A stretch of 60,330 bases of DNA, taken from positions 1 through 60,330 of IMG/VR virus record IMGVR_UViG_3300025120_000051; one strand, written 5' to 3'. The DNA comes from a virus. Its lineage: Duplodnaviria; Caudoviricetes. This document shows, in pieces, positions 1 to 60,330 of this stretch; the first letter of the stretch is position 1; each line of letters starts with the position of its first letter. The notes under the pieces are model-generated. The model was not told the DNA's origin and did no database searches. It was given only the letters and a program-made list of their open reading frames with translations. A program made the translations under genes and the position numbers.

Positions 1-1624
1 TAAAAGATATTCTTATTGTTGACGTACTTGCAGCTCCAGCAAAAGTTTTTCTTTCAATAAGACCTATAACTGTTTCTTTAGTTGATGAGTCAAACATTTC
101 TACTAAAACATCTTCAGTACCTAAATCGTGTACTATAGCAGCTTTTTTACCTGATACAAAACTAGAGTTAGATACGTCTATTGTTGAGTGTACTGATCTA
201 GCAGCTAACGTGTCAGGAGTTAATACCTTAGAAGCTTCAACACCAGCTATTGCTTCGGCAGCATTTGCTAGTTTAGTAATACCAAAAGTACTAGCATCAG
301 CTGTTGGCAGTGTTCTTGTAGCATGAGCTGTAATAACACCATCAGTCATTGTTAATGTGTCAATAACATCTACACCTGAAGTATCAATATCAGTGTCAGT
401 ACCTATTTGCGTATTATATGTACCAGAAGCTTGTTTACCATTTATTTGCGTTTGGATATCTGATGTTACACCATCTAAATAGTCAAACTCAGTTGATGTC
501 ACTCCTGTAGCTCTTAAATCTTTAGCGTAGTTTAAATCGTTGTGATCACCAGTAAAACCATCTATTTTATTTATTTCAGCAGGAGTTGCTGATATTGTTC
601 CACCAGCAGCGTTCGCTAAAAGAGCAACGTGACCAGATAAATTTGGTAGTGTTATTGTTTTATCACTACCAGTTGCATCTGAAGCAGTAAGTTTTATTTC
701 ATGAGCATCATCTGTGGTACCTTCAAATTGTATTGTATTATTTTCTACAACTTGTACAGTTTCATTTTGTACTGTTTGCGTTCCAGAAACTATTAAGTTA
801 CCAGGAATCGTGAATGTATCAGAAGAATCACCAATTGTACCAGCACCACCAAAACTAGCGTTTAACGCTGTTTTAACGTTTGCAGTATCAGTTACATCCG
901 CATTGTCTTCAACAGACTCTACAGTTGTTTTATGTGCGTTTGTGAAGCTATTTGCTGTTTGAGAAGCTACTGAAAAATTTAACTTTCCAGCACCAACACC
1001 ACCGTCAGTGTAAGTTACACTAATACCACTTTCAGTACCACCAGTTACCATACCACCAACGATATCTTGAACCTCTTCGTTCGTTAGTTGATGTGTATCA
1101 GTCCAAGGTACGTTTATAACACCTTTACCATTACTATCAACTTGCAAGCCGTATGTTCTACCATTTACAGACGTAGGATCAGCGGCGGCATTTACTGCTT
1201 GTACTGTAGAGCTAAATAGCTTTATTGTACCAGCACCCGTAGCACTTGCTGCGCTTGGAGCAGAACCAGTAATAGTTATTTCAGCATCACTAGCTCGTGA
1301 CACTGTTACGGTTCCAGCACCTGAGAACTTTATGTCATCAGTAGTATTTGATCCAGTTGTTGGAGTACCTGTTAATCTTAATAGTATACCCGAAGAATCT
1401 ACTACAGATTGTGAGAATACCGTATTGTCATCACTAACATCGGTAGATAGCGTTTTAAACCCTGTGTTACCAGTCTCTGCGCTATAGTACTTTAATTTGT
1501 GATCACCGGAATCGTAGTAAAACGCACCGGCTGCAGCGGTAGGAGCAGTGCCCGTAACGTGCATTTTAACATTTTTTAATTCCTGTCCACTTAAGTCCAG
1601 GTCATGGAGAAATTTAATTGCCAT
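1..1624 (-). CDS. Tail fibre / structural protein (3' end runs off the window)
   Basis: Not in ORF track. ATG at 1624 (MAIKFLHDLDLSGQELKNVKMH...); both ends translate in one frame as G/T/S/A-rich sequence typical of fibre proteins; co-oriented with upstream structural genes. Confidence 0.7.
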   Translation of the reverse strand, partial: MAIKFLHDLDLSGQELKNVKMHVTGTAPTAAAGAFYYDSGDHKLKYYSAETGNTGFKTLSTDVSDDNTVFSQSVVDSSGILLRLTGTPTTGSNTTDDIKFSGAGTVTVSRASDAEITITGSAPSAASATGAGTIKLFSSTVQAVNAAADPTSVNGRTYGLQVDSNGKGVINVPWTDTHQLTNEEVQDIVGGMVTGGTESGISVTYTDGGVGAGKLNFSVASQTANSFTNAHKTTVESVEDNADVTDTANVKTALNASFGGAGTIGDSSDTFTIPGNLIVSGTQTVQNETVQVVENNTIQFEGTTDDAHEIKLTASDATGSDKTITLPNLSGHVALLANAAGGTISATPAEINKIDGFTGDHNDLNYAKDLRATGVTSTEFDYLDGVTSDIQTQINGKQASGTYNTQIGTDTDIDTSGVDVIDTLTMTDGVITAHATRTLPTADASTFGITKLANAAEAIAGVEASKVLTPDTLAARSVHSTIDVSNSSFVSGKKAAIVHDLGTEDVLVEMFDSSTKETVIGLIERKTFAGAASTSTIRISF

Positions 1625-1645
1625 TTTTGTTTGTTTGTTTAGTTG

Positions 1646-2374
1646 TTAGTTTGCGTATACTATACCAGAATTTAATGTGGAAAAGAATACTTTTGAGTTA
1701 TTTTTGTTTGTATGTGAGTAAGGTACGATTGCAACATCCCCAGTACTTATCTTTACAGCTATTGTTGGAAATTTACCTAAGTTATGAGGTATTGCTAATT
1801 CATATTGGTTATTTACAAAACTTAAATCACTTGTGGAAAAAGTTTGTTCATACTCTTTATCTTGAGCCCCTGAGTATAATGTTACGTTATAATACACTCC
1901 AGTTATAAAACCTAACCCAGAAGAATCGTTATTACTATTTAAGTGGTTAAGTGTTAAATTATAAAAATCAGTACTACCAACTTGGGATATTGCCGTAACT
2001 TTATATACAGCAAATATGTTTTGGTCTTGGATCTGACTTATTACTATTTCTTTTTCTAAAAACGTATTTAAAACAGTTAGAGTATTTTTCGTACCATTGT
2101 TAGGAAATGCACTAACTTGCAGCGAAACGTTTGATGTTGGAAAAGGTCCAGTAGGAGTATTATTGTTGTTGTCTTTTAAGTTACCTGCCTGTAAGCTTGT
2201 ATGGCTATATTTGTAAGGTATATTTGAGTGCACACCTAATACGTTGGTTTGAGATAAAAAAGCACCAATATTATCTAAAGAGTAGTTTCTTGTTCCACCA
2301 CTTGAATCAGTACCTATTAACTTATCACCTCTGTCAGGAGTAGCGTCTTGACTGTAGTTTTTTATTCTAGCCAT
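1646..2374 (-). CDS. Tail-associated structural protein
   Basis: N-terminus (D..P...DKLIGTD..GGTRNYS) resembles the N-terminus of the 24365-27427 fibre; C-terminal HNLGKFP beta module. Confidence 0.55.
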   Translation of the reverse strand: MARIKNYSQDATPDRGDKLIGTDSSGGTRNYSLDNIGAFLSQTNVLGVHSNIPYKYSHTSLQAGNLKDNNNNTPTGPFPTSNVSLQVSAFPNNGTKNTLTVLNTFLEKEIVISQIQDQNIFAVYKVTAISQVGSTDFYNLTLNHLNSNNDSSGLGFITGVYYNVTLYSGAQDKEYEQTFSTSDLSFVNNQYELAIPHNLGKFPTIAVKISTGDVAIVPYSHTNKNNSKVFFSTLNSGIVYAN

Positions 2375-2829
2375 TATTTAGATATTTTTTTGAATTTTTC
2401 AGCTCCACGAGAACCAAAATAAGCTACGTACACTGTTACTAGTAATGTTTGTAATAAATCTACCCAACCTTCACTAACACCAAATTGCCAGTCGAAACTA
2501 TCCATAACTATTAATATAATCATAGATACTGTTAAGAATATTAAAGACATTGGGCGTGTATTTTTACTTAACCATGAATCGCTTTTCATGTCGCTGGCCC
2601 AGCGCTTACTTACTTCTTGCATCTCAATCATATCCTGTTCTAATAGTTTTAATGCTTTTTCTTTATCTTCTGGTGGTAACACTGTATCTGGCTCGTTTTG
2701 TATTAGGTTTTTAACCATACCTAAAACACCAGCGTCTGGTAGTATATCACCAGCAACGCCTATTATACTAGGGGCTACTTTAGATAAAAAAGCACCTACT
2801 TTAGTTTCAGAGAATTTTTTCTTTGCCAT
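2374..2829 (-). CDS. Holin (GTA-type 3TM holin-like)
   Basis: RWxxDMxSDSWLSKNTRP motif followed by two hydrophobic helices and YFGSRGAEK. Confidence 0.7.
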   Translation of the reverse strand: MAKKKFSETKVGAFLSKVAPSIIGVAGDILPDAGVLGMVKNLIQNEPDTVLPPEDKEKALKLLEQDMIEMQEVSKRWASDMKSDSWLSKNTRPMSLIFLTVSMIILIVMDSFDWQFGVSEGWVDLLQTLLVTVYVAYFGSRGAEKFKKISK

Positions 2830-2951
2830 TACTTTTTGGGTTTAGTGTGTGTGTAACCTTTTTTCTTTAACTCTAAATGTTTCTTATAAGTAGCCGCTTT
2901 AACTCCTTTAGAACCTTTATACATCATGTGTACTTTGAATTTTTTTGCCAT
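2829..2951 (-). CDS. Small basic protein, 40 aa (MAKKFKVHMMYKGSKG...)
   Basis: Fills the gap exactly, with 1-nt stop/start overlaps on both neighbours. Confidence 0.7.
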   Translation of the reverse strand: MAKKFKVHMMYKGSKGVKAATYKKHLELKKKGYTHTKPKK

Positions 2952-3391
2952 TATCTTTCACTGTCTTTTATCATATCATCTATAGCTTTATTATAAACTT
3001 TATCTGTGTATGATTTATTATTAAAAAACTTGCTTCTTTCTGAAGTAGGTAGATCTTCTTGAGCAAGCATTATTCTATATATTCTACTTATTAACTGACT
3101 ACATTTAAACGATGTTTTAAACACGTTGTACTTTATCGTAGTTCTATTACGATGCATGAAGGTTTCAATCCAACCTTCTCGCTTTAATCTCTCCCATCTG
3201 TTTTTATCCCAAGAATATGTATATACCCCATTTATAAAATCATTACGTGTGAATCTACCTTTGCAATCAAGGTATATTAACAACTCAAGATCTGCGTCTT
3301 TTAAATTATAAGTTTTACAGGCCCATTTTCTAATAAGCCTGTAATACTTTAATAAATTTAATTCCCTAACGTCTGAAGCATCTAGTCTCAT
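2951..3391 (-). CDS. Putative winged-helix DNA-binding protein
   Basis: LKDADLELLIYL...RWERLKREGWIE pattern is MarR/wHTH-like. Confidence 0.45.
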   Translation of the reverse strand: MRLDASDVRELNLLKYYRLIRKWACKTYNLKDADLELLIYLDCKGRFTRNDFINGVYTYSWDKNRWERLKREGWIETFMHRNRTTIKYNVFKTSFKCSQLISRIYRIMLAQEDLPTSERSKFFNNKSYTDKVYNKAIDDMIKDSER

Positions 3392-3645
3392 TCAACTATA
3401 ACTACATCACCATTTTTAATTACATAAAAAACTTTATCGTCAAACTCTATAGAATGACCAGCATGCTTATCATACCAAACAATATCTTCTTTGTTTATAC
3501 CTACAACTTGCTCGCCAATACTTATAACCTTACCTTTTAAGTACCTAATGTCAGTATTCTGCAACTCTGTCATTACAAACCCTGATTTAGATTTAGGTTT
3601 TTCTTTTATTTTATCTACAACTATATAATAATTAACTGCTTGCAT
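3388..3645 (-). CDS. groES: Co-chaperonin GroES
   Basis: 85 aa; mobile loop KSKSGFVM, GKVISIG, DVVIVE; adjacent to groEL. Confidence 0.9.
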   Translation of the reverse strand: MQAVNYYIVVDKIKEKPKSKSGFVMTELQNTDIRYLKGKVISIGEQVVGINKEDIVWYDKHAGHSIEFDDKVFYVIKNGDVVIVE

Positions 3646-5197
3646 TGTTCACTCTTCTATTACTTATTATACAATCTGCAGACACTATAGTCTTTACTAC
3701 ACTCACTGCATGTTTGAGCGCCGTTTTTGTAACCAAAACCGGATCTATTATACCATTTTTAATCATATTTACTTCTTCACCAGTTATAACATCTATACCA
3801 TAACCATCTTTTGAAGGTATATGAGGTGTTATGCCAGCATTATCAAGTATTGTTCTAAACGGTGATATAATAGCTTTACTTAATATCAACTCTCCATCAC
3901 TACCTTCAACTATTGTTGTTGCAGCATTTAGCAGAGCAATCCCACCACCAGGTACGATACCTTCTTGCAAAGCTGCTTTAGTAGCGTATATAGCGTCTTC
4001 TACTCTATCTTTTTTTTCTTTTAACTCAACTTGTGAGTTTGCACCTACTCTAACAATACCTACATTACCTGATAATATAGCTAAACGTTCTTGTAGTTTC
4101 TTTTTCATGAAAGGATCTTTTTGTTTTTCTATAGTTTTTTTAACTATATTTATTCTATCCTTAAATTGTGCTTCTGACTTGTCTACTGTTAGTATTGTGT
4201 TTTTGTTATCTGTAACACACTTAACTGCTTCACCTAAGAAGCTAGTGTCAACAAGATCAAAATCATCACCTAAACTTTCATTTATCAACTTAGCACCTGT
4301 AACAACAGCTAAGTCCTCCATTGTATCTTCTTTTGTTGGTCCAAAACCTGGAGAATCTATTATGTTTAGCTTTATGTTACCTTTTACTTTATTAGCTAAC
4401 AAGGCTGATTTAGGTACTTCTTCGACCTCACCTACTATAAGTAGTGATCTTTTCTTTTTAATAACATGTTCTAGTATAGGTTGTATACTTCTTATGCTTT
4501 GTATTGGCGTCACAGCTAATAGTACATAAGGATTATCTAATTCAGCAACCTCTCTACCTTTGTCAGTTATTAAGTAATTCGATGTTAGTGGACATTTTAA
4601 TTGTACTCCATCTACTACATCAGCATAAGTTTTATCTGTTTGTGACTCTTCTAACAGTACTACACTGTCTTTACCCACTCTATTATATGCTTCAGATATA
4701 ATTTTACCTAAAACCTTATCGTTATTACAACTAATCGTGCTAACGTGTTCTAGCATTTTACCAGATACATCTATCTTTATTTGGTCTAAATAATCATTAA
4801 CTTTACTTAAACCAGCATCAATACCTGCTTTTATATCTCTTATGTTATCTTTACCTTGATATTTTTCAATTTCACTTAACAGCGAGTAAGCAAGGACGGT
4901 TGCCGTAGTGGTACCGTCTCCTGCTTCTTTCACTGTGTTTCTAGCAGCTTCTTTGATAAGTGTCGCGCCTATATTCTCAACCGGATCATATAAGACTACA
5001 GATTCTGCAACTGTAACTCCGTCTTTTGTAATTACCGGTTTTCCGAGGGCATCCTCGTATATTACGCACTTACCAGAAGCGCCAAGGGTAGATTGAACTG
5101 CGTTTGCTAGCTGCTCAACTCCCAACATTATTTTACTCTTAGCATTACTGCCGAAAGTCAAATCTTTTACAATTTCACTTGGTTGATTGTATTCCAT
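3632..5197 (-). CDS. groEL: Chaperonin GroEL
   Basis: ITKDGVTVA, AGDGTTTATVLA, EGIVPGGG and GIIDP motifs. Confidence 0.97.
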   Translation of the reverse strand: MEYNQPSEIVKDLTFGSNAKSKIMLGVEQLANAVQSTLGASGKCVIYEDALGKPVITKDGVTVAESVVLYDPVENIGATLIKEAARNTVKEAGDGTTTATVLAYSLLSEIEKYQGKDNIRDIKAGIDAGLSKVNDYLDQIKIDVSGKMLEHVSTISCNNDKVLGKIISEAYNRVGKDSVVLLEESQTDKTYADVVDGVQLKCPLTSNYLITDKGREVAELDNPYVLLAVTPIQSIRSIQPILEHVIKKKRSLLIVGEVEEVPKSALLANKVKGNIKLNIIDSPGFGPTKEDTMEDLAVVTGAKLINESLGDDFDLVDTSFLGEAVKCVTDNKNTILTVDKSEAQFKDRINIVKKTIEKQKDPFMKKKLQERLAILSGNVGIVRVGANSQVELKEKKDRVEDAIYATKAALQEGIVPGGGIALLNAATTIVEGSDGELILSKAIISPFRTILDNAGITPHIPSKDGYGIDVITGEEVNMIKNGIIDPVLVTKTALKHAVSVVKTIVSADCIISNRRVNNASS

Positions 5198-5227
5198 TAT
5201 ATTAAATTAAATTAGATTAGATTGATC

Positions 5228-5548
5228 TTACTCGAATGTTTTAACCACCATAGGTCCTTTTAAAAACTCTACTTTCTTAGCATAGTGATCGATGCTTCCA
5301 TCAATTGCAGCTTCTGCTCCGTCCATAGTTTCTCTTCTTGTGACATCAAGCCATTTTTCACAGCATGTGTCTTTTTCTGGTTCACACTGACAATCTATGT
5401 CTTTGTATTCCGTCTGATAGAAACCATTAGGTAGTTGTACAATCCTCCAGTTTTTCTTTTCTGCAAGGTGTTTCCAAAGTTTTATTTGGTCTTCGGTTAC
5501 TTGTGGTTGACTACTCCACGTGTTAGTCTTGTAATAAAAATACGTCAT
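5228..5548 (-). CDS. Hypothetical phage protein
   Basis: 106-aa ORF in operon with groEL; internal Cys-rich CQC...CC segment. Confidence 0.7.
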   Translation of the reverse strand: MTYFYYKTNTWSSQPQVTEDQIKLWKHLAEKKNWRIVQLPNGFYQTEYKDIDCQCEPEKDTCCEKWLDVTRRETMDGAEAAIDGSIDHYAKKVEFLKGPMVVKTFE

Positions 5549-5580
5549 TATTTAAGGTATTTAGTTTATCAGAGGTATGG

Positions 5581-5814
5581 TTATTCTTTCTTCGTACCGT
5601 GTCCTCTGTTTCCACGGTTCGCTTTTATACTTGTAAATCTCTTGGTTTTGTGATCGTAATCCTTGCCTTTTATGTTTTTACCAGCCTTAATAGCAGCACG
5701 TCTTTTACGTTGGTTTTCAGCTCTCATTGCTTTACGACGAGGACTGTTGGCTACTTTAAGATCTCTTTTCTTTTTAGCTGCTCGAGCCTTAAGACTTAGT
5801 TTTTGTTTAGGCAT
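5581..5814 (-). CDS. Basic protein with degenerate HNH-like tail
   Basis: K/R-rich; KDYDH...ANRG resembles a truncated HNH motif; first gene after the 5833-5860 promoter. Confidence 0.55.
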   Translation of the reverse strand: MPKQKLSLKARAAKKKRDLKVANSPRRKAMRAENQRKRRAAIKAGKNIKGKDYDHKTKRFTSIKANRGNRGHGTKKE

Positions 5815-5832
5815 AATATTTTTCTATATCTA

Positions 5833-5860
5833 TATAATTACATAGTAAAGCGAAGATTTA
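5833..5860 (-). promoter_or_regulatory. Putative middle/late promoter TAAA-N15-GTAATTATA
   Basis: Same motif and spacing at 15290(+), 30759(-), 60012(-), each just upstream of a co-oriented gene block. Confidence 0.65.
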
Positions 5861-5868
5861 ATAAAAGT

Positions 5869-5913
5869 ATGACACAAGCCTGTTACTAAGATATACTTAA
5901 AGGCTATTGTCAC
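5869..5913. repeat. 45-bp imperfect palindromic site, copy 1
   Basis: ATGACA...TGTCAC ends; reverse complement matches 13866-13910 at 34/45 positions without gaps. Confidence 0.8.
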
Positions 5914-6079
5914 AAAAAAATACGTTAGAAATGTTGAGGTTAAGGGTAGCGCCTACTCTTCACCGTAATTACTTCGTAATAAAAACGCAATATGTAAACG
6001 CCACGGGCCCCTTTTTTATGTGAAACACTGTAGAATTTTCACCTTTTACTTTATATTAATATTTATATATATATAATAG

Positions 6080-6111
6080 TACTATATAAATACGACTATA
6101 TGTGGATAATA
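6080..6111 (+). promoter_or_regulatory. Putative early promoter 1 (TAC-N5-AAATACGA-N8-GGATAATA)
   Basis: One of 7 co-oriented copies with invariant spacing. Confidence 0.8.
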
Positions 6112-6210
6112 ATAATATGAGAATAAATACTAATAATAATATAGAAGTTGTGAGAGTGTGCGCTGTACTACTAATACAATTCCAAATGTTAAACAAAGTA
6201 TATACTTTTA

Positions 6211-6242
6211 TACAATTCATTTACGAAGCATAATGGATAATA
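6211..6242 (+). promoter_or_regulatory. Putative early promoter 2
   Basis: TACAATTCATTTACGA-N8-GGATAATA. Confidence 0.75.
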
Positions 6243-6274
6243 ATAATGTAACAAATAATAAATAAATAATAACT

Positions 6275-6502
6275 ATGTCAAATTTAATTTCAAAGAGATT
6301 CGTAATAAGAAAATCTCTAATCGGTAAAAACCAAAACATCACTGTTAACTTCAAAAATGGTAAAACAGTAACTTACAATCACGATAAAGTGTATGAAGTA
6401 ATGAAGTCAAAACTAGAAACTATGAATTGTTTCGTTAAGTACAAATCTTACACTTCTTCAACTTCAATTCCAGTAATTGCAAGAGAATTAGTAAGTGCGT
6501 AA
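6275..6502 (+). CDS. Hypothetical early protein
   Basis: 75-aa ORF with A-rich leader downstream of promoter 2. Confidence 0.75.
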   Translation: MSNLISKRFVIRKSLIGKNQNITVNFKNGKTVTYNHDKVYEVMKSKLETMNCFVKYKSYTSSTSIPVIARELVSA

Positions 6503-6612
6503 GTACTACACAAAGTCGAGTTAGTTCCACTTGTTCCCTCGTATAATCAAATATGAATAAGTAAAAATGGTGACTCACCGAACCAGAATAGTACGCAAAC
6601 TGGTGAGATCAA

Positions 6613-6655
6613 TGTAGTAATGGTTTATGTGAGTTCGATTCTCACACTACAACTA
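6613..6655 (+). ncRNA. tRNA-minihelix-like element
   Basis: TGTAGT/ACTACA acceptor-like stem next to T-arm GTGAG-TTCGATT-CTCAC; 10-nt linker replaces D and anticodon arms. Confidence 0.55.
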
Positions 6656-6744
6656 TGAATTTTATAATAATAATAGCAACAATGATAGTACTACAATTAG
6701 TACACTTGTTCACAGGAATTAAGTCAAGCGACTTTACAAACTAA
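6655..6744 (+). CDS. Small hydrophobic protein, 29 aa
   Basis: MNFIIIIATMIVLQLVHLFTG...; below ORF-track cutoff. Confidence 0.45.
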   Translation: MNFIIIIATMIVLQLVHLFTGIKSSDFTN

Positions 6745-6753
6745 AATAATGAT

Positions 6754-6909
6754 ATGAAGAAAACGATAGAAGAAAAAATAGTAAAAGGTTTAGTAGTGTA
6801 TACTTTGTTAATAATAGCAATATTTACACTCTCATCATGCGGTAGTACTCAATATGGAATCTGCCCAGCGTACAGTAATCACAATACAAATACGACAGTA
6901 AACGGATAA
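6754..6909 (+). CDS. Small lipoprotein, 51 aa
   Basis: MKK... hydrophobic core, lipobox LSS-C, mature part CGSTQYGICPAY... Confidence 0.7.
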   Translation: MKKTIEEKIVKGLVVYTLLIIAIFTLSSCGSTQYGICPAYSNHNTNTTVNG

Positions 6910-6911
6910 TA
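6880..6911 (+). promoter_or_regulatory. Putative early promoter 3
   Basis: CACAATACAAATACGA-N8-GGATAATA. Confidence 0.8.
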
Positions 6912-6992
6912 ATAATATAAATAAATAAATATGTACGAAGCGATAGAACACTGGAAAGAATATATAAAAGAAAAACAATTAAATAATAATAA

Positions 6993-7127
6993 ATGAAAAG
7001 AAAATTTCAACACTTAGCAGTCAACACAATACTAATTGGATTAACAGCGATATTCGCTTTCGGTTTTGTAAACATACTATATCACTTAGTATTTAATAAT
7101 CCTGTAATAACTTACGGCGGATGGTAG
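6993..7127 (+). CDS. Small single-pass membrane protein, 44 aa
   Basis: MKRKFQH followed by a hydrophobic helix; below track cutoff. Confidence 0.55.
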   Translation: MKRKFQHLAVNTILIGLTAIFAFGFVNILYHLVFNNPVITYGGW

Positions 7128-7234
7128 AATTACTAGACAAAATAGCACAAGAAGAATATGGCGAGTTTGGTTTCACTACGTGTACTGACGAGCAACAACT
7201 AGAAATAATAACTAATAATTTAATAAATAAGTAA
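7121..7234 (+). CDS. Small hypothetical protein, 37 aa (..IAQEEYGEFGFTTCT..)
   Basis: Overlaps preceding stop; protein-like composition. Confidence 0.55.
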   Translation: MVELLDKIAQEEYGEFGFTTCTDEQQLEIITNNLINK

Positions 7235-7366
7235 TATGCAGTATATTTTAACATGCAATAACGGAAAGAAAATAGATATGTCACACTACATACTATTACA
7301 AATGGAAAAGAAAATAACTAGACAAGATGTTCTTGACAGAATAGAGTTCTATAAAAGTACAAACAA

Positions 7367-7579
7367 ATGAGATATAGTAAATCAAATATGAGTTGGGAAC
7401 AAGCATTTAAAGAATGTGCTGACTCAATCAACAAACACGCTTACGAAATGAAAGTAACTAATGAGTTATTTCCAAGAGAAGACGGTACACTATGGGTAAA
7501 CTGGATAGGTTTATCTCAACAAAATAGAGACAAAGTGTATAAACAATGTTACGATACAAATACGAATAAAGCAGGATAA
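7367..7579 (+). CDS. Hypothetical early protein
   Basis: ORF track; dense co-oriented packing. Confidence 0.7.
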   Translation: MRYSKSNMSWEQAFKECADSINKHAYEMKVTNELFPREDGTLWVNWIGLSQQNRDKVYKQCYDTNTNKAG

Positions 7580-7581
7580 TA
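7550..7581 (+). promoter_or_regulatory. Putative early promoter 4
   Basis: TACGATACAAATACGA-N8-GGATAATA. Confidence 0.8.
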
Positions 7582-7586
7582 ATAAT

Positions 7587-7769
7587 ATGAATAAATTAAA
7601 ACTAACAAACTACAGCATCGCAGGTATACCTCAAACAGCTATACTATCTATTAAAGATGAAATAATTACACTAAATTTAACTACAAACAGTAGCTACTGG
7701 GACAAAGAAATAAAGCAATACAGGTCACTATCTACTTTTTACACAATAAATAATAGAATATATGCATAA
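7587..7769 (+). CDS. Hypothetical early protein (possibly leaderless)
   Basis: ATG starts 7 nt after the GATAAT of promoter 4. Confidence 0.65.
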   Translation: MNKLKLTNYSIAGIPQTAILSIKDEIITLNLTTNSSYWDKEIKQYRSLSTFYTINNRIYA

Positions 7770-8013
7770 AAAACAAAAATACTTTCACGAATTATCTTTA
7801 TACGAGATGTTTAAGCAACATGATCACACTTATCAATACGCTGATGATCACTCTTACTGGAAACGAGGTACAGAGCAGAAAAGAATAATCAATGAAAAAA
7901 TAGAACAATCAGGTGGTTGGAATAAAGAAATGGTAGCAGAGTGGAACAAATTCTGTCCAAAACCAATGCAAATGTCAGAAGAATGGCTAGAAAACTACTT
8001 ATTAAAACAATAA
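7762..8013 (+). CDS. Hypothetical early protein (HDxxYxYxDD motif)
   Basis: ORF track; overlaps previous stop. Confidence 0.75.
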   Translation: MHKKQKYFHELSLYEMFKQHDHTYQYADDHSYWKRGTEQKRIINEKIEQSGGWNKEMVAEWNKFCPKPMQMSEEWLENYLLKQ

Positions 8014-8017
8014 ACAA

Positions 8018-8575
8018 ATGAGAACAATATATAAAGGCGATGCTCGCTATGAAAAAATCAAAGAGCAAATGGATCTACTAAGTATTACTGATGTAACTAC
8101 TGAAAGACAAGTGCTAAATGGTACGATAGTTTGGCGATTACCATACAAATCAAGAGGTAATTATGTAGAATATGGTGCTTTCGCAAGTGGATATGTAAGA
8201 AATCAAGGTAATCAGTGTCACTCTAATTGGCAAATCAACAAAAGATATGTTGGTGAACCTGAATATTATCCTGACTATGTATGGTGTGATAAAACAAATC
8301 AAAGTGTAAAAACAGGTAAGTTTAACAGGTTTTACAGTAAGAAATGTGTTACAATACCCATAGAAATTGACAGATTAGAGTATTTGATGAAGTATATTGT
8401 TAAAAATGAGTTTATCAAGCGTGCTAAAATGTTAGAAACAGATTTTGTACCAAAGTGGAAATATGATGACTTAAAAAACTCAGCAAAAGCTCTGGAGCAC
8501 GTTACTAACGCATACCATAGACCACCAAGTGAAGTAAAAGTGATAATAAATGGACATAGATATAACGTAATATGA
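8018..8575 (+). CDS. Hypothetical early protein
   Basis: 185-aa ORF, A-rich leader. Confidence 0.8.
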   Translation: MRTIYKGDARYEKIKEQMDLLSITDVTTERQVLNGTIVWRLPYKSRGNYVEYGAFASGYVRNQGNQCHSNWQINKRYVGEPEYYPDYVWCDKTNQSVKTGKFNRFYSKKCVTIPIEIDRLEYLMKYIVKNEFIKRAKMLETDFVPKWKYDDLKNSAKALEHVTNAYHRPPSEVKVIINGHRYNVI

Positions 8576-8682
8576 GTCCGTGGGAAATAGTAAAACAAGT
8601 AGCGGGTCACATTTATACTGATGAACAGATAGATGAGATGACTTTGGCAGAATGTGAAGAGATATTAACAGCAGAGTATTAA
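8572..8682 (+). CDS. Small acidic protein, 36 aa
   Basis: ATGA overlap with previous gene; MSPWEIVKQVAGHIYTDEQIDEMTLAECEEILTAEY. Confidence 0.55.
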   Translation: MSPWEIVKQVAGHIYTDEQIDEMTLAECEEILTAEY

Positions 8683-8819
8683 TAAAAATTAAAAAAAGTA
8701 ATTAACAAATGAAATTCAACATACAAGATAGAATAGTGCTATATTAACAGCAGAGTATTAATAAAAATTAAAAAAAGTAATTAACAAATGAAATTCAACA
8801 TACAAGATAGAATAGTGCT
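8662..8819. repeat. Perfect 79-bp tandem duplication
   Basis: 8662-8740 is identical to 8741-8819. Confidence 0.95.
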
Positions 8820-9000
8820 AGACGAAATGGTAGACACTTTCAAAACACAGATGATCAAGCATCATCACGAATCAGAGTTAGATGGTAAAAGACCAATAAT
8901 AACTAAAGAGTATTGGCTTCAAATGATAGACGAAGTACAGATTAAAATCGACAACTTCACGACAGTTAAAGCATTAAAACAAAGTAATAAATATAGATAA
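8788..9000 (+). CDS. Hypothetical early protein
   Basis: ORF track. Confidence 0.7.
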   Translation: MKFNIQDRIVLDEMVDTFKTQMIKHHHESELDGKRPIITKEYWLQMIDEVQIKIDNFTTVKALKQSNKYR

Positions 9001-9001
9001 T

Positions 9002-9190
9002 ATGAGTAAAGGTTTTTACATAGTAGAACTTAGAGAATATACAGAGTCAGGCAACTACATAGAGTTTGACGCAGAATTTGAAACTAAAGAAGAGGCAATA
9101 AAGTATGCAAAAGAGAATAAAAACGATCTTTTTGATATACTAGAGTATAAAAACGGTAGAACACACACTCCTAAAAGCATAAGCATATGA
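9002..9190 (+). CDS. Hypothetical early protein (FETKEEAIKYA motif)
   Basis: ORF track; abuts neighbours. Confidence 0.7.
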   Translation: MSKGFYIVELREYTESGNYIEFDAEFETKEEAIKYAKENKNDLFDILEYKNGRTHTPKSISI

Positions 9191-9540
9191 GCACAGAAGA
9201 ATTAAAAAAAATATACTTAGAACATTATGGTTCTACGTTAGATACAATAGATTACAAAGGTGGATATGATTTTGTAATGAATCAAGAATATACAGCAGAT
9301 GGTCACGATGTGTTTTTATGCAGCGATGGTATATCTCCGGTGAGTATAAGTGAAGACGTATATTATTACGCTCATGATTTAACAGATATACTTAAAAATG
9401 CTATACACAACGGTCAAAAAATATACTGTGGTGAGGAGATATATGACGAGTGCTACATTAAAGACGAATGGAAAGAATGGTGTCTTGAAGATAATTTAGT
9501 TGATTATAATGATAATGACGAGTTAGTTAAGTGTGAATAA
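9187..9540 (+). CDS. Acidic hypothetical protein
   Basis: ATGA overlap; D/E/Y-rich, 117 aa. Confidence 0.75.
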   Translation: MSTEELKKIYLEHYGSTLDTIDYKGGYDFVMNQEYTADGHDVFLCSDGISPVSISEDVYYYAHDLTDILKNAIHNGQKIYCGEEIYDECYIKDEWKEWCLEDNLVDYNDNDELVKCE

Positions 9541-9541
9541 A

Positions 9542-9573
9542 TACAATTCAAATACGATAACAGTCGGATAATA
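9542..9573 (+). promoter_or_regulatory. Putative early promoter 5
   Basis: TACAATTCAAATACGA-N8-GGATAATA; wholly intergenic. Confidence 0.85.
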
Positions 9574-9578
9574 ATAAT

Positions 9579-9791
9579 ATGACAAAATGTAAATGTAATA
9601 ATATAATACCTCCGCAGCGGATAGCACTCGGTTATAAAGTTTGTGTTAACTGTAGCAGTACGGAAGCATATGGCTGTGTTAATATAACATACCATAAAAC
9701 GGGCAATACAATTCAGATATTACCAAAAGCCCAAGCTGCCAGAATACGTAAGCTATCCGCTCGTAGAGGTTATGGCACATGCCTAAGATAA
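9579..9791 (+). CDS. DksA/TraR-type C4 zinc-finger protein
   Basis: CxC..IPPQRIALGYKVCVNC matches the C..IPxxRLxA..CxxC finger pattern. Confidence 0.6.
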   Translation: MTKCKCNNIIPPQRIALGYKVCVNCSSTEAYGCVNITYHKTGNTIQILPKAQAARIRKLSARRGYGTCLR

Positions 9792-9804
9792 TAAGTAAAT
9801 AAAT

Positions 9805-10017
9805 ATGAGTGATTCAATAAAAGCATGGCACGAAATGCAAGAAGAAAATAAAGTATCTATATCCGTAGATAAAGATTTAATACTAGTAAATAAACTACTA
9901 GCGTTGAGTAACGAGCAAAAGCTATTAGATATAGATCAAGCTTTAAAAGAATATGAAGGTAATGTTGTAGATAAATGGCAACTTATCAACAGAATAGAGA
10001 AAATAATGTCGCGTTGA
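9805..10017 (+). CDS. Hypothetical protein
   Basis: ORF track. Confidence 0.7.
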   Translation: MSDSIKAWHEMQEENKVSISVDKDLILVNKLLALSNEQKLLDIDQALKEYEGNVVDKWQLINRIEKIMSR

Positions 10018-10081
10018 GGCGTGACAAACTCCTTCACGGGAATACACGGTTGCGCTCGTGCTGAAAACAAGTGAAGGATTA

Positions 10082-10167
10082 GGGAGTGATAAGGTAAGTA
10101 AAGCGAATAAATAACAGGTTACCGAGTCCAAATGCTTTAAACGGCGGTTCGATTCCGCCCACTTCCA
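10082..10167 (+). ncRNA. Miniature tmRNA-like RNA (tRNA-like domain)
   Basis: Acceptor GGGAGTG/CACTTCC with G3:U70 and A73; stemless D-loop; P2-like helix TAAAGCG/TGCTTTA; 3-nt AAC linker; T-arm GGCGG-TTCGATT-CCGCC. Confidence 0.7.
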
Positions 10168-10265
10168 CAATAAATGAATCCGAAGAGGTCAGTGTGCTTG
10201 ACACTGAACAAAACAAGCGAACACATGTCAGGCGAGTACTTCACAGAAAAACTAACGATGACTAA

Positions 10266-10386
10266 TAACTAGGTATGGTTAAGCGATTACCGGAGCGTAA
10301 GCTCGATCGTGGTGCGCAGAGCGTAAGCTCGATCGTGGTGCGCAGACTACCGACGGGTATGAGGTTCGATTCCTCACTAGTTACTA
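10266..10386 (+). ncRNA. tRNA-like RNA with non-canonical core
   Basis: TAACTAG/CTAGTTA acceptor-like stem; T-arm TGAGG-TTCGATT-CCTCA; internal GAGC-GTAA-GCTC hairpin; no recognisable anticodon arm. Confidence 0.6.
10293..10344. repeat. Perfect 26-bp tandem duplication
   Basis: GAGCGTAAGCTCGATCGTGGTGCGCA twice. Confidence 0.95.
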
Positions 10387-10404
10387 ACTTTAAATTAAAT
10401 AAAT

Positions 10405-10587
10405 ATGATTAGTAAAAACGAGTTTCAAGCGTACGTAAACGTACAAGAGTCAGGTGTAACAAACATGTTCGATGTAAGGACAGTATCTTCTCTATCTGGT
10501 TTGTCAAAAGCAAAAATAATGGATATAATGAAAAATTATAGCCAGTATCTAGGTACGTACATTTTAAATACGAATGAAGTAGGATAA
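10405..10587 (+). CDS. DUF5049-like small protein
   Basis: VQESGVTNMFDVRTV motif. Confidence 0.6.
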   Translation: MISKNEFQAYVNVQESGVTNMFDVRTVSSLSGLSKAKIMDIMKNYSQYLGTYILNTNEVG

Positions 10588-10589
10588 TA
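10558..10589 (+). promoter_or_regulatory. Putative early promoter 6
   Basis: TACATTTTAAATACGA-N8-GGATAATA. Confidence 0.8.
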
Positions 10590-10608
10590 ATATAAACAAA
10601 TAAATAAT

Positions 10609-10842
10609 ATGTCAAAATTAAAAACCGTCTACGACAATCTATTGCCCGACGTTAAATCAAGCTTGCAGGCTAGTGCTAGAAAGTACAACTCTGCTAAAAG
10701 ACTTAAGTATACTCTTATGTCTAAAATGATGTGGTCAGAGTTGACAATCGATGAGATGAGAGACGTTGTAACTTACGGTAACTTAAACAGTTGGGAATTA
10801 GACTGTTACAGCTTTATGTATGGTGAAAAAATCGTGAAATAA
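10609..10842 (+). CDS. Hypothetical protein
   Basis: ORF track. Confidence 0.75.
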   Translation: MSKLKTVYDNLLPDVKSSLQASARKYNSAKRLKYTLMSKMMWSELTIDEMRDVVTYGNLNSWELDCYSFMYGEKIVK

Positions 10843-11099
10843 TGAAAGCTACAAAACTACCCAAGTGGTTTAAAGGTTCTAAATATGAATCTGGAGACAC
10901 AGTAACAAATCCGTTTAGCGGAGAAAAATATGATTTAACAGGCGAAGAATTAAGTATGTACGATTTTATAATTGGTTGTCAATTAGTAATGGAAAAATTA
11001 CCAAGATCAATATCAGCAACCCACGTTAATGACTTTCAAAAAGGTCTTGACTGGTTCAGAAAAAATAACGCCAAAGCATATATGGTCTTACTAGACTAA
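10842..11099 (+). CDS. Hypothetical protein (C-terminal AYMVLLD)
   Basis: ORF track; 1-nt overlap with previous stop. Confidence 0.8.
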   Translation: MKATKLPKWFKGSKYESGDTVTNPFSGEKYDLTGEELSMYDFIIGCQLVMEKLPRSISATHVNDFQKGLDWFRKNNAKAYMVLLD

Positions 11100-11114
11100 T
11101 TATGCTATACATTT

Positions 11115-11186
11115 TGCGCGGTAGAGCAGCGGTAGCTCGTTGGGTTCATATCCCAAAGGTCGGAGGTTCGAACCCTCCCTGCGCAC
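11115..11186 (+). tRNA. tRNA-Met(CAT), initiator type
   Basis: Full cloverleaf; GGG/CCC at the base of the anticodon stem and A11:U24 are initiator hallmarks; CCA not encoded. Confidence 0.92.
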
Positions 11187-11200
11187 CTAAAATAATAAAT

Positions 11201-11545
11201 ATGAAGAACACAGATTTTGATATCTTAGCAAGCAAGTTAGCCGACTTAGCTAAAGATACTATGAAGAAAAAAGGCCCAGAATACACTAATGAGCACACGG
11301 ATGTGCTAAACAACTTTAAAGCTACGGGTAAAAGACTAAACATCTCACCCATCAAAGTGTGGAGTATATTCATGGACAAACAAATACAAAGTATAATGGC
11401 GCATGTCAATAATCCTAATCTTGATAAAGCTGAAAGTATAGACTCTAGATTTGCAGATGTAATCAATTACTGTTATCTAGGTAATGCTTTGTTTAACGAA
11501 AGAGATTCAGGAGCAATTAAAGAAGTATTCAACGATGTCAACTAG
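11201..11545 (+). CDS. Nucleotide-modification-associated (Nmad1/DUF1599-like) helical protein
   Basis: KKGPEY..DVLNNFK..K..ESIDSRFADVINY pattern; start moved to 11201 because the longer ORF spans the tRNA. Confidence 0.55.
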   Translation: MKNTDFDILASKLADLAKDTMKKKGPEYTNEHTDVLNNFKATGKRLNISPIKVWSIFMDKQIQSIMAHVNNPNLDKAESIDSRFADVINYCYLGNALFNERDSGAIKEVFNDVN

Positions 11546-11891
11546 AGCTCAGGTTAGATTCGCGACACGCGAAGAAGGCGTTTCTTTTAATGAACACCCA
11601 GATAAAATACACGCACAATTCTACGTGCACCATGATGGTTATCCTGAAGGATTAGGCCTGCAAATAGCTTGTTCAATATCAAAAGATTCACCTGTTACAA
11701 GTTTCTATGGTGAAATAGAACACGTACAGGATATGCACGGTGATTTAGATTATATATACTATATATGGTCTAACTATGACAAAGAAACTTGGATAAGTAT
11801 ATTTGAAACTTACGAAAATAAGTGTATATTTGTAGGTAAACCAGATAGGTTAATAGCAAAATACAAACTAAATACGAACGAAGCTGGATAA
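11535..11891 (+). CDS. Phage protein with YxHxDGYP motif
   Basis: MSTRAQV start; YVHHDGYPEGLG. Confidence 0.7.
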   Translation: MSTRAQVRFATREEGVSFNEHPDKIHAQFYVHHDGYPEGLGLQIACSISKDSPVTSFYGEIEHVQDMHGDLDYIYYIWSNYDKETWISIFETYENKCIFVGKPDRLIAKYKLNTNEAG

Positions 11892-11893
11892 TA
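11862..11893 (+). promoter_or_regulatory. Putative early promoter 7
   Basis: TACAAACTAAATACGA-N8-GGATAATA. Confidence 0.8.
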
Positions 11894-11898
11894 TACAT

Positions 11899-12186
11899 AT
11901 GACAGACGACGAATTAATCAAGCTAGCTGATCTTATTGCAGACAGACTAATAGCTCATAGAAATGACAAAGATGTTGCTTGGCATGACAAAAGCCCTGTA
12001 ACTATCGAAGATCTCCTCGAAGATACGCCTTTAAGTTTCAAAGAAACTCCAGAAGAGCATGTCATCGGTGAGATTGCTCGTCTTACTACGCTGCTATTCA
12101 TGTATCAAGAACAAGAAGAATACAGAAAAATGCAGATAATACAAAATAAAATTAACAGATTACAAAACAAACTAGATAAATTATGA
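11899..12186 (+). CDS. Hypothetical protein, C-terminal UVR-like coiled coil
   Basis: EQEEYRKMQIIQNKI pattern. Confidence 0.65.
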   Translation: MTDDELIKLADLIADRLIAHRNDKDVAWHDKSPVTIEDLLEDTPLSFKETPEEHVIGEIARLTTLLFMYQEQEEYRKMQIIQNKINRLQNKLDKL

Positions 12187-13028
12187 TAAAACCAATGCTC
12201 GCATACAAAGTAGATAAAAAACCTATCGACTGGTCCGAGAAAGTATATATGCAACCTAAGCTTGACGGCGTACGTTGTGTTATAAAGCTCGGCGACAACA
12301 ATGAAGTACAAGCTTTTTCACGTACAGGTAAACCGTGGCTTAACATAGCTCACATTACTAATTCGTTACACTATTTCTTTACACAGCATCCCGACATTAT
12401 ACTTGACGGTGAGCTGTATAATCATGATCTAAGAGACAATTTTAACAAGATCATATCATTAGTCAGAAAAACTAAACCAACGCCATCTGACAGAGATGAG
12501 GCATCTAAATTAGTACAATTTCATTGTTACGATTACATTGAAACTATACTAAACGAAAACTATAGCTACAGAATGAATCAGCTTGCTACAAGCGATATGT
12601 ATTCTTACTGTGTTAAACACGTATACACTACAGTTGTAACACAAGATCAAGCCAATATACAACATCAAGCTAACTTAGACGAAGGCTACGAAGGTTCTAT
12701 ATTACGTCTTGACAAACCTTACGAGTGCAAACGTTCTTACAACTTACAAAAGTTCAAAGACTTTCACGACACAGAAGCTACTATCATAGGTTATGTAGAT
12801 GGTAAAGGTAAAAGGTTAGGTACCCTTGGCAAGTTCATTATGCAAGACGACGATGGTGTAGAGTTCGGTTGTCCACCGGGTAAAGGCTACAACTATAAAG
12901 CTCTTACTAACATACTCAATAATATACACGATTATATTGGCAAGCGAGCAACCTTTACCTACTTCGAACGTACACCTGCCGGTAGTTACAGACACCCAAT
13001 GTTTAAAACTATTCGTAACTATGAGTAA
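12183..13028 (+). CDS. ATP-dependent DNA ligase
   Basis: KPMLA, QPKLDGVR (KxDG), LDGELY, EGSILR, KFK, RHP motifs. Confidence 0.95.
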   Translation: MIKPMLAYKVDKKPIDWSEKVYMQPKLDGVRCVIKLGDNNEVQAFSRTGKPWLNIAHITNSLHYFFTQHPDIILDGELYNHDLRDNFNKIISLVRKTKPTPSDRDEASKLVQFHCYDYIETILNENYSYRMNQLATSDMYSYCVKHVYTTVVTQDQANIQHQANLDEGYEGSILRLDKPYECKRSYNLQKFKDFHDTEATIIGYVDGKGKRLGTLGKFIMQDDDGVEFGCPPGKGYNYKALTNILNNIHDYIGKRATFTYFERTPAGSYRHPMFKTIRNYE

Positions 13029-13131
13029 GTTAGTTTGGCAATTATATAACGACAATATGATCAGCATGGAAGTTGCCAACATGCTACTTGATAAACATTA
13101 CAATAGAATATACCATGATAAAAAACATTAA
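13021..13131 (+). CDS. Small hypothetical protein, 36 aa
   Basis: MSKLVWQLY start overlapping the ligase stop. Confidence 0.5.
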   Translation: MSKLVWQLYNDNMISMEVANMLLDKHYNRIYHDKKH

Positions 13132-13291
13132 ACACTACGTAAGAAAAAGAAGACACGTACATTATATGACTCAAATAGTTTGCGAGTTACACAATGAAAT
13201 ATTTAACGATGCTCTTAATGAAGTTATTAACAAAAATAAGGCTTTATTAATTAAGAAATATAACAGAAGACTAAAACTAATACTTTATTAA
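13115..13291 (+). CDS. Small basic hypothetical protein
   Basis: Internal ATG of track ORF; abuts next gene. Confidence 0.55.
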   Translation: MIKNIKHYVRKRRHVHYMTQIVCELHNEIFNDALNEVINKNKALLIKKYNRRLKLILY

Positions 13292-13791
13292 TGAATATAT
13301 TTTACTTACACAAAGATCCTTATAAAGCTGCAGAGTTACAATACAATAAGCATGTGGTAAAAATGATACTTGAGTCAGCTCAAATGTTATGTACAGCTCA
13401 CCATCATTATGCTGAGAGGCATGAGATCAACGCGGACTACATACCATACAAAAAGGCTCATTATAATCACCCATCAACTATATGGTGTAGGCAAAATAAA
13501 AACCATTACAGATGGCTATACAATCATATGATAGCTTTAGGTCAAGAGTATACTGCTAGATATGGTAAAGAGCATTTAAGTATTACTAAATGTAAAGCTA
13601 AACTTAGTTTATACCCACATAATATACCTGAAGGTAAGTTTGAACAACCTCCACAGTGTATGCCTGATGAGTATAAGCATAAAAGTGCTATACACGCATA
13701 CTGGAACTATTATATAGGTGATAAATCAGCTATATGTAACACGAAGAAAGAGAAATTATACACTAAAATACCAAAGGCTATAGCCGTATAA
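13291..13791 (+). CDS. Pyrimidine-dimer DNA glycosylase family protein
   Basis: MNIFYL..KHVVKMILESAQML..HxNHPSTIW..EYTARYGKEH..PPQCMPDEYK. Confidence 0.8.
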   Translation: MNIFYLHKDPYKAAELQYNKHVVKMILESAQMLCTAHHHYAERHEINADYIPYKKAHYNHPSTIWCRQNKNHYRWLYNHMIALGQEYTARYGKEHLSITKCKAKLSLYPHNIPEGKFEQPPQCMPDEYKHKSAIHAYWNYYIGDKSAICNTKKEKLYTKIPKAIAV

Positions 13792-13865
13792 GTATGAAAA
13801 ATAAAACTAGAAAAAGATTAAACAAAAATAATAAAATTATTTTCTTGACCCTAAAACCACAAAAC

Positions 13866-13910
13866 GTGACAATAGGCATTAAGAATAAGTAAGTAAGAGG
13901 CAAATGTCAC
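13866..13910. repeat. 45-bp imperfect palindromic site, copy 2 (inverted relative to 5869-5913)
   Basis: GTGACA...TGTCAC; overlaps the start codon of the HTH gene. Confidence 0.8.
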
Positions 13911-14512
13911 AAGATAGAAACATGAAATGGCTGAATGATAACCGCATCGTATATAGGAGAGATCCAATTACGGACAAGGCCACTGTATCTAATAACCAAT
14001 ATGACTTTTATCAAAACGGCACACATGAATGTTATCATTTATTTAACAGTAAAGCTAAAATAACTACATATAAATCATTAAAATGGCATTTTTTAGTATT
14101 ATATTACTTAAATAGTAATGACGATTTGCAAGATGTGTTTAAATTTATTGCGGATAAAGACAATGGCTTTGTAACTTTTTTTATGAAGCAAAACGTGTTG
14201 GAAAACATGATAAAAGACGTTATTAAGCAAGGTGGTGAACCTCCAGCAAACAAGCTACGTAAAGTAGTTTTTAAAATGCACAGTGGTCTAAGTATTAACG
14301 AGAAGCTTAGCATTGTGGGTAAACTAATAGGTAGAACATCTCAAGTTGATGACGAGGCAATATACCAATGTATGATTGACTTGCACGACATGGGAAAAAA
14401 GATAACAATAAGTAAGCTTGCAAATTTACTAAACTGTTCGTCAAGAACTATCCATCGCAACATGAATAAAATTTTAAAACAAGAAAAAAAACAATTAAAT
14501 GAAGAGTTATAA
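13904..14512 (+). CDS. DNA-binding protein with C-terminal HTH
   Basis: ITISKLANLLNCSSRTIHRNM. Confidence 0.7.
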   Translation: MSQDRNMKWLNDNRIVYRRDPITDKATVSNNQYDFYQNGTHECYHLFNSKAKITTYKSLKWHFLVLYYLNSNDDLQDVFKFIADKDNGFVTFFMKQNVLENMIKDVIKQGGEPPANKLRKVVFKMHSGLSINEKLSIVGKLIGRTSQVDDEAIYQCMIDLHDMGKKITISKLANLLNCSSRTIHRNMNKILKQEKKQLNEEL

Positions 14513-15269
14513 TATAAAAAACTATGTTATATATAAAACAGAGGTAGCAAAACTAATTCACGCATTGCCTAGTTATGGAACAGATTATCATAATTATTCA
14601 CGCGAGCAGTTAATTACTTTATTTTTACCTTTAGTAGAAAATATAGCTAGAAAATTTTCAACAAGTCAACAAGCTTCAGGCGTTATGACAATTATGGACC
14701 TAATACAATGTGGTAGCATAGGTATAACACAAGCTGTAGATAAAATAGACTGGGCAAGATTGTCTGTGTCAGAGGATAAAGAAAAAACAATGAAATCTTT
14801 TCTATCTAAACGAATAAGAGGTGCAATACGTAGAGCTGTAGATATTAATCGCGGTGACATGAGAATACCCGAACATAAGTTAAACGAAATTCGCAAAAAT
14901 TTTGGTAAAGATAAAAAAATGGTTGCAATGTTTTTTAATAGTATATTTTTAAGCATTGACGAGAAACCAAAAAATGGAAATGAAGACGATATGGTATACC
15001 AAATACCAGACAAGTCAGAGCCATACAACGTAGGTTTGTTAAACGCTTATTTAGACAGTTTGCTAAAAAAACACTTATCAGAAAAAGAGTATCAGGTTTT
15101 AGTTTTAAGCTATGGTTTAGATTGTGAAAAACAACCAGCTAACGAAATAGCAAAAAAACTAAACATAGAAGGCAGTAGTGCCTACGTGAGAGTTTCACAG
15201 CTTAAAAAACAAGCTGTAGAAAAACTAATTCAAAACGTAGACCACTCGCAAGTGCTTGATTATCTATAA
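14499..15269 (+). CDS. Sigma-70-family RNA polymerase sigma factor
   Basis: Region 2 LPLVENIARKF..DLIQCGSIGITQAVDK..RIRGAIRR; region 4 LSEKEYQVLVLSYGL..EIAKKL..RVSQLKKQAVEKL. Confidence 0.9.
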   Translation: MKSYNIKNYVIYKTEVAKLIHALPSYGTDYHNYSREQLITLFLPLVENIARKFSTSQQASGVMTIMDLIQCGSIGITQAVDKIDWARLSVSEDKEKTMKSFLSKRIRGAIRRAVDINRGDMRIPEHKLNEIRKNFGKDKKMVAMFFNSIFLSIDEKPKNGNEDDMVYQIPDKSEPYNVGLLNAYLDSLLKKHLSEKEYQVLVLSYGLDCEKQPANEIAKKLNIEGSSAYVRVSQLKKQAVEKLIQNVDHSQVLDYL

Positions 15270-15289
15270 GTTAGACAAGCGTACTCATG

Positions 15290-15317
15290 TAAATAATATT
15301 ATTTATGTGTAATTATA
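15290..15317 (+). promoter_or_regulatory. Putative middle/late promoter TAAA-N15-GTAATTATA
   Basis: Intergenic, between the sigma gene and the recombination/replication operon. Confidence 0.65.
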
Positions 15318-15341
15318 TATATAGACCAAATAATAAACCAG

Positions 15342-15893
15342 ATGAAAGAATTAAACCAAAAACTAGCTATAGTTCAAACTAAGCTAAAGGCAAAAAAGTC
15401 TTCTTACAATGCCTTCGGTAAGTACTACTTCCGTAAATCAGAAGACATACTTGAGGCTATAAAGCCCTTCCTAATCGAACACGGCGTAACAGTTACAATC
15501 AACGAAGAAATGATTTCAACTGACCCTGTTCCAACAATTCAAACAACAGCAACAATATCAGATGGCGAAAATGCTATACACGCGACCGCTCTAGTAGGTG
15601 TAGACCTTAATCAAAAAGGTATGCAAACCTCACAGCAGTTTGGTGCCGCGTCAACTTATGGTAAGAAATATGCGCTAGGTAATTTACTGCTGATTGATGA
15701 TACAGAAGATGCTGACTCAGGTAAAAAACCAACAGCAGCTGTAGACAAGATTAAGCAAGCTGCCAAACCTGCTATAACAAAAGAACAGCTAACTAAAGCT
15801 AAAGAATATATAAGTGCAGGAGGAAGTATTAATGCTATTGAATCTAAATATAAACTAACAAATGAACAAAAAGCAAATATTACAGAGGCTTAA
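15342..15893 (+). CDS. ERF-family single-strand annealing protein
   Basis: K...NAFGKYYFR..EDI..QQFGAASTYGKKYAL..DDTEDAD. Confidence 0.9.
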   Translation: MKELNQKLAIVQTKLKAKKSSYNAFGKYYFRKSEDILEAIKPFLIEHGVTVTINEEMISTDPVPTIQTTATISDGENAIHATALVGVDLNQKGMQTSQQFGAASTYGKKYALGNLLLIDDTEDADSGKKPTAAVDKIKQAAKPAITKEQLTKAKEYISAGGSINAIESKYKLTNEQKANITEA

Positions 15894-16593
15894 AATTGAC
15901 GAAGATTACTACGGTGATTTTGGTAATCAATACTTATCTAACTCACACGTTAGTAAGTTACTAAAAGATCCGCTAAATCTCTTCGCACCAAGTAAACCAT
16001 CACCAGCATTTTTAGTAGGTGGATATTTCCACACGTGCATACTAGAACCTGAAAAACTTGAAAAGTATAAGGTAGTAAAAGCAAGCACTAGAAATACTAA
16101 AGCATACAAAGATGTTGCAGGTGGAGAACTGTGTCTACTAGAACATGAGGTAGATCAAATAGAATTGATGAGAGAAAAAGTTATGAATAATGATATATGC
16201 AAAGACTTAATAACCGCAGGAGACGTAGAATACGAAGTGCCAATGATCGAAGAGATGTTTGGTAATATGTGGAAAGGCAAAGCTGACATTGTTAATCATG
16301 ATGAAAAACTAGTAATTGATTTAAAAACAACAGCAGACATTGATAAGTTTCAATGGTCAGCTAATAAATATAACTATGATTCACAAGCATACATATACAG
16401 TAAGTTGTTTGGATATGAGTTTTTATTTATAGTTATAGACAAGAACACGCACAAGATTGGTGTGTTTGATTGTTCACCAGATTTTTATAAACGAGGTGAA
16501 GATAAAGTTAGAAAAGCAAGTGAAGCTTATGACTTGTTTTACAAAACTAAGGACTTTGATCCTAAACAATATTTCATAAGCAAAACCCTATAA
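15862..16593 (+). CDS. PD-(D/E)XK exonuclease (RecE/DUF3799-like)
   Basis: YLSNS, GGYFHTCILEP, KGKAD..IDLKTT, YNYDSQAYIY. Confidence 0.85.
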   Translation: MNKKQILQRLKIDEDYYGDFGNQYLSNSHVSKLLKDPLNLFAPSKPSPAFLVGGYFHTCILEPEKLEKYKVVKASTRNTKAYKDVAGGELCLLEHEVDQIELMREKVMNNDICKDLITAGDVEYEVPMIEEMFGNMWKGKADIVNHDEKLVIDLKTTADIDKFQWSANKYNYDSQAYIYSKLFGYEFLFIVIDKNTHKIGVFDCSPDFYKRGEDKVRKASEAYDLFYKTKDFDPKQYFISKTL

Positions 16594-16603
16594 AACCAAT
16601 ATA

Positions 16604-16774
16604 ATGGCAAGAGTAAGAAAACAAATCTGTTCAGTGACAGGTATTAAAACAAGCGCTGCAAACTTTTACACAAATCAAAATCACGTAAAAGCAGTTGATA
16701 ACATTAGAAGAACCACAGGTGCTACTAAAGATCAACTAACAAGAATGTTTAACCAAATTAATCAATACGCATAA
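16604..16774 (+). CDS. Small hypothetical protein, 56 aa
   Basis: MARVRKQICSVTG...; fills the gap between exonuclease and SSB genes. Confidence 0.65.
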   Translation: MARVRKQICSVTGIKTSAANFYTNQNHVKAVDNIRRTTGATKDQLTRMFNQINQYA

Positions 16775-16775
16775 T

Positions 16776-17087
16776 ATGGCAAGTATAATAAAAGCAAGTA
16801 TTAACTTAAATGTTATACCCAAAGATAAGATCTATGTGGGTAAAAAAGGTAAGTATCTACCTATTACTATAACATTAAACGATGAGCTAGATCAGTTCGG
16901 TAATCAAGGTCCTGTAGTGGTTGAACAAACCAAGGAAGAGAGAGATGCTAAAGCTGAAAAAGTTTACATGGGTAATGTAAAAGTGGTATGGACAAACGGT
17001 ACAAACGTTGAACCAGCTCCAAGAGATGGGGCTCAAGCTGCACCAGCTATGCAAGCGCAAGCTCCAGCAGATGATTTACCATTTTAA
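16776..17087 (+). CDS. Single-stranded DNA-binding protein (putative)
   Basis: Beta-rich core with acidic DDLPF tail; lies before the primase-helicase. Confidence 0.75.
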   Translation: MASIIKASINLNVIPKDKIYVGKKGKYLPITITLNDELDQFGNQGPVVVEQTKEERDAKAEKVYMGNVKVVWTNGTNVEPAPRDGAQAAPAMQAQAPADDLPF

Positions 17088-17097
17088 ATAATAATAA

Positions 17098-18816
17098 ATG
17101 ACAGTAGAAACTAAAGAGATCAATGGATTTTTGATTGATGAATTCAATCAACATAAGCTTGAAGAGGGCAAGACACAGGGCATTTGTCCTAGTTGCTCTC
17201 ACGATAGAAAACCTAAGAATCAGAAGCTTAAATGTGCTTCGTATGATTGGGAACGTGGTCTCGGTACTTGTCATAATTGTAACACATCATTTCAACTACA
17301 TACTTACCAACGTAAGGGTGCTAGCGAAAAAGTTTATGTTCGACCCGAACAGGTAGAATACAAAGCTCCAGATAGCAAAGTAGTTGAATGGTTTAAAACA
17401 AGAGGTATATCTCAGGCAACCTTAACTAGCTGTAATGTTAGTGAAGGCCCTGAGTTCATGCCGCAGACAGGTAAGACCGAGAATACTATAAAGTTTAATT
17501 ACATGATGGGCGATCAGCTTATTAATGTAAAATACCGCGATGGTAGAAAAAACTTTAAATTATATAAGGGTGCTGAAAAAGTGTTCTACAATATAAACAG
17601 TATCGTCGGTTATGATACATGCGTTATAGTTGAAGGTGAGATGGATGTGTTAGCTTTACATGAAGCTGGTATTACAAATGCAATATCAGTTCCTAACGGT
17701 GCCACATTAAACTCTAACAACCTAGAATACTTAGATAATTGTATAGATTACTTAGATGATAAAACTAAAATTATTCTTGCAGTTGACGCTGATGAAGCAG
17801 GTAATGCTTTAAAGCAAGAGTTCATACGTAGGCTAGGTGCTGAAGTATGTTTTCTTGTAGAATTCAGTGACTGTAAAGATGCTAACGAGTATTTAACAAC
17901 CCATGGGCCTGAGGCTTTGCAAAGTGCTATACACGCATGCAAACCAGTGCCTCTCGAAGGTGTTAGTACTTTATACGATATAGAAGATGAACTTAAAGAT
18001 TTTGTTAAAAACGGTTTTAAACCAGGGTTTCAAGTTGGGCTTGAAAACTTCGATAAGATTTTTTCAACTTATACCGGACAGTTTATTACTGTTACTGGTA
18101 TACCTAGTAGCGGTAAGTCTGATTTTGTTGACCAGATGGTTGTAGGTTATAATCAAAACTATGCCTGGAAAACAGCTTTTGCGTCTCCAGAAAATCAACC
18201 TACTTATCTACACGCTCATAAATTAATGAGAAAGGTTTGGCAAGATATGCCTACCGCTAGCGATATAGGTACTGATTCCTGGAATCGCGTTGCTGACCAT
18301 GTTAATGATAACTTCTTTTTTATTGATATGGATAGATATACGCTAGACCACGTGCTGCAAAAAGGTGCTGAGCTTGTAAAACGCAAAGGTATTAAATGTT
18401 TAGTTATTGATCCTTTTAATAAGGTTAGAGATATAAACTGTAAGACTGAAGATGTTAATAGGTACACAATGGAGTACTTAACAAAAATAGAAACTTTTGC
18501 TAAAAAATATGATGTGTTAGTTTTTATAGTTGCACACCCTACTAAAATGTACAGAGACAAAGATGGTAAAATTGAAGAGCCAACAATGTACAGTATTAAA
18601 GGTGGTGGCGAATGGTACGATGCTAGTTATCACGGGATATTAGTTCACAGAGACTACGAAGCAAAAACAGTTAAAGCAAAAGTACTTAAGGTTAAGTTTC
18701 AAAACCTTGGTGAAAATCAAGCCGAGGCACATTTTAAATGGGAACCGAGATCCGGTTGCTTTATACCTAACGAACCTGTAATGAATAGCGACAATGCCAG
18801 TTTACCGTGGGAGTAA
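17098..18816 (+). CDS. DNA primase-helicase (T7 gp4/Twinkle type)
   Basis: Zn finger CPSC..CHNC, TOPRIM EGEMD..DAD..KDANE, Walker A GIPSSGKS, LVIDP, VAHP. Confidence 0.96.
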   Translation: MTVETKEINGFLIDEFNQHKLEEGKTQGICPSCSHDRKPKNQKLKCASYDWERGLGTCHNCNTSFQLHTYQRKGASEKVYVRPEQVEYKAPDSKVVEWFKTRGISQATLTSCNVSEGPEFMPQTGKTENTIKFNYMMGDQLINVKYRDGRKNFKLYKGAEKVFYNINSIVGYDTCVIVEGEMDVLALHEAGITNAISVPNGATLNSNNLEYLDNCIDYLDDKTKIILAVDADEAGNALKQEFIRRLGAEVCFLVEFSDCKDANEYLTTHGPEALQSAIHACKPVPLEGVSTLYDIEDELKDFVKNGFKPGFQVGLENFDKIFSTYTGQFITVTGIPSSGKSDFVDQMVVGYNQNYAWKTAFASPENQPTYLHAHKLMRKVWQDMPTASDIGTDSWNRVADHVNDNFFFIDMDRYTLDHVLQKGAELVKRKGIKCLVIDPFNKVRDINCKTEDVNRYTMEYLTKIETFAKKYDVLVFIVAHPTKMYRDKDGKIEEPTMYSIKGGGEWYDASYHGILVHRDYEAKTVKAKVLKVKFQNLGENQAEAHFKWEPRSGCFIPNEPVMNSDNASLPWE

Positions 18817-19057
18817 GAAGAAAGGTTCTGGAATGGGATCACACATGCCAACTAAAGAAGAGACTGAAGCTATCAGGTGGTGTATTAACAATGGAATACA
18901 TATATCACCATGGGCTAGAGATCAATCAACTTGGTATGTAAGTATCATAATAAACAGAGGTAAAAACAATGTTAGCTCTGAGTTTTATGAACGAATAGAA
19001 ATATGGAAAAAAATACACGAATACTATAAATATTATTATGATAAACACAAGATTTAA
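18794..19057 (+). CDS. Hypothetical protein
   Basis: ORF track; overlaps both neighbours. Confidence 0.7.
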   Translation: MPVYRGSKKKGSGMGSHMPTKEETEAIRWCINNGIHISPWARDQSTWYVSIIINRGKNNVSSEFYERIEIWKKIHEYYKYYYDKHKI

Positions 19058-19682
19058 AAACGCTAACGAAGCATACGAGTTTCTGCTAGATCAAGCCATA
19101 CGACATGGCCAAGATTTTAATGGTACTAAAGCTTTGTTTAACTGTGGTTTTTATATAGATAATCCAAGAAATAAACTTATTACAAATGCTGAGCGCGACT
19201 GGAGTCCTAAATACGCGGCCGCAGAATGGGCTTGGTATTTATCTGGTGATCCTAGTATTAACAAGCTAGGAGATCTGTATGGTAAAATACCTCCAATATG
19301 GAGACGTATGGCTGACCCAAGTGGTAATGTAAATTCTAATTATGGTTATCAATGGAAACGTAACGATCAAATTGGTTATGTTGTTGATCTACTTAGAAAC
19401 AACAAAGACACTAGACAGGCTTGTATATCTATATACGATGGTAAAGAACACGATAAGTTTGCTACCGACACGCCATGTACTTATGCTGTTCAGTTTACAA
19501 TTATAGACAATAAGCTTTGTATGTCTGTCTATATGCGTTCTAATGACATCTGGTACGGTTTCTGTAATGATCAGTATCAATTTGCGTCTTTACAAGAGAT
19601 GATCGCAGACAAGCTGTCTATTGAAACCGGTTGGTACTACCACCACGCGCACAACATGCACTTATACAACGATAAACTATGA
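19038..19682 (+). CDS. Thymidylate-synthase-family enzyme, dCMP hydroxymethylase-like
   Basis: NSNYG, catalytic PCT, MRSNDxxxGFxND (Asp at the specificity position), HxY. Confidence 0.8.
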   Translation: MINTRFKNANEAYEFLLDQAIRHGQDFNGTKALFNCGFYIDNPRNKLITNAERDWSPKYAAAEWAWYLSGDPSINKLGDLYGKIPPIWRRMADPSGNVNSNYGYQWKRNDQIGYVVDLLRNNKDTRQACISIYDGKEHDKFATDTPCTYAVQFTIIDNKLCMSVYMRSNDIWYGFCNDQYQFASLQEMIADKLSIETGWYYHHAHNMHLYNDKL

Positions 19683-20521
19683 TGTACTATATATACCACA
19701 TACCAGGTAAAAAGATCGGTGTTACACGTGATCTTAGTAACCGGGTCACAAAACAACAAGGCTACGATCACCATGAGTATGAAGTTCTACTTTCTAGCGA
19801 TGATATAGATTATATATCAAACATGGAAATACAACTACAAAAAGCTCACGGCTACAAGGTAGATAGAAAATTATATAAAAATTTAAAACCAAAAACCAAT
19901 ATGAAAATAAATGTAACTGAACAAACCACTACATTTCCTTGCCCGCTTAACAAGCTCAAGGGAAGACTAATGGATAATATCGGTATGAGTTGGGACACCG
20001 AGCACGGAGAGCTAAACGTCACCAACAGATCCATAAAATGGATAATGTCTAATGTTAAAACGTCTATGTACAACGATGAGAGATGTTATGTATACAACAA
20101 GGCTTTTGCTAGATGGTATGATAATAACGATGCTTATACTGTAGATGAATTACATTCTAAAAATATACAAAAACAAGCTTACAAGGTTCAAAACCAACTA
20201 AATGACGTTAACGTTATGCTTGACGAAGGTACTCATTTTGATAAAATTAGAACCTGGGCTTTAACTAGAGGATTGTATCAACAAGGCGATCCAATGACAC
20301 AGTACGTCAAGCTACAAGAAGAATGTGGCGAGCTTGCTAAAGCTTTACTAAAGAAAGATGAGCCCGAAGTTATAGATGCTATTGGGGACATTATAGTTGT
20401 GCTAACAAACTTAGCTCATTTAAAAGGGTATAAGATTGAAGACTGTATTGAATCAGCGTATGATGTAATTAATAAACGAACTGGTAAAATGTTAAACGGA
20501 ACTTTTGTGAAAGATGAATAA
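19679..20521 (+). CDS. Fusion: GIY-YIG-like N-terminus plus MazG-like NTP pyrophosphatase
   Basis: YYIYHIPGKKIGVT..R; C-terminal KLQEECGELAKA..DAIGDIIVVL. Confidence 0.8.
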   Translation: MMYYIYHIPGKKIGVTRDLSNRVTKQQGYDHHEYEVLLSSDDIDYISNMEIQLQKAHGYKVDRKLYKNLKPKTNMKINVTEQTTTFPCPLNKLKGRLMDNIGMSWDTEHGELNVTNRSIKWIMSNVKTSMYNDERCYVYNKAFARWYDNNDAYTVDELHSKNIQKQAYKVQNQLNDVNVMLDEGTHFDKIRTWALTRGLYQQGDPMTQYVKLQEECGELAKALLKKDEPEVIDAIGDIIVVLTNLAHLKGYKIEDCIESAYDVINKRTGKMLNGTFVKDE

Positions 20522-20789
20522 AAGAACTATATTATTTAGAGACCCAGTAGTAGAACGTGTAGTAGATAAATTTGTCAGCAGGTCTGACGTGGGTTTTAAG
20601 AAGTACGGAAAAACTCTACACGATGAACGCACAACAGGTATTAAAGATCTTGCTAAGTATCTTAACGATGTACAAGAGGAGTTGATGGATGCAGTGCTAT
20701 ACATACAAGCTGCACGCGAAGAGATAAGAGATCTCACCGAAGAAGCTATAATTAAATCAATTGACATCCATGATGAAGAAGAAATTTAA
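20514..20789 (+). CDS. All-alpha NTP-pyrophosphatase-like protein
   Basis: R..VGFKKYGKTL..QEELMDAVLY motif. Confidence 0.6.
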   Translation: MNKRTILFRDPVVERVVDKFVSRSDVGFKKYGKTLHDERTTGIKDLAKYLNDVQEELMDAVLYIQAAREEIRDLTEEAIIKSIDIHDEEEI

Positions 20790-21243
20790 AAGAAAAAAAG
20801 GTCCAGTGCAGTCAAAGAAGATATCATACGATGGTATCAACTTTGCCTCAGGGCTTGAAAGGTATATGTATATGGCATTACGCAAAGCTAAAATATCAGC
20901 TTTGTACGAAGGCCAAACCTTTGAGTTATCTCCACCTTTTGATTTTCAATTTGAATCGTTTGAACGATGTGGTAACGGTAAAGGAGAATACAAAAATAGA
21001 GGTAATAAGAAAATACTAAACATAAAGTACACACCAGATTTTGTTGGTAAAGGATTTATAATAGAAACTAAAGGTAGGGCTAACGAGTCTTTTCCACTAA
21101 GGTGGAAGTTGTTTAAAAGACTTATAACAGAAAACAGGCTAGGACCTTTAACTTTATACAAACCGCAAAACCACAAAGAGTGTGATGAAACAGTTAAATT
21201 AATAATTAAAAAACAAAATGAAAATGCAAGCATGGGAAATTAA
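20770..21243 (+). CDS. Endonuclease (T7 endonuclease I/DUF1064-like resolvase)
   Basis: FASGLE, YTPDF, IIETKG; start taken at the internal ATG. Confidence 0.8.
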   Translation: MMKKKFKRKKGPVQSKKISYDGINFASGLERYMYMALRKAKISALYEGQTFELSPPFDFQFESFERCGNGKGEYKNRGNKKILNIKYTPDFVGKGFIIETKGRANESFPLRWKLFKRLITENRLGPLTLYKPQNHKECDETVKLIIKKQNENASMGN

Positions 21244-21373
21244 CCTAGGACTTATTCCTGGACTACTGTTCGGTTTTAGACAGTATGAAGATTATGAAAA
21301 TAACAAGATAGATTATGTTCTATACATAGGTTGTATAGACGTTTGTTTCACTGCTTATTACGGGGAAGAATAA
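21218..21373 (+). CDS. Small hypothetical protein, 51 aa
   Basis: MKMQAWEINLGLIPGLLFGFRQY...; stop overlaps the nrdB ATG. Confidence 0.6.
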   Translation: MKMQAWEINLGLIPGLLFGFRQYEDYENNKIDYVLYIGCIDVCFTAYYGEE

Positions 21374-22341
21374 TGGGGTTATTTGATGAAAGAATACCGT
21401 ATAAGCCTTTTGAGTACCCTGAATACTATACAGAAGGTTGGTTGAAACAAGCTCAGGCGTTTTGGTTGCACACCGAAATACCTATGTCAGGAGATGTTAA
21501 GGACTGGAATGAGTCTTTAACTATGAAAGAGAAAAACCTAGTGGGAAACATCCTACTAGGCTTTGCTCAGACAGAATGTGCCGTGTCTGATTACTGGACA
21601 CAGAAAGTTGTTGGATGGTTTCCTAAACACGAAATACAACAAATGGCTATGATGTTTGGTTCGCAAGAAACAATACACGCTGTAGCATATAGTTATTTAA
21701 ATGAAACTTTAAAATTAGAAGACTATGAAGCGTTTTTACACGAACCTGCGACAGCCGATCGTTTTGATAACTTGGTTGCTTATGATGGCAACGACACTGT
21801 GGGTATCGGAACCTCCCTTGCTATCTTCTCTGCTTTTGCAGAAGGTGTTAGCTTATACAGTGCCTTTGCTGTTCTTTATTCTTTTCAGCTACGTAATCTA
21901 CTTAAAGGCATCGGACAACAAATGAAATGGTCTGTGAGAGACGAGAGTCTACACAGTAGAATGGGTTGTCAATTGTTTAGACAGATGTGTGAAGAAGATA
22001 AAACATTGTTAGCAGCTTGTAGAGATGATATAGCTCAAGCAGCATCTACGATGGTTAGACTAGAAGAAAAGTATATTGACAAAATGTTTGAGATGGGAGA
22101 TATAGAAGGTATATCTGCTAACGATTTAAAACAGTTTATAAGAAAGAGAGCTAATGAAAAACTTATTGAGTTAGGTTACCTCGACCTTGGGTCATATTTC
22201 GACTACGACGAAGAAGCAGCAAGTAATCTTGATTGGTTCTACCATCTTACTGGAGGTCATACTCACACTGATTTTTTCGCTGTTAGGTCGACTGACTATA
22301 GTAAAGCTAATGAAGGTGAAGATTTTGAAGACGTATGGTAA
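21373..22341 (+). CDS. nrdB: Ribonucleotide reductase class I beta subunit
   Basis: ETIHAVAY, AEGVSLYSAF, RDESLH dimetal motifs; start reassigned to MGLFDER. Confidence 0.95.
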   Translation: MGLFDERIPYKPFEYPEYYTEGWLKQAQAFWLHTEIPMSGDVKDWNESLTMKEKNLVGNILLGFAQTECAVSDYWTQKVVGWFPKHEIQQMAMMFGSQETIHAVAYSYLNETLKLEDYEAFLHEPATADRFDNLVAYDGNDTVGIGTSLAIFSAFAEGVSLYSAFAVLYSFQLRNLLKGIGQQMKWSVRDESLHSRMGCQLFRQMCEEDKTLLAACRDDIAQAASTMVRLEEKYIDKMFEMGDIEGISANDLKQFIRKRANEKLIELGYLDLGSYFDYDEEAASNLDWFYHLTGGHTHTDFFAVRSTDYSKANEGEDFEDVW

Positions 22342-22589
22342 GTTATAGACTTAAAAAGTTTTTAGTCGAAAGACAACGGAGACTAAAGCCGAACGAGCGT
22401 ATGGCTACTAGAATAGGCTACATGGGTGCTGGCTTTTTAATAGCTGCTCAATGGACGCTAGAACCAGTGCTATACATACTCGGCTTTATCTGCGTTATGA
22501 TCCAAACAGGATCAAGAAAACAATGGAACTTAGTTGCCTTAAACTTAAACGGTTTAGTGGCTTGGATTAAACATTTAATAACATTATAA
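22335..22589 (+). CDS. Small multi-pass membrane protein
   Basis: 2-3 short hydrophobic helices; between nrdB and nrdA. Confidence 0.6.
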   Translation: MVSYRLKKFLVERQRRLKPNERMATRIGYMGAGFLIAAQWTLEPVLYILGFICVMIQTGSRKQWNLVALNLNGLVAWIKHLITL

Positions 22590-22591
22590 AT

Positions 22592-24313
22592 ATGTGGAGT
22601 AACAGATGGAAAAAAGGAATAGACTACCCAGAGTGGGCTGAGTCTGATGTGTATAAAAAAACAATACAAGGTGGTTACTTATTATACGATGAAACACCTA
22701 AAGAAGCTTATCAACGCGTGGCTAAAACAGTTGCAAGACGATTAGATCGACCTGAGATGGCCGAAACATTTTTTGATTACATTTGGAAAGGCTGGTTATG
22801 TCTAGCTTCTCCTGTGTTATCTAATACTGGTACTGATAAAGGTTTACCGATAAGTTGCTTTGGTATCGATGTTGCAGATAGTATAATTGATATAGGCCAG
22901 AAAAACTTAGAAATGATGTTACTGGCTAAACACGGCGGTGGAGTTGGTATTGGTGTTAATCAGATAAGACCTGCTGGAGCTAAGATAACTGGTAATGGAA
23001 CTAGTGACGGTGTTGTGCCATTTTGTAAGATATATGACTCTACAATACTAGCAACAAACCAAGGGTCTGTAAGGCGAGGAGCTGCGTCAGTTAATATAAA
23101 TATTGAACACCCTGACTTTGAAGACTGGTTAGAAATTAGAGAACCTAAAGGAGATGTAAATAGACAATCACTAAACCTACATCAATGTGCTGTGGTTGGT
23201 GATAAGTTTATGAGAAAGCTTAGAGATGGTGATAAAGTTTCTAGACGTAAATGGGGTAAGTTATTACAAAAGCGTAAAGCTACAGGAGAACCTTATATAA
23301 TGTTTAAAGGTAACGTTAACAAGAATAACCCTTCTGCATACAAAGACAACGCTTTAAAGGTACATATGACAAACATATGTAGTGAGATAACTTTACACAC
23401 AGATGAGAACCACAGTTTTGTTTGCTGCTTATCTAGTTTGAACTTATCTAAATATCATGAATGGAAGAATAGTAACCTAATATACGACAGTATATGGTTC
23501 TTAGATGGAGTGTTAGAAGAGTTTATACAAAAAGCAAAGAACACTAGAGGATTTGAGAACGCTGTAAGATCTGCTGAAAAAGGTAGAGCTTTAGGTTTGG
23601 GTGTAGTCGGATGGCATACTTATTTACAACAGAAAGGTTTACCTTTCGAAGGATTATTAGCACAATATGAAACAAGAAGAATATTTTCACAAATCAAAAT
23701 TGAATCAGAAAGAGCTAGTATGGCTTTGGCTGAAGAATTTAATGAACCGCTTTGGTGCGTCGGCACAGGTTTTAGGAACACACATCTCAGAGCTATTGCT
23801 CCTACTGTTAGTAATAGTAAGTTATCTGGGAATATTAGTCCTGGAATTGAGCCTTGGGCTGCTAATGTATTTACAGACCAGTCTGCTAAAGGCACGTTCA
23901 TACGTAAGAACCCTACGTTGGAGAGCGTATTAATAGAAAACAATTTAAACAATAAAAAAATATGGGACCAAATCTTAAAGGACGGGGGCTCGGTGCAGGA
24001 CATCAAAGCATTAGAGAAAATTACATTGGGCGATCACGATATACCGCTCAAAGAAGTCTTCAGAACTTTCAAAGAAATAAACCAACTAGAACTAATTAAT
24101 CAAGCTGGTATACGACAACAGTATATAGACCAGAGTGTTAGTTTGAATCTAGCGTTTCCATCTGAAGCTGAACCTAAGTTTATAAACAAGGTTCATCTAG
24201 ATGCTTGGAAAAAAGGTATTAAGACTTTGTATTACATGAGGACCGAATCGGTCTTGAGAGGAGATATAGCAGCAAACGCAACCGATGAAAGTTGCGTAAG
24301 TTGCGATGGATAG
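22592..24313 (+). CDS. nrdA: Ribonucleotide reductase class I alpha subunit (no ATP cone)
   Basis: PISCF, GGGVG, TNICSEI, AIAPT, LYY, C-terminal CVSC. Confidence 0.97.
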   Translation: MWSNRWKKGIDYPEWAESDVYKKTIQGGYLLYDETPKEAYQRVAKTVARRLDRPEMAETFFDYIWKGWLCLASPVLSNTGTDKGLPISCFGIDVADSIIDIGQKNLEMMLLAKHGGGVGIGVNQIRPAGAKITGNGTSDGVVPFCKIYDSTILATNQGSVRRGAASVNINIEHPDFEDWLEIREPKGDVNRQSLNLHQCAVVGDKFMRKLRDGDKVSRRKWGKLLQKRKATGEPYIMFKGNVNKNNPSAYKDNALKVHMTNICSEITLHTDENHSFVCCLSSLNLSKYHEWKNSNLIYDSIWFLDGVLEEFIQKAKNTRGFENAVRSAEKGRALGLGVVGWHTYLQQKGLPFEGLLAQYETRRIFSQIKIESERASMALAEEFNEPLWCVGTGFRNTHLRAIAPTVSNSKLSGNISPGIEPWAANVFTDQSAKGTFIRKNPTLESVLIENNLNNKKIWDQILKDGGSVQDIKALEKITLGDHDIPLKEVFRTFKEINQLELINQAGIRQQYIDQSVSLNLAFPSEAEPKFINKVHLDAWKKGIKTLYYMRTESVLRGDIAANATDESCVSCDG

Positions 24314-24332
24314 TTTAGTTTGTTTGTTGAAG

Positions 24333-24366
24333 AAAGAGGGGATCGTGGTTGATCCCCTTTTTTTTT
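24333..24366. terminator. Intrinsic terminator between convergent blocks
   Basis: AGGGGATC-gtggtt-GATCCCCT followed by a T run. Confidence 0.85.
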
Positions 24367-27300
24367 ATGTAGTTGTAAATGGATTAACTGGAGTTCCGTT
24401 AGTAATTATGGTACCAGAAATAAGCCACTTACCTGAGGTTATACATGTTAGTTTTATTCGAGTACCTACAACACCAGTTGTTGTTCCGTTGATACTAATA
24501 GCGCTATAGTTATCAGAATCTTGAGCGCTATAGCCTTTTAAGGTAGTTCCATCTAAAGCATTAACACTACCAACAAATTCCTGGCTTGAAGTACTGTGAC
24601 AAACAATCTTATGTACACCACCAGAAGGAAGTGTTCCTATAACAAATTCAATTTCAAAACCAACAGCTGCGCTTACAGCAATGTTTGGTAAAGTAGTGAC
24701 ACTTGGTGTTGCGCTGTTCATTCGATGAATACCACCTGATTGACTTAGCAAGACTTGTTGAGATGCACTAGATGTATAACTTAAATTTTTTCTAAGACCT
24801 ACAATATTAGCTTTTGTGGTGTTCGTATGACCTATATACGTGCTGTTATTTTCAACATAGTTGTCTACTATACCGTGGCCAATTACTATAGTACCTGATT
24901 TAACCGTGTTTATATTCGACTCAGATCCTATTACTATATTGTCATTACCAGTAGTAATGCTTTTAGCAGTATCAAATCCTATAAATACGTTTCCAGTACC
25001 AGTTGTTACACCACTACCACAACTAAACCCTATAGCTGTGTTTTGGTTTCCGTCAGTAGCAGCTGAATCATAATTAGCAGCGTACAAAGCGTCTTTACCA
25101 ATTGCAACGTTTTGATTATTTGTAGTTGCGGAAAACAAAGCTTGTTTACCTATAGCAACATTAAAACCACCTGTTGTTAAACCTCCAGCAGCATCATGCC
25201 CAACAGCAACATTACTATCACCTGTTGTTATAGCGTTCATAGCACCAACACCAATACCGGTGTTACCTAGTGCTTGGTCTAAAGTTCCTGTTGTGATGTG
25301 ACCTATTATTAATGAGTTTGTAAACTCACCACCTTCTTGAATAAACTGCGGCATATCTGCGGCCCAAACCAAAGCGTTTCCTGAAGCAGGAACCTTTAAC
25401 ACTTGACCTGATGTACCTATAGTACTTGGTAGTTGAAAGTATGTAGATCCACTTGTATCACCTATTTTTAAACTACTTTGTATATATGCATCTTTAAATG
25501 ATAAACTACCAGAACCTAAATCAACACCATTGTCATCATGAGGTAACCAAGCTGTAGTTGCGTTATTACCTATAACAACTGTATTTGCTCCTTTACCTTT
25601 AGCACCAAATCCTATTACTATTTCATTGTCTAACGTTCCAGAAGTACTAGTTCCAGCATTAGCGCCTAAAACAATACATCTACTGTTACTATTAGAATGT
25701 AACACTTCATCATGAAATACTCCACTTGAATCTAAACCAGCTTGAGTGGCACCAGCTTTCCAACCCACAAATGTGTTATAACTAGATTGGTTTCTTGTAC
25801 CAGCGTTAAAACCAATAGCAACTCTACCTTTTACACCACTACTAGCATGTCCCATTGTTAAAGCTTCAGTACCTATAGCAATATCCCCAGCGCCACCGTC
25901 ATTATGTGAATCACCCGCGCCAACTCCAATAGCTATAATATCGTTAGCAGTTGTCACAAACTTCCCAGCTTCCCTACCTATTAAAACATTTTGGGCTCCA
26001 CCTGTTATTGACTTTCCAGCATTATAACCCATAACGGTGTTATCATCACCTGTAGTAAGATCTTCTAATACAGATTTACCAATACCTATGTTTCTTTGAG
26101 CGGCGTCAAGAGTTCCTACGTGAGTACTGTGTCCTATTATTAAACTGTTAGTAAAGTCTGTTCCTCCATTTATAAACGGAATATTACCTAGATCATTAGC
26201 AAAAGCTACAACACCACTACCGTTTGTTTTTAACACCTGACCATTCGTACCATCTGTTATAGGTAAAGAATAAGCTCCATTAATATTTATAGTACCTGTT
26301 GTTTTTATACCTGACGCTGTTGTTTCTAATTTTTTACTATTATCATGGTAAAGCTCTACAGAACCATCAGTGTTTGCAACTATCATGTTTTCAGCATCAA
26401 TCAAAGGGTTTGAATGTGTTGCACCTGATCCTCTTTTACCAATAACAATTTTAGCGCCATCAGAGTGGAAATACATATCACCACCACCAGTTTCTGACAT
26501 AAAGAAATTACCAGCGTCGCTGTTCCATAAACTTGTCTGCATTGCACCTGTAATACCAAAAGTTGCTTTAGAGTCTGGTGGAAATCTAGTTTCAACAGAA
26601 GCAGCTTGACCGCTGTTACTATTGTAAACAGCTGCCGCGCCATCTAAATAAAAGTATTCAGTATGACCACCATTACCATCATCACCCATGAAATACATTT
26701 TACCATCTGATACAGAAGCTCTTAGAAACATTTGACCTCCATTACTATCAATGTAGTTTGCTGTACCATTATGGTATATTTGAAGATCATCTGAATTACC
26801 AAACGTAGCCATAGTATTGTCAGTGAGGTTTAATTTACCATTAGCAGCTGGATTAAAACTAAGTAGTTTACCAGAAGTGTTTGTATATATTTTAAAATTC
26901 TCACCATCACCATCAACTCCAAAAGATTGTTCACCTCTATTTGTCATGTTACCAGTTATAATTCCACCTGTTAAAGGTAGATAACCAGCCGTAGCATGAT
27001 TACCCCAGCTATACGCTGTGTTCCAGTTACTATCGTTGTAACCACTAGCGCCTAATGTTCCACTTGCTATTATGTTTCCATTTGGTAGTTCTAAGTTACC
27101 ACCTAAACTAACAAGTCCAGTACCTGTATATATAGGTAAATTACTATTTGAAAGTTTGATTTGGTTGTTACTGCTTATACCTATTAAACTAGCGGCTGTT
27201 CCATTTGCCATCTTTGACATTAGGAATTCATTGTTATCTAACGTAAGACTACCACCAGATATAATTGTATCTCCTGTAAATGTAACGTTACTTGTTATGT

Positions 27301-27427
27301 AGTTTTTAAATACTCCGAAACTAAAGTTTTTGGTTGCTTTATTAGCACCAACCGCTCCATCAGTTCCTAGTAGCATATCATTATCTGAAAGTACTGTATC
27401 TGTTGTTATTGTATGTATTCTAGGCAT
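24365..27427 (-). CDS. Tail fibre / receptor-binding protein
   Basis: G/T/N-rich; repeated NxAIG beta-roll units (YadA-head-like); GTNGQVLKT linkers. Confidence 0.85.
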   Translation of the reverse strand: MPRIHTITTDTVLSDNDMLLGTDGAVGANKATKNFSFGVFKNYITSNVTFTGDTIISGGSLTLDNNEFLMSKMANGTAASLIGISSNNQIKLSNSNLPIYTGTGLVSLGGNLELPNGNIIASGTLGASGYNDSNWNTAYSWGNHATAGYLPLTGGIITGNMTNRGEQSFGVDGDGENFKIYTNTSGKLLSFNPAANGKLNLTDNTMATFGNSDDLQIYHNGTANYIDSNGGQMFLRASVSDGKMYFMGDDGNGGHTEYFYLDGAAAVYNSNSGQAASVETRFPPDSKATFGITGAMQTSLWNSDAGNFFMSETGGGDMYFHSDGAKIVIGKRGSGATHSNPLIDAENMIVANTDGSVELYHDNSKKLETTASGIKTTGTININGAYSLPITDGTNGQVLKTNGSGVVAFANDLGNIPFINGGTDFTNSLIIGHSTHVGTLDAAQRNIGIGKSVLEDLTTGDDNTVMGYNAGKSITGGAQNVLIGREAGKFVTTANDIIAIGVGAGDSHNDGGAGDIAIGTEALTMGHASSGVKGRVAIGFNAGTRNQSSYNTFVGWKAGATQAGLDSSGVFHDEVLHSNSNSRCIVLGANAGTSTSGTLDNEIVIGFGAKGKGANTVVIGNNATTAWLPHDDNGVDLGSGSLSFKDAYIQSSLKIGDTSGSTYFQLPSTIGTSGQVLKVPASGNALVWAADMPQFIQEGGEFTNSLIIGHITTGTLDQALGNTGIGVGAMNAITTGDSNVAVGHDAAGGLTTGGFNVAIGKQALFSATTNNQNVAIGKDALYAANYDSAATDGNQNTAIGFSCGSGVTTGTGNVFIGFDTAKSITTGNDNIVIGSESNINTVKSGTIVIGHGIVDNYVENNSTYIGHTNTTKANIVGLRKNLSYTSSASQQVLLSQSGGIHRMNSATPSVTTLPNIAVSAAVGFEIEFVIGTLPSGGVHKIVCHSTSSQEFVGSVNALDGTTLKGYSAQDSDNYSAISINGTTTGVVGTRIKLTCITSGKWLISGTIITNGTPVNPFTTT

Positions 27428-27451
27428 GTTTGTTGTTTTATATTATACAGG

Positions 27452-27910
27452 TTATATAACCATGTATTTAGTTTTATTGTTTTTATCTTTGTATGCTTTT
27501 AAGCATCGATTTCTATTAACCTCTGCGCTAACATAGCTAACGTGGATCCAATCTGGGTTTGCAATTGTTCCAAATTCCCATATCATTTGATCAAAGTTTA
27601 AATTGTTTTTGATATATTCATACATATCAGCGTTGCTCATATAAGAATATTTATCATCAATATCCATAGCTTGACCGTTGCAGTGCTGAGATTTTGAGCT
27701 ACCACCAATAGCTTTATTAAGTTCAGGTCCACGATAAAAAGAATTTATCTTTATAGGACCGTTTACGTGAGCTCTAAGAGGTTCGAATACTTTTTCGCAT
27801 AGTAACTCCATGTTTTTAATATGGTCTTCTGTAGGTGTGTTATTTAAACCAAGACGTTTCGCTGTTATGCTATACACGCCTTCCTTCATACTTACATTTT
27901 TACTTAACAT
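27452..27910 (-). CDS. Endolysin, peptidase M15 family
   Basis: INSFYR..LNKAIGGSSKSQHCNGQAMD..WIHVS; start reassigned to MLSKNVS. Confidence 0.9.
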   Translation of the reverse strand: MLSKNVSMKEGVYSITAKRLGLNNTPTEDHIKNMELLCEKVFEPLRAHVNGPIKINSFYRGPELNKAIGGSSKSQHCNGQAMDIDDKYSYMSNADMYEYIKNNLNFDQMIWEFGTIANPDWIHVSYVSAEVNRNRCLKAYKDKNNKTKYMVI

Positions 27911-28127
27911 CTTTCTTTTTTCTGCCTTTTCTAGCTTTACCTTTAATAGCATCGCCTATGTCTCCAGCTTGGTTACCAACTTCTTTTACGGCCTCAGCAA
28001 CATCATTAATCTCAGCTTTAACAGCTTTAACTCTTTTTCTAGCTTCTTTAACAGTTGCAACTACTTTTTCATCTATAGTTGTTTTACTAAATACCCAGTC
28101 CCAAAATACTCTAATTACTTTTTTCAT
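27900..28127 (-). CDS. Small amphipathic/coiled-coil protein next to endolysin
   Basis: MKKVIRVFWDWVF followed by heptad-like region and basic tail. Confidence 0.65.
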   Translation of the reverse strand: MKKVIRVFWDWVFSKTTIDEKVVATVKEARKRVKAVKAEINDVAEAVKEVGNQAGDIGDAIKGKARKGRKKKDVK

Positions 28128-28139
28128 TTTATTTAATTT

Positions 28140-28196
28140 TTAGCAGTTACCACAATAGCCACCACAAATAGGGCAAGCTTCCATTTTGTTTTTCAT
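28140..28196 (-). CDS. Cys-rich micropeptide MKNKMEACPICGGYCGNC
   Basis: Fills the intergenic gap; A-rich leader; 4 Cys in 11 residues. Confidence 0.55.
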   Translation of the reverse strand: MKNKMEACPICGGYCGNC

Positions 28197-28210
28197 TTTA
28201 TTTTTATTAA

Positions 28211-28459
28211 TTAACATTTCCATCTTCTTCTAGCAGCTTTACCTCTTTCACCTGTCCAACCTTTTGATCTTGCACAAAATGATTTTCTACGTTTAGCAGC
28301 TTTACTTCCAGCTTTAACTTTTCCAGTTACAGCTGTTTTTAACTTACTACCAGGGTTTTTCTTTCTATAAGCTTTAACGCCTTTAGCTGTCATACCGGCA
28401 CCTTCTTTAGTAGACCTAAAGTTACGTCCTTTACCTTTTGTAGTTTTTCTAATAGCCAT
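28211..28459 (-). CDS. Basic phage protein (DUF6321-like)
   Basis: NPGSKLKTAVT..RRKSFCARS.G..RRWKC. Confidence 0.7.
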   Translation of the reverse strand: MAIRKTTKGKGRNFRSTKEGAGMTAKGVKAYRKKNPGSKLKTAVTGKVKAGSKAAKRRKSFCARSKGWTGERGKAARRRWKC

Positions 28460-28527
28460 TACTTTTTCTTTTTTAAGCCTTTGCTTTTAACTTTTACTTT
28501 TTTACCTTTTTTACATTTGTAAGCCAT
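28459..28527 (-). CDS. Lys-rich micropeptide, 22 aa
   Basis: MAYKCKKGKKVKVKSKGLKKKK; stop overlaps next ATG. Confidence 0.55.
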   Translation of the reverse strand: MAYKCKKGKKVKVKSKGLKKKK

Positions 28528-28531
28528 GATA

Positions 28532-28705
28532 TTATTTTTTTAGTTTAAATGTTTTGTTGTATGGTACTAAGTTATTAAGCGACTGTCTTCTACCATCACA
28601 TCCACAAGGTATGTTTAAACCGCTAGACACCTTGTCTACGACAGTTTTGATACCTGTCGCTTTAGTGAACTTATGAATACTATCTCCTAAACCTTTAGAT
28701 TTCAT
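28532..28705 (-). CDS. Small protein (GLGD..CGC motif)
   Basis: MKSKGLGDSIHKFTKATGIK..PCGCDGRRQSLN; ATG start chosen. Confidence 0.75.
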   Translation of the reverse strand: MKSKGLGDSIHKFTKATGIKTVVDKVSSGLNIPCGCDGRRQSLNNLVPYNKTFKLKK

Positions 28706-28809
28706 TACTTTTTCTTTTTTGGAACACAATTAGGTACTTTTCTACCACCTTTTTTCTTTGTGCCAACCATCATATATCCTTTCCAGCAAGGACTTTTCTT
28801 TTTTGCCAT
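28705..28809 (-). CDS. Basic micropeptide, 34 aa (CWKGY..VPNCVP)
   Basis: MAKKKSPCWKGYMMVGTKKKGGRKVPNCVPKKKK; stop overlaps next ATG. Confidence 0.7.
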   Translation of the reverse strand: MAKKKSPCWKGYMMVGTKKKGGRKVPNCVPKKKK

Positions 28810-28827
28810 GTTTATATTTTTTTAGTT

Positions 28828-29232
28828 TTAAAACGATGCTTCTTTTCTAACTTCTTCTATTGATTTTTTTATTTCTTGTAAGTCAGTTGGCAACAACAAG
28901 TCTAAACCAGCTTTGAATACTCTTTCTTTTGATCCTTCTTTGAATATTATAATAGTAGGTGCCATACGTACTCTGTACCTTTTCTTAGCTTCTGGTGCAT
29001 CGGCTATGTTTACCCTATAGTAAGGTACATCTAACTTAGCCCACTCAGCAAAGCAATTTTCTTTATTAAACTCTGCCCAAAACTCTACCACAACAATGTC
29101 TTTTTCTTCAAAACCGTCACCGTTGATAGCTTTGTTAAAGTTAGCATCATTAACCCAGTATTTTTCAGGCACATCTGACTGTGCGTAAATGTTTAAACTT
29201 AATAATATTAAAATAAATTTAATTAATTTCAT
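28828..29232 (-). CDS. Exported thioredoxin-fold protein lacking canonical CxxC
   Basis: Signal peptide; VVVEFWAEFNKENC; cis-Pro loop YRVRMAPTIIIFKEG. Confidence 0.75.
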   Translation of the reverse strand: MKLIKFILILLSLNIYAQSDVPEKYWVNDANFNKAINGDGFEEKDIVVVEFWAEFNKENCFAEWAKLDVPYYRVNIADAPEAKKRYRVRMAPTIIIFKEGSKERVFKAGLDLLLPTDLQEIKKSIEEVRKEASF

Positions 29233-29234
29233 GG

Positions 29235-29519
29235 TTATCTGTTTTTTTGCATTTCATATAATCTTTCATCTAGCTTTTCTAGCTTGTCTAGAATCATATC
29301 AACATCTTCTTGCGTATCCATTATTGTTTGTCTTATCAATTCGTCCTTTAAATCGTACTCAACTCTTTCTATTGGTGGGTGAGGAAGCTCCATAGCGCGA
29401 GCTATATCTGCCTGCATAACGAAATACATACTTGATAATGATATGGTAAAACCAACCACCATACCTATAGTTTTTAAATCTAGAGTTACCTTTGTTTTCT
29501 CTCCTATTTCGTTTGCCAT
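29235..29519 (-). CDS. Single-pass membrane protein with C-terminal coiled coil
   Basis: Hydrophobic residues ~17-35, then heptad-rich tail. Confidence 0.7.
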   Translation of the reverse strand: MANEIGEKTKVTLDLKTIGMVVGFTISLSSMYFVMQADIARAMELPHPPIERVEYDLKDELIRQTIMDTQEDVDMILDKLEKLDERLYEMQKNR

Positions 29520-29523
29520 TTTT

Positions 29524-30741
29524 TTATTTTAAAGTGTAGTTTAATCCTATTGATGTATTGAATAATTCGCTATCCCACATTTTAGCATATTCACCTTCGA
29601 TAAATATACCTAAGTTTTTATTTATTTTCCAACCAAGATTTATTCCAGCATTGTAATCTTCCCACTGTTGTAATTCTGAGTCCTGTACTAAACCTCCTTT
29701 ACCCCAATTGTTTCTATTAAGGTAACTAACGGCTTCGTCTCCTTTTATATATTTGTGATAAGGTAGTATATAATTTGCGTATGCATGAAGCCAGAAACTA
29801 TTTTTGTAGTGGTAAAAATCAACTCCGACAATAGGTGCAATTTCACCAAAAGCATCTAACAAGTCCCATTGCTCTCCGTTGTATCTATTCATTAGATCTG
29901 TAAACACAGTTTCTCTAAACTCTAAATCACTATCAGCTACTCTGTTTCCTTCTTCATCAATCCAATACCAATCACTAGTTTCATTACCAGCTTCATCTGT
30001 AGATGTGTAGTATATATCATCATAACCATATTCAAAACCTAGCGTATACCACGGGTTGACTGGGTATTCATATTCATTACCTTGTGAATCAGTGTATACT
30101 TCTGTTTCGTTTAACCATATTTCTACTGGATTATAACCGTAAGCTCTATCGTGTGTACGGTATATTGCACCTGCAGATATACTAAACTTTTCACCAAGAG
30201 GTAATCTAGCTCTTACTTCTGCTGATTGATATTTTAGGTTTATCTTAGAAACCTCTCTTGATTCTGCTTTTACAATGTGATATTTACCTGTATGCTTTAA
30301 AAAGAATCTATGATTTTCAAACATCTCGCCTCTCCATCTTTCTTTTTCTACATGAAATTGATATTCTAAACCTTTAAAAGCAGATGTAGGTGCGGAAAAA
30401 GCTAATTGATTTTCTGTACCGTCGTAAAAGTTTTTAGGTTTTCTTTCATAGCTAAATCTAGCTAGTTTTCTTATACCAAAACCTAACCTATAATCAAAAG
30501 GATAGTCAGGAGTATCATCTACCACAACCGGTATATCATATAGTCCATCACCCTCGCCAGTTCTTACAAAAAATACGTTCTCATTTGCTTCTATAGAATT
30601 AGAAACATCAGCAGCTCCGTATATAGTACCGTACTTTATAAAGTCTTGGTATAAAGATTTAAATAAGTTTTTCTTTTCTTCAATTTGTGCAGAAGAAGTT
30701 AGGGTTGATAGTAAGAGTACTATAAATAGCAATTGTCTCAT
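29524..30741 (-). CDS. Exported protein, probable outer-membrane beta-barrel
   Basis: Signal peptide (..TSSA/Q); alternating aromatic beta strands; terminal strand TSIGLNYTLK. Confidence 0.6.
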   Translation of the reverse strand: MRQLLFIVLLLSTLTSSAQIEEKKNLFKSLYQDFIKYGTIYGAADVSNSIEANENVFFVRTGEGDGLYDIPVVVDDTPDYPFDYRLGFGIRKLARFSYERKPKNFYDGTENQLAFSAPTSAFKGLEYQFHVEKERWRGEMFENHRFFLKHTGKYHIVKAESREVSKINLKYQSAEVRARLPLGEKFSISAGAIYRTHDRAYGYNPVEIWLNETEVYTDSQGNEYEYPVNPWYTLGFEYGYDDIYYTSTDEAGNETSDWYWIDEEGNRVADSDLEFRETVFTDLMNRYNGEQWDLLDAFGEIAPIVGVDFYHYKNSFWLHAYANYILPYHKYIKGDEAVSYLNRNNWGKGGLVQDSELQQWEDYNAGINLGWKINKNLGIFIEGEYAKMWDSELFNTSIGLNYTLK

Positions 30742-30758
30742 TGTTCGCTTGTTTTAAT

Positions 30759-30786
30759 TATTATTACTTGTTTTAAATCTATTTTA
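30759..30786 (-). promoter_or_regulatory. Putative middle/late promoter TAAA-N15-GTAATAATA
   Basis: Directly upstream of the barrel-to-endolysin operon. Confidence 0.6.
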
Positions 30787-33700
30787 ATTTTTTTTACGCC
30801 TAACATTAACTCTTCGTCTACTTTTTGTTCTAGAGTTCGATTTAACCCTGCGTACTTCTTCTGGGCGCATAGAATCATATAGCTTTTCAAGTTGTTCATC
30901 TGAAAGACCTAGCTCCCATTCACTCCAACCTGACAACAAAGCTGCTTTAGCCCACATTTCGTTATCTTCGTCCATAGCATCTTGAACATTTTTCATCTTC
31001 TTAAGTATTCTATCCACTGGTAGATTAGCTGTAGCTGACAACACTTGAGCTCCAGCCATGTAAGCTGGATTGTCTAAACCAAATCCACCTTCTTTCATTT
31101 CATCTAAATCGTAATCTAAAGATCTAAACGCGGATCTTACTTTAGTAACTTTAGATGATATAGGTGGCGCAAAGTCTAACGTTTCCCAAGCGGCATTTTC
31201 GTACTTTGGATTACCTTTAGAATGTTCTTGTGATAACTTAAATAAAACGTTTTTAACTGTAGACACCGCAGCACCGCCAATTCCAAGCCCCCTTAATTGA
31301 GAATCAAGCATACCGTTTATCATATTTGATGATTTATCAATAATCTGTTGTTGATCATCAGGGTCTTCGTCAAACCCAATAGCAAACATTGCTTGTTGTA
31401 AAGTGTTAAATATAAGGTTTTGCACAAAGCCATAGTATATTATTTTAGATAAATTACTTTTTGCATCTCCTCTCCCGTTAGCTAAATCTTGTATTGCTCT
31501 TTTTTGTAATCTAGTATACTGCATTGGTGTGTTAGCAAAAGCTAAAACAACTCTACCTAAACCAGAGGCTTGTTGCGCTGATATTCTATCAGGTCTACTA
31601 GACTGTTGAGACTCTTCGGTTATTTCTCTAAAATCTCTAAAAGCTTTTTCTTTAGCTTTAACCTCTGACAAACCTTCTTTTAAGTAGCTATTTATTCTGT
31701 TTCTATAAAAAGAAGCACCACCACTAGATATTGCAAAACTATCAGCGCCTCTTGTCATTACAAAACCTTTGTTAAGTAAATAAGATATAGCTCCTTTAAC
31801 ACCACCTCTACTAGACATGTCTGCTATTTCTGATTCGTTAATATTTATCTTTAAACCATCACGCCTTTGCACTAAGTAATCTGAATTAAACAACTCTTTG
31901 AAATCTTTCCAATATTGTTTTTGATTACCAAAAGCTTTAGCTGCTGCTAAAGGGTTGTTATCTTTGAAGTTTACGTAGTTTATAGCTGATATAGTTTGTA
32001 GTACGGCTGATCTAGAGTTTAAGAACATAATAGCACCAACAGAGTTGTTTGTCCAGTCTAACACTTCGTTTTCTAGTCTTTGGAATACTCCACCTAGCTT
32101 TTTTCTGTTAGAACCACTTTCCATTCTTTGTAGTATATTTTCTAAGGCTTTTCTAGCATTACCACCATATGCTGCTTCATACTTATTTAGGTTTGCTTCA
32201 GAAAAAATTTCATTTTTATTTTCAATCCACTGTTGAAGATGTTTTTTTCTTTTAGTTGTATTAATACCTTCTATCATATCAGTAGTAATAGTTCCGGCTA
32301 ACCAACCAACTCCAGGTTTAGTGTAAGCATCTCCTTTGTGAATAAGCATTAATCTATCAGCAAAGTCTTTTAAATCTTTGTTTGATTTAACAAATCCATC
32401 TATTTGTTTTAAATCTCTTTTAGATATACCAGGTATTTCCATTTTTTGCTTATTCCAAATATAAACTCTTAAAGCTTGTTCTTTTGTATAACCAGCAGCT
32501 GCACCTTCTTTTAACTTATCTCTCAAGCCTTTTGGTACAGATTTGATTTCTTTTTTTAAAGCATGAAAATCTTTCATTAACTGATGCCTTTCTTTAGTTA
32601 TTGCATTTTCACCTCTAGCGTATGGATCTAGTAAGTTTGTTTTGTACCATGCCATTTGAGCATCTCCGGTTTTACCCTTACCTAAAGTAGGGTAAATTAA
32701 GCCCACAAAGTCTTCAGCAGTTGGTGGGATCCAAAATTTAAACTTACCCTTAGTAGCGCCTGCTACCTCACCTTTTGCTTTGCTATACACTTTCTCAGCT
32801 CCAATACCAGTTTTGTTTTCTAAAACATTATTAAACTCTTTACCAAGATCTCTACTCATTAAAGCTTGTTGAACTTCAGATTTAACATCTAGGTTTTGTA
32901 AAATATCTTTAACAGCTTTAACATTTTTAATTGCATCATCAGCAAAGTAAAAATCATTATAACCCTCTATATATTTATCTTTAACCCAATCAGCCTTCGC
33001 TTTTGCTGCTCCGTTCTCAAGTCCAGTTATATTTTCTATAGGAATTTCTAATCCAACACCTTTTAAAAATTTGTTAATAGCTATAGCGGATGCTTGAGGT
33101 CTAGCTGTTAATACAAATATATTCTTATTCCCAAACTTACCTTCTCTTTTGACAGCTAAATCAAACAAAGGCCCTTTCTTACCATCAATAACCTTGTTAA
33201 ATTCTGAAAAATCATACTTAGCACCTTGCTTTGTTAGCTTAGCATCTTGTTTAGCAAACTCTGTTGCGTTTATTTTAAACTTATTACCATTAGGCATGGT
33301 AACAATTATTTGACTATTAGTTCTAGCTAAAGTGTCATCAAAATCAAAAATACTTATACCTCTTTTTTCTTTTTTTCTGTTTCTACCTTCTTGCAGTATC
33401 TTATCAAGCCTGTTTGCATCTACTATTTTTTCTAAGTTTTTAGCCTGTTGCTTGTATTCAGAAGACATTATCTCTTGATATAACGTCTTTTTAAATTTAC
33501 TACTAACACTATATATGTTTTTAGCTAGCTCTAGGTTTTGCCCAAATCTAAATATATCAGCATTACTAGTTCTAGCGTCTATTGTTTCTCCTTTTGAGTT
33601 TTTGATAAAGTCTATCATATTAAATTCAGCTAATCTTCCATAAACACCTCTGTATTTACTCAAGCTTTTACCACCTTCAACACCCCACATGTTTTCAGCA

Positions 33701-36700
33701 ATTAATAATGCAGTTTTTGATAAAGTCTATCATATTGAACTCAGCTAATCTTCCATAAACACCTCTGTATTTACTTAAGCTTTTACCACCTTCAACACCC
33801 CACATATTTTCAGCAATTAATAATGCTGACTCTAAACTTTGCTCACTACTTGATTTTAAGTGCTCGTACTTAGAGTATTTTTTAAATACATGTGTTTCAG
33901 CTTCATTTTTAAAGTTTTTACTTTTAAACTTTGTGAAACCACCAATAGCGTTATTATAGCCACCAGCTTTTACAAGCTGTTTAACTTCTTTTTTAATATT
34001 AGGGTTATTAAAATAACCTTGTTTTGGAATCCAAAAATAACTTCCTGGAGATAAGTTTCTTTCACCTTTGGTTCCTTGTTGTGAGTTTTCTTTCTTTAAC
34101 TTAAATACATGGCCTAATCTATTATCTTTAATTTTTTGCGTTGAACCACTATGAACCCAATGCTCTAACGTCCTGTTAAACGCATCGTAAAAAACATCTA
34201 ATTGCTTTGCACCTGGGTTTTCTTTGTAATATTCAGCAAGTTGTTCTCTACCTTTTTTACCACCTACTGCAGCTGCTTTTTTCCAAGCAGTAAAGTTGCT
34301 AGCGTTGTAAGCTCCTTTTATTGACTTCCAGTCTATCGACTCTACTAGTTCAATAATTTCTTTTGGTAAAGGGTTTTCACCTTTAACAGATGTAGAAGGT
34401 TTTGTTAAAGCTTCTTTGAGTGAGTTTATTTCTTTAGTTAAAGAAGCAGCATTACCTTTGCCTAAAGTTTTGTTGTGTAAACCAACAAGATCCATCATTA
34501 ACGCCATATTACCGTCAATTTTATTCTGTGTAATAGCTGGCCATAAATCAAATATAGTTTTAGAATTTTTAATATAATTTCTTCTTAAACCTTCACTTTC
34601 TTTAGATTGAAATTCTTTAGGACCCATGTTAGCGTACTCATGGTTAGTCATAACATCTGAAAATTCAGAACCTTTAACGCCAGAAACAAACCTAGTTTGA
34701 GCATCAGCTCCAGCTAAAGCTTTATTAGCTATAGATAAGTCTAATAAATCTTTAATTCTATCATATGCTTGTTCGCCATATTTTGCAATAAAAGCTTTTG
34801 GGTTTCTCTCATGTAATCCCATCGCTGCTAATTGTTCAGCTTTCTGTATTTTATTAGTACCGAAAGCTTTGCCAAGATCATTAGAATTTAGTAATTCAGA
34901 CTTACCACCAGCAATTTGGTTGTACAAAGCATCTCTAGCTGATTGATCTCTTAATTCAGGGTTAACAGTTTCGTTACCTGGTTTTTCTAAATAATTTCTA
35001 ACAACTTGATTTGTTATAGCTCTACCTGTTTCAGATATTAAAGCATCTATAGCTCTTATCTGTTTACTTTGAGCTTTTATTTTAGTTTGTTTAAAATCAA
35101 CCTTACCTTCTGGTGTTAAAAATATTCCTAGCTTTTCTAAAAACTGTGTTTTATTTAAGTTTTTTATTTTATTTTGAACTGGTAACCCTGCGGTTTTACC
35201 TGTCTTACTTGACGATGCTTCTGCTGCTACACCTTTTCTACTAGCCGCATTATAAAGCAAACCGTTTAATAACGAAGGTTCTATCATTGTAGATAAACCC
35301 TCTATTTTAGATTTACCTGTTTTTAACATAGCGCCGTGAGGCAATAAGTCATACAATGTTTTCCAGTTTTCAGCTATGTATTCTGATTTTTGTTTTGAGT
35401 TTTTACTAGACTCTCCTTTAACTACATCAGTTCTACCTCCAAACATCTCCATTGTTATATCTGGCTTTAAATCTAATAAGTCTCTATAGTTATATTTTTC
35501 TATGTTTTCAATATCAATCTTACTTTCTATAGATTCAACGTGCTTATCTGTTAGTTTTAAACTTTCTTTTAAGTTTATTAAGCCAGCCTCAGCTTGTCTT
35601 GGCCCAACACTTCCACCAGATGAAACACCACCTTCAAGTTGTAAGAAACTACCATCCGCGTCTATGCTAACAGTTTGTATTTCTCTTCCTTGAGTAAACC
35701 TATCATATATAGCTCCAGATCTTCCACCTCCAAAACCACCACCACCATAAAGACCTTGGATTAAGTATGATCCAAATTCACCTTTGTCAGGAGTGTATGT
35801 TTTAGATAGCTTAACAACTTCTAATAATGTTTCTTGTTTAAAATCAGATCTTTCACCTCCTTTAAATGGATCAAACTTGTTGTTTACAAAGCTTTCTACA
35901 AGTAACATGTTATTAGCTATAAGTCTTCCTTCTAAAGCTAAAGAACCACGGTTGTCTAGATTTTTCTCTTTCTCAAGCTTTCTAGCATCAAATAACTTAT
36001 CAGAAAGATCTTTATTTTTTTGTATTGTTAATTCGTTTTTAACATCTCTAGAATTCAAAGCTTCTCTTTGTGAGTTTTGTTGAATATCTAGTTTTAATAA
36101 ATCAACTTCATTTAATTTATATCTACCATCTTCAACTTTAAGATCTGATAGCGGATTATCTTTAACAAACCTAGTTAGTTTGTTTGAATACCCAACATCT
36201 AAACGTATATCTCTAGTTAATCTCGCTACATACCCTATAAAATCTTCTGCTGTTTTAATTTTCGGTTGGTAACCAGGTATCATTTCTTCAAAGAAACTAG
36301 TGAAATTAGCTTTAACCTCTTTTACAGCACTAGTAGCATATAGTTCGTAATACAAGCTTGGGTTTGAAAAAGCCTCTAACATGTAAGCTAGATATTCTTC
36401 GTTTTTAATTTCACGACCTCTACCACTTTCTAGCAAATCTATTATTTTCTTTAAAGACTCTGGAGCTTTATCATAATCTTTAGTTAATGACTTACCTATT
36501 TGTTTATCATACTTATGAAACACTTCTGCCATGTTTTTCTTAAACTGTAGTGTCATACCTGGGTTTGCTGATTCTATAGCTCGAAAAGCAGCGTGACCAA
36601 TCATCTCGTGTATTTCTTTACCTTTATAACCCTCTTTGTTGTATACTTCTTTATTAAATATTATAAGGTCTTTACCTCCTTTTCCTCCACCTTGTAGAAA

Positions 36701-39631
36701 CTGAGCTGGGCTCATGTTTTTACCACCGTGAAAGTTTTTATTTTTACCATCTACAAATCTAACATCATACCCTTTGTACAAAAACTCACCTTTTTCGTTT
36801 CTACCAACAGCTTCTTGTATTATTTTTTGAAAAGGCTCTGTGTATCTTTTTTTAAAGTTAGATTCAAACTCAGGGTTTTTAGTATCTAATTCATTAGCCA
36901 TTTCCTCTAGTATAACCATTTGAGCAAATGTGTCTTTAGTTTCTTGATAACCATCATATTTAGATTTCTCCTCTTTAGATAGTTCTTCGTATTTTCTGCC
37001 GTTTAAGATTTTATCTTGAGCTTCTTGAAGTTCTAAAGACGCTCTTTGTTTAGCACCAGTTGTCATTAAATCTACACCTAAACCTACTTTACCGTTAGGC
37101 TTAATTCTAAATGCTTTAACATTGTGAGCTCCAACTAAACCGAAAACAAGAGAATTAGTAACAAGTCGTTGTGTTACATCTGACATATCACCATACATGT
37201 CGTTAAACTCTGCTTTAAAATCCTTAACATCCATAAAATCTTCGTAAGCTAACTCAGTGATGCTAGCTAACTCCATAGAAGCAGCACCAATTGGGCCTGC
37301 TTTAACAACTTTGTTGTGTAGGTTGTTTAACCATTTAAACCTTCCAGTAATGTTAAAATACGGTTGAGCTAAAACACCACCTGTGTAAAAAGCAGCACCT
37401 GATGTAGGTTTAAAACCAACACTTTGCATTTTAATTTCTTCCACAGCTACCATACCTAGATGACCTAACATTTTTTTAACTCTACTACCTGATCTTATCA
37501 TTCTACCTAAAGCAGCTGGAATACCAGTTCCTTTTGTTATAGCACCAATAACAGCTAGCTCGGTAAGCATTGGCGCGAAATGACCAACACCTTCTGAAAC
37601 GTTTTCAGACATACTTCTTGCTAGTTGATCTTTTTGGTCATCAGTAAATTGTAATGATTTTACCTCGCCTTTTTCTATTTTATCTTTATTCTGTATATTG
37701 TAATCTGATTGAAACTCTTGAATTTCATCTAATAAAAACCTATTAGTGTTTGTTTTACCAGTTATTTTAGCTAAATTTTCATCAGCTTCTATTTCAGTAT
37801 TACCAAAAAAATGAGTTCCAAAAGCTTTAACTCCAGTATTAAACATACTACCAAAAAAACCTGATTTTTCAAGCTTAGATGGATCTATGTCTAATTCGTG
37901 AAGTTTAAACATTGCTCTTCTAGCTCCTAGATTATCATCTAAAGCAGCGTCGTGAGTTTCTATCCAATCTTTATCTTCTTTACTTAAAGCACCACTAGCT
38001 CTGTTAAGTACTCCAAACCCATCAGCATCTCTACTAGATAATCCATTTTTATGCATTGTTGCATAATCACCTTCCCAAACGTAAGTAAAATCTACTGTGT
38101 CATTCTTTAAATTCTCTTTGAATGAAACGTCTACGCCAGGTAAATTTGAAAGTTTCGACGAAGGGTATGATGTAGTAATATTAATCTTTATATTTTTATC
38201 TTTTGCCTCTTGCTGTAAGTTAAAATACCTTTTGAATAAACCATCATAATGAATATCCATAGCTTCACGATCGCTAAGCATTGCATTACCAGCCTTGTTC
38301 TTTACAAGCGCGATGTTGTTTTCTTGAGAATTTTTAGTTAACTTTGCAGATGCAGCTATTCTGTCAGCAGACGCTTGGGTGTAACCTTGTTTAACATAAT
38401 AATTACTACCAAGCTCTTCATCGTCAAGCGCTATGCCTTTTATAACGTTTTCTGATGCTTTTATTATTTTCTCCTCTACTTTTATTTGCTCTTTTAAAAC
38501 TTCAACGTCTGCACCTCCAGCGTCTAATCTTGCTTCTAAATCTTTTATTTTATCGTAAGATTTTCTAAGTATTTTTACATTTAAATGTTTTATCTGAGCA
38601 TTTTTATTACCCTCACCTTCTACAACGTTACCTTGGTCATCTCTTTTTATACCTAGCTCTTTATCTATAAAGTTTTTATAATAAGGAGTTTCAAATACTT
38701 TTTTGTCTTTTTGATCAACTTGAGCCTTAACAAAGTTCCAGTATTCTTCTTTTTCTTTAGCTTCAACAAGTGTTGTTTGAAACATTCCTTTAGAAGCTAC
38801 ACTACCGTTTATAAATTTAACAAACTGATCTTTAGTAAGTTTAGTTCCGGTTTTTTCCTTAATTTGCTCATAAAGAGTGTCATTGATTTTTTCTCTATTA
38901 TCACCCATCATTACATCAAGCTTATTAGTATCGTAACTATGAGCTTCACCTATACCGTATTTTGCAGGGTTGTCGTATATTTCTCTTAAGTTGTTTTTGG
39001 TAACGTCTGCCAATTTGTTAACCTCTTCTGCAGTTAATGGAGTTTTTATATTGTTGTTTGTGTAATTAGAAGTAGGAATACCCATACTGCTAGCGCCGTA
39101 CGATGTTCTTGGTTTTGGTGTTGATTTATCTTGAGTTGTTACAGTTGGGTAATCTTGAGGTAATAAGCCTGTTTTTTTAAATGCTTGCTTTTCACCCTCG
39201 GTTGAAGTATTATTTTCTTCTATAAACTTAATAAAACTATCGTATTGAGAATCTTGTTGATCCCTTTCATTTCCGTAATTCCAAAATGATTTTAAAGTAA
39301 ATGTTTCAGACTTTTTGTTAGGACCAGTTACACTTATTCTGTCAAGACCAGGTGTAGACTCCTCAAACTTATAAGGTAAGTCTTTGTATTTCTCCTTTAA
39401 CTTCTCAACAACCTTTCCCTCAGCATCACCACCATCTCTATCTCCAATATCAAAATCATCCATTGATATATGGTTATACGGTGATGGTGCTTCTGTGTTG
39501 TCACTTTCTGTTTTTTCAACAAAGTCAGTTACACCAAAAGCTTCTTTAAACTCTTCTATGCTCATACTTAAGTTAGCAGCTTCTCGTTGAAGGTAACTTA
39601 AATCAACTTGTCGTCCGTTTATTTCAAACAT
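30784..39631 (-). CDS. Giant internal virion (ejection) protein, ~2910 aa once the 115-bp duplication is removed; appears as ORFs 33695-39631 and 30784-33690
   Basis: Both ORFs share MWGVEGG...DFIKN through the duplication; zincin HEMIGH, sigma-2-like segment, HAD DFDDTL, helical C-terminus; follows two other internal-protein-like genes. Confidence 0.75.
33597..33826. repeat. 115-bp tandem duplication with 4 synonymous differences
   Basis: 33597-33711 versus 33712-33826; same peptide encoded; causes a frameshift. Confidence 0.93.
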
Positions 39632-39638
39632 ATTTTAT

Positions 39639-41516
39639 TTATTTATTTTCTTCCATGTAAGCTTTTAACATCGCTGTAAAATCAGCTTCAGTTTGGTTAA
39701 ACTTAGCATCTGTTGTATTTGTTAAAGCTTGATATAAAGCTCTTCTACCATTCTCCGTGCTAATAGGGAAAGCCTCGCTTTCTAAACCATCTTCACCTTT
39801 TTTAGTGTAAAACGTTATTATAGTTCCACCTTTTGCATCTTGTGTAATTTCAGGCGGGTTATCATTATCTATTACTTTACCACGTAACTCATAACCACCT
39901 CTACTAACTAAGCTAGAAAACTCATCTCTTTTGCTTTCATCTTTTACTTGAGAACCAAGACTGTTACTGTATATTTCTTTCCATTTTTCAAAAACTTTTT
40001 TAGAGTCTTTCATATAATTACCGTCGTAATTACCCCAATCAAGTCCAATTTCATTACCATCTACGTCGTACTTTGTGTTTTCAACAGCCCAATTTACAAT
40101 GTGTTTTAACTTCTTATCATTTAAATTACCATTGTATGCTTCTTTTAGCTGGTCAAACTCTTCTTTTTCAACAGATCCTTTTTTAGCTAACTTACTAGGT
40201 ATTAAAGACGAGTCTATAGATCTTCCATCTAACAAGTCTTGATTTAATGTTCTAACCAAAGGAAGTTTTTCCATTTCGTAACTACTCATTTGCATGATTT
40301 CATCAAATACTTTTGTATTACCTGTGAAAGATTTATTGTTGTTGTTGTTATTATTATTGTTGTTGTTAATTGTTTCAGGTTTTTTCTGAGATTTTGGTGG
40401 GAAACCAGCGTACTCTCTTAGTTTACCCTCAAGATATTGATTAACAATTTCCTCATGTAATAAACTTTGCTCTTTCCCATCTTTATCAGTGTAGGTTAAA
40501 ACACCAGTAGGATCATAAGGCGCTCTTCTAGCACCTTTAAACATTTGAGTGTTTGCTAAAATATTACTCCATATATACTCTTTATCTTCTTTTTTGTAAC
40601 TACTAGAAATTGTGTTTTTTAATCTATTTTCCATTGCAAGATCTTCTTCACCATCCGCTAGCGTTTCATTAACTATTTTACTTTGAGTTTCTTTAAAGTT
40701 TTTAGCGGCTAATTCACCGTCTTTTTTAAATCTACTTTCGTAAGAATTAACACCTTCAACATTACTACCCCACATGTCTTTTGCAACATCCAGTTCTAGT
40801 TTTGTTATTTCTTGTTCATTACCATCTTCGTCTGTGTATTTTATAACTGATCTAGATGACCCTTTATCAAACTCATACTTGTAAACCGCATCACCAGATA
40901 TTAAATGTTTCATAAAGTTTTGTGCATTTTGGTGTTTACCCCAGTTACCCCAATCTATTGTACTTTCGTCTGAACCAACCCAACCTTTACCAATGTGCTC
41001 TTTTATAACACTGTTAAAATCTGCTATTTTACTAGCCCTATCGTTTGCTAGTATTTTATCATCTTTTTTTAAGTTTTTATACTCTATTGTTTTATTTTTT
41101 CCTTTTTTTCTAGCATACCTTTTATCTTCACTATTTTCATTAACAACGTTTGCTATTATTTCATCAAGCTGTTGTTTTGTGTTAGTTGTAGCGGTAGACT
41201 CTATTTTACCAATAACTAAATCTGTTTCAGCAGCAGACTTACCGTCTCCACCTCTACCTCCAGGAGTTAGTAAAGGGTTTGCGTTTTTAGGATTATTTGG
41301 GTCGTTTTCAAAAGCCTTTAAAGCCGCTCCAGCATCTTTAGCGCCTTGTAATATACTTTCTTGAATTTTATCATTCATCTCAGCGTAGTCTCCTTCTTGC
41401 GCTATATCTCCACGAAAGTAAGCTCCAGTGCCTTTATTTATACCTGGTGCTTTTATGTTTGGGTTCCAAGCTTCTAAGCCTGGGCCTCTACCTGATCCTG
41501 TTGTTTTTGTTGCCAT
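39639..41516 (-). CDS. Putative internal virion protein
   Basis: Charged 625-aa protein between small and giant internal proteins; poly-Asn linker. Confidence 0.55.
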   Translation of the reverse strand: MATKTTGSGRGPGLEAWNPNIKAPGINKGTGAYFRGDIAQEGDYAEMNDKIQESILQGAKDAGAALKAFENDPNNPKNANPLLTPGGRGGDGKSAAETDLVIGKIESTATTNTKQQLDEIIANVVNENSEDKRYARKKGKNKTIEYKNLKKDDKILANDRASKIADFNSVIKEHIGKGWVGSDESTIDWGNWGKHQNAQNFMKHLISGDAVYKYEFDKGSSRSVIKYTDEDGNEQEITKLELDVAKDMWGSNVEGVNSYESRFKKDGELAAKNFKETQSKIVNETLADGEEDLAMENRLKNTISSSYKKEDKEYIWSNILANTQMFKGARRAPYDPTGVLTYTDKDGKEQSLLHEEIVNQYLEGKLREYAGFPPKSQKKPETINNNNNNNNNNNKSFTGNTKVFDEIMQMSSYEMEKLPLVRTLNQDLLDGRSIDSSLIPSKLAKKGSVEKEEFDQLKEAYNGNLNDKKLKHIVNWAVENTKYDVDGNEIGLDWGNYDGNYMKDSKKVFEKWKEIYSNSLGSQVKDESKRDEFSSLVSRGGYELRGKVIDNDNPPEITQDAKGGTIITFYTKKGEDGLESEAFPISTENGRRALYQALTNTTDAKFNQTEADFTAMLKAYMEENK

Positions 41517-41534
41517 ATTACTTTTTATATTTTA

Positions 41535-42221
41535 TTATGAACCAGCTTGACCAGCCATATATAGGTTTGCACCCGCGCTAACAGCGTTTGGTATTGCTTG
41601 ACCTAGTATTTGGTTTGATTGCATTTGTAAGTTGTTAGCTTGTGTTTGGTATTGAGTTTGCATACCAGCTGTTCTATCTAACTGAGCCATATCTCTGTTT
41701 TCTTGAGTCTCAAACATGTATTGGCTTCCTTGTGCTCTCATAGCTTGCATTCTTCTTGATTCATTAATTCTCATTGCTTGTGCACCTTGCTCGCCTTGAG
41801 CTCTATACATAGCATTTTGTGCTTCTTGTTGGTTCAAGGTAGCTGAGATACCTCTTTTACTTCGTAATGCAGCATTAGCTAAAGCAGTTGCTCCTCCAGC
41901 TCCAGCACCAGTTTGTCTCAATGTATCTAAAGAGTTAGCTAAAGCTATATCAGCTTCTTCAGCTTGAAACTCAGCTGACTCTGTTGCTACTTGTAAGTTA
42001 GCCATAGGATTTGATATCATATCAGACAAGTTACTCATACCGCTAAAAGGATCTATTATTTCTTGTCTATTGTTTTCTAAGATATCTAGTTTTCCTTGCG
42101 TATCCTTAGCTGCTTTTAAATTTCTTTTACTAGCTTTATTAGCTGAGTGAGCCGATATACCTGAGCCTATCAATGATAATCCGCCTCCAATTATTAAAGC
42201 TGTACTTAATGCCATTGCCAT
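41535..42221 (-). CDS. Putative DNA ejection / internal virion protein
   Basis: N-terminal Gly-rich hydrophobic helix; A/Q/G-rich body. Confidence 0.65.
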   Translation of the reverse strand: MAMALSTALIIGGGLSLIGSGISAHSANKASKRNLKAAKDTQGKLDILENNRQEIIDPFSGMSNLSDMISNPMANLQVATESAEFQAEEADIALANSLDTLRQTGAGAGGATALANAALRSKRGISATLNQQEAQNAMYRAQGEQGAQAMRINESRRMQAMRAQGSQYMFETQENRDMAQLDRTAGMQTQYQTQANNLQMQSNQILGQAIPNAVSAGANLYMAGQAGS

Positions 42222-42227
42222 AATTAC

Positions 42228-42731
42228 TTATTTATTGTTAATATATTCTTCATATTCTTCATATGTTATACAACATACGTCTTCTTCTATTTCACGTATG
42301 TCTTTTTTATTTTCTGTGTTTGGAAAAACATTATACCAAATAGTTGTTTCATGCGCGTAAACAACTCTTTTGTCTCCTGGTGTAGAAACTATATGACAAG
42401 GAGCATAAAAATCCTTAACACCTTGCTCATTAGCTATTGTCACATGACCATTTAATAAAAATATCATGTGTTTGTGTTTGTATATAGCTCCTATAGATAA
42501 AGTGCCTTTAAACAAAAATATTTGCCTAATATATACATTGTCCATAAAAAAATTCCTAATAGGAGTTATTTTACTTTCTGTTGAAACTATCGGTTTATCT
42601 TTAGTACCAGCTTCAACATAATTACTATCCTTAGACACATCCATCATTGTCTGTTGTAGTTTGTTAACCGTATCTCGAAAGTTAACAGAAAGCTCGTTCA
42701 TAACAAACGGCCTTATTTTTTTTTCAATCAT
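42228..42731 (-). CDS. Cupin-fold protein
   Basis: YIRQIF..KG...GAIYKHKH..LLNG..AP..STPGDKRVVYAHETTIW pattern. Confidence 0.6.
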   Translation of the reverse strand: MIEKKIRPFVMNELSVNFRDTVNKLQQTMMDVSKDSNYVEAGTKDKPIVSTESKITPIRNFFMDNVYIRQIFLFKGTLSIGAIYKHKHMIFLLNGHVTIANEQGVKDFYAPCHIVSTPGDKRVVYAHETTIWYNVFPNTENKKDIREIEEDVCCITYEEYEEYINNK

Positions 42732-42737
42732 ATTTAA

Positions 42738-44069
42738 TTAAACTATTACTTCACTACCAACAGAAAATAGTTCTGCTTTAGTAGCTGATACACCTTCATT
42801 TGGATGCCAGTATTGCATTTTAACGTTAGCAAAATAACCCTTAACACCAGTTGTGTTAAAATTAGAGTTATCTTGAAAAAAGTCTCTAGCTTTATTTCTT
42901 AATTCACTAAAATAAAAACCTTCTTTTTGAACAAAACCTATAGTCTCTAAACCAACTAGTGTACCTTCTTCAGGAACAACATAGCAAGTATTTATATCGT
43001 TATAAGCATTGTAACCACTTATAGTGTTACCACCAGTTTCAAAAACTTGCATATTCCAACCTGTTGTTCCTTCGTAACCAATAGTTAAAAAAGTTTTAAC
43101 AATTTCAGGTTTATCATTAAAAACAAACTCTACAAAGCTAGAATAATTAGTGGCGCTTCCTACAAAATTACCTCTTGGCACGCTTTCACTGTGCTGTAAA
43201 TACAAGTTGTTACCTTGGAAAGTGTAAAATTCATTATTTAAACTAATACCACCTCTCACTTTGTAAGTATAAAATGATGTCCAGCCTTTTGACCTTTCAT
43301 CGTAGCATAGCGTTGCGTAATCTTTCACGTCTACGTTGTTTACATTTATACCGTTTTCGATAGGATAATTTACAGGATCTTTAGTTTCTAAAGTTAAACA
43401 ATACTTACCCTTTTGCTCGTCATAAGCTCCATATATAGTATCACACACTTTCAACGCATCTTTAAACCAGTCTTTCATACCAGCATCCGAAATTGGAGTT
43501 ATGCCATCTTTTGATAACCTTAAAATTGCTCCTCTTCTTTTATCAGCAAAATATTTTCTATTTCCATAAGAAGTGAAGCTTTCAGGGTGTGTGCTAATAC
43601 CAAAATTACCAGCATAAGGTGTGATCTGACCTATAACTATTTTAGCAGAAGCAGTTAGAGGTTGTCCTTCAGCTGTAAATATCGCGTCTTTATCAATAAG
43701 GGCTCTATTAACTTTGTTTTCTTGAAATATAATTAAATTAGTGTCTTCAGCGTGAAGTTTTTGTATACTCCCTTGAGCTATGTCAACAGCTCTTGTTATA
43801 TCTTCTCCACTTGGGAATTGATTTGATTCGTTAACATTTGTTCTTGAATTAAATATTCCAGAATAAGTCATTGCATTTTTTCTAACCTTTTGAGCATACT
43901 CTTGATCGGTTATATGTGCTTTAACACCATAATCCATCACTTTACCATTAAATTCACCTTCTATTCTAGCCTCCTCTATGTGGTACTTGCCTGGTGCCTC
44001 GTTTGAAGCAGTTCTTCCACCGGCTAATACTATTGAGTTAAAGTAAGATATTTCTAATATTGCTCCCAT
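42738..44069 (-). CDS. Tail stabilisation/nozzle protein, C-terminal part
   Basis: GSIQKL, FGISTHPESF..YFADKRRGAILRLS.DG.TPISDAGM, GWTSFY. Confidence 0.65.
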   Translation of the reverse strand: MGAILEISYFNSIVLAGGRTASNEAPGKYHIEEARIEGEFNGKVMDYGVKAHITDQEYAQKVRKNAMTYSGIFNSRTNVNESNQFPSGEDITRAVDIAQGSIQKLHAEDTNLIIFQENKVNRALIDKDAIFTAEGQPLTASAKIVIGQITPYAGNFGISTHPESFTSYGNRKYFADKRRGAILRLSKDGITPISDAGMKDWFKDALKVCDTIYGAYDEQKGKYCLTLETKDPVNYPIENGINVNNVDVKDYATLCYDERSKGWTSFYTYKVRGGISLNNEFYTFQGNNLYLQHSESVPRGNFVGSATNYSSFVEFVFNDKPEIVKTFLTIGYEGTTGWNMQVFETGGNTISGYNAYNDINTCYVVPEEGTLVGLETIGFVQKEGFYFSELRNKARDFFQDNSNFNTTGVKGYFANVKMQYWHPNEGVSATKAELFSVGSEVIV

Positions 44070-44083
44070 TCGTTATTTATTAA

Positions 44084-47000
44084 TTATATGAAACATTGTC
44101 CGTTTACTGTCGTGATTATTCCACTTGAGTTTATAGTGTAAGCTATGTGAGTCGATCCGTTGTAAACAACTATAAAACCTGCTCCCAATGTTGTTGTCAA
44201 CGTAGAGTTTGTATATATTTTGTTATTCACAAACAAATTAGTAGACGTTGGCATTCCATTAAGACCTGCAGTATGCTTGATAGCATAATACGTGGTTGCT
44301 GCAGCTCCACCAACTGCTGCGGTACACACTGAATTTTGTCCAGAACTTGTGGCTACCCACCACGCACTTATATCTTGAACAGCTAAAGGAGTTATATATA
44401 TGGGCTGACCAACACCTGAGCTACTAGACAAATTACCATTATCTACAACACTCCAACCTAAACCTACACTTTGGCTATATATACCATCGCTGTGTGCGCC
44501 AAATATTGAATCAAAGTTAAAACTTGAGCTAGTACCTAGTTTCCAGTTTCCATCAGTAGGCGCGCTATTTATAGTAAAAGAACTAGCATCTACACCTTCT
44601 AAGCTTGCTGTCATTCCAAATCCATTATTGTTGAAGTCTGAAGCCCCGTTAACAGCTGTTAGGTCAGCAAATTTTGGAGTACTAGCAAGCGTGTTGCTAG
44701 GCATTATTAAACCACCCGGGTTTGCAGCTGTTGGAGCTACATTCGTTATAGTCACCGTTAAAGGGTTTGGTGTTGTCCCTGTTACAGCGTTACTTTGCAC
44801 AGCTCTAATAACCAAGTTGTATATATCATTAGAGTTGTTGTTGTAAAACGCGAACAAACTATTTGATTTTAACATCCAATTTCTTTGAATATAAGTTGGT
44901 ACATTTGTTGTTTGATCAGCTGCTGAAAAAGCTTGTATTCTATTAGTACCACCAGTGTCAGTAATGTTAACAACAACAACAGATTTAATAAATGCATTAT
45001 TATTAACACTCGCGGAATGTCCTTGGTAAAACACCACTCTGTACCACCCATTACCATTAAAGTTAGTTGGAAAATCGATTCCTCCAACCTGCCCTGTTGT
45101 TAGTGCGGTTATATATTGCGGTGCTAATCTAAATTTAAACATTCCAGAAGCTCCGTCAAGTAAAGATTGTTGATTTGCTATAGAAGCTGATGATTTAACC
45201 GTAGATATTCTAACATAAGATTTGTCATCTTCAAAAGCAATACTAAATTTATTTAAATCACTACCATCATTAGCGCTATTAGAAACACCTAATATTGAAA
45301 AGCTGGTTATAGTTGGTGAGCTACCGTCATTATATGGTGTAGCTGTTAGCTCGCCTATTTGAGCACCACTTCTTGCTTTTTCTAAAAGTGGAGCATTTAA
45401 TGATGCTACAAAACCACTAGCGCTAAAAGTAGGTGTTATTTGTATGTTTGTTGGGCCATTTGAAGCGTAATCACAATGTTCGTTTAAATCTCTAACCAGT
45501 CCACAGCTAGATGTTTCAAAATAAATATCAAGCTTTGACTCAAAAGGTTTTGTTTCAAAAACAGTTAAACCTTTATCTTTGCTTTTAGGGTAACCAAATG
45601 GCATATCTGAATTTAAATTGTTTGTAGTCCTTATAACATCAGTTCCATTCGCATCAAACTCTCCTAGAACATTTACTGGTTCATTATAAAGGTTTGGTAT
45701 TTCAGCTACTTGAGGATTTTTATTGTGATCCGCTAAAAAGCTATAAACTCTTAGTCTGTCAGGAAAAAGAGATGGAGTAATATTACCACTACTATCAACC
45801 TGTTTAGCGTTTGACAAACTAGATAAACCTTGATCCGTAGCGGAACCTATACTAAGAACCGAAATGTAAGGCTGGTTAATATTATCGTTTATTATTGAAT
45901 CATAGTGATTGCTTGCGTTTGATGTGGTTATTTGTACAACTTTAGGGTATAGTTTTTCTTCTGATGAAGAAACACCATCCCTGTTTTCGTCGCTTGTATT
46001 TAATGATCTAGGTACTTTGTTAATGTTATCGTTTGTTAAAGAGAAAAAACTTCTACTATCAGGACCAGTACTCCATTCACCTTGTATACTCTGTTGCTTA
46101 TAACCAGAAAAGCTTGTTACTTCTGAATTATCAACCGTCCAATTGTTCATAGGGTGAGAAGTGTAGATGTTGTAATAGTCTTGCTCAGACTGCTTAACTA
46201 CTAGTCTCCAAGAGTACCACCCGTTTGGGTTTGTAAGCGAATGTGTTTTATTAGATTCAACTATTCTAGAATCTTTAAACTCTACAGATAACGCTTGACC
46301 ATAAGCAGCATGTTGCGTGCTCCAGCTATATGCGCTACTAAATTTAGCACTTAAATCTTGACCAAGAGCATCAACAGTGTGTGTATCTGATAAATTAGCT
46401 ATTTTATAAGTAGATGGTATAACCGGTGAAGTTCTACCGTATTTATCAACAAGAACCATTCCAACTTTATAAGTTCTTCTTTGTTTTAAATTATGATACT
46501 TGTACTGTTCTCTATTGTGAAAATAGTGACCTATATCATTAGCATCGTAACCTACTTCATTTTCTCCTTTTGGTCCACTAGTAACTATAAATTTAATACC
46601 TTTTTTATTATCTTCATCATTAGGTAAATCATAACCTAAAGTTATATTACCATAAACTAATCTATTTCCAACAACCTCTTGAGCTTTTGCCCTAACAGGA
46701 ACGTTATCACCTACTCTTATCAATTGTCTTTCTGGAAGAACCTTAAAAGCTTCTTTGGCTAAGTAAGTATACTCAACAGTTTGCCTGTAATAATGCCCGC
46801 TAGATTTAGGTTTAACCTTGTATCTACCAAAGGTTAAATCTGTTATATTCACCATGTCAATAATGTCAACTATTTGAATAGACAAAGTTCCAGCTTCTCT
46901 TAATAATATTTCAATATTTTTTATTTTTAACTCATTAATGTAAGAGTTTGCGCTTACGTTACCTGGTGACGTCTCGTGTTCTGTGGGAATACCACCGGTA

Positions 47001-47944
47001 ATAATAGTTGGAATTGGTATACGCATTACGACTTTGTCATAAGCGTTTTTCATTATAGGAACTTTGTTGTGCTGGTAAATGTATTGAGCGCTAGTACTAA
47101 CGATTGGTTCTGGCGCATCAGATTTACCTATTGAGCCAAATTCAATTAAACTACTATTAAGAGGTTTAAATACATGCTGAGTAAAGGGTGATATAATAGA
47201 ATAAGTATCATCGTCGTATTTATATCTATATGCAAATCTAATAAACTTCTCTTGCATATACTCAGATTTAGTGTGTTGAGTATTGTTACTAGGATCTGTT
47301 GTAACTAAAGTGTACGTGTCTCCTAAGTTTGCATTAGACGATGCTTCATTAGACTTATGTAAAAATGGAGGTAAAAAAGGAGCAACCTTAGCCACTGATA
47401 TTTTTTCTTCACAATTATAATACGATGGATCTGTTTTAGCTCTCTCAATGTCTAAGTATCTGGGCTGATTGTAGTTGTCAGTCCAGTATAAAGAGTTTCC
47501 TAAAACGTTTACACCTGTTATATGGTGTGTTGTAGATAAGTTTAGAAAAACACCTGAAGCTAAATAGTGTGTTTGCCCGTTAGACTCTCTCATCACTATT
47601 CTACAATTTTCATCACTACTGGTATTAGCTCTATCCATAGAATTAATATTCGCGTTGGCGTTATTAGAGCTAAAGTTAGTTATAAACCAAAAAATTCTCT
47701 GAGCATCAACATCAGAATACGAGCCAATACAAACGCCATTATCCAAAACACCTGAGCCTAAATCTAAAGTTGCAGAGTTCACAAGCTCGTGACCTCTAAC
47801 ATTTTCAATAGCTCCAACATCAGAATCTTCACTGTTTGTTATAAGTACGTTCTGCGCTTTTCTATATTCTCCTTTAGGTACAAGTCTTTCATCAAGGTCT
47901 AAATTCATCTTACCCTTGATAAACATGTTTTTTAGTTGAGCCAT
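44084..47944 (-). CDS. Tail stabilisation/nozzle protein
   Basis: F.KGKMNLDLDERLVP.GEY..A.N, LYWTDNYNQPR, RFAYRYKY, GNRLVYGN. Confidence 0.7.
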   Translation of the reverse strand: MAQLKNMFIKGKMNLDLDERLVPKGEYRKAQNVLITNSEDSDVGAIENVRGHELVNSATLDLGSGVLDNGVCIGSYSDVDAQRIFWFITNFSSNNANANINSMDRANTSSDENCRIVMRESNGQTHYLASGVFLNLSTTHHITGVNVLGNSLYWTDNYNQPRYLDIERAKTDPSYYNCEEKISVAKVAPFLPPFLHKSNEASSNANLGDTYTLVTTDPSNNTQHTKSEYMQEKFIRFAYRYKYDDDTYSIISPFTQHVFKPLNSSLIEFGSIGKSDAPEPIVSTSAQYIYQHNKVPIMKNAYDKVVMRIPIPTIITGGIPTEHETSPGNVSANSYINELKIKNIEILLREAGTLSIQIVDIIDMVNITDLTFGRYKVKPKSSGHYYRQTVEYTYLAKEAFKVLPERQLIRVGDNVPVRAKAQEVVGNRLVYGNITLGYDLPNDEDNKKGIKFIVTSGPKGENEVGYDANDIGHYFHNREQYKYHNLKQRRTYKVGMVLVDKYGRTSPVIPSTYKIANLSDTHTVDALGQDLSAKFSSAYSWSTQHAAYGQALSVEFKDSRIVESNKTHSLTNPNGWYSWRLVVKQSEQDYYNIYTSHPMNNWTVDNSEVTSFSGYKQQSIQGEWSTGPDSRSFFSLTNDNINKVPRSLNTSDENRDGVSSSEEKLYPKVVQITTSNASNHYDSIINDNINQPYISVLSIGSATDQGLSSLSNAKQVDSSGNITPSLFPDRLRVYSFLADHNKNPQVAEIPNLYNEPVNVLGEFDANGTDVIRTTNNLNSDMPFGYPKSKDKGLTVFETKPFESKLDIYFETSSCGLVRDLNEHCDYASNGPTNIQITPTFSASGFVASLNAPLLEKARSGAQIGELTATPYNDGSSPTITSFSILGVSNSANDGSDLNKFSIAFEDDKSYVRISTVKSSASIANQQSLLDGASGMFKFRLAPQYITALTTGQVGGIDFPTNFNGNGWYRVVFYQGHSASVNNNAFIKSVVVVNITDTGGTNRIQAFSAADQTTNVPTYIQRNWMLKSNSLFAFYNNNSNDIYNLVIRAVQSNAVTGTTPNPLTVTITNVAPTAANPGGLIMPSNTLASTPKFADLTAVNGASDFNNNGFGMTASLEGVDASSFTINSAPTDGNWKLGTSSSFNFDSIFGAHSDGIYSQSVGLGWSVVDNGNLSSSSGVGQPIYITPLAVQDISAWWVATSSGQNSVCTAAVGGAAATTYYAIKHTAGLNGMPTSTNLFVNNKIYTNSTLTTTLGAGFIVVYNGSTHIAYTINSSGIITTVNGQCFI

Positions 47945-47948
47945 TTAA

Positions 47949-49127
47949 TTAGTGTTTTAGATGTTTGGACTTTCCTCTCATAACTTGAGTAAGTTCTCCT
48001 ATTTTTAAATTAGATAATCTAATTTTAGCATTGCGTATCGCTGCTCTTCTTGATTTTCTATACCTGTTTATAACAAACTCAGGAACACCGAGTCTTGTGT
48101 TTAATAGGTTAAAAAGTATACTTTGATATACCGCATCTTCAGCAAACTTATGTATTTTCATTTCATTATCTGTACCTAAACCATCAGATACATACTTCAT
48201 GGTTATTATTTTGTCTTTTAAATTACTACTAAAAGATATTTGACCTCTAGCCTCATCTACAATAAACAAACCATTTTCCTGCATGTTTTCAGGTTCTCCA
48301 CCAAATCTTTGGCCTAAGTTACCTACTCTTTCTGTGTGGTATGTTGTATTTAAAAAATAATCATTATTTTCTAAACTTCCAGACAAATGTGTTGCATCAA
48401 AATTTTCAAACCTTTCACCAGTTATAGGTGTGCCAAGCATCAAGTTTCCTTCAACATCGTACAAGTAATCATAATCTGAATCTTGTAGTATTGCTTGACT
48501 AGGTCTTGATGTGTTTCTTCCTGGGTAAATTATATGTTCAATACCAGCGTTATCAACCCAAGAAACCCTAACATAATTAACATAATCTTGAGGCATTGGT
48601 ATACTTAAACTTGGTGGTATTTCAATTTCTTGTATTTTTTCTAATCTACTAATGTCATAGCTAAATTCTTGTATTGTTCTTTTTGCTTGAAACAAAACTT
48701 CAGATCTTTTAGCGGTATTAACTAGCTTTCCATCACCAACATAACCTATCATAAAGTTTCCTACTATGTTTTTTAAAGAAATATACCTATAGTCGCCTAA
48801 AGTTGAATCATTTAAAAGTAAGTCAATGACAGCACTAGCTGATATTTCACCGTTACTAGTTAAAGCGGTTGTGGAAAAGCCAGCTGTTAAGTGTGTGAAC
48901 ACTAATGTTGCAACACCATTAACAACAGTGTAAGTGTAGTTACTTGCTACTTGTGCTTCACCATTTATATTTATTGTGAAATCATTAGTAGAAGCTGGTG
49001 TGTAAGGAAAGCTGCTTGCTAACGTAAACGAAGATCTAGGTATACTATTACTTGTAGCACCATCAGATCCGTCCCATTGGTACTTACTTTTATAATAATT
49101 TAACGGTGTTGCTTTTATTATTCCCAT
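47949..49127 (-). CDS. Tail ring/adaptor structural protein
   Basis: MPQDYVNYVRVS motif; position after capsid genes. Confidence 0.6.
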   Translation of the reverse strand: MGIIKATPLNYYKSKYQWDGSDGATSNSIPRSSFTLASSFPYTPASTNDFTININGEAQVASNYTYTVVNGVATLVFTHLTAGFSTTALTSNGEISASAVIDLLLNDSTLGDYRYISLKNIVGNFMIGYVGDGKLVNTAKRSEVLFQAKRTIQEFSYDISRLEKIQEIEIPPSLSIPMPQDYVNYVRVSWVDNAGIEHIIYPGRNTSRPSQAILQDSDYDYLYDVEGNLMLGTPITGERFENFDATHLSGSLENNDYFLNTTYHTERVGNLGQRFGGEPENMQENGLFIVDEARGQISFSSNLKDKIITMKYVSDGLGTDNEMKIHKFAEDAVYQSILFNLLNTRLGVPEFVINRYRKSRRAAIRNAKIRLSNLKIGELTQVMRGKSKHLKH

Positions 49128-49130
49128 TTT

Positions 49131-50156
49131 TTATTGTGCTTTTAGTTTTGATTGTGATTGCAAAGCTTGACTAGTTAAAGTAACCAAACCTTGATCTTTT
49201 ATTGTTACCCCTGCTAAGCCAAGTATTGACATTATAAGCACGTTTTCTTCTGAAGGATGTAGCTCAAAGTTTGTTGAACCCAAAGTAGTGGTGTTATATA
49301 AGTCTGCGTTTCTTACGGTTAAAACCATACTGCCAGATGCAGTGTTTGGAATAGCATTAGGTGCTATTATTATTTGTTCACCAACAACAAAGCCACTTCC
49401 AGGTGATGTTACTTCAATTGCAGATATAGTGTTATTGCTAACTGTTACTTTTATAATTGCTTTAGATCCAACACCACTAGATGTTACACCTGCCGTAATA
49501 TCAACTTGTAAAGTGTAGACTTGTGAAGTTGTTATATCAGTTCTGTTTGTAGAAACAATACCCATATCATGTATACCTTGTACTAATCCTGTATCTACAA
49601 ATATTCTTGAATCGTAAGTGTTTGTTCCATATGTTGGATTAACTGTATATCCAAATCTAGGTGCTGTTGGAATTTTAATATAATCGACAGTTAAAGTATC
49701 TGTTAGCGTAGGTTTTACAACTATTAAAGTCTTTCCATCATCAGTTTGAGATTTATAATACACAGGAAATTCTTTTGATGGTTCAGTTAGCGGAGAGGAT
49801 AAAATATATGCTAACTCGTTTTTGTCAATTTCTTCTAATGAAATTGTTTTGTCTAATAAGCTAATGTCTATTAGTTTATAAATATCTGTAGGTAAACCAT
49901 AGTTAATTATAGTTTTAGATTTAGAAAATGCTTCTATTTTTTCTTTTATTCTTTCTGGTAAATCAGCATAACCAGCATTTATTCTACCTAAAGCGTCCAT
50001 TGATAAAAACCTATTATACTCAGCAAAAGCTATTTCCAATAAGTTCATCTGAGCAATTTTAGCGTTTTTATTAAATTCGTCAGGTGTTAAATAACCTCTT
50101 TGCTCTTTGTTTAGTATTGATAAAACTGATTTATATACTGTGTTTACGTTTATCAT
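49131..50156 (-). CDS. Tail ring/adaptor structural protein
   Basis: LNKEQRGYLTPDEFN..AQ N-terminus; inserted ..PGSGF.VG.. beta module. Confidence 0.6.
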   Translation of the reverse strand: MINVNTVYKSVLSILNKEQRGYLTPDEFNKNAKIAQMNLLEIAFAEYNRFLSMDALGRINAGYADLPERIKEKIEAFSKSKTIINYGLPTDIYKLIDISLLDKTISLEEIDKNELAYILSSPLTEPSKEFPVYYKSQTDDGKTLIVVKPTLTDTLTVDYIKIPTAPRFGYTVNPTYGTNTYDSRIFVDTGLVQGIHDMGIVSTNRTDITTSQVYTLQVDITAGVTSSGVGSKAIIKVTVSNNTISAIEVTSPGSGFVVGEQIIIAPNAIPNTASGSMVLTVRNADLYNTTTLGSTNFELHPSEENVLIMSILGLAGVTIKDQGLVTLTSQALQSQSKLKAQ

Positions 50157-50174
50157 AATTTTTTTTTATTATAA

Positions 50175-50201
50175 AGTGGTCACCCCATAGAGATGACCAC
50201 T
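50175..50201 (-). terminator. Hairpin / probable terminator
   Basis: Minus strand AGTGGTCATCTC-tat-GGGGTGACCACT with G:U pairs, followed by TTAT. Confidence 0.6.
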
Positions 50202-50213
50202 CTACAAAATGAT

Positions 50214-50975
50214 TTATTTTAGTTTTTTCTCTATTGAGTTTAAGACTTTTAAACCTTCATCTGTTTTAAACCAAGCAGCTAAAGCAGTGTATGGATGTTC
50301 GTCAAAAGGAACTTCAAATAGTTTTCTTTTTTCTTTACCAGCCATAAACGTTCTATTGTCTTCTGACAGTATTAAAATACCGTTTTCAACAGCTTTTATA
50401 CCTAAGTTTCTTAAATGTACGTTTTCGTCTTTAGTTAACTCTAAGAATAAAACAGGGTTTTCCCTTGCAAATATCAAAGTGTCTCTTCTAAGCTCCTTAG
50501 ATTTCATCTTACTAACCTTAGAACCGATCTCTGCGCGCATAATTGCTTCCATATCATCTACTGACATTTCAGCTGCCGCGTTTAATGCATCTATTTCTAA
50601 CTCAAAAATATTTAAGTCAGCTTCAGCGTCTACTTCGTTATCTACTTCTCTAAAAGTTTTATTTATATCTGGGTGGTACATAGATAAAAATTTTTGTAAA
50701 GTTGTATCTTTTTTCTCAACAAACAAAAATCCATCTCTAAATATAATATGCCCAGGTCTTGTTTTACCTTTCCAGTCTTCGACAAAAGGAGTGTTTTGAT
50801 TAATAGCGTAAGCTATTTCTCTTTGATAACCTTTTTCTTCATCAAAATAGTAAAGGTTTTTTCTTTTCATTATTCTAACTACAGGTCTTGAATCACCTAT
50901 TAGCTCGTATAATCTATCTTTTATCTCCCACTTTGGAGAAACAGGCTTAGCAGCCTTTTCTTTTTTATTTTCCAT
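50214..50975 (-). CDS. Hypothetical protein of the head module
   Basis: 253-aa ORF directly downstream of the capsid gene. Confidence 0.8.
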   Translation of the reverse strand: MENKKEKAAKPVSPKWEIKDRLYELIGDSRPVVRIMKRKNLYYFDEEKGYQREIAYAINQNTPFVEDWKGKTRPGHIIFRDGFLFVEKKDTTLQKFLSMYHPDINKTFREVDNEVDAEADLNIFELEIDALNAAAEMSVDDMEAIMRAEIGSKVSKMKSKELRRDTLIFARENPVLFLELTKDENVHLRNLGIKAVENGILILSEDNRTFMAGKEKRKLFEVPFDEHPYTALAAWFKTDEGLKVLNSIEKKLK

Positions 50976-51012
50976 AATATAATATAATTAAATAGTTAAT
51001 AAGAGTAATAAT

Positions 51013-51037
51013 TACCCCCGTATAAAATACGAGGGTA
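51013..51037 (-). terminator. Hairpin / probable terminator after major capsid gene
   Basis: Minus strand TACCCTCGTAT-ttt-ATACGGGGGTA. Confidence 0.6.
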
Positions 51038-51057
51038 AAAATTACAATAATAATTGA

Positions 51058-52509
51058 TTATCTGAATAACACGAAGTTGTTTGCTCCTTGAGTAACAATA
51101 CATCTTTCAGATAGATAGTGAACTTTCATAGCATCAAGATCAGATGTCGCAGCACCTACAGATCCAGTTGTCCATTTTTTAAGTTTTCTATCATCAGCTT
51201 GAGACGCTCTGTATCTTACGTGTAAGAAAGGACGTCTGATGTTTTTACCCATGTTTTCATCGTAAACAGTTGTAGTCCCAGCAGGTACCATAACTCCTTC
51301 GATTTTTCCAGCAGTAGCTCCATCATTCACTAAGAATCTAGTTGACTTGTTATTTAAGTATTTCCAGTCAGTTTTGTAGAAATCATAAGATGCTCTTCTA
51401 AAACCGTTGAAACCTAAATTAAGCGCCATATCCTCAGAGTTGTTAAACACACCGTAGTTAACACCACCAGCATAGTGTGAATTTACACCAGCTAATAAAT
51501 CATCTACAGCTAAAGCAGCTTCTCTGTTTAAGAACATCATGTTCTCAGAGATACCACCTTGCTTATCTAACTCTTGTAAAAGAATATCAAAATCTTCAAG
51601 ATCATCGTTAGCACCAGACCCAGAATAGTCAAACATACCAGCACTTGCAACAAGGCCTCTGTTTTCTAATGCAGCAAATAAACCTTCAGAACCAGTACCA
51701 GTGATACCAGCACCTACTACGTTTTCAGCTTCCATCATTGACATCTCTAAGTAATCATCAAATCTTTTTTCTGTATCACCTGAAGACTTTAGGTACCATA
51801 AGTAACCTGATTGTCCAGCTTCACCAGAAACTTCAACCCAACCAATCGCAGCCGCGTCAGATCCATTGATCATAAACTCGTCTTTGATTATCATTGGTTT
51901 GTTTTGAAAAGACTTGAATTCAGCTTCAACTCCACCACCAAGACCTAAAGTCCCTTTTTTGAAATCAGAACCGTATACAAAGAATCTAATAACTAAACCT
52001 GATGTACCAGACAATGAAGCGTGGTCAACGAAGTTATCATATCCGTAAGGCTTGATTGTACAAGTAGCTCCATCAGTTGCAGCTACTGTAACTTGTCCTT
52101 TAAGAACAACTACATTAGAAGACTGAGTAACTTGACATACAACCGTTTGTCCAACTCTTACAGACATTGCGATACTAGAACCAGCCTCGTTATCAATATC
52201 TTTAGGAGCTGTTACAGCACCTGTAGTTGGGTTAATTGTAGCTTTGTAAGCTAAGTGTAATCTACCTTGCTCAGACCAAATAACTTGATCAGAAGACATA
52301 GGCATTTCTGCACCGACCATTCCTAAAAATCCACTGATAGATCTGTCTCCATATCTTTCAATTTCTGATTCGTAAAGGTCTGGCAGGTATTGTTGAGCCC
52401 ATCCGCTATTACGGATGTCTAAGTAAGCACTTTCCAGTGTTACTTTGCTCTGAGCAGGAGTAACTAATCCGTTACCTAACGTGCTCGATGTAAAATTTAC
52501 ATTTGCCAT
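51058..52509 (-). CDS. Major capsid protein
   Basis: 483 aa after portal and scaffold; WSEQGRLH, GSEGLFAAL, HYLSERC. Confidence 0.85.
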   Translation of the reverse strand: MANVNFTSSTLGNGLVTPAQSKVTLESAYLDIRNSGWAQQYLPDLYESEIERYGDRSISGFLGMVGAEMPMSSDQVIWSEQGRLHLAYKATINPTTGAVTAPKDIDNEAGSSIAMSVRVGQTVVCQVTQSSNVVVLKGQVTVAATDGATCTIKPYGYDNFVDHASLSGTSGLVIRFFVYGSDFKKGTLGLGGGVEAEFKSFQNKPMIIKDEFMINGSDAAAIGWVEVSGEAGQSGYLWYLKSSGDTEKRFDDYLEMSMMEAENVVGAGITGTGSEGLFAALENRGLVASAGMFDYSGSGANDDLEDFDILLQELDKQGGISENMMFLNREAALAVDDLLAGVNSHYAGGVNYGVFNNSEDMALNLGFNGFRRASYDFYKTDWKYLNNKSTRFLVNDGATAGKIEGVMVPAGTTTVYDENMGKNIRRPFLHVRYRASQADDRKLKKWTTGSVGAATSDLDAMKVHYLSERCIVTQGANNFVLFR

Positions 52510-52530
52510 TTTTAATTAATTTTAAGTTTG

Positions 52531-53694
52531 TTAATAATTTTTAAGTTTAAATTTAAGCTTAGAACTATCGTCACCGCTAATTGCTTTTACTTTTATACCA
52601 CCAAGGTCTACAGTACCATTATCTGTTTTTCTAGCATCCATGTTTATATTTTTGGCTTGACTAGTTAAATTTTTAATACCATCTGCTTTACCTTGCTCAT
52701 AAAAATGATTAGCAATAGCGTCTGCGTTCTTACCTGCAAACAAAGTTTTGTGGTAATCTTTAGCATTTTTTAATTGATAGTTATCATCTATATAAGGTTT
52801 TAACCATGAACTAAATTCACTCTGATCACTTCTAACTGCTTGCATGTCTTTAACATTGTAGCGATATTTCTTGTCTCCAACTTGAAAATCAAAACCTTTG
52901 AAATTTTCGTTAAATACTTTATCAGTTTCGTTGTTAAATACTGTTTTAGCTTGTTGCTGTAGTTCTTTTGCCTGTTCCTGCTCTTTATTATACCTGTCGA
53001 AAAAATCAATAGCTTTTTGTTGTTGTGGAGGTAACTTAGAACCTAACTTAAGCTCTTCGTAATATTTCCCCTTCAAACCTTCTAAATGCTGTTTTGCTTC
53101 AGCGACAGCTTCCTTGTAAGCAAGCTTTTTGCGTTTCACGTCTTTTTCACCATCTTCATCTTCATCATAAGAAAAAGAATCTTCTATTAAAAAATCTAAT
53201 TCTTCTTGATTTAAATGTGGTTTAGTTTTTTGATAGTACTCTTTTAATAAGGTACTATCTTCCAAACTAGAATAATCCGTATTGAGCTTGACGTAATCCT
53301 CAACCGTTCCACCAGTCTCATTCATAAACTCCACGAGTTTTTCAATATTTTCTGGTAGTTCCATTCCTGGAGTTTGTTCTTTTAATTCAGTTTCCTTGCT
53401 TACCTCTTCCTTTGCTTCTTTTGCAGGTTCAGGTTTTTCGTTTGTTACATCTTCAAGGATTACTTCTTCTTTTTCTTCTTTTTGCTTTTCTTCACTTTTT
53501 TCGTTGGAGCTGACTTCTTCCCGTATGCCATTTTCTTCGTTTTTAATGTTAGACAAATTTACTTTGTAATCACCATCTTCGTTTTTTGGTGTTTTAGGTT
53601 TTTCTTCTTTTTTAGGTTCCTCAACCTTCTCTACAGTTTGTTCAACTGTATCTTGTGTAGTTTCTTCAACTACGTTTTCATTTTTTTCTTCCAT
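52531..53694 (-). CDS. Capsid scaffolding protein
   Basis: E/K-rich N-terminus, helical body, AxHFYEQGKAD; between portal and capsid genes. Confidence 0.75.
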   Translation of the reverse strand: MEEKNENVVEETTQDTVEQTVEKVEEPKKEEKPKTPKNEDGDYKVNLSNIKNEENGIREEVSSNEKSEEKQKEEKEEVILEDVTNEKPEPAKEAKEEVSKETELKEQTPGMELPENIEKLVEFMNETGGTVEDYVKLNTDYSSLEDSTLLKEYYQKTKPHLNQEELDFLIEDSFSYDEDEDGEKDVKRKKLAYKEAVAEAKQHLEGLKGKYYEELKLGSKLPPQQQKAIDFFDRYNKEQEQAKELQQQAKTVFNNETDKVFNENFKGFDFQVGDKKYRYNVKDMQAVRSDQSEFSSWLKPYIDDNYQLKNAKDYHKTLFAGKNADAIANHFYEQGKADGIKNLTSQAKNINMDARKTDNGTVDLGGIKVKAISGDDSSKLKFKLKNY

Positions 53695-53720
53695 AATATA
53701 ATATAATTAAATAATTGTTG

Positions 53721-56132
53721 TTATCTAGGATCAAACTGTTCTAAACCAAAACCGTCTAGGTTATCAAAACCTTTAGATTCAAAATTCTTAGGACCAGTAT
53801 TTCCTTTTCTTTGTTCAATCAACTCGCTTTGTTGAGTTGCTTGCATTTTTGTTCTATCATCTTTACGATCTTCTTTTCCACTATCTTTATCTTTAATCAC
53901 CTGCAACTCTTGTTGTTTTAACTGCATGTTTAGATTAAATTCAAATTCCATCAACTCTTTTTTAATAGCTGCTTCTCTTTCCATTTTTGAAACATCAAAT
54001 TGGCTTTGAGCTTGTGCAACTTGTATTTTAGTTTGAGCAAGCGCCTGGTGCTTTTGCATGTCAGCAGCCGCGGCAGCCTCTGCTGATTTAGCATTAGACT
54101 GTGTTTGAGCCTCTATATTTTGAAGCTGTATAGATCTATCTTTTTCTTCTTTTTTACGTCTACGTATTTTTAAAAGCTGATTTGCTAGTTTTAAATTTTT
54201 AACTTCACGTATATCAATAGCGTCTTCTAAGTTTATTCTTTCTTTTTGAAGAGCCATTTGAATATTATTTTCTAATAAAGCTTTTTCTTCATCGTCAGGT
54301 TGTAACGTTAAGTGAATACCAAAATCGTGTAAGTGTAAATCACTAACTTCTGTTAAAGTAGCAACATTAAACTTACCTAGCGTGTTTAAAAATTGCTCCT
54401 TAGTATTAGAGTACTCTAAAACGTCTGATATTCTAAGAGAAATACATTCAGCTGTTTTAAGTGTTAAATATAAACCACCTTGTAGTATATGTCTTGTGGC
54501 TGTGTTTGAGTTAGCGGCAGCAAGTTTTTGAACACCAACTAGAGCGTTTTTATCAGGAAGAGCGCCATCTCTAGCTTCGTTTAAACCAGTCACATCACGA
54601 AGCATCTGCATGTAATAATTATAAGTTTGTATTAAACTAGCTATTTTTTGATTACCACCGCTAGATTTTAACTCTTGAATAGGTACTCTACCTTGATTAT
54701 AATCACCATCTTGAGTCATTGACCTTCCTATCACAGAACCAGTTTGAAAGTACATATTCAAAGCTTCTTGTGGATTATAATTTGTTCCATTGCCTAAATC
54801 TATTTCAGCTATTCCATCAGCATCCATGTATACACCATCTGGTACAACTCTTGATAAAACTTGTTGTAATTTTAAATGAGTTAACTGAATCATATCTGCA
54901 AAACTTGTCATTCTACCTACTAAAGACTCAGGTCTACCTTGATAAATTCTAGGAGCAACAATTTGGTACGACATGTGACACTTAGTGAGATCTGCTTTAG
55001 GTCTAGACATGTTTTCAGCTAGCTTCCAGTCTAGCATTTTTTCAAACCCAACTATTTTAGTTCCACAATATATAACTTCTATCGATCTAGCTAGTTTCTT
55101 AAACCTTGATCTATCATCTTTTGGAGGATTAAACGTATCGTCTTTTTGCAAGGCTTTGTCGTTACCACTAGCGCCTTGTTTAACTTTATAGACTTGATTT
55201 TTATAAGTCTTGTACTCAAAGTTTAATATATGAACAAAGTTATCGCCTGTTTTTTGCGCTTTGTAAAAATCACTTGAAGCATTATTATTTTCTATTTCAT
55301 TAATATCTTCGTCGGTTAAATCAGGAAATCTTTTCTTTAATTCAGATACAGACACTTTTTCAACCTCACCAACGTAGTATAAGTCGTCAAAATAAGGTGA
55401 ATCCGTGTAGGAGTGAACTATATCAACAGGGTCTACGTATTTAATATTAATACCATCAGATATATTAAAAAAGTTTTTAACACAACCAACACCTAGTACT
55501 GTTATATCATAATCAACTCTTTTCTTTAAAAGATCATAATCATTAATAGCAAAAACATTAGCTATAGCTTCTTCAGAAGCTATTTCAATACTCTGCTTAT
55601 AATCTAACTGCATGTGCAAAGAAAGCTCTTCATTTGTTTCAGGTAAAGCTCCTGATGGTATGTTTGATTTAAATAAAGAAACTTTGTTAGTAGCTTCAAC
55701 ATGGTTATAAAAATCTTTATTACCCATATCTTCAACGATATCCTCTATGTATCTAGTTCTTTCAGCGGCAGCTACAGAGTCTTGAGAGTAAGCCTTAAGC
55801 TCATATGTTCTGTCTTGTATACCATTCACAACAATATCTACAAATTTAGGTATAATAGGTACTGGCTTCCAGTCTAAATTAAGATAAGACAAATCACCGT
55901 TAATAGATAATTCATCTTTGTATTTTTGAACAGACTGTTCGCCTCTAGCGTATAATCTTAAATCGTTGTATCTTTTCTTAGAATGCAAATGTTTATTACC
56001 ACCTCCATCTTTTTGAAACCACTCATGCTCTATAGATCTTGCAACTTGCAAGCCATATTCTAAACCTTCCTTCTCAACGTCTGAGACAGAGTGACTAGGA
56101 AAGCTAGATTTTTTTTGTGTAGTTATTGCCAT
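53721..56132 (-). CDS. Portal protein
   Basis: 803 aa after terminase; PIIPKFVDIVVNG, VTGLNEARDG, Q/A-rich barrel-like C-terminus. Confidence 0.88.
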   Translation of the reverse strand: MAITTQKKSSFPSHSVSDVEKEGLEYGLQVARSIEHEWFQKDGGGNKHLHSKKRYNDLRLYARGEQSVQKYKDELSINGDLSYLNLDWKPVPIIPKFVDIVVNGIQDRTYELKAYSQDSVAAAERTRYIEDIVEDMGNKDFYNHVEATNKVSLFKSNIPSGALPETNEELSLHMQLDYKQSIEIASEEAIANVFAINDYDLLKKRVDYDITVLGVGCVKNFFNISDGINIKYVDPVDIVHSYTDSPYFDDLYYVGEVEKVSVSELKKRFPDLTDEDINEIENNNASSDFYKAQKTGDNFVHILNFEYKTYKNQVYKVKQGASGNDKALQKDDTFNPPKDDRSRFKKLARSIEVIYCGTKIVGFEKMLDWKLAENMSRPKADLTKCHMSYQIVAPRIYQGRPESLVGRMTSFADMIQLTHLKLQQVLSRVVPDGVYMDADGIAEIDLGNGTNYNPQEALNMYFQTGSVIGRSMTQDGDYNQGRVPIQELKSSGGNQKIASLIQTYNYYMQMLRDVTGLNEARDGALPDKNALVGVQKLAAANSNTATRHILQGGLYLTLKTAECISLRISDVLEYSNTKEQFLNTLGKFNVATLTEVSDLHLHDFGIHLTLQPDDEEKALLENNIQMALQKERINLEDAIDIREVKNLKLANQLLKIRRRKKEEKDRSIQLQNIEAQTQSNAKSAEAAAAADMQKHQALAQTKIQVAQAQSQFDVSKMEREAAIKKELMEFEFNLNMQLKQQELQVIKDKDSGKEDRKDDRTKMQATQQSELIEQRKGNTGPKNFESKGFDNLDGFGLEQFDPR

Positions 56133-58349
56133 TTATTTGTTTATTATTTTTGACGTTTCTCCTTTATTACTATACTTAGATAAACCAAAGGATATTTTTA
56201 TACTTTTTTTATCAGCAACAGGTTTATACAAGTTTCTATTACAAGCCATTATAGCAAGCCCAGAACTAATCGTTGCATCAAATTTTGTTCTATTATTTAT
56301 ATCAAAGCCAGACCAATCTGCTAGTGTTCTGTTAAAATACATGTCACCATAAGTGTTGTCTTCTTTTAAACCTACGTATTTTTGTATGTAAGTTTCTATA
56401 GCTGCGGCGTGTGCTTGCCTTATATCTTCACTAGAATTAGGTATTCCACCTATTTCCTTTTCAGCTGTTGATAATTTATTCCAAATTTTATCAGGTCTAT
56501 TCATACTAAAACCTCTGTAACCTCTTCTTTTAAAATAATATAGTAGTCTTGGTTTGTTGTTTTCACACAATAAAGGCATGCCATAAAAAACACAAGCCAT
56601 TAAAACATCTTCAAAAAACATTTCTGCCGTCTGTGGTCTAGCTACATATTCTAAGAAAAACTGGTTTGGTGGAACATTTTCCATACTAAACTTAGTTAAT
56701 CCATGTAAAGCTCCATTAGAACCCTTACCATCTACTGTTCCTGATATATCATAACTATCACATCCTAAAGCTCCAACATGCTCGTTTCCAGGATATTTTT
56801 TGCCATTGCGAGTGATTACGTTGTTTTGCATATTCCCATCTGGAATCCAGCTAACGTAAAACCTACCACTTGAATTAGGGTTAAAAACAACTCTAGTGTC
56901 TTTAATTCCATTAACCCACTGAAAACTACCCTGCGTAACTAAGTGTGACTTAGTAGTATCGTTTATATAATCTATTTGCTCGTATATTTTAACTAAATTA
57001 AATATACTATTTTTTGTCTCATCTCTAAAAGCATGATCTTCACTTCTAGGAAATTGTCTATAAAATTCATTTAAAGCGTCTTGATCGTTTTTTAAACCAT
57101 CAACTTCATTCTGCCAGTGATCTATTACACCTACATCTATTAACTCTCTGTCTGGTCCAAAGACATCATTGTTTGGATTATTAAATACTGGAAGTCCGTA
57201 CTCATCAATAAACCCTTCGTAGTTCCACTCCATTGGGACAAAAAGAGAATATAATCCAGACTTTGTTTGTCCATTTGCATTTCGTTTTGTAACATCTGAG
57301 CTATCATATAATTTCTTAAAATTATCTCCTCCTTTGTCTAAAGCATTTGATGTTGAACCCATCATACACTTACCTATAATCCTAGCACCTAGTCTAAGGG
57401 TGGTTTTCGTAACACGCCAGTTGTTGAGGATGTTGTTCGGGCGTTCCCATTTCCCACTCTCATCGTGGACGAGGAGTTTGAGTTTCTCCCCATCGTAGGA
57501 GTTATCACCGGTGTTCTTCCAATCGATCGTGGTGTCAAGACCCTGTAGGGCTTCGGGTTTGTCGGAACTGACAATACTCCGTCTTGTGAGCTTGGACGCG
57601 GGGACACGGAAGGCAAGCTCGGTCTTTGGACGGTCCATTCCGTCCTGGATAGGTTTGAAAAAGAATGGGTAATTAACGGATATCGGTACCACTTTATCTG
57701 TGAACATCTTTTTCGCATCGGGTCCAGACTTAGATAAAATACCATATCTGGAGTCGCTAGATATGGTTGCCAAGTTAACCACCTCTCCTGATGCCATAAA
57801 GGAAAAGCCTGATCGACGATTCTTAAGGTAGCACAGTCCGTACGATCGTACATCGGCCTTGCAAGCTTCCCAGAATATATAGAATAATCTATTTGCTTCC
57901 CGAAAGTCTGGTTTCCCGACGTCAATCTTAGACCACTGCAAGTACATATAGTGAGTGCCAGTAATATAAGTAGACTTACTTTTGTTAAAGTACCAAAAAC
58001 CTTCTTCTCTTTTTTTAAATTCATCTTCTATGTAGTCTATATATTTCTTTTTGAAGTTTTCAGGATAGCTTTTCCAGTCAAAAATAGTTTTAATTCTATC
58101 TAACTCTTTAGGGTATTCTGTTACTTCCCACTTATTTTCTTTAAACTTATGAACAAGTTTAGGTTGTTTTGGTAAAGCTATTTTAAGATTTTGAATATCG
58201 TATATCTCTCCAATTTCACCTGTTTTAGATATAACAACAACATCATGCTCTTTGTTATATCCATACTTCCATTTTTTAGACTTGTTAAGTCTTTTAATGG
58301 TGTTTATATTTATAGGTTCTACAACCTTATATAAGCTCTGCTCGTACAT
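56133..58349 (-). CDS. terL: Terminase large subunit
   Basis: LKNRRSGFS (Walker A), LLVHDESGKW (Walker B), GST, nuclease GCDSYD..ENN..FDATISS. Confidence 0.93.
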   Translation of the reverse strand: MYEQSLYKVVEPININTIKRLNKSKKWKYGYNKEHDVVVISKTGEIGEIYDIQNLKIALPKQPKLVHKFKENKWEVTEYPKELDRIKTIFDWKSYPENFKKKYIDYIEDEFKKREEGFWYFNKSKSTYITGTHYMYLQWSKIDVGKPDFREANRLFYIFWEACKADVRSYGLCYLKNRRSGFSFMASGEVVNLATISSDSRYGILSKSGPDAKKMFTDKVVPISVNYPFFFKPIQDGMDRPKTELAFRVPASKLTRRSIVSSDKPEALQGLDTTIDWKNTGDNSYDGEKLKLLVHDESGKWERPNNILNNWRVTKTTLRLGARIIGKCMMGSTSNALDKGGDNFKKLYDSSDVTKRNANGQTKSGLYSLFVPMEWNYEGFIDEYGLPVFNNPNNDVFGPDRELIDVGVIDHWQNEVDGLKNDQDALNEFYRQFPRSEDHAFRDETKNSIFNLVKIYEQIDYINDTTKSHLVTQGSFQWVNGIKDTRVVFNPNSSGRFYVSWIPDGNMQNNVITRNGKKYPGNEHVGALGCDSYDISGTVDGKGSNGALHGLTKFSMENVPPNQFFLEYVARPQTAEMFFEDVLMACVFYGMPLLCENNKPRLLYYFKRRGYRGFSMNRPDKIWNKLSTAEKEIGGIPNSSEDIRQAHAAAIETYIQKYVGLKEDNTYGDMYFNRTLADWSGFDINNRTKFDATISSGLAIMACNRNLYKPVADKKSIKISFGLSKYSNKGETSKIINK
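57389..58024 (-). CDS. Candidate overprinted gene inside terL (signal-peptide/lipoprotein-like)
   Basis: 211-codon alternative frame coinciding with a visibly GC-enriched patch; basic then hydrophobic N-terminus ending ICTCS; P/S/R/T-rich tail. Confidence 0.5.
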   Translation of the reverse strand: MNLKKEKKVFGTLTKVSLLILLALTICTCSGLRLTSGNQTFGKQIDYSIYSGKLARPMYDRTDCATLRIVDQAFPLWHQERWLTWQPYLATPDMVFYLSLDPMRKRCSQIKWYRYPLITHSFSNLSRTEWTVQRPSLPSVSPRPSSQDGVLSVPTNPKPYRVLTPRSIGRTPVITPTMGRNSNSSSTMRVGNGNARTTSSTTGVLRKPPLD

Positions 58350-58624
58350 TACTTAGATCTTTTCTCAGCAAAACCTGAAAAAGCTTTTTCTTCAACAACC
58401 TTACTAGTTGTACCATCTATCATGTCTTGCTCTTCCTGCAGCCTATTTAATATTTCAAAAGCATCAAATATAGCTAGCTTTTTAGTCGCAGCAGCATTCT
58501 TCAATCTATCTGCTGTTATATCATCACCTGAGTCAACTATCGCTTCTTTAGCTACCTTTATTAACTCTTCAACAGCTTTGTGCCCAGCTAGGATTATATT
58601 CTTTTTCGTTTCCTTTACGTTCAT
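58349..58624 (-). CDS. Probable terminase small subunit
   Basis: Helical 91-aa protein whose stop overlaps the terL start. Confidence 0.55.
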   Translation of the reverse strand: MNVKETKKNIILAGHKAVEELIKVAKEAIVDSGDDITADRLKNAAATKKLAIFDAFEILNRLQEEQDMIDGTTSKVVEEKAFSGFAEKRSK

Positions 58625-59159
58625 ATTTTATTTCTATTAAACTTGATTTAATTTTGTAAAGAAGCTCGCCATCAATAACAAACTCGTGCTCGATATTATT
58701 TCTAAAACCGACAAGTTCATTTTGTTTATAGCCAGCACTACAGTACTTAATAACGCCAACACACGCTTTTTCCGCAGCTATGCTATACACGTTATCACTT
58801 TGTATAGGTTTTATAAAAGAGTAACCATCAACAGCTTTCCATTTGTCAGTATTTTTATATAAAAATATACAATCTAAAGGACAATAAAATAAATCTTCTT
58901 GTATAAAAAACCTACTATTTTTTGCTTTTCCATTGTTATCATAAGAGCTTCTGAATATGTTATGATGTATAACAACTTCATCTCCTACTTTCATACTTGT
59001 GTTACAATGTCTAGGTAAAGCAACTATAATAGCTGTTCTATTTATACTTTTGTGATCTTCTATTCTAGTATTTATGATCAACTCTTCACTGCCTATTTTT
59101 TTAATATTACTATACCTGTTACCAACTGGTTTTATAATAAAATCAAATAACCCTTGCAT
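58569..59159 (-). CDS. GroES-like fold protein (two tandem units)
   Basis: IIKPV..IVALP..KVGDEVVIHHN, then FIKPI..GVIKY..LVGF..EFVIDGELLY. Confidence 0.55.
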   Translation of the reverse strand: MQGLFDFIIKPVGNRYSNIKKIGSEELIINTRIEDHKSINRTAIIVALPRHCNTSMKVGDEVVIHHNIFRSSYDNNGKAKNSRFFIQEDLFYCPLDCIFLYKNTDKWKAVDGYSFIKPIQSDNVYSIAAEKACVGVIKYCSAGYKQNELVGFRNNIEHEFVIDGELLYKIKSSLIEIKYERKGNEKEYNPSWAQSC

Positions 59160-59380
59160 TAGTACTCTAAATTATACTCAATTGCAATAGCCATATTTTT
59201 ATTAAAGTCTTTCCAAGGTATAACATTATTACCTTTTTCAATAAATATGCTAAACTTTTTATCTTCCTCAACTATAGCAGTGATGCTATGACCTCCGTAG
59301 ACCTCTTGGCCCACGGAGTAATGCATAGCTTCATTTTTATAATCTTTACCTATACTAATCTTTCTTATCAGCTTCGACAT
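59159..59380 (-). CDS. Small phage protein
   Basis: MSKLIRKISIGKDYKNEAMHYSVGQEV; ATG start chosen. Confidence 0.75.
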   Translation of the reverse strand: MSKLIRKISIGKDYKNEAMHYSVGQEVYGGHSITAIVEEDKKFSIFIEKGNNVIPWKDFNKNMAIAIEYNLEY

Positions 59381-59648
59381 CGTCTTCTTCAGGAATTTCA
59401 GTAATAGTACCATCTTGAATATTTATGCTAACCTTTCCGTATTCTTCTTGGAGTTGGTTTTGCATATCTACTAACTCTTTTTGAACTGCACCAAGTTGGT
59501 TAAGCATCTGGAATTTTTGATTTTCTAAGGTTCCAACTTGCAACCTAGCTCTATCAATTAACTGAAGCTTACCTTGTAAGGTTTCTAATTGTTCATCTGT
59601 GATTTTCTCAGCTTTTGGAGCTAAGTCTACTAATTTTTCTTTTGCCAT
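59355..59648 (-). CDS. Coiled-coil protein
   Basis: KITDEQL...LQEEYGKVSINIQDG. Confidence 0.7.
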   Translation of the reverse strand: MAKEKLVDLAPKAEKITDEQLETLQGKLQLIDRARLQVGTLENQKFQMLNQLGAVQKELVDMQNQLQEEYGKVSINIQDGTITEIPEEDDVEADKKD

Positions 59649-59676
59649 TTTTTTTATTTATTTAATTAAACTTAAT

Positions 59677-60006
59677 TTACGCCCAAGGTAATTCTTTAAC
59701 AACTTTAGCAGGTAGGGCTTGATCTGCTAATAGTTTGTTTACGACTGATTTATTAAAATCAACGTTTGTGCTATTTTTTATAAACACAACAACATCCGCT
59801 TCTGTTAAGTCAGCGTATGCTTTAAAGTTTTCCGCATCTGGATCACCTAATTCTATTTGAAAAGTATAATTTGCTGTTTTTTTATCGTCACCAGTTCCTT
59901 CACTAGCTTCGTATTTAAAAGTAACATTACAAACTACATCAGCTAAGTCATTATAGCTTTCGTAAGTTGTTACATTTAGTATTGTGTATGTATATGTTAT
60001 TGCCAT
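59677..60006 (-). CDS. Tail-fibre-associated small protein
   Basis: MAITYTY..FKAYADLTEADVV..LPW pattern. Confidence 0.55.
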   Translation of the reverse strand: MAITYTYTILNVTTYESYNDLADVVCNVTFKYEASEGTGDDKKTANYTFQIELGDPDAENFKAYADLTEADVVVFIKNSTNVDFNKSVVNKLLADQALPAKVVKELPWA

Positions 60007-60011
60007 GTTTA

Positions 60012-60039
60012 TATTATTACGTTATTTTCTTGTTTTTTA
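60012..60039 (-). promoter_or_regulatory. Putative middle/late promoter TAAA-N15-GTAATAATA
   Basis: Intergenic, upstream of the packaging/head operon. Confidence 0.65.
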
Positions 60040-60061
60040 ACTACCTAATGTCAGTATATCA

Positions 60062-60330
60062 CTAAGTACACAGTGTTCTTGTTAAAACTGAACCACTACT
60101 AGTTGTTATATTATAATAAGAGTTAACAAATGGACCTACTTTATATTGACCATCTGCTACAGTATTTTCCCCGTCGCTGTCAGAGTAAGCTGTATCACCT
60201 ACTGCTATTAAAGCGCTAGAACCATCATGATAATTAGTATTAGGTAGATTTGTACCATATCCACAAGCTGCTTTACTTTGTGTTGGTGAAGCACCAAACG
60301 AGTATAAGCTAGCCGCGGCGGAAGCGTCGT
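60062..60330 (-). CDS. 3' end of a structural protein (start outside window)
   Basis: Open frame ...KAACGYGTNLPNTNYHDG...YNITTSSGSVLTRTLCT ending at TAG 60062. Confidence 0.65.
   Translation of the reverse strand, partial: DASAAASLYSFGASPTQSKAACGYGTNLPNTNYHDGSSALIAVGDTAYSDSDGENTVADGQYKVGPFVNSYYNITTSSGSVLTRTLCT

What the first reader, a model, noticed from the sequence alone, without database searches (positions are those of the whole stretch)
57389..58024. Probable overprinted exported or lipoprotein gene hidden in the terminase ATPase domain
Seen: a 211-codon same-strand alternative frame in a very AT-rich genome. terL switches to conspicuously GC-rich synonymous codons over about 57390-57930 and reverts right at this ORF's stop. 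The product has a basic N-region, hydrophobic core and Cys (LLILLALTICTCS, imperfect lipobox), an aromatic middle and a P/S/R/T-rich tail. Known: o-spanins such as lambda Rz1 are Pro-rich lipoproteins overprinted on another gene, but on the i-spanin. Inference: a lysis or envelope gene nested in terL, linking packaging and lysis expression.
Basis: partly seen in the sequence, partly recalled or inferred. Interest (0 to 1): 0.75.

Follow-up and report, generated by a model that had tools for sequence, protein, structure and literature searches.

The report
Hidden gene inside phage terminase gene
A second, 211-codon gene appears to be written in a shifted reading frame inside the DNA-packaging (terminase) gene of a marine phage, and the phage's own codon choices show that evolution has kept this hidden frame open.

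Summary
A 211-codon ORF (57389-58024, minus strand) lies in the +1 frame of terL (56133-58349). Over exactly this span terL's third-position GC rises from about 0.2 to 0.4-0.67.

It is not chance. It is the longest nested same-strand ORF in the window (212 open codons; next 90). Of 81 related terL genes, 22 keep the same ORF with the same start and stop. Each has 0 internal stops against 3.6-6.5 expected from synonymous shuffles. 38 have neither the ORF nor the GC patch, and in truncated versions the GC3 rise ends where the ORF ends.

terL codon bias runs in opposite directions in two parts of the ORF. A-ending codons are almost absent over the hidden hydrophobic segment, and T-ending codons are depleted over the tail. 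That points to selection on the hidden protein.

I read it as a real overprinted accessory gene (about 0.75): a basic N-terminus, a hydrophobic helix ending in near-invariant CTCSG, then a basic S/T/P/R-rich tail.

The lipoprotein/spanin reading is not supported: 0-1 of 54 have a canonical lipobox. Function and translation are untested. terL is mosaic, so the gene spreads or is lost by recombination.

The parts
56133..58349 (-). terL (terminase large subunit), 738 aa; the host gene of the overlap
   Evidence: ORF; phrog_6681 E 5.4e-163; 80 relatives at 75-89% aa identity in IMG/VR
57389..58024 (-). Overprinted +1-frame ORF, 211 codons plus TAG stop (57389-57391)
   Evidence: Same ORF with same start and stop columns in 22 of 81 terL genes. 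0 internal stops against 3.6-6.5 expected. 68 unnamed predicted proteins of this family in the protein collection. At least 589 IMG/VR stretches.
58022..58024 (-). ATG start of the hidden ORF, preceded by an in-frame TAG (58028-58030) one codon upstream
   Evidence: All 22 full-length carriers have an in-frame ATG between the last upstream stop and the hydrophobic segment.
57980..58021 (-). Basic n-region of the product (residues 2-15, NLKKEKKVFGTLTK; net charge +4 with Met1)
57929..57979 (-). Hydrophobic segment, residues 16-32 (VSLLILLALTICTCSGL), mean Kyte-Doolittle 2.3; written over terL residues 124-140 (STYITGTHYMYLQWS region)
   Evidence: terL third positions here are A in 1% of codons in carriers against 29% in non-carriers. 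The segment is intact in 22 of 22 carriers and broken by stops or polar residues in 36 of 38 non-carriers.
57932..57946 (-). Near-invariant C-T-C-S-G at the end of the hydrophobic segment (residues 27-31)
   Evidence: At least 90% conserved in 40 aligned proteins; 49 of 54. It needs the rarer terL codons TAC, TTG and CAG.
57530..57928 (-). Fast-evolving middle of the product (residues 33-165), basic and rich in S/T/P/R/W/Y; includes a P-rich indel region
   Evidence: Observed/expected synonymous diversity mostly 0.7-0.9, close to non-carriers.
57392..57529 (-). Conserved C-terminal tail (residues 166-211, ...GRTPVITPTMGRNSNSSSTM...RTTSSTTGVLRKPPLD); highest GC3
   Evidence: Observed/expected synonymous diversity 0.43-0.68 in carriers against 0.86-0.97 in non-carriers over columns 301-337. 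C-ending terL codons 0.38 against 0.12. T198-G203 at least 90% conserved.
57400..57990 (-). Tract of GC-rich synonymous terL codons (GC3 0.40-0.67)
57801..57824 (-). terL KNRRSGFS (residues 176-183), read by me as a Walker A-like motif; inside the overlap
   Evidence: K176, R178, R179, G181 invariant in 28 TerL; coordinates. The motif assignment is recalled knowledge, not a tool result.
57456..57479 (-). terL KLLVHDES (residues 291-298), read by me as Walker B plus the catalytic Glu; inside the overlap
   Evidence: D296, E297 invariant; coordinates. The motif assignment is recalled.
57360..57365 (-). terL Met329-Met330 (ATG ATG): forces a TGA in the +1 frame whatever the codon choice, so it is the furthest possible 3' limit of the hidden ORF
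   Evidence: A +1 stop at alignment column 354 is present in all 81 sequences.

Best explanation
The ORF is a genuine protein-coding gene overprinted in the +1 frame on the central part of terL. It belongs to a marine, Flavobacteriia-type podophage lineage.

Shown:
- Selection keeps the frame open, with fixed start and stop positions, in many diverged genomes.
- Selection shapes terL's synonymous sites. These are the second codon positions of the hidden frame. The result is that the hidden product has a hydrophobic N-terminal segment ending in CTCSG, a low-hydrophobicity S/T/P/G/R-rich basic tail, and a conserved C-terminal end of about 45 aa.
- The GC3 patch is the footprint of this selection. 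C or G at terL position 3 gives Ser/Thr/Pro/Ala/Arg/Gly in the hidden frame. A or T there would give stops, charged or hydrophobic residues.

Inferred:
- It is translated from the late terL mRNA by internal initiation at the conserved AUG. Bacteroidetes need no Shine-Dalgarno sequence.
- The N-terminus (basic n-region plus a 16-17-residue hydrophobic stretch) targets it to the cytoplasmic membrane, as a signal-anchor or as a Sec signal peptide.
- The tail works through its composition and short motifs, not through a fold.

It is an accessory gene. It is intact in 22 of 81 sampled terL genes, shortened in about 17 and absent in the rest. Its distribution cuts across the phylogeny of the terL flanks, so it moves by homologous recombination within terL or is repeatedly lost.

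My odds: a real, selected, translated gene 0.75. Membrane or exported, given that it is real, about 0.7. A late role at the envelope (lysis timing or envelope disruption, or exclusion of other phages) about 0.4, of which o-spanin at most 0.05.
For: (1) Length. 212 open codons against 90 for the next nested ORF in the genome; 0 of 300 gene-wide shuffles reach it.

(2) Conservation of the frame. In 81 terL genes (the window plus the 80 best of at least 600 IMG/VR matches), 22 have a +1 ORF of 210-258 open codons. All end at alignment column 343 or 345, and all have an ATG upstream of the hydrophobic segment.

(3) Stop avoidance beyond composition. Every one of the 22 has 0 internal +1 stops. Shuffling synonymous codons inside the region predicts 3.6-6.5 (p <= 0.006 each, 1000 shuffles). 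The 38 non-carriers have 6-18 observed against 10-18 expected. In each carrier, 21-29 of about 380-400 possible synonymous single changes would create a stop.

(4) These are not recent copies. 31-60% of same-amino-acid codons differ between carriers, and dSN is 1-2.

(5) GC3 tracks the ORF. It is 0.41-0.53 inside against 0.18-0.33 in the flanks in carriers. Most non-carriers show no rise. In 17 truncated versions GC3 is higher before than after the first stop in 16 (0.40 against 0.30; flanks 0.27).

(6) Opposite codon bias in two parts of one ORF. In the hydrophobic core, A3 is 0.01 against 0.29 and T3 is 0.47 against 0.40. In the tail, T3 is 0.16 against 0.37 and C3 is 0.38 against 0.12. The hidden tail has 23% FLIMV and 38% STPGA. 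The same frame in non-carriers would have 40% and 15%.

(7) Site-specific synonymous constraint in carriers only. Observed/expected diversity is 0.40-0.58 over hidden residues 1-49 except one window at 0.76, and 0.43-0.68 over residues 168-204 except one window at 0.80. Non-carriers show 0.72-1.11 over the same spans. dSN in columns 128-181 is 0.98 against 1.89.

(8) Prevalence. 68 unnamed predicted proteins, mostly 210-220 aa. At least 589 IMG/VR stretches. Of the best 80, 75 have an open frame of at least 200 codons. All 64 with a complete terL show GC3 0.51 against 0.21. That sample was chosen by similarity to the hidden protein, so it is biased.

(9) Outgroups lack it. MW202828 (64% TerL identity) has 11 stops and no GC3 difference. 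Elemovirus elemoF (47%) has 14 stops.

(10) No rival nucleic-acid signal. RNAalifold gives a weak consensus: 63 pairs in 649 columns, 4 with compensatory changes. There is no Rfam match.

(11) Internal initiation without a Shine-Dalgarno sequence is the rule in Bacteroidetes (abstract of PMC6847099).
Against: - There is no direct evidence of translation.
- My OLGenie-like estimate of dN/dS for the hidden frame is 0.93 (CI 0.73-1.23) in carriers and 0.97 in non-carriers. Overall amino-acid-level purifying selection is therefore not detectable. Synonymous sites are saturated and terL is very constrained, so the power is low.
- In six close carrier pairs, synonymous divergence in the region is not lower than in the flanks (ratios 0.44-1.76, against 0.92-1.32 in 11 non-carrier pairs).
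- 38 of 81 relatives do without it. L001, the window's closest relative by flanks, has a shortened copy. It is therefore dispensable, or decaying in places.
- There is no family match in Pfam, PHROGs, NCBIfam or PADLOC, no match in isolated phages, and no ESM Atlas neighbour. The 'recognition' score of 1882 is below the 2300 that most real families reach.
- AlphaFold gives only an N-terminal helix (pLDDT 40.8). A control with the genuine terL ATPase region and an equally shallow alignment was just as poor (pLDDT 32.7). The fold result therefore says nothing either way.
- No conserved internal promoter motif. TAnnTTTG at column 106 occurs in 7 of 22 carriers against 23 of 38 non-carriers.
- Carriers are related to one another, so per-sequence p-values are not independent. 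The trees are quick FastTree trees.
Confidence: 0.75

Rival explanations
1. Non-coding by-product. A GC-rich terL segment, acquired by recombination from a higher-GC relative, circulates in the population. Fewer A/T-ending codons mean fewer +1 stops, so a long ORF appears by chance and means nothing.
For: terL is clearly mosaic. The window's flanks are closest to L001, but its central region is closest to other carriers (L005, L059, L002, L027). Higher GC3 does lower the expected +1 stops, from 10-18 to 4-6. The hidden frame shows no detectable overall amino-acid constraint. A generally GC-richer relative exists: L074, with GC3 0.42 outside the region and 186 open codons.
Against: Keeping local codon usage still predicts 3.6-6.5 stops; 22 of 22 carriers have none. 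Carriers are saturated at synonymous sites yet all keep GC3 0.41-0.53 in genomes of about 34% GC, so neutral decay should have erased the patch. Over the hydrophobic segment the bias is not towards GC: T3 is kept at 0.47 while A3 falls to 0.01. The patch boundaries coincide with the ORF boundaries, including in truncated versions (16 of 17). No high-GC donor appears among the 80 relatives or the 2 outgroups.
Confidence: 0.1
2. The real product is a fusion. Ribosomes or RNA polymerase slip from the terL frame into the +1 frame, for example at the A7 run just after the ATG (about 58007-58013). This would make TerL(1-~110) joined to the hidden-frame sequence, not an independently initiated protein.
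For: An A7 run (TTTAAAAAAAG) lies at the start of the ORF in the window. In 7 of 22 carriers the +1 frame is open further upstream, from columns 82-105.
Against: The A-run is not conserved among carriers. In 14 of 22 a +1 stop lies directly upstream of the ATG, at column 125. All 22 have an in-frame ATG before the hydrophobic segment. An N-terminal position suits a signal or anchor sequence.
Confidence: 0.05
3. Selection acts on nucleic acid rather than protein. The GC-rich tract would be a structured RNA or a DNA site, for example a packaging or regulatory element, and the open frame is incidental.
For: The window's 636-nt tract folds somewhat better than shuffles (z = -2.38, only 20 shuffles). 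Stretches of near-identical nucleotides exist among carriers at the 3' end.
Against: The consensus structure of 21 carriers is weak: -28 kcal/mol over 649 columns, covariation term -2.6, 4 of 63 pairs with compensatory change. There is no Rfam family. A nucleic-acid element does not predict frame-specific stop avoidance; the +2 frame keeps 15-26 stops. Nor does it predict loss of A3 only over the hydrophobic segment.
Confidence: 0.04
4. One reading: the product is an outer-membrane lipoprotein of the o-spanin (Rz1) type, nested in terL rather than in an i-spanin gene.
For: It is a same-strand nested ORF with a hydrophobic N-terminus followed by Cys residues and a Pro/Ser/Thr-rich remainder. 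No spanin was recognised elsewhere in the window by PHROGs.
Against: The canonical lipobox is absent: 0 of 54 match [LVI][ASTVI][GAS]C, and 1 of 54 matches a PROSITE-like pattern. The residue before either Cys is I/L/T (the patterns are recalled). At 211 aa it is several times the size of Rz1-type proteins. There is no neighbouring i-spanin partner. It is absent from about half of close relatives, which is odd for a core lysis function. A better spanin-like candidate (N-terminal TM plus a charged helical tail) lies at 29235-29519, near the endolysin.
Confidence: 0.04

Closest known systems
T7 genes 19.2 and 19.3 (ORFs nested in the terminase large subunit gene 19)
   Same: Same-strand ORFs nested in terL. 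By the RefSeq coordinates both are in the +1 frame: 38016-38273 and 38553-38726 inside 37370-39130. They are annotated only as hypothetical proteins.
   Different: They are short (85 and 57 aa, against 211). There is no sequence similarity to this product (BLASTP E 0.64). I know of no evidence for conservation or a codon-usage footprint there (not examined here). The terL families are too distant to align.
Lambda Rz1 / T7 gene 18.7 (o-spanin nested in the i-spanin gene)
   Same: A fully nested same-strand gene in a late operon (T7 18.7 inside 18.5). The product is secreted and Pro-rich (recalled).
   Different: The host gene there is its functional partner, not terL. The product is a small lipoprotein with a canonical lipobox, which is absent here. 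Spanins are core lysis genes, whereas this ORF is present in only part of the lineage.
phiX174 lysis gene E overprinted on scaffold gene D
   Same: A +1-frame gene born inside an essential morphogenesis gene. Function lies in an N-terminal transmembrane segment, and the C-terminal part is basic and tolerant of change. This is all recalled knowledge and matches the constraint pattern seen here only at the N-terminus.
   Different: It is a 91-aa protein of a 5-kb ssDNA phage that has no holin or endolysin. This 60-kb phage has holin-like and endolysin genes. Here the C-terminal 45 aa are also constrained. No lysis activity has been tested.
Out-of-frame ORFs embedded in annotated genes of mycobacteriophage Patience (found by mass spectrometry)
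   Same: These are same-strand embedded ORFs in a dsDNA phage, and they are shown to be translated (PMC4324244; passages read).
   Different: [quoted passage not shown] This one is conserved in frame, boundaries and composition across hundreds of contigs, but has no expression data.

Membership tests
Overprinted (same-strand nested) protein-coding gene | ORF much longer than expected from the host gene's sequence and codon usage | tested here: met
   212 open codons. 0 of 300 gene-wide shuffles and 0 of 1000 region shuffles match it.
Overprinted (same-strand nested) protein-coding gene | Open frame, start and stop preserved in diverged relatives | tested here: met
   22 of 81 terL genes keep the same boundaries while saturated at synonymous sites. 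75 of 80 do so in a second sample that is biased by selection. 38 of 81 lack it altogether.
Overprinted (same-strand nested) protein-coding gene | Reduced synonymous variation in the host gene across the overlap | tested here: inconclusive
   Reduced at both ends in most windows: observed/expected 0.40-0.68 with two windows at 0.76-0.80, against 0.72-1.11 in non-carriers. Not reduced in the middle, and not in close pairs. dNN/dNS is 0.93, CI 0.73-1.23.
Overprinted (same-strand nested) protein-coding gene | Evidence of translation (ribosome footprints, peptides) | not testable with these tools
   Only metatranscriptome contigs of relatives cover 57306-57942 at about 90-94% identity. This shows presence in an RNA library, not translation.
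o-spanin (Rz1-like outer-membrane lipoprotein) | Lipoprotein signal peptide with a lipobox, [LVI][ASTVI][GAS]C | tested here: not met
   0 of 54 match (1 of 54 with a PROSITE-like pattern). The context is L-[IT]-[ITL]-C-T-C-S-G. The patterns are recalled.
o-spanin (Rz1-like outer-membrane lipoprotein) | Encoded within, overlapping or next to an i-spanin gene in the lysis cassette | tested here: not met
   It is nested in terL. The holin-like gene is at 2374-2829 and the endolysin at 27452-27952.
o-spanin (Rz1-like outer-membrane lipoprotein) | Small mature protein (tens of residues), Pro-rich, with Cys for disulfide-linked dimers | tested here: inconclusive
   Pro 8.5% and 4 Cys, but 211 aa.
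Sec-type signal peptide or signal-anchor | Basic n-region followed by a hydrophobic h-region of at least 10 residues near the N-terminus | tested here: met
   The n-region has net charge +4. The best 17-residue window has Kyte-Doolittle 2.3, at residues 16-32. 52 of 54 family members score at least 1.7.
Sec-type signal peptide or signal-anchor | Cleavage site and topology called by a trained predictor or shown by experiment | not testable with these tools
   No SignalP or TMHMM was available. C-S-G fits the -3/-1 rule (recalled). However, the next residue is Pro in 22 of 49, which (recalled) blocks signal peptidase I.
Terminase large subunit, ATPase domain (location of the overlap) | Walker A, Walker B and coupling motifs recognised by a domain model or structure | tested here: inconclusive
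   Only the whole-protein PHROG match exists. Pfam, PDB and T7 gp19 comparisons found nothing, and the AF2 model was too poor to search. The invariant residues K176/R178/R179/G181, D296/E297 and G331/S332/T333 fit terminase motifs as I recall them.

The most novel reading that the evidence does not exclude
A protein born de novo inside the catalytic core of terL behaves as a mobile 'allele-borne' accessory gene. It spreads among marine Flavobacteriia phages by homologous recombination within an essential gene, so it can never be lost by simple deletion. It would encode a membrane-anchored effector whose N-terminal helix and short C-terminal motif act at the host envelope late in infection. Possible roles are a phiX174 E-like or lysis-timing function, or exclusion of competing phages. 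Either would couple packaging-gene expression to an envelope function.
Probability: 0.15. Interest if true: 0.85.

Novelty: new member of a known kind. Interest (0 to 1): 0.68.

Why it matters
Long overlapping genes are thought to be rare in large dsDNA phages, and annotation pipelines discard them. Here a 633-nt gene sits over the most conserved part of an essential enzyme.

It is unnamed in every catalogue searched, yet it occurs in hundreds of marine viral contigs. It also comes with a built-in natural experiment: closely related terL genes with and without it.

That makes it a good system for three questions:
- how a new protein is born by overprinting and what it costs the host gene;
- how accessory functions can travel by recombination inside core genes;
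- how often a local GC3 or codon-usage anomaly in an AT-rich phage genome marks a hidden gene. This signal is cheap and could be screened at scale.

If the product acts at the envelope, it would add a new player to the poorly known lysis or exclusion biology of Bacteroidetes phages.

Tried and rejected
- Family searches with the hidden protein found nothing: Pfam, PHROGs, NCBIfam, PADLOC, tblastn against 50,697 isolated phage records, ESM Atlas, and BLASTP against T7 gp19.2.
- AlphaFold2 of the hidden protein gave pLDDT 40.8 with a helix at residues 3-34 only. I do not use it as evidence of disorder, because the control fold of the terL ATPase region with a similar shallow alignment was equally poor (pLDDT 32.7). 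For the same reason no fold search was run.
- Attempts to confirm the ATPase domain failed: PDB by sequence and by profile, Pfam at E <= 10 on 28 TerL, and hhalign against T7 gp19.
- Internal promoter: the Bacteroidetes -7 motif TAnnTTTG (recalled) lies 54 nt upstream of the ATG in the window, but it is commoner in non-carriers (23 of 38) than in carriers (7 of 22). It comes from conserved TerL residues. Rejected as evidence.
- A-run slippage: not conserved.
- RNA structure: weak. Rfam: nothing.
- The OLGenie-like dN/dS was uninformative because of saturation. Close-pair synonymous divergence showed no reduction.
- Forced stops: Met followed by a codon starting with A. None occur in carriers, but only 3 of 38 non-carriers have one, so this is not informative.
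- Sequencing runs: the stretch is held by marine metagenomes, and relatives of it by two metatranscriptome runs as contigs. This shows presence only and gives no start, strand or level. Parts without cover mean nothing.
- Earlier findings of this scan were not open to the session.
- Literature: three full-text searches found no description of a gene nested in terL of Flavobacteriia or marine phages. A search for T7 'gene 19.2'/'gene 19.3' found no paper. Supplementary files were not consulted.


Full report
WHAT IS THERE. The window is an IMG/VR virus record of 60,330 bases with an estimated completeness of 84%. It has 34% GC. It encodes a phage with portal, terminase, structural proteins, GroEL/GroES-like chaperonins, ribonucleotide reductase, a holin-like protein and an endolysin. 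Its terL gives blastn matches to Flavobacterium Elemovirus phages and to an uncultured podovirus, at 65-72% identity over parts of the gene. Marine metagenomes hold it. terL is 56133-58349 on the minus strand (738 aa; phrog_6681, E 5.4e-163). The reported ORF, 57389-58024 (-), 211 codons, starts 325 nt into terL. It is therefore in the +1 frame: its codon positions 1, 2 and 3 are terL positions 2, 3 and the next codon's position 1.

terL GC3 is 0.10-0.33 over most of the gene. It is 0.40-0.67 between about 57990 and 57400, and it falls to 0.27 and then 0.10 immediately after the ORF's stop. The 212-codon open stretch is the longest same-strand nested ORF in any gene of at least 200 codons in the window; the next is 90 codons. 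In 300 gene-wide synonymous shuffles the longest stretch averaged 65 and reached at most 120. Shuffling synonymous codons only inside the GC-rich region, which keeps terL's protein and its local codon usage, still predicts 5.8 +/- 1.5 stops where there are none (0 of 1000).

RELATIVES: A NATURAL PRESENCE/ABSENCE EXPERIMENT. A scan of IMG/VR with TerL returned at least 600 matches; the best 80 (75-89% amino-acid identity) were kept. I codon-aligned them with the window, giving n = 81. They fall into three groups.
- 22, including the window, have a +1 ORF of 210-258 open codons. It ends at alignment column 343 or 345, and an ATG lies between the last upstream stop and the hydrophobic segment.
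- 38 have no +1 stretch longer than 100 codons, and 6-19 stops in the region.
- 21 are intermediate. Of these, 17-18 keep the N-terminal part and are cut short at columns 209-333.

GC3 follows the ORF. In carriers it is 0.41-0.53 inside against 0.18-0.33 outside, while most non-carriers show no difference. In the shortened versions GC3 is higher before than after the first stop in 16 of 17 (means 0.40 and 0.30; flanks 0.27). Two more distant terL genes lack both features: MW202828 at 64% identity and Elemovirus elemoF at 47%.

IS THE OPEN FRAME SELECTED, OR JUST A CONSEQUENCE OF GC RICHNESS? All 22 carriers have 0 internal stops, against 3.6-6.5 expected from within-region synonymous shuffles (p <= 0.006 each). 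Non-carriers have roughly what is expected. Each carrier has 21-29 single terL-synonymous changes that would create a stop. The carriers are not recent copies: 31-60% of same-amino-acid codons differ between them, and the distance at terL-synonymous sites is 1-2 substitutions per site. A GC-rich patch in a 34%-GC genome should have decayed over that distance unless it were maintained.

The +2 frame keeps 15-26 stops in carriers, so the effect is specific to one frame. A second IMG/VR scan used an alignment of the hidden proteins and found at least 589 matching stretches. Of the best 80, 75 have at least 200 open codons, and terL is open across 79. All 64 with a complete terL have GC3 0.51 inside against 0.21 outside, with 5.1 stops expected. 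This sample was chosen by similarity to the hidden protein. It shows prevalence and is not an independent test.

PROTEIN-LEVEL FOOTPRINT. terL position 3 is position 2 of the hidden codons, and that position decides the chemical class of the residue.
- Over the hidden hydrophobic core (columns 142-158), carriers almost never use A-ending terL codons (0.01, against 0.29 in non-carriers), while T-ending codons stay high (0.47 against 0.40).
- Over the tail (columns 301-343), T-ending codons are depleted (0.16 against 0.37) and C-ending codons enriched (0.38 against 0.12).

The bias therefore runs in opposite directions in two parts of one ORF. In each part it is the direction that gives a hydrophobic helix and then a hydrophilic tail. 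The hidden tail has 23% FLIMV and 38% STPGA. The same frame in non-carriers would have 40% and 15%, plus 5% stops. The hydrophobic segment is intact in 22 of 22 carriers. In 36 of 38 non-carriers it is interrupted by stops or by Q/H/N/K/E.

A synplot-like measure compares observed with expected synonymous diversity given each group's codon usage. In carriers it is 0.40-0.58 over hidden residues 1-49 except one window at 0.76, and 0.43-0.68 over residues 168-204 except one window at 0.80. Non-carriers show 0.72-1.11 over the same spans. The middle of the ORF is near the non-carrier level. C-T-C-S-G at residues 27-31 is conserved in at least 90% of 40 aligned family members, and it requires the rarer terL codons TAC, TTG and CAG.

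WHAT SPEAKS AGAINST IT.
- My OLGenie-like estimate of dN/dS in the hidden frame is 0.93 (CI 0.73-1.23) in carriers and 0.97 in non-carriers. No overall amino-acid constraint is detectable, although saturation and terL's own constraint leave little power.
- Close carrier pairs show no drop in synonymous divergence in the region.
- The product matches no known family, no isolated phage and no ESM Atlas cluster. All 68 relatives in the 5.8-billion-protein collection are unnamed. Most are the same length as the query; their genomic context was not examined.
- AlphaFold sees only an N-terminal helix. A control on the true terL domain with an equally shallow alignment failed as well, so this is uninformative.
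- There is no direct evidence of translation. Contigs from two metatranscriptome runs cover 57306-57942 at about 90-94% identity, which shows only presence in an RNA library.

RIVALS. A meaningless ORF riding on a recombinant GC-rich tract is the main rival. It fails on four points: the shuffle test, the age of the patch, the T-rich and A-poor hydrophobic segment, and the match between patch and ORF boundaries in shortened versions. An RNA or DNA element is not supported: the RNAalifold consensus is weak and there is no Rfam hit. A frameshift fusion is unlikely because of the conserved ATG and the stop just upstream in 14 of 22. The TAnnTTTG promoter-like motif upstream is commoner in non-carriers, so there is no sign of a dedicated promoter. 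Translation would have to start internally on the terL mRNA. That is plausible in Bacteroidetes, which do not use Shine-Dalgarno sequences (abstract of PMC6847099).

MOSAIC DISTRIBUTION. On a tree of the terL flanks the carriers are scattered. At least 8 changes between carrier and non-carrier are needed. For example, carrier L008 is sister to non-carrier L015 with support 99, and the window is sister to the shortened L001. On a tree of the overlap region built from codon positions 1 and 2, they cluster more (5 changes), and the window's nearest neighbour becomes carrier L005. Sliding identity confirms this. Within the overlap the window's best matches are other carriers at 0.83-0.93. Downstream the best match is L001. 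The hidden gene thus behaves as an allele of the central terL segment that is exchanged by homologous recombination and lost repeatedly. These are quick FastTree trees and the root is unknown. The two outgroups suggest a gain within this lineage.

WHAT IT PROBABLY IS AND DOES. The product is 211 aa with pI 10.3 (family range 10.0-11.7).
- It begins with a basic n-region (net +4).
- A 16-17-residue hydrophobic stretch follows, bounded by K/R on both sides and ending in CTCSG.
- The tail carries net +14 (family +13 to +31) and is rich in S, T, L, R and P.

This is the layout of a Sec signal peptide or signal-anchor, so I infer targeting to the cytoplasmic membrane. Constraint falls on the first ~50 and the last ~45 residues, with a free-running middle. 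That suggests an anchored protein whose tail acts through composition and a short C-terminal motif.

It is not a canonical lipoprotein: 0-1 of 54 have a lipobox. It does not look like either spanin. A better spanin- or holin-like small membrane protein lies at 29235-29519, near the endolysin. Because it is dispensable and mobile, I favour an accessory late function at the envelope, either modulation of lysis or exclusion of competitors. This last step is a guess.

COMPARISON WITH KNOWN CASES. Nested same-strand genes are well known in phages: Rz1 in Rz, T7 18.7 in 18.5, and phiX174 E in D. T7 RefSeq even annotates two +1-frame ORFs, 19.2 and 19.3, inside its terL; they are uncharacterised and unrelated in sequence. 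Mass spectrometry found translated embedded ORFs in mycobacteriophage Patience, but those were not conserved (PMC4324244; passages read). This case is a new member of that kind. It is unusually long. It sits over the invariant putative Walker motifs of an essential enzyme. It carries a strong codon-usage footprint, and it comes with a presence/absence polymorphism. Three full-text searches found no description of it.

Noticed in passing
window 22592-24313 (+): The ribonucleotide reductase large-subunit gene holds the second-longest nested +1-frame open stretch in the genome: 90 codons, null mean 47, 2 of 300 shuffles as long (p = 0.007).
   Followed up: no
window 29235-29519 (-), 28828-29232 (-), 29524-30741 (-): Upstream of the endolysin (27452-27952) lie three candidate envelope or lysis proteins that PHROGs does not name. 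One is a 94-aa protein with an N-terminal hydrophobic segment and a charged helical-looking tail, which is spanin- or holin-like. Two have signal-peptide-like N-termini (MKLIKFILILLSLNIYAQ..., MRQLLFIVLLLSTLTSSAQ...).
   Followed up: no
window 3388-5197 (-) and 58569-59159 (-): The phage encodes a GroEL-like chaperonin (phrog_5725, E 2.9e-131) and two GroES-like proteins. One of the GroES-like genes lies just upstream of terL.
   Followed up: no
window 10001-10400; also 801-1600, 44401-44800: Other local GC rises occur: 0.45 at 10001-10400, and 0.41-0.43 at the other two sites, against about 0.34 overall. They were not examined for hidden frames. The 10-kb one lies between small ORFs, about 700 nt upstream of the only tRNA (tRNA-Met, 11115-11187).
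   Followed up: no
L006 and L007 (IMG/VR loci), alignment columns 135-165: These two non-carriers (identical to each other in the compared terL columns) keep an intact hidden hydrophobic segment with no A-ending codons. Stops follow directly after it, and GC3 is 0.18 elsewhere. This looks like a recombination breakpoint or a recent loss just behind the N-terminus.
   Followed up: partly
T7 NC_001604 38016-38273 and 38553-38726 (L085): By their coordinates, both annotated ORFs nested in T7 terL (genes 19.2 and 19.3) are in the +1 frame. That is the same relative frame as the ORF studied here.
   Followed up: partly
window 57360-57365 (-): The conserved Met-Met of terL (just before GST) forces a +1-frame TGA in all 81 sequences. 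The hidden ORF therefore ends only 9-11 codons before the furthest point it could ever reach.
   Followed up: yes
window 56133-58349, sequencing runs X6-X18: Many marine, estuary and viral metagenome runs share about 14% of the sampled 31-mers of terL, an almost constant share. This suggests a short, nearly identical stretch shared by many relatives. Which part it is was not resolved from the contig tables.
   Followed up: partly
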